Assembly: GCA_964270895.1 (NCBI GenBank)
Contig: OZ185439.1
Source: Podarcis filfolensis
Lineage: Eukaryota
Length of the DNA stretch: 64,000 bases
Reading direction: 5' to 3' (one strand)
Of the stretch, positions 1-64,000 are shown piece by piece. A program made the position numbers and the translations under genes. The notes beneath the pieces are model-generated. The model ran no database searches. It was not told where the DNA came from and saw nothing but the letters and a program-made list of their open reading frames with translations. How positions within the stretch are numbered: the first letter of the stretch is position 1; every line of letters starts with the position of its first letter.

Positions 1-692
1 CTTTGGCATCACTGCTTCAGTCCAAGCACATGAAATCACTGATCAACAACTGCTATCCATGATGGAGGAGAGGAGAGGATAGCTTCTACCTTCAATAATC
101 TCATTAGTGAACAGCAATGACAGATATGTGAACTCATGTGACCGCAATCCTGAATGCTCACTAGTGTTAATACACCATACCAGGTCAATTCCTGGAGGTA
201 AACTACACCCTGTGGTTTTAATGAGGTTTATGACCCGACAGAGAATCTTTCCCTTGGTGCATAATTTTGTCATTATGCGTATGTGTTCATGTTCACTTCC
301 AAATCTTTTTGCATGGACAGGGAACCTTCTGGTGATGGATCAAGAATCTCCATCTTATGTTTGGGTCAGTTGTAAGCAATGCTCATCCCTTGCTCCAAGT
401 GAACAAGAGCACAATCCCACCCAAATTGCCTGGGATTTTGGGGAGGGGGAGAGTGTTGTTGGTGCCTCCCCCTTTTTTTTCTTTTAACTGTTAGTTTGGG
501 ATTTCTGGCTTACTGTAGATGCCAGTTTCTTCATGAGATCTGTGCCCAAAGACATTTGGCTTGCTAGCTTGGCTCTGCCATGCCTTCCATCCTGCCAATG
601 CTTGGCCTTTCTGCTTTCTCTCCTTCCACATATAACACTCAAAGTATCTGGCATTCATCTGTCACTGGGGACTTGTTTTTGCCACATTGTGT

Positions 693-694
<2 letters not shown>

Positions 695-728
<34 letters not shown>
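695..728. repeat. (AC)17 microsatellite; reads (UG)17 on the minus-strand transcript
   Basis: Uninterrupted AC dinucleotide run read directly. Confidence 0.95.
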
Positions 729-730
<2 letters not shown>

Positions 731-758
731 CCCTGCCAATGTTGCTAAACAGACCTAC

Positions 759-948
759 CTCTTCTCCTGGTGCTATTGCCATGGTATTTCTCCATATGGA
801 ATGATTCCATTTGCTTGCCAAACTCACTGGGCTGGGGGCTTGAAGTTTCTCAAGCTCTGATACCTTCCAGATCTTTTGGAAACAACATGCTATCTTTGCT
901 GTGCTGCATTCAAGAAACCCGCCACCATATTTGTTTCCTTTTAAGGCA
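759..948 (-). CDS. Candidate coding exon 3 of an unidentified minus-strand gene (S|ALKGNKYGGGFLECSTAKIACCFQKIWKVSELEKLQAPSPVSLASKWNHSIWRNTMAIAPGEE)
   Basis: Pyrimidine-rich acceptor ctttccttatattctttgctcacag| and donor GAG|gtaggt. The 190-nt exon (1 nt + 63 codons) is open in exactly the phase left by the upstream exon. No homolog recognised. Confidence 0.55.
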
Positions 949-1478
949 CTGTGAGCAAAGAATATAAGGAAAGTGCTGATTGCTGAACATGATATTCAAA
1001 TTAGAGAAAGTAACAAATATAAGCTTGAAGGGCCAGTTAGATCCTGTGGCTTAGAATGAAAGATTCTTCCTACACAACAATGCACAAGTAACATTGCAAA
1101 TAACAGTCACATCCTTGCTATATATGTGCCCCAAACAATTCATCCACTGGACGAATCCTTCCTGCAAAACTAAAGGGTCACCATGGAAAAGCAGAGTCAG
1201 GAATTCTTACAGTAACCATTGTCATGTCTTTGTGTCTTGGTTGTCACTACGGTTGCATTTTTTATTTTTGCCACCAGCTTCTGTCCTGTACTTTGACCAC
1301 AGCTTAATGTGCAGACATTGGCAGGTGATCATGCATATCAGGGTGCTCTAAGATGCTTCTCCTTCCTTTTCCTGCATATCAAGTTGCTATCATATCTGCA
1401 CAGGAGCAGGCCAGGCTGCTTTTTCTGGCTAGTTGGCATTGCTAGTATCCACTTTTAATTGTTATTTCCTTTTGTTTC

Positions 1479-1480
<2 letters not shown>

Positions 1481-1526
<46 letters not shown>
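1481..1526. repeat. (TG)23 microsatellite; reads (CA)23 on the minus-strand transcript
   Basis: Uninterrupted TG run read directly. Confidence 0.95.
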
Positions 1527-1528
<2 letters not shown>

Positions 1529-1669
1529 CTAGCTAGCTTTCCCAACTTAGCTGTACTGGATAGACTTTCCCCAACAAATAAATTGCAGACACAGCCTAAC
1601 TTGCTAAATCCTTCACTCTCTCCATATCCCAAGCCATCTGGATGTGATCTACAGCAGTGGTTTCAGCAC

Positions 1670-1860
1670 CTGGCTATTACAGCGATAGGGCTGTAGAAAT
1701 AGTTTAGATAACTCCACTGTTGCAATCTCCGAAGTATTAGAGACGGTGAGGGCATTCTGCTTTCTGCACAATTATCTGTAGTGATAACATCACCAAGCCT
1801 CTCCTGAAAGTAGAGATATTCTCTGGGCACTGGCAAAAGCTCTGCAATGGTTCTATCCAT
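1670..1860 (-). CDS. Candidate first coding exon (exon 2, 1864-1670) of an unidentified minus-strand gene (MDRTIAELLPVPREYLYFQERLGDVITTDNCAESRMPSPSLILRRLQQWSYLNYFYSPIAVIA)
   Basis: Acceptor tttttgtttaacag| at 1865/1864. ATG at 1860-1858 in strong Kozak context (aatATGg). 63 open codons + 2 nt, then donor CAG|gtgctg at 1670/1669. The other two frames contain stops. Confidence 0.55.
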
Positions 1861-2809
1861 ATTCCTGTTAAACAAAAAGTCCCGCTGATTTTAATGTGGC
1901 TGGACAATGCCTTTTGCTTTTAATGCTGTAACAAAGAAGGTGTTCAAGTCCTCCCTTTTGGAAGATAATCCCATAAGTGGATAAGTAATGCTGCCATTTG
2001 TGCCTTATTTGTACCTTAAATTGGCAGGAAGCAGTGATAGCAGCATAATATGAAACCCAGAGGAATGTAACATCAGCAAACAATACCCAGATGTTCACAA
2101 GCTAACACTGCATAACCCAAGTACATTTATGGAATGTGCACCAGCAAAATAACGCTTACACCACCACTATCCTATGCATTTTGATTATGAGGCAAATTCA
2201 GCTGTGTCCAATTGATTTTAAGCCCTTGCATGGTTACAAACCCTTGCACACCTCCTGAGAAGTTCTATTGAACTCAGTAGGACTGCTTGCCTATGTTGTG
2301 AGTGAGAACCTAGTCAGACCTATATATCAAAGAGGCCCAATGTGCTGTGAATGTGCTTTGAGCACACTTTGAAATGTGTGTGTGATTGCAGCACAGCAGG
2401 CAGTTGGACTTGCATGTGGATAGAGTGGCCAAGTGCCATACTATAACATGGACAGTCCTCTAATAAGTCTGATTTAAAGAGAAAAGAACGATTAAGAAAG
2501 GAGAGCAGGGCCTTTGGGAGTCAACAGGCTGCAGACTGAGCAAGCACAAAGAGATCACCAGTCTTCTCCAATGGTGGCGAGTTGCCTTTCTACTTAATTT
2601 ATAATATTTGTTACTAAACTGGCAGGTAGGCTTAATATCAATTAGCATATGCAAATTCCAGGGCCCTCCTTTGGGGGAGAGGGGCGATGCCTAAATGGTC
2701 ACTGTATGTATGTGAGAGAAGATCTGGCTGGTCGCTACAATTCTGTGATTCTATGACTGGGCAGAGGAGAAAGGTTGGTGGGAACTACATCTTCTCTGAT
2801 CCTGAGGAT

Positions 2810-3300
2810 GATGCGGGGCTGAGGGGGATGCGGCCCTCTCGCAGGCACCGCCCTCGCTTGACTGGGACTTGGTGGGACCCAAGTTCTTTTACCCTTCTGG
2901 TGAAATAAGCACCCGCAGGAAGCTTCTTCTTCGCTGCGTGTCGCTAAGGAGTGGGCAGAGGCCTAGGCCTTCCTTATTGCGCAGATCTGAAGGAAGAGCG
3001 GGAGAGCTGCGCCGCTTCCTCGCTTGCCGGGAGCTCCATGCAAAGGAAATGATTGACCTGGCCGGCCCTTCGTTGAAGGCGGGGAGACAACAACAACTCC
3101 CCCACTTCCCCGCTCCTTGGCCTTCCTTTTCCCGCGACGCGACGGCGGCGGCGACGGGCGTCCCTGGAGAGAAGGCGGCGGCGCAGCAGCTTCCTCCCTC
3201 CTTCAGCGCCCAGAACTGAGGGGATGGATGGCGGCCCACACCTCCTCCTCCGCAGAAACGGCAGTCTTGCAAGCTCCACGTTAAATGTGAAGGGCTAAAG
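2810..3300 (-). promoter_or_regulatory. CpG island; candidate promoter and non-coding first exon of the minus-strand gene
   Basis: Dense CpG/GC-rich stretch (e.g. cccgcgacgcgacggcggcggcgacgggcg) in otherwise CpG-poor DNA. Minus-strand donor AGG|gtaaaa at 2893/2892. Confidence 0.6.
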
Positions 3301-3339
3301 GGCTTTAACCCCGGACTAACATTTCTTTTAATAAATATA

Positions 3340-3439
3340 TTGGTTTTTTTAACCAATTATGTACGACTTTAAATTTTGGTCTATCTATCTATCTATCAAC
3401 CTAAATTTAAAGTCGTACATAATTGGTTAAAAAAACCAA
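3340..3439. repeat. Perfect 37-bp inverted repeat with a 26-nt (ATCT)n-containing spacer
   Basis: 3340-3376 ttggtttttttaaccaattatgtacgactttaaattt is the exact reverse complement of 3403-3439. Confidence 0.95.
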
Positions 3440-3791
3440 AGAAACGGAAAAGAGACATTATTCTTGCGATGTGACAAAAGTATACTTCAGGGCCACACAA
3501 GTGCCATATCGCGTTTATTTGTCTGTGCATTGTGTGTGTGGGGGGGGTGTACAATAATATTGTAACAATATCAAAAAAAATTCTGGCTGTCACACAGCAG
3601 CGGTGGCAGCTGAGGTCCAGTGAGAGCACGTATTTTTAATTTGTAATGCTGCGGGGCCTCTTAAACTTGGCATAGTTTTAGGGCCTCAGCATGTCTTAAT
3701 TCATGCTGAGAAGTGAGAAGGAATACAGATGTGAGCGAGCAGATGTGCCCTCCAAAAGATGATACAGGGGTGTGCATCTAGTAATCCAGTA

Positions 3792-4006
3792 CAGTGGTAC
3801 CTCAGGTTACAGACGCTTCAGGTTACAGACTCCGCTAACCCAGAAATAATACCTTGGGTTAAGAACTTTGCTTCAGGATGAGAACAGAAATCGTGCGGCG
3901 GCAGCAGGAGGCCCCATTAGCTAAAGTGGTGCTTCAGGTTAAGAACAGTTTCAGGTTAAGAACGGACCTCCGGAATGAATTAAGTACGTAACCAGAGGTA
4001 CCACTG
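3792..4006 (+). mobile_element. Tc1/mariner (Tigger/pogo-like) MITE, 215 bp
   Basis: TIRs cagtggtacctc...gaggtaccactg flanked by TA on both sides. Same family recurs at 17407, 48470 and 50263. Confidence 0.9.
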
Positions 4007-4564
4007 TAGTACCTTTTTACTCTTTCAAAGGTACACCCCAGTCATAACCATATTATACTGAGATAGGTCCCATTGAAATGAATTGAGCTTGGTTTCAAAT
4101 AGAATTGGTGGTGTTATGTGTATTCTTCGCAGAATGTAGTCCAGCACACATTTTCTAGGGAAGTCCCCACTGAACTCAAAATAGACTTCCAAGTAAAAGT
4201 GTGCTTGTTAGTCACTCAACTTCCAGTGAGGAGCTAAGGGCTTAATGTAGGATTGTGCCTTTTTTCAAAGGAAGCTTTGATGTGCAGACATTAGCAGGTG
4301 ATAATGCTTATCTCCACAAAAAGCTTTTTCCTGCTGATTCCTGCATACCAAACTTCTGTTAAAAGCACAGACAAGGGCAGTTGCTTTTTGGCCAGTTGGC
4401 AGCCCTATTTCATTGTCTGCAGCTGACTTTCTTTGAAAATGAACCAGATCCAGAGCTTCTCTGTGCCCTTTAATAGATATTAATTCTTACAAAGGACCAG
4501 TAAAAATGCTGGTATCAGATTATTTTAGTTACTAACCATTTCAGAAGGTTCAGAACTACCTTGG

Positions 4565-5690
4565 GAAGAGCAGTAGGAAGAACCCTGCTGGATCAGGCCA
4601 ATGGCCCATCTAGTCCAGCATCCTGTTTTCATGGTGTCCAACCATATGCCCATAGGAAGCCCACAAGCAGAACATGGCTAGTAGCCATGTTGGCCTCCAA
4701 CTGTCTCGGGAAAACAATGGAGTTGCGCTTCTGGGGTTGAAGTCAAACTGCTGGAGAGTCACAGCGTTGTGACTGCAGAGACCAGTTGCTCAGAACTGCT
4801 GCCTCCCATGTTATTTTTGCTGTATTAGCAGCACCAAAGTGAACTCTGGGGTACAAGTCTGGGCAGTGTGTATAGAGATCCTGTGCTGCCCAAACAACAA
4901 GACTCTCCTCTCAGCCTTGCTGATGTGGTGCAAAGGAAAGCAGAGCAATGCTTTTGGTACCTTGGCTGAAGGATTTGCCAGAAGGAGGCAGACAAGATGC
5001 CATCCATCTTAGGGACTCTGCTCTGTATTTGTGTCAGGGGTCAGCAACCTTTTTCAGCCGTGGGCCGGTCCACTGTCCCTCAGACCTTGTGGGGGGCTGG
5101 ACTATATTTTTTGGGGGGGAGAATGAATTCCTATGCCCCACAAATAACCCAGAGATGCATTTTAAATAAAAGCACACATTCTACTCATGTAAAAACACCA
5201 GACAGGCCCCACAAATAACCCAGAGATGCTTTTAAATAAAAGAACACATTCTACTCATGTAAAAACATGCTGATTCCCGGACCATCTGCAGGCCAGATTT
5301 AGAATGCGATTGGTCCGGATCCGGCCCCTGGGCCTTAGTTTGCCTACCCATGGTGTAGAGTTGACTCCTTTGCCTTTTCTTCTCCTGAAGATACCCCACA
5401 AGGCAGCAGAGGGTTAGGATCAGAGTTTTCCTTCTCCTAGATGGGCTACCTTCCCAGGTTGACAAGCCCCATCTGCCCCTCACTTCCCTCTATGGCACAT
5501 TCAGAAACTGCCTTCTTGACCATTGGACTCACTATTGGTCTTGTCCACTCAATCTGCCGGAGCCTGTCTTCACATGCAAAGGGTTTGAGACCCCTCACCT
5601 GATTTAGTTGGCCAGTTGAAGCTGTTCCCAGGGTGTGGACAAACTACCCCAGAACCCCATACATAGCCACTGATAGCCTTATCCTTGTTT
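4565..5690 (+). mobile_element. CR1-type 3' UTR remnant split by an RTE-type non-autonomous insertion (4688-5663)
   Basis: gaagaaccctgctggatcaggccaatggcccatctagtccagcatcc...catggctagtagcca resumes as tagccactgatagccttatcc; tagcca is duplicated at 4682-4687 and 5664-5669. Family names from recalled squamate consensus. Confidence 0.55.
5035..5352 (+). mobile_element. hAT-type MITE with an internal ~66-bp tandem duplication
   Basis: Begins caggggtcagcaacctttt, ends tttgcctacccatg. The block gccccacaaataacccagagatgc...ctactcatgtaaaaaca occurs twice. Confidence 0.7.
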
Positions 5691-6794
5691 TGCCATGTGT
5701 CCTACTTTACAGAGGTCTGTCTTTTATCTAAAGGGCTGTCAGAGGATAGTTACGGTATCTATTTATCCAGCCCAGTTTAAAGATAGCCCTAAGAAGGAAG
5801 AACAGGAGACTTTAAGTTGCCTATCAACAGTTAGCACTGGGACAGCAAACTGAACAGGCATACAGGTCACCTGGTCAAAGTCTTCTCTACCTTAGTTAGA
5901 TGTATTCTATTTCAATTTAAATTATACTAATTTTCTCTAAATGTGCACCTGTATCTATACGTTTGCATATGCAAATATTATACAAATCTGTGTCCCCTCT
6001 CTCTCATCCTCTTTTTTTGTTGCACTTTCCCTTTCTTGGTCATGTGCAACTTGCCACCCCTGGATTTTGCACTGAAAGCAACATATGGGTTTTGAAATGA
6101 ATTGAATGCATATGAAATGAATAAAAACATTTCTGTTGGAGAGTTATTGTAATGCCTTACTATTTCTGTAGTGCTTTTCATGTATCGAGTCTTGTTTATA
6201 AGAAATATACATTTCTCTGTATTATTGAAAGAACAATTAGCTAGCTAGCTTTTGAGCTAAGAGTGCCTCTCTGTTTCATCTGATCTCACTAAGGTTAGTG
6301 AGGTTGCAATCCTATGCATTTACTGAGAAGTAGAAATGCATAGGACAAACTGCTTTGATTGTCATGTACATCAGTAGGAACCAAAGGGAATGGAATTATC
6401 TGAATAAGCTTTGGAATAAATTTTAGATTATTTATACAGTAAAGATTCACAAAGGCCTTATGAAATCATATAGGAAAAGTCCCCTGGCTACACTCTAAAG
6501 GAAAGTTGAAAAAAAGAGCCTGTGATTGGATGGAAGATTCTTTGAATAGTTGATATGTATGGAGATTTATCCTGCATGTATATACATTGTGCTGCAATGC
6601 AGGTTTATATAGAAGTAAGTGCCACTGAGATCAATGGGACATTCTTCCAAAGTTCATTTTTTTGAGACAAAGAGATGGGGCAAATAAAGGGCATTTCTAA
6701 GGGGACCACACTTAAAGAACACTTTGAGAAATGGAACATGTCCAGAGACAGGTGGACAGAGATGGTGAGAGACCAAGTCCTAAGAGGAGAAGAG

Positions 6795-7113
6795 ACTTCA
6801 AATATTTGAAGGGCTGTCATGTACATGATGAACTCAATTTGTTTCCTGTTATTTGTTTCCTGGGGAGGTAGATCAGATGCAATGGGTTCAAAGTACAAAA
6901 AGTGGTTTTTGATTAAATATGAGGGAGAGCTTCCTGATAGTATGAGCTGTTCAGCTGTGGAACAGACTGCCTCAGAAAGTGGTGGACTCTCCTTTGTCAA
7001 AAGGTTTTAGGCAGAGACTGGATAGCTACCTATCAGGGATGCTGTAGCAACAGATCTCCTATGTCAGCAGGGGATTGAGCTTGTTGATCTTTGAGGTTCC
7101 TTCCAGCTATATG
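6795..7113 (+). mobile_element. CR1 LINE 3' fragment
   Basis: ttcaaatatttgaagggctgtcat...gtggtggactctcc...ggttccttccagctatatg matches the CR1 ORF2 end plus 3' UTR pattern; decayed. Confidence 0.75.
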
Positions 7114-7799
7114 GCTCGTAAGATAACCCCATGCAATATCACATGCAGTCTTACATCCAGTTTATGTGGGACCTGATTGCATTGGAAGTGGTATGAAAAA
7201 TTAAAAACAACAGCAACACACAAATGAAATGGGTATTCCTTGAACTGTGCTATCAAGCAGCTGCCTGAATGTTCAGATTAGCCCTGTTACCTAGTACGTT
7301 TGCATGGGATTGTAACCTTATTAGCTAACCCTGCTCTGGATAAAGCTATGTTTGCATCCAGCCCTTTGCATTCCCCTCTATCATTCCGTTACTCTCAAAG
7401 GATGCTTTTATGATTAAAAACAGCAAGCTTTGGAGAAGGGAGGGGGTGTTATTTACAAGCCTAACAAAAATCAGTGGGCTAAATATTTACAGGAGAAAAT
7501 AGTTTAAAAGGAGCCAGGCTTTCAGAAGTAATTATGATAATGTTCCAAAGAAACAACCCATTCACACCAAGTGGGTGCCTGAGTCACAGCTGGTGCAAGC
7601 TGATAAAGCTCTTGGCTGGGGCCTGTAAATTGTGAATGCCCCCCCATAAGTCCTTCAAGAGATCTTCTCCTCACAGATTCTGGTTGAGAAGAAGATTCTC
7701 TCTAGTTTCTTTGAAATCCCAACATAAAATGTTGCCTCAAAGGAAAAAAAACTCTTTTACTTTTTGAGCAGGTGGGTACAGAAAACAGTCCTTGAATTT

Positions 7800-8030
7800 T
7801 TTTCTTTATTACTTATTCCAAGGCAGCCAACAGCTGTAAAGTGCAAACTACAAAATATTAAGAACATAAAAACAAAGCAGATGAATATACAATAAAAAAC
7901 AATAAAACTGATAAAAAACAGCAGCCAGTTGAACAAATTGCAACCTATTTACAGTAGTCACAAGGAGTCAGAATATCATCAGGCCAAAGGCCCTTCTAAA
8001 TAAATAGGATTTTTGCTTAACCAGCAGAAT
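7800..8030 (-). mobile_element. L2 LINE 3' remnant
   Basis: A-rich tail preceded by tttattt and an aaggcc...aaataaatagg motif typical of reversed L2 3' ends. Confidence 0.4.
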
Positions 8031-8308
8031 TCTCAGAAATTCTCAGCAGAATTTTATCTTACTCTTGTTCTTAGAGGTGATTCTTCTGGAGTTTAATCTT
8101 ATTCATTCCAAAGAATAATTTCCTCAGATTTGTTTATTTAGTCCACAGTGGACCCTCTACACTTCTCAGTTCTTCATCTTCACAATCCAACATGAAGTCA
8201 TTTAAGAAACCAAAAGCAGCCCGTTGACTTGTTGCTGGTGATTGCCAAAGGATCATTTTGTGACAGTTAGAAGTACCGTAATTCTGTGGAAATTGACTTG
8301 ACTGGAAC

Positions 8309-8815
8309 AGCCAAAGTGGTGTAGTGGTTGGAGCATTGAGCTAGGTGTGGAAAGACCCTGATTCAAGTCTCCATATAACCATCAACTACTGCATTGGCCT
8401 GAATATAAGCCTCACTTTTTTTCAAAATTCTGACTGTGAAAAGTTAAAGTGTGGCTTAAATTCGCAACCTTGCAAAAATAGGCTTTTATGATATCACTGC
8501 TGAAACAGACATACGGTAAAACGGAATGGGTGTGAGTGCCTGTGGAATTTTAAGGGAGCAGCTTATATTCGGGTATTGTCTTTTTTTCTCCCCCCCCCCC
8601 TTGAATTTTAAAGGTACGTCTTATATTCAGGTGTGACTTACATTTGGGCCAATACTGTACTTTGAACCAGTCTGCTTTTCAGTCTAACTCACCTTGCAGG
8701 ATTGTTTTGAAGATAAAGTAAGAGTGTGTTGGTGGGAGAACCATGTGTGCAGCCTTGAGTTCCTAGGATAAAAAGTGGAGTTAATAATAATGATAATAAT
8801 AAATTAATAGTAAGT
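8309..8815 (+). mobile_element. tRNA-derived (Squam3/Ther1-type) SINE interrupted by a Tc1/Tigger-like fragment (about 8500-8657)
   Basis: Head agccaaagtggtgtagtggttggagc; body ctaactcaccttgcaggattgttttgaagataaa...gccttgagttcc; (AAT)n tail. The intervening block ends ...aatactg|ta. Confidence 0.55.
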
Positions 8816-9955
8816 GTCCTGTTCTTAGAAATTAATACTGTGTGTTCTAGAATGAGAACAGCTGTCTCTAAAATACAGGAGTTTGGGGGGGGGGTCTGCC
8901 TGAGGGCCTCATTCCATTGTGGAAAAACGTCTCAGGGCCACACGCCAGTGATGGGCGAGGCCAGAGAGGAAGAAAAAATTTTCTCTATCAATGTCATGCA
9001 TACAAATTTTATAAGCTTTTATAATTTCATCTCTTTCTCTCCCTTTTTTATAAACTCCCAAATGCTGCATCTTTTCCTCATGGGAGAGTCCTTGATCTTT
9101 TTTGTTGCCCTTCTCTGGCACTGTTCCAACTTTACGATATGTACTCAATACTCTAAATGAGATTGCGCCATAGATTTTAATAACTACATTATATCAGCAA
9201 TTTTATTTTCAGTTCCTTTCTTAATGATCCCTAGCTTGGAATTTGCTTGTTTCACAGCTGCTGCACAACTGGGTTGATGTCTTCATCAAGCTATCTGCTA
9301 TGAACCCAGGGTCTTGTTCCTGGTCATTTAGCACCAGACCCCATGAACATATATTTGAAATTAAGATTTGTTTGCTCTGACACGCATCACTTTACAGTTG
9401 TTTACACTGAATTGCAGTTGCCATTCCACTTAGTTTGGTGAGGTCCTTTTAGAGCACTTTACAATCTCTTTTTGTTTTAATGCAGGGGTGAAACTAGGCT
9501 TTATTTCACCCAGGTCAAAGACACAGGCTGGGAGACTCTATACCCAGCCCCCCAACTACAGCACTGTTTAACGACCCTGTAGTGTCATCAGCAATCTTCG
9601 CCTCCTCATTGCTCACCTGTTACACTAAGTCATTTATGAACAAGTTAAAAAGCAGAGCCCCTAGTTCTGATCCTTGGGGGACATTACAGTCTACATGTCT
9701 TCATTTGGAGAACTGTCCATTTATTCCTTTTATTTGCTTCCTGCAACTTACCGTAATCAATTTGTGATCAACAACAGAACCTCTCCTCTTCTGGATCACC
9801 TCTATCTATATGCTTGTTGACACTCTAAAATAACTTTACGTTGTCATGAGACAGGACTAGTCCTTGCAGAAGCCATGCAGGCTTTGCTGCAGCAAGGCTT
9901 GTTCTTCTATATGCTTGGTTATTTTATCTTTTTTGGGGAGACATACATTAAGCTA

Positions 9956-10322
9956 GGGACGCAGGTGGCGCTGTGGTCTAAACCACTGAGCCTAGGGCTT
10001 TCCGATCGGAAGGTCAGCAGTTTGGATCCTTGAGACGGGTGAGCTCCCGTTGTTTGGTCTCAGCTCCTGCCCACCTAGCAGTTCGAAAACACATCAAGTG
10101 CAAGTAAATAAATAAATAAATAGGTACCGCTCTGGCAGAAAGGTAAACAGTGTTTTCATGCGCTGCTCTGGTTCACCAGAGGTGGTTTAGTCATGCTGGC
10201 CACATGACCAGGAAGCTGACTGCGGACAAACGCCGGCTCCCTCGGCCTATAGAGCGAGATGAGCGTGCAACCTCAAAGTTGTCTGCGACTGGACCTAATA
10301 ATCAGGGGGTACCTTTACCTTT
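9956..10322 (+). mobile_element. Full-length Sauria SINE inserted in the CR1
   Basis: gggacgcaggtggcgctgtggtctaaaccactgagcc...ggacctaataatcagggggtacctttacc(ttt) tail. Body matches the copy at 49967. Confidence 0.9.
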
Positions 10323-10631
10323 TTATATTGGTTCATTTTTATTTTGTCTAGAATTTTGTCTCTCTTCACCACTATCTGCTTCAGTTTCTCAGACTCTCTT
10401 CCTCCAAAAGTTAATTCAAAAGTTAGTGCTCTGCTCTACATCTTCCACTGTGAAGATAGGTGCACCCTTTCAATTCTATGATTCTATGAAATAATTAATT
10501 TAGCTTCCCCCCTCCCCAATCTCCTTATCCTCCTTTAGCACATTATTGACTCCTTTGTCATCCAAGGGTTCAGCCACCTCCCTAGGTAGTCTGCTGCTAT
10601 TAATGGATGTAAAGACCTACTTGTTGTTCTA

Positions 10632-10632
<1 letters not shown>

Positions 10633-10665
<33 letters not shown>
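10633..10665. repeat. (TG)16 microsatellite
   Basis: Read directly. Confidence 0.95.
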
Positions 10666-10669
<4 letters not shown>

Positions 10670-13600
10670 AACATGCTTCTCCAATTCTTTTTTAGCATAT
10701 ATTATTCTCCACTAATTTTTTTTTGCCAAAGTTTGTGTTCCTTTTTGTTCACTTTCTTTGGACAAGACTTTGATTTTAACTTTTTTTTAAAAAAGAAAGT
10801 TTTTTTGCCTCTGAGAGCTTCTTAACTTTGCTAATCAACCACTTTGGCATCCTCCTGGCCCTTGTGAGACCTTTATTCATCTGCAATGTACAGATTAGGG
10901 CCCGGTTAACCTGTTTGACATTCTAGACCCAGTCAAACTAACCTTAATCATTATTGTCAGAAAAAAGAAATCAACTGTACACCCAGGTACAAACAAGAAC
11001 AGCTGACATGTTAGAACAGTGCCCTCTCAAGAGCAGTGCTGCTGCCACTTACCCAGATGGTGCAGGGAGCAGCAAGGGCATACTGATGGAAGTGCCAGAT
11101 TGCCTCCAATGGTGCACCTAGGCTGCCCTAAGCTCACCACCATCGGGCCCCAACTCCACACCATGGCACTGCCCTATCACATGACTGCTACTGAGTTCAG
11201 ATGTTCTCATCTGTTCTGCAACCTGTTAAGGGACCATCTGAATGGAGCTCATGGACCACTAGTAGTCAAAGGGCTACAGCTTGAGCATCACAGCAGGTAG
11301 GTAGGTAGGTAGGAGCTTGGTAGGTAGGCAAGCTAGGTAGGAGAGCTTGCCTTAGGACTCTTGGGCAGCTATACAGCTATACTTTCTCCCCCGGAGGACA
11401 GCAAGAAAGGGTTGCATCTGTATCAGAGCCAATCTATTACCTTCCATCATCAGTTCAAAACAAGAAAGAAAGCACAACTCAGGAAGAAGTGGAAAAATGC
11501 CTTGATCATCAGTGATTCCTGAGTCACACGCATTTCAACTTAAATTCTTGGTAGGGGTTCCTTTTCTGCCTGGAAGATGAATACTTTCTCTTTTTCAGTG
11601 CATTCTGCCAACATAGGCAGAATCTGCTCCAAATTATGTACCTCTTCTTCACTGCGAACCACTTACATCCATATTCAGCAAGCTCTCTGTTGGTTGCTGT
11701 TGAAGACCCAGGCTGCCATGTTTTCCCCAATATCCTCACCTTCCTAGCTTTCTGTCCTCATAGAAGTATCCCTCTTTTGACAAAACGTTGGCATAATTTG
11801 AAATAGTACATTTGAAATAGCTGAGTCCCTGTCAAGAGTAAGCCAAATAAGCTCTTACTACTACAGTACAGCTATGACCCTCACCTTACCCTGGATGTGC
11901 CCACTTGACTGCTTCAATCTGCAGAAGTGGCACTTCTACAAGGGCTGCAAAATATTTGTTCCACTCTTGTGAGAAATTGATTTGTTTTTACTGTGACATC
12001 AGCTGATCTATAGATATTAGGTAGGCATCTTTGCTGTTCTGTTTTTGACTACTGCTAAAAACTTTTCTGTTTCGGCAAACCTTCCCTGACATCTAATTTG
12101 AATAGGTGCATTTATTTTTCAGTTTCAATTAGATCCATTTCCCCCCAATTGATTTATCTCTATTTTGATCATTATGTTTACTGTTTCAAAGTCTGATTTT
12201 ATTACAGTGTTAATGAATACTATATGTAAGCCACTTACAGATTATTATTATTTGATTAAGTGGTATATAAATCTTGTTAAGGAAATAAAATAAATACCAC
12301 CTGATCATTACACATAATAGTCCCTTTCATTCCACTGTGCATCAGTGTCAGCAGAGCTGATGGCCACAAAAAAGAGATACCCCTTTTTCTATGGTATCTT
12401 TTGCTCTGTGATGCCGAGCCATGAGCTTCTTTGTGTTACCTATCTCCTAGTTTGTTGCATCCTGAGCAAGGCTGTTGTCAGGCAAAGCAGCATCAAAGCT
12501 TTGCCAGGAAGGTCTGCTAGCGTGGAGGGTTCCTCTTATTCCGTTGGAGCCTTGGGAACCAGGTTCCATGCAAAGGTTTTCTCCAACTCCAGTACAAACA
12601 CACACAAATACACACCAACTGCTGCAGTTAATTTAAATTTCCTTCCCTGAAGAGGCCAGTGCAAGGCTGGGTTCTCTGAGATTCTGCATGATCTGACACC
12701 ACATCTCAGCCTGGCCCTGCCCTCCTCCCCCTTCACCCGGCCTGGCTTTCATACAACGAAGAAAAGAAATAGGGGAAGACACTTTCCCCCCAACATTCTC
12801 TATTTATCTTAAATGAGGCAAAAAGGGCTTCATCAGTCTGTTTGAAACAATATCTGAAGCAGAGCTGGGCTGTGAGGGAGCGTCACTTCATCAAAGGCTG
12901 GGCTGGATACTGCACTGGGGAAGAAGCCCACAGGCCTGGTGGTTACTTTAAGTTTATAATGTGCAGGATTTACTTACATCATCTGCTTTCTGTAAATCTG
13001 CCCCCCCCAAAGCAACACTCTGCTCCAGCCTCACCCAGTCATGTCTGAGCACCCAATTCCAGAGTCTCTGAATTAACTTGTACCTCACAGTAAGGCTAGA
13101 CTGGGGTGAAGGGGGAAATCTATGGTGGGAAATTATAATCAGACAAACTTGCAATTTCAGGGACAAATCGTGTAATCATATTGGGCACGATTCCAGCAAA
13201 GCTAAGCACTTTGAAGGTTCATTTATTTCAACATGAGAGATCTAATAATGCACTTGAGACTGCAATCCCATACATACTTACCTAGGAGGAAGTCCAGCTG
13301 AATTCAGTGAGCCTTACTTCTGAGTAGACATGTCTAGGGTTGCACTGTGGCTGTTCTAAATGTTGACTAGATCTAGATCGTGTCTTTCATTTTGTAAATC
13401 AGTTTGCTTAGAACTTGGATTTCTTGAAGTCAGGCCCATACCTCACAAGGTAAGAGAGTATGATGGGATGGAGTAATTGTACTTACTTTCCTTAGTTCAT
13501 CATAATACATGCTTCATCTCAGTCAATAATCTTAAGTGAAAAGCCTGTTTAAAAACAACCCCCCATGTGCTGCTTTTAGGCAATATTTTAACATAAGTAG

Positions 13601-16600
13601 TGCGGTAAAAATCAGAAATACATGATTTCCATACTTGCTTAAAAAAAGAGAAAAGACTGCAATCATTAGCAAATTTGAGGAAATAAGCCCCATTCAGTTG
13701 AAACTTTCTCAATAGGCATGTTTATAGGATTGAGCTGCAAAAGTGTGTGATCCATGGAGCCCAACTAGGAAGTAAATATCAAGAGCTCGATAGGACTCCT
13801 ATTAAATATGCTTATTTTGAAGTAAGCAGGCATATAACTGGGGTATGTATATTTTTCCTGAAAATTTAAAGGGCTCTGAAATCAGTGGTGTATAGTTCCA
13901 AGCAGATAGCTACCTTTAGGATCAGACTATAATACACCAGCCTCATTTATTTTAGTAGGACTTCTTTAGGTGAATGTGTTTAGAGTGTGTATAGGAAGCA
14001 AAAGGAGAGGCATTCAGGATCTACCTTATGCCTCTTGGGGGAAGGGAGAAAGGAGGACTGTACAAATGTTAATCTGCATCCAAGAATTGTCATAAACCCA
14101 TCAAATAATTGTAAATCTTGGGCACGATCCACTGAAAATAAAGCATTGTTTTGAGTCCCTTGGGAGAAAATTGCATACCCCCATATAAATAAATGGGACG
14201 CAAAAGTGCTTTGCTTTGGCTGGATCATGCCCCAAGGTTTCAGCAGATTCAATCCAATCCACTGTTTTGTTTTTGTTTGAACCCAGCAACTCAACAGAGA
14301 GAGAACATATTGGAGGCATTTTAATTAATATAATCGTTCAGGGCATGTAAAATTACACCAAAATAGCTGGTAGAAAATAACAATTGACAGTTTCAGTCAA
14401 GAGCTAATGACAGGTTTACTATGCATTAATCACAACGATGATGACGTGCACATTAATGATGATGAGGGTGATAATCATAAATAAAACGTTTTGTACCCTA
14501 AAATCCTGTGCCATTCCTTGCTGGATTGATTCCTATAGGCCACGGGTGGAGGGTGAGGAGATAGTGGGGTCTCCCGACGTGGTGCGGGAAGCAGAAAGAG
14601 TGGTAAGATAGAAAGCCCCGCCGCGCTCCTCTTCGCCAAGCTGCTTTTCCTTTAGTTAAAACAAGAAAGGGGGAAAAAGAGAAGACGTGGGCCTCTGGCG
14701 CTTAGTGGTGGGCATCCTTTCCACAAGAGAAAGAACTGCGGAAAACTGCTCATTCCTTAACCTATTTAAGCCATTTCTATCCGGCCTTTCCCTCGCAAGC
14801 CTTTCAAAGCGTCTTACAAGCCAGAAAGAAGGGCAAAATCCAAAACGGGGGCAAATCCAAAACAAGGGCAAAGAAATTAAACGAATCAGTCAATCTTTCT
14901 AGCTTTCAGATTTATGTTTTACAAGACTTTCGATGGGGTGCGGGGAGGAGAATCCCGAGATCTTTACCTGGAGGATTTAGGTTGCAGTAAGAACCCCGCT
15001 GCCCTATGGGATTCAGTGGGACTTAATTCTGCGTGGACATGGTTAGGATGGCGCTGCTAGTGGGTTTCCGAATTCTACAGTGGGACCCTGGGAAGAGACT
15101 AGAACGGCCAGATCAAAATAGATAAGGTGGAAAAGGTAATCTGCATAACAAATAAGGGATTCCCCACCCCATCCCCCAAGCAGAAACTCCCTCCGTTACG
15201 CAGCTAAATCCCAGCTACGCGGGATTTTCAAAATCCTTGCAACATAACCGATGATTTGCAGTAACATTGCTATTGAATGAATGAAGGGAGTACAAACGAA
15301 ATCCCACTTGCTTTGGGGAACGAGCCCGGCAGTGGGAATTCCCGGGGAGGTTGTAAGACTCCCTCGACGCCACTGCACTGGGTGGAGGAAGCCGGTTTCA
15401 AGCGCCTTGCCATCCCTCCTTCCCCTTTGAGTCTCTGGGCCGCTTGTCAGCGGGTAACGTAGTCGGTGCCGTCGGGGATCGGGCGCTGTTTTGCGGATGG
15501 AGGAGCCAAGGAGACCCGAGAGAGCATTTGTTTGGGGACGTGTCTCCCTCACCCAGTTTGCTCTGCCATCGGAGTGGGGAGAAGCCCACAAGTTCCCGTC
15601 GGGGTTCCAAGGGCGACTCGGCTGTCGCCGCCCCCGCGGACCCGTCTTCAGGTCTTCCTGCACACCTTGACCCTTCCACGTCTCTACAACCCCCTTCCCC
15701 AGTTTCAAGGCGGATTGTGTGGCTGAATGTGTGATGCGCTGGCTCAGCCGAAGTGATGCCTCCATCCCACTCCCTCCACACAGCACCCGAATTCAGCACC
15801 CGAATTCAAGCAGGGAATTCAAGTTGCTTCTCGGGGAACTCTGCCGGCTGGATTCCGGCAGCGGATCAGCCACTTCTTCCCGTCCCTTTCTGGAGCCATT
15901 GGCTAAAAATGCTCTTCGACGGAGCATCCAAAGTCTGCGAAAGGCGCTTTTGAAGGACACCAGCTCCTCCGGTTCGCTCTACCAGCGGCAAATGACCGGG
16001 AGGTTCCGTCTGAGTCCCAGGAGGTGTCTTCGGGTTCCCATCCCCGTCGCTCTCAGGCTTGGGCCCCCCGATGGCTTACCGTGTCCCCCTTGCTCGGCTT
16101 CCCCAGGCCCGTGGTTCTCTGTCCTGCATGACTTTTCCCCGCAATATCCGCCGGCAAGTTTTTGCGCGCCCTCCTCCAATTCGAAGCGTGAAATCGGGCC
16201 GTCGGATTCGAGGCGCGCGTTAATTGTTTCTGCTCAGCGGTACGCCTGATTCTCTCTGCAAAGTCAATCCCGTTGGAAATGGGATTTCATGCTGTTTTCC
16301 TGGCCCGGTAATTGATCTCCCGAGCGCTGCTAAGTGGAGAGATTTCGGACAAATCGAGCTGTCTAAAATTGCTAAAGTCGATTCGATTTGAGTCCCACGA
16401 GGGTCTCTGCAGCGGAAGGGGGGTGGGCAGACGGGAGAAGGGGCAAGAGACCTATAGAGTTTGGGTCAAACTCCGGTATTTCGCCCCCCCCCACACCCAA
16501 ACTCTCGTTCAGTTTCCCAAGATTCCCCCCTAAAAACCCGACGGTATAGGCAACATGGCCAAGTTAACGGAGGGAGCGGTAGGTGAGGGTTAGAAAAGAC

Positions 16601-16828
16601 ATTTCTAAGTCTGGGCTTTTGCTGGCAGAAGGGCAAAGAGCAGTAGTCCAACTCCCATCAGCCCCAGCCAGCACGACCTGCGGAGCTTTGGTCCAGCAAC
16701 CCCTCTAGAGGACCACAGGCCTTTAGATCATTCCTGTTGGAAAAGCCCCCCCCCCCTTGATCTTGACGGGTGTGAAAACAGGCTATCCGGTATTCGTACC
16801 ATTCTCAAACGCAGGACGGTGATCGTTT

Positions 16829-17040
16829 GGGAGGCAGTGTTGAACAGTGGTTAGAGTGCTAGCTAGGACCTGGGAGACCTGGGTTCAAACCCCCATTTGG
16901 TCATGGGTCAGTCACTGCCTTTCTTCCTAACCTACCTCACAGGGTTGTTGTGGGGATTAAATAAGGAGGGGAAGAAGAACCATGTAAGTCGCCTTGAGCT
17001 CCTTGGAGAAAAAAAAGGGGGTATAAATGCAATAAAATGA
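16829..17040 (+). mobile_element. tRNA-derived (Squam3/Ther1-type) SINE
   Basis: cagtggttagagtg...gacctgggttcaaaccc (A/B boxes), cctaacctacctcacagggttgttgtg body, A-rich tail. Confidence 0.8.
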
Positions 17041-17406
17041 AGTTTTACTGAAGGAATGTGCCAAGGGGGTTTGTTACCCTGTCTTGCATTTCTTCACTCC
17101 CTTGCGTAAAGGACAGCAGGCTGCCTTCCAGGAATCCGGTGCCCTGCGGCTATACAACGGGGACGGATTTCCCCTGGCAGTTCCTGAGAATGTAAACGCA
17201 GCGGGATGGGGCTAGTGCACACACGGTAGTGTCTATTCCTCCTTTTCACATCGCACCAAACGCGGCGCTTTACGGCGGAGTCTTTAACGTGTCATCGCCT
17301 AGACGGGACCAGCCTCAGGCAGCTGAAACTGGGTGTCATGGAAGGGCAGCAAATTTAACAGACTTAAGGATAATTGTATCTCTGCTGCCAGGGAAACGGA
17401 AAGGTA

Positions 17407-17648
17407 CAGTGGTACCTCGGGTTAAGTACTTAATTCGTTCCGGAGGACCGTTCTTAACCTGAAACTGTTCTTAACCTGAAGCACCACTTTAGCTAATGGG
17501 GCTTCCTGCTGCTGCCGCGCCGCCGGAGCACGATTTCTGTTCTTATCCTGAAGCAAAGTTCTTAACCTGAAGCACTATTTCTGGGCTAACGGAGTCTGTA
17601 ACATGAAGCCTATGTAACCTGAAGCGTATGTAACCCGAGGTACCACTG
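17407..17648 (-). mobile_element. Tigger-like MITE, 242 bp
   Basis: TA|cagtggtacctcggg...cccgaggtaccactg|TA; reverse orientation of the 3792 and 48470 copies. Confidence 0.9.
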
Positions 17649-18129
17649 TATTTCTGTCCAGGATGCCCAAATTACTTGGCTGGCCTGGCTGTACGTGTGT
17701 GCTATTTTGCTGTTTGGCGTAGGGCAGCGAGATGTCTTCTTGCGCCGTCCTTGTGAACAGAGATATCAAGAGATGGCGCTTCCTGGAACCGAGCAAGGAA
17801 TCACCTGGGCTTACCCAGCGAAGCCAGGCACCTGCTCTTTGGGGATTTTCTTTTTCGACCAATCTAAATTGCGCCCCCCCCGCCTTTTAAAAATGTCGCT
17901 GGCCAAGGCCAGAGTGGTTAGAACAGCATTGTTTGACGGGTCTTCCCTTCCCTTCCCAGCCCTGCAGAAGGGGCGCTCCGAAGGATGCACCGGAATGCTA
18001 AGTATTCCAAGTTTATGCCCTAAATGGCAACGCATCGGGCTTTCGCCCGCCAGGAGGCGCTCGTTGAACATCATCAAGCTCTTGGTTGCCGTCTGTTTGG
18101 CCTTCCGAAAGCCAGAGGCTCCGTGCAGT

Positions 18130-18143
18130 GCGCCCCCTGCCGG
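18130..18143 (-). promoter_or_regulatory. CTCF core motif
   Basis: Minus strand CCGGCAGGGGGCGC fits the CCRSYAGRKGGCRS core at all 14 positions and lies in the CpG-retaining domain. Binding not shown. Confidence 0.5.
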
Positions 18144-21100
18144 CTACTTCTCTTGGCAACGTCTGCTTTCGGCGAGGATTCCATTAAGGATGGATGGGGC
18201 GAGGGCACCGCTGCGGGTGCGACAAAGGGGGGCATTTGGGAGAAAGAACTTCGCTCCTTGCTATCCTTTCGCTTCACCTCGAACAATGGCTGAGGAGATT
18301 CAGCTTAGATACATCAGCCTGCCCGCTGGCTTGCTGCCCAGTCCCACACCCTCCCTCTGGGGATTTTGCCTGACTATAAACTCGGTGGAAATGCCCTTAT
18401 GCGGGATCTCATGATTCCAGCGAGGGATTAGGCTGGGAATTCAGGATTCTGCTTTCCAGGGTTTTCCTGGAGACTCCAGCCTCATTTGCAAAGCAGCCAA
18501 CGTCAGCACTTCGTCCCTCTGCTAAACATCTGTCCATGCGAAAATACGTTTTCAAAAAACAAAACAAAACCCAGGTTTCCAGACACCCACTCCACCCTCG
18601 ATATTTATGTCTGCAACATCTCATTTGGAAATGCCATCGACTCAGTTTGCAACATCCCATTATAGGGGGTTAAATCCCGACTTCCCAATTTGCAGTTTAT
18701 TATTATTTTTATATATTCCTCTACTTAGAGGTTTTGGCCTTGGAGCATGTGTTACCAGTTAGAGAAATATCAAAATAATGAATGACAAATTCCGAATTCT
18801 GAGGCCATGAATCACAAACTGGAGAGTCCAGACTGAGTAAACGGGGGCCATGGAGATTCCTCACGGATCACCCAAGCAAATACATTTCATTTAGGAATTA
18901 TAAGACTTCAATCCTATACCCGCCTGCCCATTGAGCTCAATGGGACTTCAGATTAGATACGTCTAGACTAGCATTGCACTGTAATTATTCCCCCTCCCGT
19001 AACAGTGTCATAAAAATGGATAGGAGAGACTTTGTTCATCCTCAAGCTGTTCAAAAGCACCCCGTTAACTCCGTTCCTCATGAAAAGCAAAAAATGAATT
19101 TAAAAAGATCAAACAAACAAAACCCTAGGAAAGCACCTAAAAATCATGACACGAAGGGAGCACGAATTTTTCTGGATTCCCCAGCTGGATAAAATATAGG
19201 AAGCCAAGACTGGTCAGGCATGAACGGTGAATTCACCAGGAGCTTTTTAAAAACAAAAAAATATGTATTCATTAATGGCCTGAAAAAGGAAGTAAGAATG
19301 TGACAAGATTTGCAGGTTATCAGGTCATTTAAAGCAGCTAAAGCAGCTAAATCTAAAGCAGACTGAGGCGGTGGTCTTATCTGGTACCTGGAAGTAAGTC
19401 CCGTTGACATCAGTGGTGCTTACTTCTGAGTAGACACGCGTGGGCTTGCACTGCAAAGACCAGTCGCCCTCGGTGCTAAGGAACGCAAGCAACGAAACAG
19501 CAGATGGGATTTAATACTACTTGGGAGGAGAGATGGCCAAAGAACATAATAAAATCTAAAAATGAAGGCAAGGCGTCGTTGATTTCAGTAGGTTTTACAC
19601 AAGGTCTTGAGGGCTCGGGAAGCAATTGCGCTTATGCAGAGCCAGCTTCATACACCCTGTGAGTATTTCATCCAGCATTTCATCCCAGTGCTAAAAAAAA
19701 TCATATTGTTTTTCTTCCTGTGGAAAATGTGCTTAGGATCGCAGTCCCCTCCACTGTGTTGGGAGGTAAGTGGAACGCAGCGCCTGGCGCACCTTTGTTC
19801 CCCAACAAGTGTAATGGGAACCTGACTGAGGTGGCAGATGAGAGCCCCGCTGAAAACAGTGGCACTTCCTTCTGAATAAACACGCGGCCACAATCGCCCC
19901 TTGAAACCACAACAGCCAGGAGCCACCATTCTGGGAAGATTCGTCGAAATGTCGGTCCAAGAGACTGTAGCTCCGCAGCCAAAAGAATAAACATCACGTT
20001 AGACTTCCGAGCGCCGGGTAGTGCGTTAAGTCTACTGCAGCGGAAACAACAAAGAGCCCTGTCCTTTCCTTGAAGAGGACAAGACTTGAGAGTGGCATTT
20101 GCTTTCCTGCGCGTCACTTCGTCGGATGCGCGACGGCCGGGTTATCTAATGTACAATGGGTCTTTCTTAGTGCAGAAGAGCAAAGGGGCCGTTGAAAAGA
20201 AGTTCACCTTCATACCATTACGCCCCGAGCCCTGAATAGTATATTTCTGCTCTCCCAGTTGATTTTAAGGCGGTAAAGAGAAGCTCAATCAGAATTATTT
20301 GGTCACAAGCAAAGATTTAAACACTTCGTCTTTGAAAAAAAGAATAGAACAAAGGAAGGATGTGTCTGAACCGCACAAAACCAGGAATACCTGAAAAGAA
20401 ACTGCCCCATTTATACCCGAAGGCATCAAGCTTGAAACAGATCTGATCTTTGCTTCTCGCAAGGCCCAGTTTTAGCCTATGGAAACGTAAGATATTAGGC
20501 ACCCCTTGCCTTAAACATTAGAGTCTCTCAAGGGAAGGTTTGCTGATAATTCCTATGTTAAATGTATGTATTTATATTACAGGGCATCAGGCTTACACGA
20601 CGTAAAACAGTGGTTCAGGCTGCGTACAGGCCATATATTAAAAACCCATTCTGCAAGAGTCCTGGGGATCCTGTAGTTTATCCCCACCCCACCCACAGAG
20701 CTACAGTTCCCAGCACCCTTGGCAAACTACACTTCGCATGGTTCTTTAAAAGAGAGTTTCCCAGGTGAGCCGTGCCTTGAAAGGAACCACTTTTTAATTT
20801 TTCTTTGGGTCTGATGCCCTTTAATATGAATATATGCGTAGCATTTCTGATATTGCTTACATTTACAGAGGCCAGCCGTGATGGGAATACCCCCCTCCTC
20901 TCACCGCCCCCTCCTTTGAAAGCGCTTCCTGGCGCATCTGGCTCTGGACACTGTCAAAGACAGGCTACTGGGCTCGAGGACCCCCTCAGGCTACTGTTGT
21001 GAATTTGGAAAGTTCTTCAGTAGTGTCAACTTGAGCATAAATACTCGTGAACGAGGAGAGGAAATTGTCCATGTCCACCGTTATTTTCTTGCAAACCAAG

Positions 21101-23199
21101 GGCCCAGCCTAATTCCACCCCCCTCCACCGCCCCAAGATCTAATCTATTTCTCCGGTAGTCTTTTGTCAGCGCCAGGACTAAGTTCTTCCATCTTCGTGA
21201 TTCCAAACAGCAGTTTTACGCAGCACCTCTACCATCGCAGCACCTCTTTCAAAGCTCAAAGCCGTTTCCCCCAACCCCAAGTACAACTGGGCATCTCCGA
21301 AGGCAGAGTTGCACCCACAGCTCGCACATCCCGAGAGCATGTTCGCACAAGCAGGACTTGGATCATTTGGAGACATTCTGATTTCATGAGAAGGTCGCTC
21401 TCCTGAGATCAAGGACAAGTTGTAGATCAGTTGATATTTCTGCGGTGGGATAAAGGCGATACAAAAACTGCGCGCGGATTTGCTCAAAAGCCTTATGGGG
21501 CCGCGATCTTACACACACTTACTTGGGAGTGTAAGCCTCAAGGGGCACACTTCCAAATTAGAAGGCGCAGAATCCGGCACGGCTGGGGTGAGATCCGAAA
21601 CTCCCGGAGATTTCATTCACAACCAGCGAGTCTTACGACTTAAATAAAAACCTTCTGCAGTGTAAAAGAACAACAACAACTATTATCTCCAGCGTGCGCA
21701 CACAACGGCAGTGCTCCTAGGGAAACTTGTTTTCGAACACCGGGAAAGTGCAAAGAGCCAGTTGGACACACCATCTGGGAGCTCTTCGCATACCAAGGAA
21801 ACCCAGAGGAGGACTGAGGCTAACCCTCCCCTATAAATGTTTAAAACTAGGCTTGGAGATCGCTCGGTCTCCATAGCAGGGCTCCAATCTATCGAGGTCC
21901 GCAAGGCTGACTACAGAAGAAATGTGACGGACTTCACCGAGAAACAGCAACTCCCGGGAGGCAATAAATCGAGCCGGTCTCCTTGCCAAACCGACCTGGC
22001 CTTTTGCACTCCCACTAAGACAACTGAAGAGTTGGAGGGCGGATGGGCTGTGTGTGTTTGTGTTCTGCATCCCTTTTGTTTTACCCGGGTTTTCCTTTCC
22101 AGGAAAGGAACGAGACTCAGACATAAAAAAGGATTGCATTGCTTAAATGGGTTACTCTGCTTAAAATATATATTCCCGCACTCTGGGACTAAGCAGTTCC
22201 AAGCCGGGACAAATCCTGTGGCGCGCGGTCCCGGGCGACCGGGATCAGCTCTTGGCCAATGCTCGAGCAATATGCATTTCTTTGGCAGTAAAGTCGCCCT
22301 TTCTGGACTCGGTTTCCACCGCAGCGCGAAGCACGAGATCGCAGTCCTGCAACCTCTGGCACGTTTACTCGCAAGTCACTTCCGCGGCGTTGAACTGGGG
22401 GCTTTCACGCAGAAACAGGGCGCGAAAACAACCCAAGTGAAGACGCCGCGCGTAGTTTGACAGAGAGAGGGGAGAGAAAGACCCTTCAGTCAAATAGGGG
22501 TTACAGCTGGATTAATAAATGGCCCTGTGACACCCCCTCTCTCTTAGGCCCCCACCCCGCAAATGCAAAAAAACTCCGATTCAAAGGGAAGCACCTCCCG
22601 CCTGCCCTCTGGCTCATCCCTAAGCAAACGGATGGAGAACCTGTCTCTCTCCCTCCCACAGTCCCTCGCCCATTAGCCCTGGCCAGCGTGTCTAGCGGTA
22701 AGGAGCGGCGGGAGTTGGAGACCTACAACATGTGGGTCTCCGGTCCGTTGCGGGGTGGGTGGGGGAGATTCCCTTGGCCGGGGTAAGGCCCCTCCACCGA
22801 AAACGTAGCAGAAGGGAGAGAGATCTCTTCTCCCGTCGGGGAGATGCCGCGTTACCCATAGATGAAAACCATCCTCCCGGGAACGACTCACCCGCGCTGC
22901 GTCCGGGCTCGGATTCTTTTCCCTTTTTCTCCTCCCGGGAGCGCCGGGACTTCCTCCTTTCGTCCACGCCAGTCTCAGCACCGAAGGCAAAGGCTGGCAG
23001 TGGGGTAGGGTGGGGTGTTGGTGGAGCTGCAGGGCACCCCTGCTCCCCTCCAGCCCCCAGATTTTTGACTGTCCAGAGCCAAAGGCCGGCGGAAAAGATT
23101 GTGTGAACGGAGAGACAGACCCCTGCTTACCTACCCATCTCTTGGGCTACTCTTGCGCGAGGTTTCCGCGTCGGGGCTGGGGAGAGACGAGGCAACGAC

Positions 23200-23734
23200 G
23201 GTCAGGGGGTTCCCATTATTCGCCTCCGGTTGGGCTGCTCTTGCCAAGCCACCTTTTTGTAGCGAGACTGTTAGCAACGGCGGCGGCGGGAGGCCTCTTA
23301 CCCGGCAGTTGGAGAGAAGGAAGCCCGGTGCGCGCGCGGAGGGGGGGAGGCCAATCCCCTCCCCATCTCCCCCTTCCCCCTCCCTCCGGATGCGCGCAAG
23401 CCCCCTCCGGGAGCCGGCCTGGCCCCTCGGGGAACCCGTGCCGAGAGGGTTAACCCCGGAGCGACTCCCCTTTACCTTTGCGAGAGCGAAAATGTCCGCA
23501 GGCGGCGGCTCTTCCAGGGGCGGCGCTGGCGAACAAGGCGTCTTGGCACCGGCCCCGGGGAAGGCTGGTCAGGGGCGTGAGCTCCCCTCTCCCACCAGCA
23601 CCAAAACATTGGGGGGCAGGGGAAAAAAGGCAGCTTCGCCCCCACGCTTTGCACTCCGGACAATTAGCCGCCCGCGACTGGCTGTGCCCGGCGCGGGACT
23701 TAATTCGGGGAGCCCCCCTCGGCCTCGGCCCAGC
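23200..23734 (+). promoter_or_regulatory. HPSE2: HPSE2 promoter / 5' UTR region
   Basis: GC-rich island core immediately 5' of the ATG. CCAAT at 23351-23355, RFX-like gttagcaac at 23270-23278, and a C-run tract at 23356-23387 that could form a minus-strand G-quadruplex. TSS not determinable. Confidence 0.65.
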
Positions 23735-23994
23735 ATGCCCTGCCCCAGCGCTGGCCCTCCCGGCTTCCTGGCCCTCTTGGCCCCTGGACTAGCGCTGCTG
23801 GCTCACCTCTCGCTCCCCTCGCAGGCCGGGGTGAGGCGCCTTCCCGCCGGGACTGGCCCGCAGGGCGCCCCGGGCCGGACGCTCATCCTCCTGGACGTGA
23901 GCGCCAGGAGCCCCCTCCGCGTCACCAGCGAGAACTTCCTCTCGCTGCAGCTGGATCCCTCCATCCTCCACGACGGCTGGCTGGACTTCCTCAG
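23735..23994 (+). CDS. HPSE2: Heparanase 2 coding exon 1 (signal peptide + start of the glycoside hydrolase family 79-like domain)
   Basis: MPCPSAGPPGFLALLAPGLALLAHLSLPSQAG...TLILLDVSARSPLRVTSENFLSLQLDPSILHDGWLDFL aligns without gaps to human HPSE2 from its second Met, as recalled. 260 nt, phase 2, donor AG|gtaagg. Confidence 0.97.
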
Positions 23995-24900
23995 GTAAGG
24001 AGGGGCGGCAGCGGCTCCCCGGCCTTCCCCACCCCACGGGCTCGCTCCCCTCCTGCCAGCTCGCCTCGGCGCCCCCCTTCGCCCTGCCGCGCGCTACCCC
24101 AGCGCGCCCTTTGCGCTCCGCGCGTCCCCCCTCCACGGCCTCGCCGAGCCGCGGCTGGGACGCGAGGAGGAGGCCGGGCCATGGTTCCTATTAAGATGCA
24201 CATGTTTGCAATGGAGAAAGCATCTCGGAAAGGCTGGCTGGAGGGGGGGGGGGAGAGAGAAATGCTGCCGCTTGCCTTAGCCCCACCGCCCGCGCCCGGT
24301 TCTGGAGCGGGTTTCAGCCCCGAAAGGGCGAATCTGAAGCTGATAACCGTCGATGTCCCAGGGGGCGGTCACTCCAGGGCTTCTTTGGTCAGGAGAACCG
24401 CTCCCCTACGCGATTAACGGGGCCCTGATGGGAAAGAGTCCGAAGGAATCCCTCCAGAGCCCGCGCCGATGCCCAAGACGGGGCGGGCTTGCCCTCCAGC
24501 CGGTCCGCGGGGAAAGGGAGAGGGGCGTCCTAGGGTCTCGTCGCTGCCCGCCGGGAGAGCGCAAGCTCCAGGTATCCTTTCTCAGCCGCATCTCTCCCGG
24601 CTGCCTCCGGAGGGCTGGAGAAGATGCCCCGTCGTCCCTCTGGGCGGTCTTCCGTGGGGCGAAGGGTGGCTTTCCGGCCCCTTGGCGAGGGCAGCCGGTG
24701 CGGGAGTGCAGCCCTTCTTTGCTTCTCCGGGCAGCCTCCTCTTTCCCTTCGGGGCCTTTGACGGCCTGACGGGCTAGCGGCGCCCTCGGTGTGCACCGGG
24801 GGAGGCGCGATGGCGGCGCTCCGAGCGCGGCTTGCCTCTCCGGTCGGGCCCTGGGCTGCGCAGGATCCGTCCTCTCTCACGCAGCTCCTTGTCCGCGCAG

Positions 24901-25058
24901 CTCCCGGCGTCTGGTGACCCTGGCCCGTGGCCTGGCGCCCGCCTTCCTCCGCTTCGCCGGCAAGAGGACAGACTTCTTGCAGTTCCAGAACGTGAAGAAC
25001 CCGGCCAAGAGCCGAGGCGGACCCGGACCCGACTACTACCTCAAGAACTACGAGGACG
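24901..25058 (+). CDS. HPSE2: Heparanase 2 exon 2
   Basis: Acceptor cttgtccgcgcag|. SRRLVTLARGLAPAFLRFAGKRTDFLQFQNVKNPAKSRGGPGPDYYLKNYED. 158 nt, donor G|gtgagg, phases 2 to 1. Confidence 0.97.
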
Positions 25059-27624
25059 GTGAGGCTGCGGAAGCGCAGGCAGGGGCCAAGCCGGGGAGAG
25101 GGCAGCGGCGGGGAAAGAGGGGCGAGGCTGCGATCCCGCTATTCCCTGGACGGGACGGACATGGGGGGATGCGATCCCAGAGACGGAGGAAGGATGCTCA
25201 CTCTGCAGACCCCGGCAAACCCTTCCATTATCAGTGATTGGGCGATGGGGAGGAGAGGCAGGCTCTTCTTATGGGGGAAAGGAGGCTTATCACGCGGAGC
25301 TAGTGATAAGGATAAGGAGGTGGCCCTAGTGAACTGGGGCCAAAGTAAGTTCTCTGCTTATTAGGGTCTTTTTGCTGCCAGCAGTGGCTGATCCCATGCA
25401 GGTGACTTTAAAACAACTCACACATTTACACCTGACTTGTGATTAAAAGCCCTCCTGTGCTGTTTGGCAGGATGTTAAGGATGCCTAAGGCTCCCAAGCA
25501 GGGCGGCAGCGAGGGTCAGATAATTTGGTCCCTGGTATCTTATGCAAGAAGCAGTTCAGGTGATAATGGGCTGCTACCCCAGACCCAAATAATACCTTCC
25601 TTGCAGATGTGCACCTGCTTCTGTGCCAGCATGTTTGGACTGTGGCTCCAGAGAGTGTTGAGGACATCAAGGCATATATGCTGGGATGGTTGCATGACAC
25701 AGCCTGGCGTTTCTGATGGTGCATTGGGAGGGCTTATGCCAGGCAGACATCATTAACCCTTTTGCTCTGTGTGTCTTTTGCAAGAGAGCTAAAAGTGGTT
25801 GCTAAACTGTGTCCACGGGTTGTATTTCACTAAGCTTTACTCACAATAGACTCCTTGAAATTGATGGACATCAATTAACACATGACTAATGTAGGTGTGT
25901 TAATGTTAATGGGTCTACTCTGTGTAAAGGTTAGTTGAATGTCACCCTATAGGTCCATGTGTGAGAAGAGCAATTTGGTATTCAACTGGTGGTTCAGGAC
26001 CCACATTAGGTTGCATCCTGATTTTTGGTAAATATGTGGTTTTTTGGGTGTGTGTTTTTTAAGGGTCACCAAATTCATGTTTGGGTAAAAGATGAGCTGA
26101 GGGTCTGAAAAAGTTGAAGACTAGGGGGAAAGGCAGAGGAGAAGATTCCACCTGTAAGAATGCAGGAGTAGCTTTGCTGAATCAGACCAGACACCCAGCT
26201 AATCCCCACACTCTCCACAGCAGTAGGCAGTCAGTTGCAAGGCAGGGAGGAGAAAACCACCCCCTCTTGTTTACCTGGTAATTGAAGATACATTGCCTAT
26301 AAATAGGAACATTTGGTTTTTATGCTAGCATGGCCAATGGAATCATCTTTACCCATGAACTGGCTTAATTCACTTTTAACAGTGGACTCCTACCTATATT
26401 TACCCAGAAGTTTCCACTTGGTTCTGTGGTGCTTACTCTCAGATAAGTGGGACTAGGATTGCAGCCTAAAGTGGTTGCTATCAATTATGCTATCAATTAT
26501 GCCGTTTGCCTGTCCTCTGCTTACTGCCAGTTGTTACACCAGGCACAACTGGTGGGCAAAACTAAAAGCAAAGTACATGGAAGTACAAATTACACTTTGT
26601 GAGTGTGTGATTTAGGCAGAAATCCAGAATATGCAAATATCAAGATAAAAAATGGAAAGCAATAATCTAAACAAAAACCTCATGGTTACCATGCAACAAA
26701 GGTCGGTCATACAAAGTGTATGGTGTCTCAAAATCCACCAGAATTCACAACCCTCCAAAATCTACCCCTCAGACGGGGTGAGGCAAACTCTCCACAAGGA
26801 TTTATTTATATTTAGACCATTTCATAAATAATTGTATATTTAACTTTTCTTCTACTGTGGGATTGTGGCTGGATCAATCTTTGACAAAACACTTTGAGTT
26901 TAAGAGATTTAACATACAAAGAAGTAAACAGTGCATCTTTCCCCAGGAACACAGGCAATTTCAATGGATTAGTCAGCTTGTTGAGAGAGACATAGAATAG
27001 TGTAGGACACAGTAACCCAAGGAAACAAGGGTAGATGGAGATGCTTCCTTGCCTGATCCTTCCCTGCCATCCATGGTATAGTTGGTGCTGTGATTTGTAC
27101 ACTGACCTCTCCCACCTTTGTCCTCTGGCTGAGATTACGATATTCCCTCATCCTTCATTTTTATCTTGGAGATTGCAGGGTACTTTACCTTGGAGGCACC
27201 CGCGCAAAGGGGTAGAGAGCACAAAAATATTGGGGAGAGTGTGGAAGGGGCAAAGTGCATTTTGGGATGGGGAGAGCTTTGTCCCACATGCTATATTTCT
27301 TAAAGAAAAAATATGGTATATTTCATATACATTCAGGTTGTCATCAACGTCTTTTCTCTGATGTGAGTCCATTGATTTTGATGGAGTTTAGTTTTCCTGT
27401 AAGCATGCTTGGGGACTGCAGCCTTATTTTAATTTCTAGTGTATGATTCAGTTACAATTTGTATGTAAAAAGTGCATTTTCTTCAAGCAGCCGTTGGACT
27501 CTACCAATGAGGTGGTGCAAGGCTAAGCTGCTTGTTTCCCCTCCCTACGTTTGGTGATACCTATAGTACTTAAAGGCAGAAAATCTGAACTGCGCACATA
27601 TCCTACATTTAAAGGACATTATTT

Positions 27625-27735
27625 CACCCAAAGTGTCCTGGGAACTTTAGTTTACCCTACACAGAGCAACAGTTCCCAGCACCCTTAACAAATTTCCCAG
27701 GATTCTTTGTGGGAGATAATGCACTTTAAATGTAT
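27625..27735. mobile_element. Short palindromic MITE (gggaact.tagt / acagttcccag family)
   Basis: cctgggaactttagttt...cagttcccagcacccttaacaaa...cccaggattctttg. Related copies at about 20640-20770 and 62665-62750. Confidence 0.55.
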
Positions 27736-28025
27736 GATGAATATGCATCCTTGGTTTTTAACGCCTGGTGGTTTTCAAGAACCTGCAACAGTTCTATCAC
27801 ACCAATTTGGGCAAATGGAATGCATGCCAGCATTTCTGGTGAAGCTGAGTATTTCCGGTGAAGCTGAGCAACACAGTAAGGGGCAGGTTTGGGCCTGTCT
27901 GATGCTAGAAAGGCCGGGCTCCATGTTACAGGGTCCATGTCTTTCTCTTAGCAGGAACCTGCCCATGGCTTCCTTCCCCACCCACTCCTTTGCCACTTCT
28001 TGAACTCAATAATTCAAGCTGTATA

Positions 28026-28030
<5 letters not shown>

Positions 28031-28102
<72 letters not shown>
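28031..28102. repeat. Compound (GT)16(GA)20 microsatellite
   Basis: Read directly. Confidence 0.95.
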
Positions 28103-28105
<3 letters not shown>

Positions 28106-29749
28106 TCTGCCACCACTGCCAACTTAGAAGTGGTATATGAATACTAAGGGCTATGCATTAGATCAGTAATTCTTACAGAAACCATATACAGCAGACACAC
28201 AACTACAGCAGGTCCTGCTCCTTTCGTTAGCTGAACCGAATTTATAACTGGATCAGAAATGAAGGAGAACATTCACACAACACCTCTAGACACCTCCTTT
28301 TACAGCACACATTTTCTCTCCTTTACTTACTCAGCTCAGAGTGCTTCTGCTCCACTTCCTGACAATTTGGGGAAAATATCAGTCTGTACTTCTTTCTCCC
28401 TGTTTCAGGGGTGAACCTTGGGAGTGAGGAAAGACACAGGGCATTTTCTTAACAGTAGTAAACTTCTTGCTCAATACTTTAGCATCTGCTTAGAGTCAAG
28501 ACTTCAGGTCTGTAGCTGAAATAAATGCTGGTAAACACATAGGGCTGAAAAGGTTTTCCATGAATGCCCAGTTTTCCCAGTTAACCTTTGGCTTGTTAGA
28601 AGCAGCTTTTCTAGCAAAGTATATTTGCTTATTATCATTTAACCATTGATCTTACTCTCAAATTTTCCACCCCATTTGTAAACTGGGCTGAAATCACATA
28701 ATGTTTGTAAAGTTTGACTTGCTGCCACAAAAAAGGCTACACTGGAGTAGTGCCACAATGGTAACATAAGGTTTGCCCTCACACATTTTTCTAGTGCTGC
28801 AATCCTGTAAAGACTTAATTTAGGAACAAGCCCCAAGAAGAACACAGTTGTACAGGATTGGACTGCAAAGTCCAAGTGGTTGAGTTTATTATTTCACAAG
28901 CCTAAATAGTTATATGAACATTATGTCCCTTTTCTAAATACTGATTTCAACTTAACTTCTTCCTTCTAAGCAATATATGTAGAATGGCCATTTTTCTTGG
29001 GATTTATTATTTTCAGCAGGGCTGAAAGCTGCAATGACTAATTGCTAATTAAGCAATTAAATCAGAACCACTCCCCATCAAAGGGAATTCCTGGCAGCTG
29101 AAGACTTTGATGTAAACCATCCATGTGCCCTTCTTGACTTAGGAATGTCATAATGATCACCCTAACAATAAATTAATAGTATGTAATATTTGGATAGGAG
29201 TATTATCTTGAAATACATTCAAAAGTCCATCTGCCTGTAATATTTATTTACATAGATTGCTCTGGGAATTAACTTTCTTGCTTATTTTTGAAAAACAGTA
29301 ATTAGTTTTAATATTTTTATTCATCAAAGGTTTTAAGCCTCTCTTCTTGCCTAGACAGATGACCTGGTTGAAGCTTCTGCAACTTCCCAGATGTTTTGGG
29401 CTCTGTTTTCCTCACCCGCTAGCCAGCAGATCCAGTGATAAGGGATTATGCTAGCTGCAATTCAGAATATCTGAAAGGCACCAGGCTGAGGAAGGCTGGT
29501 CTAGACTTCTGTTGCATAAGTACTGAGATTTGGTGTGTGGACATTTTGGCTCACACTCTTCATTGCTGTGATACACTGGCTTTCACTGTACAAGATAACA
29601 TGCTAACTCTGGATTAATTAGTGAAGGGTAAATACAGTCTCTGGATGTGAACTCACAGTTTATTTAAAATTGGAGGTATCTAGGGGACGTATTGACATAT
29701 TCAGGTTATAACTACTCAGTTTAAAGCCACAGTCCTATGCAAACTTAGG

Positions 29750-30275
29750 AAATGTAAGAAGCTACCTTAGTTTACATCAGACCATTAGTCCACCTAGCTG
29801 ATAATTTCTGGTCCCCAACCTTTTTTGAGCTCTGGGGCACATTTGCAAAATCTAAGCAACTATTGCAGACACTGCAAAATGACTTTCACAGAAGAACTGC
29901 AGATGCTTCGAACACACCCAACCCTGACCAAAAACCCGGCATAACACCTACATGCTCCAAAACAAAGAAGACCAAAAAAAAGCAGCTAAGCCCCACAAAC
30001 ACTGACAAGAAAAAGGCAAAAAAACCAACCAATCCAACTCTCAATTAAAAAACTACACAAATTAGAACCTTGGAGAGGCAGGGAAACCTTAGTGCATGCC
30101 CAAGTGAGTGTCTGAGGATGCCACAGTGCCCACAAGCACCGTATAGGGGACCCCAGACCCACAACGATTAGCAGTGGCTCTGCATCATTTCAGGCAGGAA
30201 TCTGTCCCAGCCCTATTTGGAGATGCTGGGGAATTTAACTCTCTTCCTTTCCCACTGAGCTATAGCCTCTTCCTT
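29750..30275 (-). mobile_element. tRNA-derived SINE interrupted by a hAT-type insertion (about 29808-30155)
   Basis: Reverse SINE parts (gaagctacc...cagaccattagtccacctagct; tttcaggcagg...cccagccctatttggagatgctgggg; cccactgagctatagcc) flank a block bounded by ggtccccaacc and ggggacccca. Confidence 0.55.
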
Positions 30276-30377
30276 ACATGGGAATAAGCTTCATTCAGTA
30301 ATAGTGGTATTTACTTCCAAGTAAACATCTACAGAAGGGATGGGAACCCCTGTTTGAGCCCCACATTGGGCAAAAAG

Positions 30378-30440
30378 ATTCCTGCATTTCAGGAAGTTAG
30401 ACAAGGTGACCCTTGTGGTCTCTTTCAACTCTATGATTCT
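30378..30440 (+). mobile_element. CR1 extreme 3' end
   Basis: ttcctgcatttcaggaagttagac...acccttgtggtctctttcaactctatgattct. Confidence 0.7.
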
Positions 30441-32324
30441 ACTTTACAATGTGATCATGAGACATCCAGAAAGTATAAAACAATGCAGCTACATAAGAAC
30501 ATGAATCATTCCCAAAATATAATACTGATTGTCCCTGAATCTTCCTGCCACATTTGCCATCCTCCCCTGCAACTCCAGTGTGGCCTGTCACACCCTAACC
30601 ACTGCCTTAAAGGAACAACATAATCCACACTTGCCGATTCTCAGTATAAACCAAAAAATGCATCACTAGAATCTAAATTTAGAGATGCAAATGTATATCA
30701 TTTTAAGTTCATAGACTTTTAGGATGAGTGTCCTTTTAACAGAGACTATGCAAGAGTTGGTTTGTGAACTGCACCTTCGGTATTAAGATGATAACCTCTG
30801 GTCTGGAGAAAAACAAATGAGGAATCAGACTTTAAATTCCAAAGGAAAGTAACAAGATCCACGTGCGTGCACACACACCCCTTTCAGCCTTTCTTTGGCT
30901 GCATGACCCAGGAGGCTGTTAGCTGAAGATTTTCCATAAGTCATTACTGAGGAAGCCAATTAATCCCAGACAGACCTCAGCGGGTAGGTCGGCAACAGAG
31001 AGGATGTCTCATAGAGATCTTGTCTGCCTGGACAAGAGGCTTCCAGCCCCAGTTCCTTTCTTTCATTCTATGGGTTCTTTTTGATGCAGATACCTCAGTC
31101 AGAAGAGGCGATACAAACCTGAGATTCTCTTTGCAGGCACGGATAAAGTGCCCCCACCCCCAGCATCCTGCTTCACATATACGTACTTCTGCCTGTTCCC
31201 TCTCTCCTTCCCACCCAAACTTGCTTTGTTGAGGCCACTGCAGTTTAAAAGCTAAAGGAGAAACTTCTCATCGGTAGCATAAAACTTCTCTGACCAAGAG
31301 CTGTGGTTGGTTCACACTAAACATTTGCAGAAATAAGTGTTCGCTCAGCCCAAAGGTCAATATTTCAACAAGTTGTGGTAGGGAACTTACACTTATTAAA
31401 TGTCTTCGCCCAGGTTTCTTTGCTGTTGAGTGACTGCGGCCTTTTGTTTCTTCCATTTTTCCCTCCTGGCAATAAAGTTGAAATGTAGCAGCCCTTCAAA
31501 ATGAAGTTTCTCATAGAAGTTGTAACCACAGGTCTTAACTTTTCATCACTTAAATGTGGAACAGAACCATTGCAAATGGGGGAAGGAGGGAGGGGACACA
31601 TGTGGTGTGTATCAGAGATCAGTGTAAATCAGAAAGGTGTGGTGAGGGGGATTTCCTGCCCACAGGCCCAGTGTTCTTACTGGCTCCCCTGCACAGGCTC
31701 TTGGAATTGCAGACAGGACCTTCTTCCCACAGAGTGTTACAGAGAACCATTCTTTTTTGTGGGCGAGGGGAGGCAAAGATCCTTGCAACACCCTCAAGAC
31801 AAATTGGCTGGCCATGGCATGGATGCATGTGACGAGGAGATCCGTATTTGCAACAACATCTGACCTAATGTACAGGCTGTGTTCTGCAAACATGGGTCTT
31901 TTGCTGGCTGCTCTGGAAATGCCTTCTGCTTCCCTTCAGATAATAGTAGAAATGTATGAAGGGGAAATGCACACTTTCCCTTCTGTACAATGCTTTGCAT
32001 TGTCCTGGCCACTATTGCAAATCCTGCTGCACCTTCAGATCAATCATTGTTAAACCATGTCAAGTACCACATTTTTCTTGAGTAGGAATAGTTTTGTTGG
32101 CTTGCTTTCTTGGAGCACTGCCTGCCATTATGGAACTAACTTTTGTTCCCCAATTTTCAGGCAACAGGTGTAAAAATAACAAAAAGCCTTGTGGCTCAAT
32201 GTAGACGAACAAATGTCACGTTTAAGGTGCCAGAAGGCTCTTAGGGCTCTTCTAGATGAACTGTTTATTGAGCATTCATTCCAATCTGCTTGTGTGGAGG
32301 TTATATGATGCTGTGCCAAGGGAT

Positions 32325-32972
32325 TGCACATGACGTGTGATGCTAATTATTTCCCCCCAAGAGTTAAATGATAACTAATCAGAGGCAGCTACAGGAGAGC
32401 TATGAGATTCAGGTGAGGGTCAGATGCCTTGTCAATCCCAGCAGGTATATAAGAGGAGACTGCCCAAGCCACAGAATGCATGTTCAGAGTGCTGGAGATC
32501 CAGAATGCATGTGCAGACTGCTGGAGATCCAGACACAGGAAAAGGAATGTCCAGCTTTTGTGGCCATTTATAATCTTGTCTTTTCCCCCAAACAACCATC
32601 TCATGCCCATTCTGCTAGTTCCTGAGGCTTGTTTGGTGGCAACATGGGGGAGAGACTTCTCAGTGGTGGTGCCCTGGTTTGGAACATCCTCCCTGCAGAG
32701 ATATGACTGCCACTGATGCTGATCTTTTGGCGCCAGCTAAAGACTTGGCTGTTTGCCCAGGCCTTCATTGGAGTTAAATGTCAAACTGATGGTTGTGATT
32801 ATTCTGATTATAATTTATTGGCCTGGGCAGGCCGGGTCGGCCTTTTATATACCTGCTGGGATTGACAAGGCATCTGACCCTCACCTGAATCTCATAGCTC
32901 TCCTGTAGCTGCCGCTGATTAATTATCATTTAAATCTTGGGGGGAAATAATTAGCATCACACGTCATATGCA
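32325..32972. mobile_element. 648-bp unit with 132-bp inverted terminal arms, unclassified
   Basis: 32325-32456 versus the reverse complement of 32841-32972 shows 5 mismatches in 132 bp. TG...CA ends; no clear TSD. Confidence 0.85.
32545..32820 (+). mobile_element. Decayed L2 ORF2 C-terminus and 3' tail inside the inverted-arm unit
   Basis: Translates as RDFSVVVPW(frameshift)NILPAEI*LPLMLIFWRQLKTWLFAQAF, matching the L2 pattern AFS.VAP.LWN.LP....F...LKT.LF.QAF, followed by a (tat/att)-rich tail. Confidence 0.7.
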
Positions 32973-34189
32973 TGGAAGTTGCCAAACCTGTTAACCAACT
33001 AGAAGGATTACTGTTAATAGCATCAGTTTTCCTATAACTTGATATCGCTAGATAGTTTTGATGAACTGCAAAAGCATTTTTAGTTTGCTTTCTGTTGCCA
33101 CCCTGGAACTTTTCTTTATTCGAGCCACTTGGTTTTGTACGTTTCCTTGCAAATGAAGGAAAACAACCTTTCTGCTTGTATATGTTGATAATATAATTTT
33201 GGTTACTGAGGACAAACAAGATTGGGTGCAGGCCTGGCCAGGACATAGGCGTCCTGACTGTGACAAAGGTGACCTGTGTGCTTGCTTGCTTGCTTGCTTG
33301 CTTGATTAACAACTGTTGGGAACTTCAAGGTCCCTGCTCTCCCTTCATATGGTCTTTGTACTGGACCTGGAGACTCCAATAGAGAGCATTCCATGTTAAG
33401 AAGGAAGGCAAGTGGGCACTCTATCAAATGACAGAGCAGGAGTTACATGGAGCAGGGCCTTTTCATTGGTAGTGCCCATTGTATGCCTTGCTCTTCCCAG
33501 ACCTGCTCTCTTTTGGCCTGTATTTTGAAGCTTTATAATTTAGGAAGACTTTGGAAGAAGTGGTTGACAAGTCTTATCAGTTGCTGACTTATGAGCGGAT
33601 TTTATTTGCTGCTGTTCTATGCTTCTGGTGCACCAGGGTTTACACCAGCATAATAGAGTTGGCCAGGATACCAGAAGGGATACAATTTACGAGCTTTCTC
33701 CATTATCTGCACAGCATGGGGTGTTCAGTCAATAGTGCAAATGCTGAGCTGAAGCATTCCCTGCTGGTTACCTACTTTCAGCAATAGGGGTCGCTGTTTG
33801 GTAGTACCCAGTTGGTTAGCTGTCAGATTCTAGAGCTCCCTATTGGTGGCTCTTAGGTAATTCACAAAATACAGAGCCCATTCTTAAAACACAGTGTTCA
33901 TTCATAAAGCAGTAACATAAATCTCCATTGCTGCATATTGGGTGTATATTTCAGCAGTTGAACGTACAAGTTTATGGCCATGCTGTAGTGTAGTGCTTAT
34001 GCGACTGTGAATAAAAGGTGGCTGGGGTCATTGTCTCAGGGTTTGGGGGGGGGGAAGAGGTGACAAAACTGATTTCCAATAAGTGCCCCCCTTTATTTCC
34101 ATAACAAGTCCTTGAGACTGTACTCTGAATGGTGACACCAAGGACCTAGAAGGTGCCGGGCTTGCCAGTCCAACCCTTGCACAGTCTCA

Positions 34190-34670
34190 TCAGTACTGAC
34201 CTTAAGGCAGTTGGAGCAATTGGGCCAAATTGGGCCCCGCGGGCCGCTCCTAAGGGGGCCCCTGCACCAGGGCAATCTAGATGGATTTTATTTATATCCA
34301 TAAGATTTTGCAGACTTGGGCTGTGAACTGGGGCCCTACAAAAAAGATTCAAGTTGTGCCCCACTGCTTCAAATTGGGCCCCACTGCCTAGCCCTGAGTC
34401 TAATAGTTGCTGGGCCTGAGTTGCCCTGCCCTTGCATGAAGTATTGGGTTTACAATTTTGGGAGAGGGGAGACCGCGGCACTGGGGAGAGGGCAGGCTGG
34501 TGAGGCCCCCTAGACTTAGAGGCCGGAGTTGCCCTGCCCTCGCATGAAGTCTTGGGTTTGCAATTTTGGGAGAGGGGAGACTGCACTGGGGAGCGGGAGG
34601 ACTGGCGAGGCCCTCTAGATTTAGAGACCCTAGGCTTCAGCCTACTTAGCTTATACATAAATCCGGCATG
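34190..34670. mobile_element. hAT-like non-autonomous element with an internal ~105-110 bp tandem duplication
   Basis: Ends cagtactgacc...taaatccggcatg. The unit gagttgccctgccct.gcatgaagt.ttgggttt.caattttgggagaggggagac occurs twice (about 34418 and 34527). Confidence 0.55.
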
Positions 34671-36739
34671 GATAGGTACTGGATAGGTAGTTTGTCTAGC
34701 TTTTGCTGCACAGTTCTTACATTAGTGAACTTGTGCTACCTTCAGAAATTGAATAGTGCAAAAAAGAACGGAGGAAAGACACAATAAATTGTAGTGTAAA
34801 AGGAAGGTCAAGTGCTGCCTTTCACATCAAACTGCTTGTGACAATTCTTGGTTTTGCAATAAGCAAACTGTGTCTACTTTGGTTTCTTATATGTTGGTTA
34901 TTTTTAGTTTAGCTTAAGTTGCCCTATTAGCATATCAGGAGAAATGGCTAAACTAAGAAATCCTTAAAGAATGAAGAAGCCCAACATTGTATGTGCTTTA
35001 AAGGCAATTTAGTGGTGAGTATAGTAGAGAGATTATAGTTTTAGGACCAAGATAAATTTGACTTAGTCTGGTCCAAAAAACCTTCTTGTCATTGCATGGT
35101 TAATTCAACTTTCTGAGCCTTTGAGTCTGCTCAGGAACAGACACATTTACCAGAACAAATACATCCTCCCTGCCCCCATGGCTCCACCCAATTAACAGCT
35201 TTTCATTATGGTAGTTAGCATAAATCCCCTTGGGGTAAAATACTCACCTTATCTGATTTTATGCCAAGGCCCAGACACCCTAGTCACCGAATACTTCTAA
35301 AAACTTGGCCAGAGAGCTGAGAGAAATCACAGAAGCCATTTTAATGACCATGACCTTTTTAACTAGCTATTTTCAAAGCTTTACAGCTTTCCATTTACTG
35401 GCTCTCTTGTCTGATGACCAAGAGACAGTGGGTTTGATCCCTACAGGATGTCTCACTTTCCAGTGTCGCCCTGCCTCACTTATTTCCATACGTGTTGGGG
35501 TTTGTTTGTTTTTTGTCAAACAGAAGGTACAATTAAAGTTTCTTTTAAAATTCATTTGGGATTAGTCTGAAAAGTTTAAACAAAGCCCCCCTCAATGTAA
35601 TTTTTGGGCAATTGCTATGTGGTGGGCATTCTAGCTCTTGGGAAATATTCACTCAGGTCTTTAGGCATCCCAAAGGAATGCAGGGCTCCACCCACAGAGG
35701 AAAGCCTTTTCTGTGGACTCACACGCTCCCTCTGTCTCATACTGGCTGGATGTTTGTCTGTCCCTTGATACCAGTTTAGAGAAGGCTGATGGATGGGGTG
35801 TGAGATGTACTAATCTCTGCTGGAATTTCTCCTCCCACTGCAAAGGGGGTCTCCCTCTGGGAAATTATTTGGGATGCTTTGAACCCAGAGTGCAGAGCGC
35901 ACTCTTCTGCCATGGCTGGAATGGGACAGAACTTCCAAACTCCCCTGGTCTGTGCCTTATTGTGAAGGCGGGAGCTTTCTAACCTACCCTGGGCTGATAT
36001 GCCGAGATAACATAGGGTGACTGGAGCATGCTGCCTACAGAAGGCCTCATTGTGCCTCTGCACTATGGTGTGAGGAGTCCTTTACTTTGCTTTTCCAGTC
36101 CCCCAAACTCTGGATTTTGTGTCCTGCAGTCAGCCGCAGCTCACCCACCTGCCACACGGGTGTGCTCCCTTCATACTGCATCCATCTGTGAGTCTGCTGT
36201 ATCAAGGACTGCACACAGGATGGTTGCACATAGTCATGATTCAACATTCACAGCAAGGACCTGGTGATCCATAGCTGTATTGCAACCAAGTCCAAGAGTT
36301 CTAGGCAGAGCTCAACCCACCAACCCAACCCCCATCTTTCATATGAGATCTTGGGCTAATTCTTTGTCAGTATTTGCACACTTAGGTGGGAGTGAGTCCC
36401 ACTGACAACAGTAAGACTTATTCCCAAGTAAACATGCACGCATTTGGGCTAAAGGACAAACCAGCTAAGAGTCTGGTTTCCTGGAAGAACAGTTAGGTAG
36501 TTTTAACTCGTTAAAATGATGGGATGAGAGCAGACAAAGTGGGTGGGATTTTTGTGTCCTTTTCCTTATCCAGCTTCATATTCTGTTCCCCCCTATATTT
36601 CTTGTTCCTAGTTCCTTCCTCCTTCTACCATCTCAGCTGGCTTTTACCCTCCTTGGGAGGAATTGAGATCTATAAATCCAATAAATAAAAATAACTTTTC
36701 CCCTTTTGGCAGTCATAATTATAATTGCTCAGAATGGGG

Positions 36740-37070
36740 GGTGGGGTAAGGGTGTGGAGAAGCCTCAACAATAATGAATTGGGATATCAAATATTGGGAA
36801 ATCAGGAAAGTAAACTTATTGGATTAAAGACAGGAAAAAACCTAGGAGGAGTTGGCAGGATGGATTATTTTGATAATAAAAAAACTATTATAGGAACAAT
36901 ACAGTTTTACAGCATATTGGTGTTTGTTTATGGATATGGAAAATTTCAGCAACATAAGCAGATTGTTGTATTCTGACTAATGATTAACTATTAATTTAAA
37001 TAATTAAGAAATTTATATTAGTTGGAATTTGTGAACATTGTCTTTTTATGGTTGAATAATTGAATTTTAA
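36740..37070 (+). mobile_element. Probable L1/Tx1-type ORF2 3' remnant
   Basis: AT-rich decayed sequence resembling the squamate L1 C-terminal ..W.D...PT.EEW...LDY region, followed by a T/A-rich tail. Confidence 0.35.
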
Positions 37071-37398
37071 GTAAGTAAGTGAAATTGCTCCTGAAGGGAC
37101 GTGGTGACAGCATCAGCATTGCTTGATTTGCTTGATGCCACCACAATATATTGGGTAGTGGCACCTACAGAGGTCTCTGTAGGCTGGTTCCAGCCCATGG
37201 GCCACTGGTTCCTATCCCTGGCTTAAACAAACCACAGATCCTTGAATTCAAACATCATGGAAGATTGGGGTCAATTTAAAACCAAAAGTGGATGTTTCCT
37301 GTCTCCTTCTCTGACGCATGAAAAGGTAAGGGGCACCAGCCTGAGACTTGTTGCAGCTCGTTCACATAATAGGAAACTGTGGCTTCCCATAGTGTCTG

Positions 37399-37716
37399 AG
37401 CCAGCATGGTGTAGTGGTTAAGAGTGGTGGACTCGTAATCTGGTGAACCAGGTTCGCTTCCTCCCTCCTCCACATGCAGCTGCTGGGTGACCTTGGGCTA
37501 CTCACACTTTTCTGAAGTCTCTCAGCCTCACTCACCTCACAGAGTGTTTGTTGTAGGGGAGGAAGGGAAAGAAGAAGAGTTTGGATTTGATATCCCGCTT
37601 TATCACTACCCGAAGGAGTCTCAAAGCGGCTAACATTCTCCAAAGGAGATTGTTGGCCACTTTGAGATTCCTTAAAGGGAGTGAAAGGCAGAATATCAAG
37701 TCCAAACTCTTCTTCT
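37399..37716 (+). mobile_element. Squam3-type SINE carrying an inverted 71-bp SINE 3' end (37571-37641)
   Basis: Head agccagcatggtgtagtggttaagagtggtggactcgtaatctggtgaaccaggttcg. The inserted segment is the reverse complement of a SINE 3' end; aaag is duplicated around it. Confidence 0.85.
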
Positions 37717-37893
37717 GAACTTGGCTACCAAATGAGCTGAGTTGAGATTTGAACCAAGGATTTCCTGGCTCCCTGGTTATGTGCTTAGTTACTGCAGCAT
37801 TCCAATTGTCTTCCCTGAAATGGGTCCACCATTAGAATTGAATATAACTTTTATTTTAAAAGAAAGTATAGACTGGACTCAATTTAGTTAGGC

Positions 37894-38028
37894 ACGCCTT
37901 TCTCAACCTTGGGTCCCCAGATATTGTTGGACTACAACTCTCATCATTCTTAGCTAGCAGGGCAAGTGGTGAGGGATGGTGGAATTAGTAGTTCAACAAC
38001 ATCTGGGGACCCAAGGTTGAGAAAGACT
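37894..38028. mobile_element. Palindromic hAT (MER5-like) MITE
   Basis: 38-bp arms (37898-37935 and 37988-38025) with 2 mismatches; degraded 8-bp TSD agttaggc/ggttagac. Confidence 0.8.
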
Positions 38029-38269
38029 GGGTTAGACAGTGCTCATGAGTCCTAATTTTGTGAAACGGGAATGATAATCTGCCTATCTTACAGGTTTTCT
38101 ACTGGGCATGCTGAAGGTAAACAAGGAACAGGAACAGCCTCTTGAAATGGAACAACAAATGGTGCCCTCTATAAGTCAATGAGCAGAGTACCAAAAGCTA
38201 GACAAGTTATTTTGGCACCTGAGGCAGAAATTCTCACAGGTGTCTCTTCCCATCCCTGGTAGTAATGTG

Positions 38270-38300
<31 letters not shown>

Positions 38301-38418
38301 ATCTCTCTCTCTCATCTATCTCAATTTGGTGGCCTTTCATGACACCCATAATCAGATACTTGAAGTGGACACTTCAGTCTGACTGAGCTACACACTTATA
38401 TTGCATGATTTATAGATA

Positions 38419-38660
38419 CAGTGGTACCTCCGGTTACGAACTTAATTCGTTCTGGAGGTCCATTTGTAACCTGAAACCATTCTTAACATGAGGTGTGCTT
38501 TCGCTAATGGCGTCTTCCACTGCCACTGCGCCGCTGGTGTGTGACTTCCGCTCGCATCCCTGGGCAAAGTTTGCAACCAGGAGCATCTACTTCCGGGTTA
38601 GTGGAGCTCGTAACCTGAAGCATTTGTAAGGAGGACGGTACATAAAATGAGGTTCCGCTG
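38419..38660 (-). mobile_element. Older Tigger-like MITE (related subfamily)
   Basis: TA|cagtggtacctccggttacgaacttaattcg...gaggttccgctg|TA; same orientation as 17407 and 50263. Confidence 0.8.
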
Positions 38661-38692
38661 TACACTAAAATATGTGTGCTGTTCTATATGCC

Positions 38693-38872
38693 CAGTGGCG
38701 TAGCGTGGGTTGTCAGCACCCGGGGCAAGGCAAGTAATTTGCGCCCCCTAACCCGTGGATTTGCGCCCCCTAACCCGTGGATTTGCGCCCCCTAACCCAT
38801 GGATTTGCCCTAACCCCAGATGTTGCGCCCGGTGCGGCCGGCCCCCCCTGCACCCCCCACGCTACGCCACTG
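38693..38872. mobile_element. Young 180-bp hAT MITE
   Basis: Perfect 17-bp TIR cagtggcgtagcgtggg/cccacgctacgccactg and perfect 8-bp TSD tatatgcc (38685-38692, 38873-38880). Internal 22-bp unit repeated 3 times (38737-38802). Confidence 0.95.
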
Positions 38873-39804
38873 TATATGCCCATGTCATATCTGTTTATTT
38901 ACATGAAACTTAAAGGATTAAATGATACTGGGTGAGGCAAGGAGGAAGGGAGAAAAATATCTCAGCTAGTTGCCTAGCAACTAGACCACATGATTTTTGT
39001 TCCCTCTCTTCTCTTAACTTCATGAGCAGATGAATAAGGAGTGTGTGTGTAAAAGTGGTGTCCTTCATGCATAATAGGAAGTGTGCTGGTTTTGGGTTCA
39101 TGCACGCAGAATGAGGGCTGGCATAAATCATAATTTTAATCTGCAGTCAATCAACAAGTTTGTGCAGCTATTTCAGGGCCACCTCTATTTCAGCAGCCTG
39201 ATGTCACCTTATGAAGGCATGCCCAGAAATTATCAATTTTTAAGAAAGGGCTGACCATGGTGCACCAAATAAGGGAATGTTTTTAAATTGCCATCTATCA
39301 CTGCAGGGAGGAGGTCCTCTCACTCACTGGTGGTGGGTAGCCCCCTGCCTGCCATTAAATTCTCTTCCTGAGCAGGCTAGCTGGTAGCATTGAGAGGTTC
39401 ATCACCGACTGTTAATTATTCCGGGAAGAATGTAAAAATATGGCTGTTGGCAAAACCTTAGCTGCGCATAGAAACCTTGCCTTCAGATAGCCTCCAGTCT
39501 GTGACTTTTGTTCTGAGCATGGGACTGAGACAGCACTGATTGGCATTTGGTCATAAATTCTTGCAGCTTGACAGGCACTCTTTTATTCCATTAATTTGTG
39601 GTCTTTTACAAGTATTGATCATGAAGTGTTTGTGACATGATGACTATATAACCTAATGGGAAGTGTGAGACTACTCTTGAGTGATTCTACTTAGTCCTGC
39701 AAGGTCTCTGGAATGCTGATGGGAAGCTGCTCATCTATTCACTGATACCTTTCCTGTGATGTCCTGCAGGGGTCTTCCTGTTCTATTTCCCCATTATCAA
39801 GACA

Positions 39805-39915
39805 GGTAGCCATATTAGTCTGCTGCAGCAGAACCAACAAAATCCTGTGGCACTCTGCAGCCTAAGAAATTATCATGGCCTAAGCTTTCAGGTACTAGGG
39901 CCCACTTTCTCACTT
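39805..39915 (-). mobile_element. Old Penelope-like element terminal fragment
   Basis: gtagccatattagtctg...aacaaaatcctgtggcac...taagctttc...ccactttc resembles reptile Penelope ends; hammerhead core degenerate. Confidence 0.55.
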
Positions 39916-40658
39916 GGTAGATACACACAGAGAGACACACACAGACCTGAAAGAGAGGGGAAAATATTTTAATACTAGAACCAAAATGCAAAAGGTATCA
40001 ATAGGTCTTTTACATTTCTAGGCAGAGTCAAATGTATACACGCTAACAACAAAGTGACCCATTTACAACAGTACATCTCATGTTAACATGCTTTTCATTA
40101 TTATGCCGATGGAACACCTAAATGCCCCATCTCATCTGAGCCCAAATTCGCTAATAAACTCTCAGTAGTTTTATGCTGCAGGCAGCCTTATTCTTCAGTT
40201 GTATCTGAAGTGCCTTGGCAAATCTCTCTCTCTCTCTCTCTTTCACACACACACACTGCCCTTCATCAAAATATCTCAGGGCAATTGAAATACTCTTCCA
40301 CCAGTTTCTGTATTTTAAAATGTCATATTTCTAGCCATTTATACTCTTACATAACTCTTACATTACTCTGGTTTTTGTTTAGCAGCAGCAGCAGCAAGAC
40401 TCTGTTGGTTGGCTATAGCATGAATCCCACTGGGAGATGTGTACATGACTAAGCCCCTGTTGGTATGACTGATGTTGTGAGGTTCTGCCATGGTGCAAAA
40501 ACATGAGGTTGTCAATGGCCATGTGCTGCTGTGTTTGGCTTGGTGACTCAGAACTTGTGCAGGCTTGGTCCAAGCAAAACTTCTCATTAGAAAGACGGCA
40601 TGAATGGTGAATTAAAATGCTGGCCGTCAGGGGTCTGAAGCTGACAGAGTCATGAGAT

Positions 40659-40788
40659 AAAACAAAAAATTTTTTTTCCTGCCAGTAGCACCTTAAAGAC
40701 CAACTAAGTTAGTTCTTGGTATGAGCTTTCGTGTGCATGCACACTTCTTCAGATACACTGAAACAGAAGTTGCCAGATCCTTCTAACT
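40659..40788 (-). mobile_element. Young Penelope-like fragment with 13-bp flanking direct repeat
   Basis: ccagtagcaccttaaagaccaactaagttagttcttggtatgagctttcgtgtgcatgcacacttcttcagatacactgaaacagaag, flanked by agagtcatgagat at 40646-40658 and 40789-40801. Confidence 0.8.
40719..40756 (-). ncRNA. Minimal type I hammerhead ribozyme (Penelope-type)
   Basis: Minus strand: GUAU CUGAAGA A GUGUG-CAUG-CACAC GAAA GC UC^ AUAC. Core boxes intact, stem II palindromic, stem I GUAU/AUAC. Confidence 0.75.
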
Positions 40789-40966
40789 AGAGTCATGAGA
40801 TGCTGAGGAAGATTGACTGGAAGGAAGCACAGACCTGTAAGGGGCAGGTGGGAATGCATTGCCCATCAGGCAAGTTTGTCTGGTTTCAACTTAAGGAGTA
40901 GAGACTTTTGCTAAGGACTGAAAGCTGTGAGTTTTTTGTTGAGCCTTTTGTTCTTTTATACCACAG

Positions 40967-41128
40967 ACATCATTCGCAGTGATATTGCCTTGGATAAACA
41001 GAAAGGCTGCAAGATTGCCCAGCACCCAGACATCATGTTGGAGCTACAGAGGGAAAAGGCAGCTCAGATGCACCTGGTTCTCCTCAAGGAGCAGTTTTCC
41101 AACACTTACACCAATCTCACGCTAACAG
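40967..41128 (+). CDS. HPSE2: Heparanase 2 exon 3
   Basis: Acceptor ttttgttcttttataccacag|. (D)IIRSDIALDKQKGCKIAQHPDIMLELQREKAAQMHLVLLKEQFSNTYTNLTLT. 162 nt, symmetric phase 1-1, donor CAG|gtaagg. Confidence 0.97.
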
Positions 41129-41659
41129 GTAAGGTTGCAAGGCCATCATGAGCCAAGGATCTGCCCTCATTGCTGAGACTCTGGTAGGACAAATTGCTGC
41201 TTGTTTCATGGTGAGAAGAGAAAGCAGGTGGCTCCTGAGCCATGGCAGCTCACAGTCGGCAGGAAATGTTACACAAATTAAAATGTAATCTAGAGTGTGT
41301 CTCCTCACTTTGCTGGCACCTTGGATGTTGCCAGTTTCAGAGTGCAAGAGAAAGCGACAATCTGACCGTGTTACACATAAACCAAAATCTGTGCCCAATA
41401 AGATAGAAGTCAGAGAAGGGGAATAAATACTAGGAAAACCCACAGTGTTTTCATTCTTCTGTTTGATGGTCTCATATAACAGCAATAATAGGTTGGGTTG
41501 CTTAACAGCTTCTTGGGACACAGACAGACCCCTGGATTTGATTCAAGCAGCAAGAGGTGATCTGTGGCTTTGAGCAGCGTTTTGATGCAGCCAGAACAAC
41601 AAGAAAAATGATTAGCACATGCCCTTTAAAATGAAGTGAAAAATAGCTGTTCCATGAGT

Positions 41660-42060
41660 ATTTATTTATTTAAAAATATGTGTATATAGCCTACCCTTTA
41701 TCAGAACTGATACCAGGGCAGCAGGGTATGACATTAAACAACCGAATTTATACATAAACAATAGATAAGCCCATAAAAAATACATACACATGGGGCAATT
41801 ATGAAAGGGCAGTATAGGCTAAAACAACCATTCACTTACAAACATTTAAAATTCCTGAGTGAACAGGTAAGTTTTAATATGGTGCAGAAATGATATCAAT
41901 GTCTGTGCCAGTTGGGTATGTAATGGGAGGACATTCCACAAATGGGGCATCACCAAGGAGAGGCTTGCCTTCAGGTATTTGGGTCCCAGACCATTTAGGG
42001 CTTTAAAGGTTGGCACCAACAAACTGAATTGGACTTGGTAGTGAGTAGGAAGATATATCC
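41660..42060 (-). mobile_element. L2 LINE 3' fragment
   Basis: Minus strand encodes TFKALNGLGPKYLKASL; (ttta)n tail at about 41660. Confidence 0.75.
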
Positions 42061-42391
42061 TTTTTCATCTGGCAGCACCTCTCTATATGTCATATTCCTA
42101 ACTCATCTTAGGTTTCTGCTGGGACTGGAGTGCCTCAATTTAAATATCTCTTATTACACATCCTAGGCATAAACCAGGGACAGTCATCCTCTCTGGAAGG
42201 GCCACTCTATTCTTCAGATAGTGATCTGGGGACCAGAAAGGTATTTGACTTGGATTTGACCTTTCCACATTCAAAGCCAAAGAGAGACATATCATTCAGA
42301 GAACAAACTAACACATTCTCCGTATGAACAAAAAACTAAAGGCAAGCTTTTTACCGCACACACATTGATTAAAATATGATCAAGTTACTAG

Positions 42392-42883
42392 TAGGGATGG
42401 GAGAGAAATCTTAATGAGAAGTTACCTAATTTTTACTTCCCTAAATAATACTTGAACTTATGAACCAACTGTCCATTGGAATTTTCGCTTTGCCAAATTT
42501 TGCAATGAAGTTCTCCATTCGTATGGTGTGTATTAAAATATGCACATTAGGGGGAGGTATGTCTAGAAATGGATGTCAGTGAAAATGTGAGCTTCTCATA
42601 TGCACAGTTTTGTGTGTACTTTTGTGTAACAGACATAGTTTTGCAACCAATTTTCTCTAATATGCTGCATTTTTATGTGTTAGAGAAATCTGGTTGCAAA
42701 AATATGTCTGTTATGCAAAATTACACACAAAACTGTGCATATGAGAAGCTCACATTAACATGTTGATCCTTTTTTTGTGAGAACATTTTTTTAAAAAAAC
42801 TGTAAGCTGATATGTAAATGCCAAGAGGTGAACGTGAGACTGGAAAAACAAGAGACCAAAACTGACAGTTTTGCCCATCTCTA
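42392..42883 (+). mobile_element. hAT-type non-autonomous element containing a 77-bp fold-back
   Basis: TIR tagggatggg/cccatctcta and degraded 8-bp TSD (gttactag/ggtgccag). A related copy without the fold-back lies at about 47120-47490. Confidence 0.65.
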
Positions 42884-45677
42884 GGTGCCAGTAGCTAGCT
42901 ATGTTGCTGGGTGCAACCAGCCTTCAGACGAGCATTTGGCCACCTGTGAAGTAAGCTCCCCTTTATTTGAAAAAAATAATAATCTGATGGGGGGCTGCAG
43001 TTTTTATGAGAGATGTAGCCCTCGGATGCTGTTCTTCAAGAGGCAACAGCTACTCCTGCCTTCCTCTAAGATGCACTTGGTTGAGAGGAGCGCTAGCAGG
43101 CCTAGCAGAAATTGTCTGACGACTTTCACCCTGGGCCTCTGCCCTAACAAGCAACACAAGTCTTTTTGTAGCTCTTTAGCACTCCTCAAAATAGCCGTGC
43201 AAGGATTTCAAGCTTTTCCCCCTCTCCCTGCCCTCACTTGCTTTAGTAGAAGGGATGCAGCAATTACTAAATTTGGTGTCCTTGAAACCAAAGCAGCACA
43301 TGCACTTTGTGTGAACCCAGTAAATATTAAAGAGCAAATATAAAAGAGATAATGGTCCAGATGGAGCCGAGTGGCTGTTTCTATTACGGGTGTTGTTTGA
43401 ATTATCCATGAAATGGGTCCTGGAATGACTGACAGGCTGTGAGGTAGTGGGGAGAGCTGCAGGGCACTCGTAAATGTCCTGCCTGGCTAGTGGGAGGACG
43501 GAAGAGAAGGATCTAGTTCTCCCACCTCTGGCCAGTGGGTGGCAGCGGAAAGCCCCACCAAGAAGTGCCCAGGTTTTCACCAGAAACGAGGCCCAGGTTT
43601 AAAAAGAATCCCTAGTTCCCAAGGTTTTTGGATGGGTGCTGAGTTTGTGTGACATGAACATCTATGCCAGCCTTTTGAACATGACAGCGCCCCATGCTTT
43701 GTGGGGAGAAAACAGGAGGCATCCAGGGCTGGAGGCTTTCCCAGTCTCTTGAGAAGACACCTAGCTGTGACAGATCCCCAGACTTGTGCCTGCATGATGT
43801 TTGGGCAGGATCCCTTCAAGCCATTTATCATTTTGTGTAACATAATCCCCTCAGCTGTTTATTCCCACTTGAGCTCTTGGAATCTCCCCTGACAACTTGC
43901 TTACTCTCCAGTAAACAAACTTCCCCCAGAAGGGAGGGTCTTCCCCTCCTGTGCTAGTCTGCACGGCAGTTTCAAAGAGGCCTAGGGCATTGCTTGCATT
44001 TTTGCCTGGGACCTAGCGCCCGAGGGGGCACCCGGTTATTGCAGTCTCTTGGCCTTTTAAAGTGTGTTTATGTTGGGAGGATAGAAGATTTCGGCTCCAG
44101 GTGCCTCTGTGAGGCAAAACGTCTTTCAAGTGGCAGGGCTGCACACAGCCTCCTTGGGTGAAATCGATGTAGCCTGATAATTGTTAGGAGGTTTAATCTC
44201 TCATTTCATAAATGTAACTTAGCTCTGTGTTCTTAGTGGGTAGAACATAATATTTACATATAACTAGACAGAGCCATGTAAATATTTCTCTTTCCTATGA
44301 TGGATTCTATCATTTTGGTTGTGTGTATGGGATGGGATGAGATGACTGGCTGAGGGGGCAATTGCACCTGCTCCTTCAGGATCAGAGGACAAATACTTGC
44401 AGGAGAAAAATGCATCAGGCAGGGGTTTTCTGGGGCAGAGTGAGGTGTAGGGAGTAAACTGTACAAGTGTCAAGGGGCCCCTACAGCATGGTGTGTTCTT
44501 CACACAAAAAATATTGCCTTATTGGTGGGTTTATTCTGCGTTAGTATGTTCCGTGATTTCCCCTCAATGCTACCACATTATTGCTGCCCAGAGCGACTAT
44601 AGTGCAACAAAAGTGGGACAAAAATAAACCAGAACACTTGTGGTATAAAAAGTTACAGGGTTTCGGCAGGAAATTACAGGATAGCCACTGACCAGGGGCG
44701 AACCGGTATCACCTCTCCAAAACATTCGCAGGTGCAAACAGTATTGAAAGTGGGGCCATGTGTGGCCACCCGAAAAGCATCATGAGCACAAATAATCATG
44801 AATGCACAATTAAAAGGATGCCTGGAGGAACCCCAGGACATTCACAGCATCACCACTTTCTTTATCAAGCCTTGTTTTGCCACCAGATGAACGTAGACTA
44901 CACAGCTGCCTCTGAGCATGAAGCTCAACCTCTTTCACAAATGGCATCTTCCTGATATTCCAGAGAAAATAACAAGCTACAGTAGTTAAAATGTGTTTTG
45001 TTATCCTTTCCAACTACCCTGCCTTGCCATATGGCTAAACAGAAGAGCAAAGATAAGAGGTAGATATCTGTGAAATGGCTGCGTTTGTACCTATGCTAAA
45101 GGCTTTGGATCAGTTTCTGACAGAAAATCAGCCTTCAGTGTGCAGCTTTTATTTGACTATGGCTTGATCACCTTTCAGCAGATGACAGACTGCTTTTCCC
45201 ACACTCCATTTTCCTTATCATACACCAACAGCGAGAATGATATGGCCATGAAATAGAGTAATTTAGATTATCGTCTTGCTGTGTGGCCTAGTGTAATGTG
45301 TTTTGAACCTGCCACAGGCCTAGGAATGATTGTGGGCCATGTGAATTGGCCCTCACTTCTCTCCCAAGTTAGATGCCCCAGTGCTAGTCCTCTGCCAATT
45401 TCTGAAACCTGGCTGTTTGGACAGTGTCCTATTTGGAATGCAGCAGAGCCAGTTTTGCTTGTGAGTGAGTGTCTGAGAAAGCCATTCTGGGATGAAAACA
45501 TCCCCTCAACTGGGACCTAGCAGAGGCCACTTATATTTATTTTCAGTGCTTATATCCCCCACTTCAAACAATTTTTCAAGTGCACTAGTAACATATTTCA
45601 AGTTTATCAAATACTGTAAACTGAGTATTTGTAATACTGTAAACTGTAAACTGTAAAATTTGAATACTGTAAACTGT

Positions 45678-45908
45678 AAACTACAAGAAAGAAGATTCCA
45701 CCTAAACATTAGGAAGAACTTCCTGACAGTAAGAGCTGTTTGACAGTGGAATTTGCTGCCAAGGAGTGTGGTGGAGTCTCCTTCTTTGGAGGTCTTTAAG
45801 CAGAGGCTTGACAACCATATGTCAGGAGTGCTCTGATGGTGTTTCCTGCTTGGCAGGGGGTTGGACTCGATGGCCCTTGTGGTCTCTTCCAACTCTATGA
45901 TTCTATGA
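45678..45908 (+). mobile_element. Young 5'-truncated CR1 3' end
   Basis: aaactacaagaaagaagattccacctaaacattaggaagaacttcctgacagtaagagctgtt...cttccaactctatgattctatga octamer tail. Confidence 0.9.
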
Positions 45909-47119
45909 GTATGAGACTTGCCGCCACCAATGGCAGAACCATGTGTGCTTACCCTACAGCTGTGACCAAGGGTGAGGAAGTGCAGGTGGAACAATGAAAT
46001 ATGGAACAATGAAATATGACTCAATGTAGCAGCACAGGGCAGGGAAATTTCCTTCTACTTCAAGGATGTGGAAGCTTTTTCAGCCTGAGGGCCGCATTCC
46101 TTTCATAGAGAAACTTCTGGGGGCCACCTGCCCTTGGTGTGTGAGGCAAAGGAGGCATGCAACAGCCAGAGGTTGTGCTAAAATGTACATCCTTTCTGTG
46201 GCTGGCTGTGGAAAGATTAGCATTGACCCTGCTTTTGCTTTCCATAGGGGGAGTTGCAATCACTTCCAGAACTATATTAATTGGGACTGCAAGGTTTCAT
46301 CTGTAGATTAGTTACTGATTAATTGTGAATTAATTGGTGGTGGGGAATCTTGTGCCTTAATTGGTGGTGGGGAATTTTGTGCCAGTTTTGGTTAAGTTTT
46401 GTTCATTTTTGAGGCTATTTTATTTCTGGTATGTTACCATAATAGGGAATGTACAAGAAAATATTAAAGGTGCCTGTTCTAACAAAGGATGGTAACATTT
46501 GCTTTTTATACTATGAGTTATGTCAACATACATCACTGTGTCAGAGAAGCAACAAAGAAGTGACATGCTTATTTATTTAGATTTAATCAATTAATGGATT
46601 AGTCAGCAAAAGCATATGAATAAGCAGCTCAAATTTGTTTTGTGGCCCCAGCATTTATCATGCTTGAAGGGACAAATTACTTCTTGGGGCTTAGACTGTG
46701 GATATGAAACACTCCCCCAGCACGTGACTCTTGGCCCCATGTGTGCAGACATCCGGCTCTGTGCCTGGATTGGAAGCCTCATGCTGATTTAACTAATCAC
46801 TTCCTTGAGAAGGGCAAAATGAGCATTTCTCTGCTCGTCTTGAAGGCAAGAGCCTAGGAGACCCTGCAGGGCTTCTGTTGGGGCTGCCCCGAGGAGGAAT
46901 TTACTGCCAGAAAGGACATGACCTGACTGCAGGCTCATTAATGGCAGCCAGATGTGGTGCTGCTGCTGCTACCATCCCAACATCCTGCAACTAGGAGTGC
47001 CTGCTGTGGTGAGTGAAAACACGGCTGACCTGTCAGGCCTCAGGCTGGCCATGTACTTTGCAAAGCCCTTGCCTAACACTAAGCATGGGAGAAGAATTCA
47101 GTGTGCATTTAAAGCCAGA

Positions 47120-47490
47120 TTTATCAAAACATAGCTATCCTTGAAAATTTGTGCTTGACTGAATGCTGTGATGCAGTTCTCCAACTAACCAACTAAGTAT
47201 TGCTTACAGAAATGCAAATATTAGGCAAAAATGTCCATGAAAATGAATATATAAGTGAAAATAATATACCAAAATGCATTGTATTGTGAGAAGTTGCTTG
47301 CATAAATTAGTCAAAATTGTGTACAAAAATGTGTTCGCTAGGAGAAATTTGCACAAAAGTGGTGAAGAATTCTCTTGTGTATTTTTTAAGAGAAAATTTT
47401 CAAATTGCTGCAGAAATGTGGAGAACTGAATTTAAGACTGAAAAAATGAGAAACTGAAGGAACCAACCGAGATCTTTCTATTACTATGTA
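47120..47490 (+). mobile_element. hAT-type non-autonomous element (same family as 42392)
   Basis: Shares aggagaaatttgcac...gaaatgtggagaactgaatttaagactgaaaaaatgagaaactga-type internal sequence. Confidence 0.5.
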
Positions 47491-47671
47491 ACACTTGCTG
47501 TCACTGCAAATATCTCATAGTCTTACGGCTTTCCCTGTGAGAAAAAGCTTTTATATGGAATTATCCTCCATGCATGCAGTGTGGCCCAGCTCTTAAGTGC
47601 TGCTCTTCCATGGTTCATACTGGGAAGAGGATGGATGGGGAGCCAACACAAAGGACGTTATTCCTGTTCTA

Positions 47672-47883
47672 CAGTGGAACCTCAGGTTGCAGACGTAATC
47701 CGTGACGGAGGCACGTCTGAAACCCAAAGCCTTCGCATCCTGAAGCGCCGGTGTGATTTGGCGCTTCTGCGCATGTGTGAGCCGCGAAACCTGGAAGTAA
47801 CCCGTTCCGGTACTTCCTGGTTTCCCACAGTCCGCAACCTGAAAACATGTAACCTGAAGCAGCTGTAACATGAGGTATGACTG
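47672..47883. mobile_element. Tigger-like MITE, distinct subfamily
   Basis: TA|cagtggaacctcaggttgc...gaggtatgactg|TA with a different, CpG-rich interior. Confidence 0.8.
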
Positions 47884-48469
47884 TATCTTCATTTACTGCA
47901 CCAGACTCTAGTGCCACTGTCTGTAAACATAGTGACATTGACTAACAGACAAAGAGCTTGCCCCTGCTTATGTAAATATACTTTCACCAAATGTCTTGCA
48001 AACATCAGCATAGTTGCACATGCCAACCATGCCTAGCTCTGCTGAAGGGGAAAATAATATTGAAATGTCAAATGGAAATAAGTCCAGTTTTGCCAAAGCT
48101 TCCATTCACAAGAGACCAGATTTTAATTAGTGCCTTCCAACTTCCTTTAGAAAGTTATTTGACTTCAATTAGCTGAACTGGCACATTGTTAGGGAGCAGG
48201 ACAGACTGGATAGCTGAGCTTTGTGACAGGCATAGCAGTGGCCTAAATTTTTCCAGTGTTCAGTAAAGCACTGTGCAATCTCTGTAGAAGCACTTCACTT
48301 ATTTTAAAAAGGCACCTTCAGCCATCTAACTTTAAAATGGGCCGAGATGAATAGAAATAATAGCCAGTGAGATATTCACATTCCTAATTTCTTATGTATC
48401 AGGGAACATCCCCTAAGTTAGAGGGTATACGGAGATTCTGTCCTGACATCAGATTGACTTATATGTATA

Positions 48470-48711
48470 CAGTGGTACCTCAGGTTACATACGCTTCAGG
48501 TTACATACGCTTCAGGTTACAGACTCCGCTAACCCAGAAATAGTGCTTCAGGTTAAGAACTTTGCTTCAGGATGAGAACAGAAATCGTGCTCCAGCAGCG
48601 CGGCAGCAGCAGGAGGCCCCATTAACTAAAGTGGTGCTTCAGGTTAAGAACAGTTTCAGGTTAAGTACAGACCTCTGGAACGAATTAAGTACTTAACCCG
48701 AGGTACCACTG
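48470..48711 (+). mobile_element. Tigger-like MITE, 242 bp
   Basis: TA|cagtggtacctcagg...cccgaggtaccactg|TA. Confidence 0.92.
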
Positions 48712-49966
48712 TACATCTTATACACTGTAAAATATTCTGTCTGCTCCACTTTGAAGAAGCTAATGATTGCCAGCATGTATCTAAAACCTGCCCCAGTATA
48801 TTCCTTTCTCTAATCAATCTTTGATAGTGATACATCCACTTAGATGTGACTTACACATGTACATATATCACTGTATCATTAATGCTCAGTGACGCCGGGG
48901 GATGTGTGACCAGTCAACATTGAAAAGTATTGTGTTTGAGTTGACAATCAGGCAATATTATCCTCTTTGCAGTTATTAGTCTGGAATGGCTCATTCACTG
49001 ATGCAAATCATTAGCTGTATGTGCAAAGTGATAGGAGTGATAGCTTTTGTTTATTACACTGTGCATAGTACTGGACATATCTAAACAAAAAATAAATAAA
49101 TCATTTTGTTCAGTTAAAAATGGCTAAACACTCCATCTATCAATTTCCCTTTTATATTGGAATGACGCAGAACCAACATGTTCACAGGTCATGGTTGTTG
49201 TCTTCATCAATTTCATGTGAACAAGTCACAGGTATAGTGTCTCACAGGAACAACACTGAAAAAAGAATGTTCAAGCATATTTTGAAACCTCCACGGGTTC
49301 TCCCTCCTTTTCCGCTGACTGGTGTGCGCATGTACTCTCTTCCTTCGTCTCTGGTCCCTTTGCTTCCCATCTCTTTACCTCTCTTATCATTGGCTTATAT
49401 TTACTGATGTCATAGCAGGGCATTTCAGGAACAACTGCCAGAGCCCCTCTATCTGCTATTGGATCCTGCAGAGTTCATAGTGGTGTGGGTGAATTGTATT
49501 TTATATTGTCATGATCTGACTTGGACTTTTTTAATGGAAGGTGGTATATAAAAAGTTTTTTTTTTTTTAAATATGAAGAAGAACTCTATTGCAGGCAACT
49601 TTTATTAAACTATACAGGTAGGACATCCAGATTCCAATGGCCAAGAATTCTGGCGGAGAAAGATCTATCTTTTGGTCTCAGATAAAAATTCTGGCCAACC
49701 TTACAGGGCCATTAAAAGTGTCATTGAGATTATGCATGGAACCTTATTTGAACCTTCTTTAAGCATTACATGACTGGTACCACTGTCACCTGTCCTTTTC
49801 CTTTGACATTTGTCTTTAAGACATTTATCATCATTTGCCTGTCTGAATAAAGTATTCCTTTCCAACAGAGCTGCTGGGTCCAGATTCCAAAAGAGTTTTC
49901 TTAGATGAAAACAAGTAGCCCAAATGTATAAGAGATTCTGGATTACACTCCAGCTATGATAATTAT

Positions 49967-50213
49967 CTCCTGCCAACCTAGCAGTTCAAAAGCACGTCAG
50001 GGTGCAAGTAGATAAATAGGTACTGCTCTGGCGGGAAGGTAAACGGCGTTTCCGTGCGCTGCTCTGGTTTGCCAGAAGCGGCTTAGTCATGCTGGCCACA
50101 TGACCTGGAAGCTGTACGGCGGCTCCCTCGGCCAATAAAGCGAGATGAGCGCCGCAACCCCAGAGTCGGCTACGACTGGACCTAATGGTCAGGGGTCCCT
50201 TTACCTTTACCTT
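49967..50213 (+). mobile_element. Young 5'-truncated Sauria SINE
   Basis: ctcctgccaacctagcagttcaaaagc...ggtccctttacctttacc tail; tatgataat duplicated at 49955-49963 and 50214-50222; CpGs intact. Confidence 0.9.
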
Positions 50214-50262
50214 TATGATAATGTTACTATCTCAATTTAAACTGAATCAATTTACTGATATA

Positions 50263-50504
50263 CAGTGGTACCTCGGGTTAAGTACTTAATTCATTCTGGA
50301 GGTCTGTTCTTAACCTGAAACTGTTCTTAACCTGAAGCACCACTTTAGCTAATGGGGCCTCCCGCTGCTGCCACACCGCCAGAGCACAATTTCTGTTCTC
50401 ATCCTGAAGCAAAGTTCTTAACCTGAGGTACTATTTCTGGGTTAGCGGAGTCTGTAACCTGAAGCGTATGTAACCTGAAGCGTATGTAACCTGAGGTACC
50501 ACTG
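50263..50504 (-). mobile_element. Tigger-like MITE, 242 bp, inverted relative to 48470
   Basis: TA|cagtggtacctcggg...cctgaggtaccactg|TA. Its reverse complement is identical to 48470 over the first ~74 bp. Confidence 0.92.
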
Positions 50505-52559
50505 TACTTGGAATGTATTTTTCTTGAAGTTTTTTTTCCTTTTCATGTAGGCTACTTATATTTGCATTTTAAAGTGTTTATTTTAGGCAGACAATGATTT
50601 AACCACCACTACCCTCATGTTCCTTGAGCTGAAAAACAAAGGGTATGATCACATGTTTTAATTATTGTCTGTAAGCAGCCCTGATTGACTCATGTTAGTA
50701 AAGTGGGTTGTACTCGTAAATAAACACACAAATAAAACAAAACTCTGCCTTCTATGCTGGACATGGGAGTCTGGATCTAGGCATATACCAGCTCTAATTT
50801 CTCCATGGTATTTGCAATGGCTGAAGGCATCTTTGCATACCCCATCCTGATTCTGCTCAACAACACAACACCCCCATATTAGTGCATATGAAATAGTTTT
50901 ATTTTGCATTATGAAAATGCTCAAGATTTGCAGAACCTCCAGGAAATACAAGATGTGCCAGATCTGTTGGGCAGGTACCTAGTATACTTCCCTTTTTGCT
51001 TAGCCTTAGTAGGAATGCTCACTCAGAATAAATCCCACTGAGATCAGTAGACCATATTTCCTAGACAGCATGTCTGAAAAACCTTGTAGTTAAAACTTTA
51101 CCCTCAAAGGGCTATCACCCACAGAGCTCTCTTAGCCAATTTTAAGGTAGGATTTTGTTCAAGGGGTGAGATAGTTAACTGCTATACAACAGCTCTGTGC
51201 AACGGTATATGTAAGCTGCTGGAGTTCCTGTGAGGAAGGAGAGTGGGAAGGAATGCTGTGGTCATGGTGCTGATGGGGTCATTGCTCATTCTTTCATCCG
51301 GGTCTTGAGGGACATGTTTCTGATGACAGATCAATTCTTCATTGTCGGGATTCCTGCACAGTTTAGAAGGAAAAGCAAAGGAAGAAGGAACAGTGGGTGA
51401 GTTTGCATCTGGATTATCATTCAAGCGGCCACAGGGGTTACTATAACTGGTGGGGGCGCTACCTGCTGCTAGGAATACAGTCTGACTCCAGTGCTTTGCT
51501 TGACTCCAAACCACTTCCCCATCTGTCTAGCCATTCCTTGTCTACAGCTCCTCTTGCTCTCCTGTTTTGGCCAGTTCCAAATGAGATCCTGACTTAGTGG
51601 CTGCTAAGGGCTACAGCCCATTTTATTTTTTTTATGATCCCCCACCCCTTTCTTCTTTGATGAACTCAAGACGGCATACGATTTGCAGGCGGTTGTGATC
51701 CAGAAGCTCTGGTTGCACAGTGAATTTCAAAAAAATAGACAATCATATGTAATTATAGCCTTGATATTTTTTAGAAATTCATCTTTTAGCCAGGACAAGA
51801 CTCATAGTCCTGATGGTCTAACTTCCTATTGCATGTGCACCTATTTGTGTGCATTATTGTTCCAGTAATGTGCTGAGGAGCACAGGGACTTTGCAATTAT
51901 GGAAGCTTAAGTAGGTCACACTAATTGGGACAGATCAATATGACTTTTTATAGACTAGAGCTGTGGTTGGTATTTGGCATACTCAACTTCTGATTGATCT
52001 CTATGGTAGGGACAAATTAATAATAATATATATATATGGTTGTGATCTTGTAAGTAACATTTGCATGAATTCTGGATGCTACCACCACTGCTTTCATAAT
52101 ATTATAGCGCTGCATGAAATGCTTTTTCCTACCAATGAACTACAGGCTGTGACTGGCAATTCACACTGGACAGAAGAGTAGCTGAGTAACATTTAGGGAG
52201 AAATGGGCTTGAGAGGTAGGTCACCTTTGCTCCTTCCAGCACAGCTGGGTCATCACGCCAGGAACTGCAGCTATTGAATTACCCAGAAGAAATAGAATGG
52301 GTGGGGAGACTCCTTTTTGGAGTGAAATGCAAACCCATTGGCAAGGAAGCAAAAGGAGCATCTTTGAAGGGAGAAGTTAAAGCAGATTCCAACAATCCTC
52401 CATTAAGTAATTAGGGGGCACGGGGGATGGATCCGTCTGAGATGCTCAGTTACCCCTTTTCTTCCTTCTGCTGGGCACTCCCTAAACTGGATCACCTGGG
52501 GAAGCTCTTTTAAGGAGCTCCAGATGGGCTGTGTGTGTGTGTGTAAAACGCTGCCTCCA

Positions 52560-52760
52560 GCTGTGGCCAATCACTCCTAGCCAGCCAATCTGCCTTTCTG
52601 CTGGAGCCCGCGGCAGCCACACTGCCCATTCGTCACGCTTCTCCGATTGCAGCGCTCTGGATAGCTTCTCCGGGCCTTGTCTGGCTCTTCCTCTCTTGTT
52701 TTATCATCCACCCCCTCCATGAGCTAATGTAGTAACATCTCTTCATTGGCTATAAATTCA
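52560..52760 (+). promoter_or_regulatory. Intronic promoter/enhancer-like module
   Basis: CCAAT boxes at 52567 and 52585, CRE half-site cgtca at 52631, ATTGG at 52745 adjacent to TATAAA at 52751, and a local CpG cluster. Motifs only. Confidence 0.35.
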
Positions 52761-55700
52761 GGGAAGAGCCATAGATAAAATATGGCTCTGCACAGGAAGA
52801 TGGGGAAACATCTGGTTTTTAGCCCTTAGATTCAGTCTTCACTTGTCTCCTATGACAATGTCACTGTTTGTGCACGTGTGAAAAAGAGAGCTGATACATC
52901 TGAGCCAGCCCAACTGGATAATTTGGAAGAAACAAATGGCGGGTGGGGGAGCAGAGTAAAATGTTTTCATTCGGATATGCAAAGAATCACGTTGAGTCCA
53001 AAACTTTTCCTAACAAGGGAACTGTACAAGCTGCCTCCATAGCTAGTTTGAGAGGCTGGGTGGTCCAGGCCTCTTCCTTCTCCTTGAAGGGCTGCTGGAT
53101 CTCTGAACATTCAGTGAGGAAACAGCTGATTAGATGCCTCAAAAGCAGCAATGACGCGAGAGCCCTGGGAGAATTCTAGAAGAACATCAATAGTTTATTT
53201 AATGGTGGACTCTTCAGGCAGTGTTCCACTGTGTTTCAGTGTGACAATGAGGCACTGGGTTTAAAAAGAATGAGGGTGTATGTGAGAGAGAGCGATTAGC
53301 TTAATGAGCAGAGAGTGGCCGAGTAGGTATCCGGAAAACTATTGAGCTTCCACAGTTTTTCTGATCGGAAGGAGGGGAATCCTTGTGGAAATTCTATGCT
53401 TTTTCAGATTCACCTCTTTCTGATTTGAGCCCTAATACCATGAATCCAAATTTGGCTGCATTTTGTGCTATATCTACTTGCCCGATAATTTGGAGAGTGG
53501 AAGGAGGAAAAGAGTTTTTCCGCTGGGTGAACTGTTCTTATTGTGTCTAAAGGGCTAAGTAGTACAGATGCTCAGTCTGCATATTTTTTGTTATTCAAAA
53601 CAAGTGTCAAAGTTCTTTGGCCTTAAATAGCAAAGGCAGAAGCAAGAGACCTTTCTAAGTCTGTTTTAAAACAAAATTCACATGTGGGTTGGAACAAGAA
53701 CTCACCCTTTCCAGATGTTTGGTAGTTGGTGTGCTTTTTTTTTTTTTTTACTGACAAGGAAATCAACAAATTGCCTTCAGTCATTCTTTAGACTCCACCC
53801 AGATCTAGATTCTGTCCAGGCCATATTTTAGCACCTCCTAGAAAGAATACTGCCTCCTCCCTCCATAACCTATTGGTAATGAAGGAACCCTATCAGCGCT
53901 TTCCTGCAGGATCATAACCAGTTGCCAAGGGAAGGCAGCTTCCAATACCAGGCCTTACTCTGTTTTATGTATATGGAGATAAGTGGAAAATAAAAAGTTG
54001 GAGAGAAGCAAAAGCAATTGGGGTGATCAATGAAGCACAAAAAGACCCATATCTGATCCACCTTTTATGGCAGTAATATGCCAGACCAGACTGAGTTTCT
54101 GCAACTCGCCTTGGAATGTATTGTTGGAATATACTACAAGGAAATGTCTTCCCAAAAAAGGCAGCAAGTTGAAGTTCACCCTTGATTTGGCACCCCTGCA
54201 GCCTTGTGCTGTCTTCCTAAAGGCAGGTAGGGAGGCGGACAGCTTTGGGAAGGAGGCATGAGGGCTCTGGCAGAGTCCTGGAGCCCTCCCACTTCCTTCC
54301 CAGATCTGGGAAAGCACTAACTAGGTTTTGGAGAAGATGAAGGAGCACTCCAGGACCCTTGCTTATCGGGCTTGGAGACAGTACCCCTTTGGCTAAGGGC
54401 CCAGTGCATATGCACTGCTCGCACAGCCCTAAATCCACCCTTGCAGATTCATGCTGCCCAGGACTTGAACAAATCTATCTGCTTTCCTCTTGACAGTCAT
54501 AGAAACTGTAGAGACTTGAGTACACTTGTTCTTGAATCCTAGTAAACAGAATATCAATGTATATTCGGTGGCTTCTATTGTTATAGCTGTCTACCTGTTC
54601 CTATCAGAAATTATCAGTTGATGAGAGTTATCTGAATTATCCAAGGAGGCTCAGGTCTTCATAGCAAAGCTCTGCTGGATTAAGAAATCTCTTCCTTTGC
54701 CAACTGAAGCACGATCTGCCTTTATCTGTTGTCTCCAGATACTCTGAGATATTCCAAATATTTAAATAGCCCAAGACCATCTGCTGAGTACAGCGGCCCA
54801 TAAGGTTGTAGCACACGTCAAAATGCTCTTAAGAGCCACTGTGCTAATAAAAGGCTGGGTAATCTTGATCCCTAAGTATACATGCATGGCCGCTTGCCTC
54901 ACTTTTTACCTCTGTTGGTGAACTTGCTTGCTCTGCTGGGGGGCAGGGTGGGAGAAAGAAAGGAAAGATTTGGCTGTGTAGGGGTTAGATTAAATATTGT
55001 GGCCTTCAGTGTTCTGACACCTTACCTAACAAAGATCGAGTTGTGTGATGAACCTAACTGCAACCTGGCTTGCATTCAAGGATTGCTGAGCAAAGGCTGC
55101 AGCTGACATCATGAGCACATTTTACTTCCTTTTAAGAGCTTCTTTCTCCAATTGTCAGCCATTGTAGATGGAATTGCTCGATGATTTAATTGCATGATCA
55201 CATCTAGGAGTGTTTGGTCTTGGTGTCCAACAGTTCATTTATGTTTGTCCCAACTCTGAATTCCCAGCCCTAGAAGTATTGCAGAGAAAAGAGTCTCCAT
55301 TTGATGGAATGCCATGGACACAAACTTTAGAAAACGAGCCTCCTGAGCCATCTTGAAGGTGTCTGGCACCAGGACAAGTCATTAGTCAATCCTGAAATAA
55401 TCATCAAGCAGAGGAACAGCTTATTTTATATACTGTTTCTTAGAGTTAAACACTTCCCCATATTCCAGCACTGATTGGAGCCTTGAATTCTTTCCAAGTG
55501 TTCAACCTGTAAAGATATTTGAGAACCCCGGGACCTAGTAGTAGCTTTCCAAAAAATGATAGATTTCACTTGAATTTTCACAAATGGAAAACCACAACTC
55601 CCCCATAGCTGCAAAGAAGCAGCTGTCACACCAGGTACACTGTATGAGAAAACACTTTTTGAAAGCTTCAGGGATTTCCTATTATCTGGAAGTCTGTAGT

Positions 55701-58700
55701 GCTCTTAAAATTTGTGAAGAAAATGTTCTCCCCCCTCCTTTTACAGGCACATTTGCCTGGGATAATCAGCTGCACCTGTTTGGAAGCTGCTCTTCATGTT
55801 TTCCCCCTCATTTACAAGTTGCACGTGTTTTTGTTAATTTTTCCCAGTAACTCGTAAGTGTCAACAAGCTTACATTGCAATTCTGGAGCAAGCTGGACAT
55901 TGTTTTGCTCATGCCATCGTGTTGTGAAACATTGTGAAAGTGTTGGATAAGGCTGAAGTCGTCTGCAGAGAATACAGATTTCTGGGAGGTTTTCTCCCAG
56001 CCCTACCCAAGTCCAGGGTCCAGGAGGCAATGGGGTTAAATTCTATTGCAGTGGAGTTAACTGCTCTGTATTTAAAATGATGGTAATAGGATAATCTTCA
56101 TCTGCTTTTATTGGCCAATTCACTGCCAAAAAAAATGTGAGAGTTGCTCTCTACTGGAAAATGGTTCCTATTTATAGGAGAAGAAGCTTGTGATGTCCTA
56201 GGCTCAGTATGTTCCATTCTCCCAGATCCTGTTTCTGATCTGGGTTTAATAGTGTGTGACATGGCCAGATAGGAACCGTATGGTGCAAGGCCCTGGCTTG
56301 GCCTGGGGCCTGTGTGTTTAATTCACCCCCTACTACCTAGTGTGGGAGCAAGGGGAGTTTGGCTGTGCATCTTCTCAAATGTTTCTGTCATATCACCTCT
56401 CCTTTTCCAAGGCAGGCTTGTCGGTGGGCCTTTTGCACATGTTGGGAGGTTTCTACCCCCTTCCTGTTGGTATAGGCCCCCACAGTCCTGGAAACACAGC
56501 TTCTAGGGAGTTTCTCTGATCCCATCTGTGGTTGGACTAAGAGATAATCTGTAAACTCAAACCTGTACCAAAGGTTCTCCAAGTTGACCTTGTATCCGGA
56601 ACTGTTGCCATCCATGTAAGGAGTTTGCCTATTCTGCTGTGTCTTTGGCCTCAGGCAGTTCCCCAGCCTACATTCTTTTCCCTTCTCCTTGGCCTCTCAG
56701 ATTTTTTTTCTTTTAATTTTATGGCTGTTGCCTATCTGGGGACCACACAGCCCGCATTGTCCAGCTTTGGTACACAGCCAAATAGTTGACTGGCAGCAAG
56801 TTCGCTACACTACATCTGGTGGTTTCCCAGCAATGGAATCTTCTCCCAGGGCTGCTTCATATATTACTTTTATCAACACAGATGCTAATCCCAGTCAAGG
56901 GCAGGTTTCAGGCAGCATGAATGCTTTGCCCACTAGCTGGCCCTTCCTTGTCTCAGAAAGGAAATGTACATTTCATTTCCCTTCTCAGTTTGCCCAAGCA
57001 CACACTGTTCTTAGAAAAGGAGCAGGGCCTCTTACAGGCCCCTGGATGCAAGGCTGCAGAAAAGACAGTCCTTTGGGTGAACAGGGCCAGCCCTACCTTT
57101 AAGCAGAGTGAGGCAACTGCCTTGGGTGGCAGATGCTCAGGGGCAGCAGTAGCAGCTCCTGGTTGTTCCAAGCCCCAGCCATTCCCCTCTGTGGTTACAT
57201 GGCCTCTCCTGCCTCCCCAAATCTGTTCTAGTACCTCAGGTGTGGTGGAGCATGCTATCCCATCACCAGGGTTGAAGTAAGATCCAACTGCCAGTCTAGT
57301 CATACTCTGTACATGAAATTGGGAGGGGGTCCAATCTTGTAATTTACCTCAGGCCACATAATATCTTGGGCCAGTCCTGACTGTGGGCTCACTATGGCTC
57401 TAAAAGCCTCAGCACAGTTTCACAATTTTTTTGAGGGGAGGCACTTACAAGAAAGCTAGCGATGATAACCACACAGTGGCTTTGTCCAGAAATGTGAGAT
57501 CCATCAGTAGTGAGGGCTGTGGGGTTTGTAATTTCTCTGTCGGTTAAGACTCTTCTCCACCCCTGCTTCATTTCCAAAGCCTAGCGGTTGGAGTTATAGT
57601 CAAATGCACAAGAGAACTGGGAAGGTGTATGTTGTGCCACTAAGTCCAAGTCCTGACCTAAGGCAAGGGGCCCTCAAACCAAAGCACCCCAAATACAGCC
57701 TGTGCTTTCCCCAAAAACATATATGCAGGGCCAGCAATTCTACAACTTGTTCATCTGACAAATTGTTCTCATGAATTATAAGTTTTCCGGAGGCTTATTC
57801 TCTATCTTTTATTGTTCAAACCTACAAAGCTCAGTCATTTTTTATGAGGACATAGAAAAGTTTGGAGTAAATGGAGAGATTCTGAGTTGTCCCTAGTCTC
57901 CCTTTGATGAAATCCCAGTGTATGAAATGCCGCCGCCCCCCACTTAAGTTTGGAGAGCAGTATATTTCCCTATACTATGAATACATGAATTGAACTGCAT
58001 CTATAAACATGAGCATCAATGTACTCTCAGCAAGAAAACCCCAGCACTTCATACATTACAACATATATACATGGTTTGCTACATGGAGATGAATCTCTGT
58101 GTAGGAAATTGTAACATATGAAGCAGCCTTCAGCATATGGCAAAAATGGCACAACTCCAAAGATATCCATTTCTGCTTCCATATTCCTTTCTCCAGAATA
58201 ACCCTCTCTCCTTGTAGACTTAACCATTTACTTTCCATGTAAATTATGGAAACAGTTTGAGGAGATTGGTGTTGAGCAGGAGAAAGGATGTTGAGCAGGA
58301 GAAATTTTGCCTGTTCAAGTGTTTCTTTCTTTTCCCCACATCTTTCCTGCTAAGGCAAAGCTTGCTTTCCCTGCTTAGCTGAACTCTATCCCACTGAAGA
58401 GTATTGTCCCATTGCTAGAGTCAGCTCTACTCTGCAGGAAGTCCAGGGCACTCTTCTTGCCCCTGCTATTTGCTCAGATATGCAACTCTAATGCCCTTAT
58501 CACCTATCTGAAAAGGATTAACTTCTTTCTTTGCACATTGAAAGCACATTTATGTCTGTTCTTAGTGCAGGTCTCTATGAAACTCTCATGAAATTCAAGG
58601 TCAAAGAAAAGCACCTGCACTTTGCACTGCAACCTCTGCTCTCTTTGTTTACGGTAATTATTCTATGTCTGTCCCAGGATTGATGCCACTGCCCTGGGCA

Positions 58701-58814
58701 GATCATGAATGCCTTTATCTTTCCATGTTTTTCATCTAGCTCTCCTTACTGCATTAATGTTTTATAAATTCTTCTGCATTCCAAATGTCTCACATGCTCA
58801 TGCGTCCCTATTCT

Positions 58815-58816
<2 letters not shown>

Positions 58817-58857
<41 letters not shown>

Positions 58858-58866
58858 TTCTCTCTC
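58817..58866. repeat. (CT)n microsatellite
   Basis: Read directly; two TT interruptions near the 3' end. Confidence 0.9.
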
Positions 58867-61800
58867 AATATAGACAGCAGCAGCACTAAGACCGTAGAAT
58901 TTGAAGAAAGCATGATCTAGGATCTTAGACATTTTCCAAACATTACACTTCATGGAAATATTTTTTTCTGTGAGAAGCAGAAATGAAACAGCTGTCTCCT
59001 GCTCCTGCTGGGCTTGTTCCTGTGCAGGCTCCCTCTGAATTTATGCTGCAATCCTGTTGGGCAAGGGACCAGTGGCCACCTTCATGGTTGTAAGACTATG
59101 TGCCAAGCCCTGGTGTTTACATGCTTAAGTGAGTTCTGGGTGGGCTTGATCAATACAGCCATTGAGCTAAAGAGGCAGCCACCACATTCAGATCCTTCAT
59201 TCCAAAGCTCACAACTGACAGATCTCAGACTAAAATGCATTTTCAGTGTCATTTGTAAAACCAACAAATCTCAAACCGAGAAGCCTTAAGTCTGATTGTG
59301 GGGAGAAGTCTCTTCTTTTGACTTGGAAAATGCCTCCATGTTAACACCAGCTCTAACTTTGAAGCATTCTTGCTTCTGCTTTATTGTACGCCAAAGGCCT
59401 TGACCCTTTCTGCATTGCTTCTCTGTAAGCCTTATAGGCTAGTGAGTACAAGATGAGATACGTACTTAGGCAACAGCTAAAATTAATGAACAGGTCTATT
59501 TATATGAGTGTCCATCAGAACCCTCTGTTTCCATTCTCTTACAAGTTCATTTCTAAACTTGCCCAGTAAATGTCATCCTGTAACTGTCCTCCTGCAACTG
59601 CTAACCTTTCATGAGTATTTTGTTTTCACATAGGTGTGATATTTTATCACCCCAGTTATGGAAAATTGTGATTCCTTTTTTCTCCAGTGCAGTGTCTCGG
59701 GGCCCCTAGTGTTGGTACTCCTGCTTCTATGATATTTTTTTCATGGTTTGGCCATTATTCTTAATGCCATAGTTCTTCATTAACCACCCAACATAAAGCT
59801 GGGACCAAATTAATCTGTAACTTTTTAATGAGGCATCCCAAAACTATCTTTCTGAAGAAAGAAGACTGAACGCAATCTTACCAGCACATCTGGAAGCTTT
59901 GATCCTAGCTACTGCGTAAAGCTGGTTGCATCATAGATCTGAAAGCTTTGCTGCCCGTGCAGATACTTTCTGTAGTGACACAGTGTGATGATAACCGACA
60001 TGACATACTATGTCATCAGAAACTGAGGAGCCAAAGAAACCCACCAGATTCTAATAAGTTTCTTTCTGGAACTGTGGCATTTGGAATTTCAAATGGATTC
60101 AGGAAGGATGGGTGAGAGAGCATGGAGGGCAAAATTTCAGAAGATACCTGGATAGAAAACCAGTGACTCCCATAATGTTTCCAGAGAAAACTGGGGGGAT
60201 TCTATCGACTTCAAGACTGTCTCTTTTGGCATTGCCCCCAAATATACAAACTTATCTTTACATCAATAGGGACTAGAAAATTTCATTTAAAAAGCAATCA
60301 AAAGAAAGTGATTTCCAACACCAAATTCTGCATTCCTGTGGCACTGTAATTTGTTAATGAGTTCATGCTGAGCTAGTTGTGTGACCGCCAACTGCTGTTT
60401 CCTGTTCACATTTTGACCTGAGCAAACATGCCTACATGCTAAATTGAGCCAAATAGAATTTTGGTGCTTTGTCACAACCATAATTTTGCAGGTGGGTTTC
60501 ACTGCAAAAAAAAGGGGGGGGCAATCTGACTTGAAGTCAGCTTAGCACATGTTGGGTAGCCACATTCATCTGGCAGATATGTGCACCTATAGCATTCCCA
60601 CTTCATTTCCCCAAATCTTATGGAAAATAGGTTTATCTGTATACACATATTAGAACTTGTACTATGGGGAATAGCAAAGTAGGACATAAGACTAGATTAT
60701 GTCCAGGGTCAAATGAAATCTACAACTATGCTAACTTTAGCTCCCATAGTTAGTAACTACAGCCCACTTTAAAGAGGTGCCTTGTGAATCATTTGCATTC
60801 TTAGGGCAGATGTGGCTGGTAAGTTGCATGTTAAATTTAACACCAGCTTAGCAGTAATCAACTGGGCAGTTCACAATTAATGTAGCACCCTTGCAGTTCC
60901 CAGCAGGGCTTTTTTTCAGGTAGACGCCTTTGCCATTCTAAGAGAACAAGGGAGAAGTTCATGGTGAGCTCCAGCACTTTTTCTAGAAAAATAGCACTAG
61001 TTCCCAGTATCTTCCTTCTCAACAGACAGTTGTATAATGTTGTGTAGAAAACATTAGGCTACCATAATAGCAAAAAAATGTTATGCATAAATATCTGTCT
61101 GTTTGAAATCTTACTCTTGGTTAAAAAAACTATTTCAGACATCCAATTAATATCAAGAGCATGAATTTTGTTTTGGCTGTTTTTGCATAAAGAAAGAGGC
61201 ATGTGCAAAATTGGACTGGGAGCAAAATTGCAGTATCTGTCTTTCCTGAAGGGTCTTGTTTGTCTTGGAGTCTACACAAAGTTGGAGTATGCTCTGTCAT
61301 GGTGCCAAACAATTTGGCAAAGACTATGAACAGAGTTTCATTCAGTATGGATTCTTCCAATGTCCGGTGTTGTATGTCCTATCCCTGCATGCTCTCACAG
61401 ACACGCACACACACATGTTGCATTCCTGATATATGCACCACTTATCTCTTGGACTTATGATAGTTTTGTGGCTTGTATAATTATATAGGGCCATGTGTAT
61501 GTGGTTGGCTCACCTACTCCAAAGGCCCCGTGGTAACAATTAATAACGGAAGGGCGAACACGGTAAAACATAAATCTTCTCTTAACTACTAAGAACATTT
61601 AACCTTTTATTGAAAAAGAAGAAAAAAACCCAGAAAGCTAAACCTTGGCCTGTCATTTCCATAAGTGTGTAGCTAGGGAAGGATAATAATTCCCAATTCA
61701 ATAGTTAGCAGTGATTTATTTAGGCCTAAAAAGAATACAAGAGCTGCTACACTGTGTTTAGGCTATATTTCCACACATCTCAATGGAGGGGGGGGTAGAG

Positions 61801-62664
61801 AAAGAAAAGAAAAGAAAAAAGAAAGAAGAGGAGCTTGAACCAGAACTAGCTGGGACTCCATATACTTGCAGATCTTGTATCTCTGTGCAGACCAGCTTAC
61901 TGAATGTCATTTTCCTCCTTTCCTTCCTCCTTGTCTTTCTGGAAAAAAGATTGTGGCTCTGAGCACTGTAGTGTGGAGTGTTTCTTCTTCCTGTAAGGAA
62001 ATTCTGCAGGCTGTACCACATATTGTCAGCAATGGAAGAAGGGGAAGCCATGGGCCAAACAGTGCAGGAGATCCATGGTCAAATGTCTGATCTTCTTTTC
62101 CCCTTAAAAGCAACATCATAGATCTGAATCTGACTACTACCCCACTCCAGTGTAATAAGAAGTACTGGAGAAAAATGCAGCAATTAGCAGATGTGTGTAT
62201 AGATGTGAGGTTTATGTCAGATAAGAAATAGCACAGGTACTGGGACTCCAAATTTGGCAGCCTGGAATCTTACTCTTTTTTGGATAAAGAAGGGCAGCTA
62301 GATCATCAGATCAATGGTACCAAATGCAGAGGTGCTGGAACTGACCTAGACCAGGCCCGAGACAGAGCCCAAGTCTGTTGGATTGGGGCATTTGAGCCAG
62401 GAAATCCCTGACTTGGGCTCTTTGGATTCTGTCCTCTTAAAGCTTGTACCCTCTGACAAATTAACACATACACCAAGGACTCACAATGCCGGGTTATCCC
62501 CTCAGCATAGACTACAAGCCTGGAAGGAATTGTCAGAGAGAAGGAGGAGGGCTAGGCTCCAAGCCAGATGTTTTAAAACACTCCAATCCTCAAGCAAGGC
62601 GCTGAGCCTGGGAAGGGTGATCTGGCTTTGGAGTCACAAAAAGCTTCAGGACAGTCCTTCCCCC

Positions 62665-62750
62665 CAAAGAATCCTGGGAACTGTAGGTTTCCTCTCACAG
62701 AGCTACCATTTTCAGCATCCTTAACAAATGACAGTCCCCAGGATTCTTTG
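62665..62750. mobile_element. Short palindromic MITE
   Basis: 20-bp arms caaagaatcctgggaactgt / acagtccccaggattctttg (1 mismatch). Confidence 0.65.
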
Positions 62751-63276
62751 CTTTAAAGTTTTTGCTTTAGAGTCATGTGCTTTAAATTTGTGCCGAATAT
62801 GCTTTAAATGTAGAGTGTAGATCTTGGTCACTTGGAGCTTTCCATGGTGCTGCAGCCACTGACCCACCTTGCTGCCTTGCCCCATTGTGTCCTGTAGGCC
62901 TCTTGTCCAGCTCTGGACAGTACAGTAGGAGGTTAGGGCTGAATGTGTTATCTGCCACAATCACTGCTCTGATCTAATTTGGACCCTCTGCCAGAGCCAG
63001 CTTTCAAGTCGAGATCCAGTTATGGATCTTCAATATAACATACAGATTGGCTTTTCTTGAGCTTTTCTTGAGCAGGAAACTCTTTCTTTCTCTAGTTTTC
63101 TCCATCTCTACCCCTATAACTGGTCAGCCGTCCTCCAGGAGCAGGAAAAAGCTTTCACGCCAATGGCCATAGGTATATATACCACACCTTGTTTTCCTCC
63201 AGCAGTTGCTGTAAGTTGTCAGTCTTGTCTAGACTGCCACTGCCTTAAGCTATTTGTCAGGAAATTCCCACTTGTG

Positions 63277-63310
<34 letters not shown>

Positions 63311-63411
63311 ATGAGGAGGAGTAATGCATTTAGCACATAGGGCCACCACAGAGGCCAGACTTCTGATGGTCACATAAGTAAGGTTCGTTGCAGGACATGG
63401 GAATTCTGTAT

Positions 63412-63546
63412 CAGGAATGAGGAACCTCTGGCCTTCCAGATGTTGCTAGACTGCAACTCCCACCATCCCACGCCACTGATTGAGCTGGCTGGGGCCGATG
63501 GGAATTGGATTACAACAACATCTCAGAGGCCACAGGTTCCCTACCA
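63412..63546. mobile_element. MER5-like hAT MITE, decayed
   Basis: ggaacctctggcc...cagatgttg / caacatctcagaggccacaggttcc inverted arms around a gactgcaactccc core. Confidence 0.6.
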
Positions 63547-63664
63547 CTTTTTCTACATGTGTGATGTGGAGCAATGTATTAATTTTCCTTTCCAGCTTCC
63601 TTAAGAAAAGACAAAGTAGGAAAGGGAGAGCTGGCTCTGCATTATGCTCACAGTGTGAAAAGTT

Positions 63665-63823
63665 ACATAGGATACATAGGAGCAAGCATCTTCACCACAC
63701 TGCCTGACAGCAGCTCTCCAGGGTTTCAGGCAGGGGTCTCTCCCAGCTGTACTTGGAGATGGCAGGGATTGAACCTGGAACCTTCTGAATGGAAGGCAGA
63801 TGCTCTAACACAAAGCCTTCCCT
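63665..63823 (-). mobile_element. tRNA-derived SINE
   Basis: Reverse of agagcatctgcc...cagaaggttccaggttcaatccctgccatctcc...ctgcctgaaaccctggagagctg, with an (acatagga)n tail. Confidence 0.7.
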
Positions 63824-64000
63824 CACATTGCCACATCAAGTATGTTGGCTGTTGACAATTCTGCAGGTGGAGATAGGCAGAGAAAGCAAGATGTAATCAT
63901 GCACAAACACACAAGCAACAAGGGATGGCTCTTCTTCCATTGTTCCTCTCGTAGCATCTAAATTTCTCTAGGAGTTGGGGGTAGGGAAATTAACAGCTGT

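Follow-up and report, generated by a model that had tools for sequence, protein, structure and literature searches.

A spliced, probably non-coding transcript on the strand opposite HPSE2 in the genome of the lizard Podarcis filfolensis

Does the minus strand upstream of HPSE2 carry an unnamed protein-coding gene in Podarcis filfolensis, or a spliced RNA across which a reading frame stays open by chance? The question was raised by a window of 64,000 nucleotides, which contains no N and of which positions 1-3600 were read on the minus strand. Near its left edge the original prediction had placed a multi-exon gene with a first exon in a CpG island, a second exon with the start codon and a third exon from which the open frame leaves the window. 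The proposed first exon ends in a minus-strand donor at 2893 (AGG/GTAAAA). The proposed start-codon exon (1864-1670, minus strand, 195 nt) follows an acceptor that reads ...TTTAACAG, begins with GAAT at 1864 and ends at the donor CCAG/GTGCTG at 1670; its ATG (1860-1858) is preceded by 4 nt of the exon and has an A at -3 and a G at +4. The third exon (948-759, minus strand, 190 nt) follows the acceptor TTTGCTCACAG, begins with TGCC at 948 and ends at the donor GAG/GTAGGT at 759. When the model was rebuilt by script, exons 1864-1670 and 948-759 joined 2-to-2 into a frame of 127 codons without a stop, which is open at 759. Each of the two exons has a single open frame out of three, and the sole in-frame ATG of exon 948-759 lies 9 codons before the exon end. 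Splice sites, ATG context, phase, frame and CpG island were thus all found in the letters as they had been described. Comparison of repeats within the window revealed that the sequence of the proposed exons is unique. A transposon or repeat origin of these exons was rejected, since only microsatellites and a short similarity between 1304-1438 and 4277-4401 recur within the window.

The transcript was searched for in sequencing runs. Three related organisms contributed eight runs that are probably RNA, each containing 5-13% of the words of positions 700-3300; their assignment as RNA is a guess. Four runs were compared, as contigs, with positions 1-6000. The contigs, which come from unspecified tissue, drop rare isoforms and carry no strand information. 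The flat contig depths were summed per 200-nt bin and served as the basis of the depth arithmetic given below. Two runs of one closely related organism (organism B), here called X2 and X3, contained exon 948-759. In X2, a contig of 1372 nt with a depth of 7.57 (record 9) matched 759-949 with its positions 1130-1320 and matched nowhere adjacent. Of its other letters, 1129 continue past 759, outside the window on the left, and 52 continue upstream of 949. In X3, a contig of 188 nt with a depth of 9.4 (record 18) matched 762-949. Just outside the contig borders, the dinucleotides agree with GT-AG splicing if read on the minus strand, but not if read on the plus strand. These results demonstrated that exon 948-759 is a real internal spliced exon of a low-abundance RNA, that this RNA is at least 1.37 kb long and that the exon had been predicted to the base. 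The same contigs, with their canonical minus-strand borders, confirmed that a spliced and so far unnamed RNA is transcribed in the orientation opposite to that of HPSE2.

The next exon had been expected beyond the left edge, and the 1129 letters of record 9 downstream of 759 indeed found no place on 1-758. This stretch is an intron of the minus-strand transcript that runs out of the window without a further exon of record 9. It was covered by low-depth unspliced pieces only, for example 488-645 in X3 with a depth of 2.4. An alternative ending of the protein through a weak acceptor at 329/328 had also been considered. The depth of X2 was 0 over 201-600, and the acceptor at 328 had zero coverage and was not used.

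Upstream of exon 948-759 the RNA departed from the proposed exon chain. The sole contig that crosses the upstream junction does not contain exon 1864-1670. In X2, one unspliced contig of depth 2.7 was all that covered this exon; it spans 1590-1815, reads across the donor at 1670 for 80 nt and ends 49 nt short of the acceptor at 1864. The depth of 2.7 in bin 1601-1800 was wholly accounted for by this contig, whereas the 52 upstream letters of record 9, if placed at 1670-1721, would have raised it to about 4.7; that position was ruled out by this arithmetic. In X3, depth was zero over 1601-2000, although exon 948-759 had a depth of 9.4 in this run. The 52 letters were not located at 2893-2944 either, because bins 2801-3000 and 3001-3200 were zero in all four runs, and this site was likewise rejected. 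Neither exon 1864-1670 nor an exon ending at 2893 is the partner of exon 948-759 in these runs, and a splice junction from the start-codon exon to exon 948-759 was found in none of the four. An isoform that includes exon 1864-1670 may occur in testis or embryo, as four runs were surveyed and these through contigs only. Both X2 and X3 showed a small coverage straddling 2600 with an equal lower-to-upper ratio. About 54 nt at about 2577-2630 would fit the numbers at a depth of 7.57 and were discarded as the upstream exon for want of a canonical donor. The GT-AG-bounded interval 2665-2548 fits the ratio of X2 to X3, yet it cannot be the direct partner of exon 948-759.

The small CpG island from which the transcript had been thought to originate spans about 450 bp (about 2850-3300), with a GC content of 0.58-0.67 and an observed/expected CpG ratio of 0.78-0.94, and is a candidate promoter of the minus-strand transcript. 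Sliding windows over 2801-3300 gave a GC content of 0.58-0.67 and an observed/expected ratio of 0.63-0.94. RNA depth was zero in all four runs over 2801-3200, which includes the donor at 2893, and the proposed island exon was therefore left without RNA coverage; GC-rich 5' ends are often missing from assemblies. Low-depth unspliced pieces were scattered over 1-2800, where 24 of 56 bin-by-run cells were non-zero, whereas in the unique bins to the right of these positions (2801-3200, 4201-4400 and 5801-6000) this applied to 1 of 16 cells (Fisher p 0.007, the cells not being independent of each other). Such an asymmetry would plausibly result if the primary transcript began close to the island's left edge and extended leftwards from there. 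Because the low-level unspliced coverage lies only to the left of the island, we infer a start at or near 2850-3300. The island itself is thus real and the coverage pattern is consistent with a start nearby, whereas the exon ending at 2893 did not appear in the RNA.

HPSE2 is located on the plus strand and has its own CpG island of 3 kb (22.2-25.3 kb). The coding part of its exon 1 (23735-23994, plus strand) begins with the ATG at 23735 inside this island. Exon 2 (about 24899-25057, plus strand) was recognised by its frame, which matches heparanase 8 kDa subunit chains of the PDB (E 1e-5), and exon 3 is located at 40966-41127 on the plus strand. Two further CpG islands (15.2-16.3 kb and 17.9-18.4 kb) lie between the locus and HPSE2. 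The description of the transcript as divergent from HPSE2 holds for its orientation, but the ATG of HPSE2 is about 20 kb away, in its own large island and with two islands in between. A partner in a bidirectional promoter would start on the other strand less than about 1 kb from the start of HPSE2; exon 948-759 is about 23 kb away and the coverage points to a start at about 2800-3300. The transcript does not seem to be a classical bidirectional-promoter partner of HPSE2, with the reservation that its upstream 52 letters could lie beyond 6000.

The open frame was compared with chance expectation. At least one open frame was found in 19% of random 190-nt pieces of the window and in 10% of dinucleotide shuffles of exon 948-759. 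In shuffles of the 1.9 kb between 949 and 2893, an in-phase partner running from an ATG to a GT over at least 60 codons was found in 44% with loose and in 10% with strict splice filters; as a control, 7 of 58 real pieces of the window gave such a partner under the strict filters, the acceptor filter of which is just missed by exon 1864-1670 itself. A frame of 127 codons is thus within what one would expect to find by searching 2 kb with care.

Comparison with organism B gave few differences over the exons. In exon 948-759, 1 of 191 positions differed (802, T>C), which changes His to Arg in the proposed frame. One difference was found among the 226 positions of the piece 1590-1815, and 7 among the 327 positions of two intronic pieces. 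Exon 948-759 alone did not differ significantly from the introns (p 0.27), whereas exon 948-759 taken together with the piece 1590-1815 did so slightly (2/417 versus 7/327, p 0.048). These numbers may be taken at most as a hint of constraint at the nucleotide level, and they are silent on the reading frame. A ratio of dN to dS is not computable from one change.

The two halves of the 127-residue peptide were examined apart and not as one joined piece. The 63-residue peptide of exon 948-759 had no relative among 1.84 billion representative proteins, in a library that holds one protein per 50% cluster and in which a fusion to a conserved protein could be hidden. The single library match listed (P0001, 3667 residues, E 1.8e-10, 0 stretches) was dismissed as spurious, as BLASTP gave no alignment. 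Searches of Pfam (E<=1) and of the PDB (E<=10) were equally empty for this peptide. Its Atlas recognition of 1345 and best feature score of 0.71 were both within the range of shuffled sequences, and the AlphaFold2 model had a mean pLDDT of 51.9 and a pTM of 0.22. The peptide of exon 1864-1670 likewise had no match in Pfam or in the PDB at these thresholds, and no protein sharing words with its open reading frame was found. Its Atlas recognition of 2304 lies right at the threshold attained by 91 of 100 proteins from known families. The best Atlas score of this peptide (0.85) was to bacterial hypothetical proteins and is a lead at most by the calibration of the tool. The AlphaFold2 model of this half was all helical (pLDDT 63.1, pTM 0.27). 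The absence of relatives and of a confident fold is weak evidence, because true orphan proteins would give the same result in these searches. Taken with the start-codon exon missing from the transcript and a frame at chance level, these data do not bear out the 127-residue protein that had been proposed.

A faint likeness of the peptide to the beta5/G5/alpha5 region of small GTPases had been pointed out. The short string FLECSTAK recalls the G5 motif ..E[CT]SAK of the Ras superfamily and nothing else does. By eye, the peptide reads NKYG where NKxD is expected, and NKYG is located about 8 residues before the SAK-like string, whereas about 30 residues separate the two in GTPases. There was no match to the Ras-family profile, GTPase chains, though plentiful in the PDB, gave no match at the thresholds given above, and helices were modelled where the beta5 strand is due. 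The likeness was rejected as chance.

In mammals, the position of the left neighbour is held by CNNM1, in the same orientation as the transcript described here. The peptide had been said not to resemble CNNM1, and this agrees with the Pfam search, which detected neither the transmembrane (DUF21) domain nor the CBS-pair domains of CNNM proteins in either exon peptide, nor any other family. Coding exons of CNNM1 are thereby excluded here; an untranslated leader exon of CNNM1 would be compatible with this result.

We consider exon 948-759 most likely to be non-coding and to belong to a multi-exon transcript of RNA polymerase II, probably an intergenic long non-coding RNA, and give this interpretation about an even chance of being correct. 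Transcription would start at or near the small island at 2850-3300. On the minus strand, transcription would proceed away from HPSE2 and toward the next gene on the left. Exon 948-759 would be internal to this RNA, and the other 1129 nt to which it is spliced in the contig come from sequence past the left edge of the window. The 127-codon frame would be a chance assembly of one real and one unsupported exon and not a protein. A long non-coding RNA is a processed RNA of more than 200 nt, and a contig of 1372 nt with a canonically spliced exon was found. It also lacks a functional or conserved open reading frame, and the part of the contig inside the window is without relative, family or confident fold, while 1129 nt lie outside. 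The transcript resembles intergenic long non-coding RNAs from orphan CpG islands in its several exons, canonical splicing, low abundance, lack of a conserved open reading frame in the part inside the window, position between two protein-coding genes and likely start beside a small CpG island. It differs from them in that its start, polyadenylation site and full exon chain were not seen.

A coding region in the 1129 downstream nucleotides would turn the exon into a leader exon, and this possibility has to be kept alongside the long non-coding RNA. The coding gene on the left would then use exon 948-759 as an untranslated leader, transcribed from an alternative upstream CpG-island promoter, a reading that we regard as rather unlikely but as the second most probable. 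The orientation of the transcript is that expected of the left neighbour from mammalian synteny, 1129 nt of the contig continue beyond the window, and exon 948-759 is without a usable in-frame ATG. Alternative promoters are, moreover, commonly located at orphan CpG islands that lie upstream of genes. No library protein carries the exon 948-759 peptide as an N-terminal extension, but this is expected if the exon is untranslated. The transcript shares with alternative leader exons its orientation, the missing start codon and the onward splicing outside the window, and differs from them in that no link to any coding exon was observed. Far less probable is the coding model itself, a lineage-restricted gene whose product (MDRTIAELL...) would run from exon 1864-1670 through 948-759. 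All of its sequence features are present, one of its exons was predicted to the base, and exon regions differed slightly less from organism B than introns did. Against this very unlikely model stand the start-codon exon, which was not joined to 948-759 in the junction-crossing contig and was absent or unspliced in the expressing runs, the lack of relatives, family and confident fold, a frame that chance explains, and the sole substitution in exon 948-759, which is non-synonymous. De novo and orphan coding genes also have short open frames without relatives in lineage-specific spliced transcripts, but here the start-codon exon lies outside the observed transcript and there was no sign of translation or of frame constraint. 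With another start exon, and with the frame continuing to the left of the window, exon 948-759 could be a coding exon of a squamate-restricted orphan protein, to which we assign a low probability. In that case the original prediction would have been right on the lineage-restricted gene and wrong on its first coding exon.

Exon 948-759 could also circularise. An (AC)n microsatellite (695-729) is located in the intron just downstream of the exon and a (TG)n microsatellite (1481-1526) in the intron upstream of it, and the two are 100% complementary over 35 nt. Their pairing would promote back-splicing into a circular RNA of 190 nt beside the linear form, and the exon-only contig of X3 (762-949) looks as if it came from a graph branching at both exon ends. 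We hold this for improbable. Dinucleotide repeats are everywhere, with more copies at about 10.6, 28.0 and 63.3 kb, a contig limited to the exon can equally result from alternative linear junctions, or else from thin coverage, and no back-splice joint was among those listed for the contigs. The most sceptical reading, by which there is no transcript and the contigs stem from chimeric assembly or from a locus arranged differently in organism B, draws on the guessed run type and on the missing strand information. It is extremely improbable, as both ends of the matching piece lie exactly on the canonical AG and GT pair of one strand and the piece was seen in two runs with a depth above that of the surrounding pieces.

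The long non-coding RNA favoured here has mainly annotation value: in this lizard genome, the interval from HPSE2 to the next gene on the left would gain one spliced and probably non-coding transcript, an unannotated example of a very common kind. As an alternative leader of the neighbouring gene the exon would mark an upstream promoter, and if the frame were translated it would belong to a young orphan gene. The locus illustrates that splice sites read from letters alone can place a real exon to the base, and that joining such exons into an open frame does not show that a protein is made. A search of 1-12000 with Rfam at gathering scores gave no known structured RNA. High depths and many joints over 3600-5600 reflected abundant repeat families that are unrelated to the transcript.

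Each of the introns flanking the confirmed exon (948-759, minus strand) was found to carry one dinucleotide tract, and the resulting (AC)n and (TG)n pair, at positions 695-729 and 1481-1526, respectively, is perfectly complementary. Complementary tracts arranged in this way on either side of an exon can favour back-splicing.

At positions 2641-2656, the minus strand carries a pair of octamer-type motifs, ATTTGCATATGCTAAT, which in this orientation lies approximately 200 nt downstream from the left edge of the small CpG island (2850-3300). It may represent an enhancer or promoter element, or a chance occurrence. Within the surrounding region (2401-2800), X2 and X3, two of the four probable RNA runs from related organisms, showed small coverage on both sides of position 2600 with an identical lower-to-upper ratio; in the run X1, coverage (depth 23.9) was confined to 2601-2800. 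This coverage marks either a candidate exon or a repeat fragment.

The CpG island is directly bordered by an inverted repeat (3340-3439), the 41 nt of which are 98% complementary around a (GATA)n-like loop of 18 nt. This repeat was covered at low depth (2.5-5) in all four RNA runs, and the coverage probably derives from further copies of a MITE-like element. In each of the runs, contig depths added up to between 1e3 and 5e5 over three stretches (3790-4008, 4584-4800, and 5035-5400), which have abrupt shared ends at 3790, 4008, 4584, and 5035 and are rich in variant letters. They are transcribed members of very abundant repeat families, SINE- or TE-like. A 70-nt tandem duplication lies within 5135-5267.

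Two further CpG islands (15200-16300 and 17900-18400), situated between the exon and the promoter island of HPSE2 (22200-25300), contain long GC-rich open frames without an obvious gene; these islands could serve as alternative promoters of HPSE2, or other upstream transcripts could begin there. The reading frame used by HPSE2 exon 1 (23069-23995) runs without a stop through more than 200 codons ahead of the predicted start ATG at 23735, which is preceded by two in-frame ATGs. This open stretch upstream of the putative start is probably GC-rich leader sequence.
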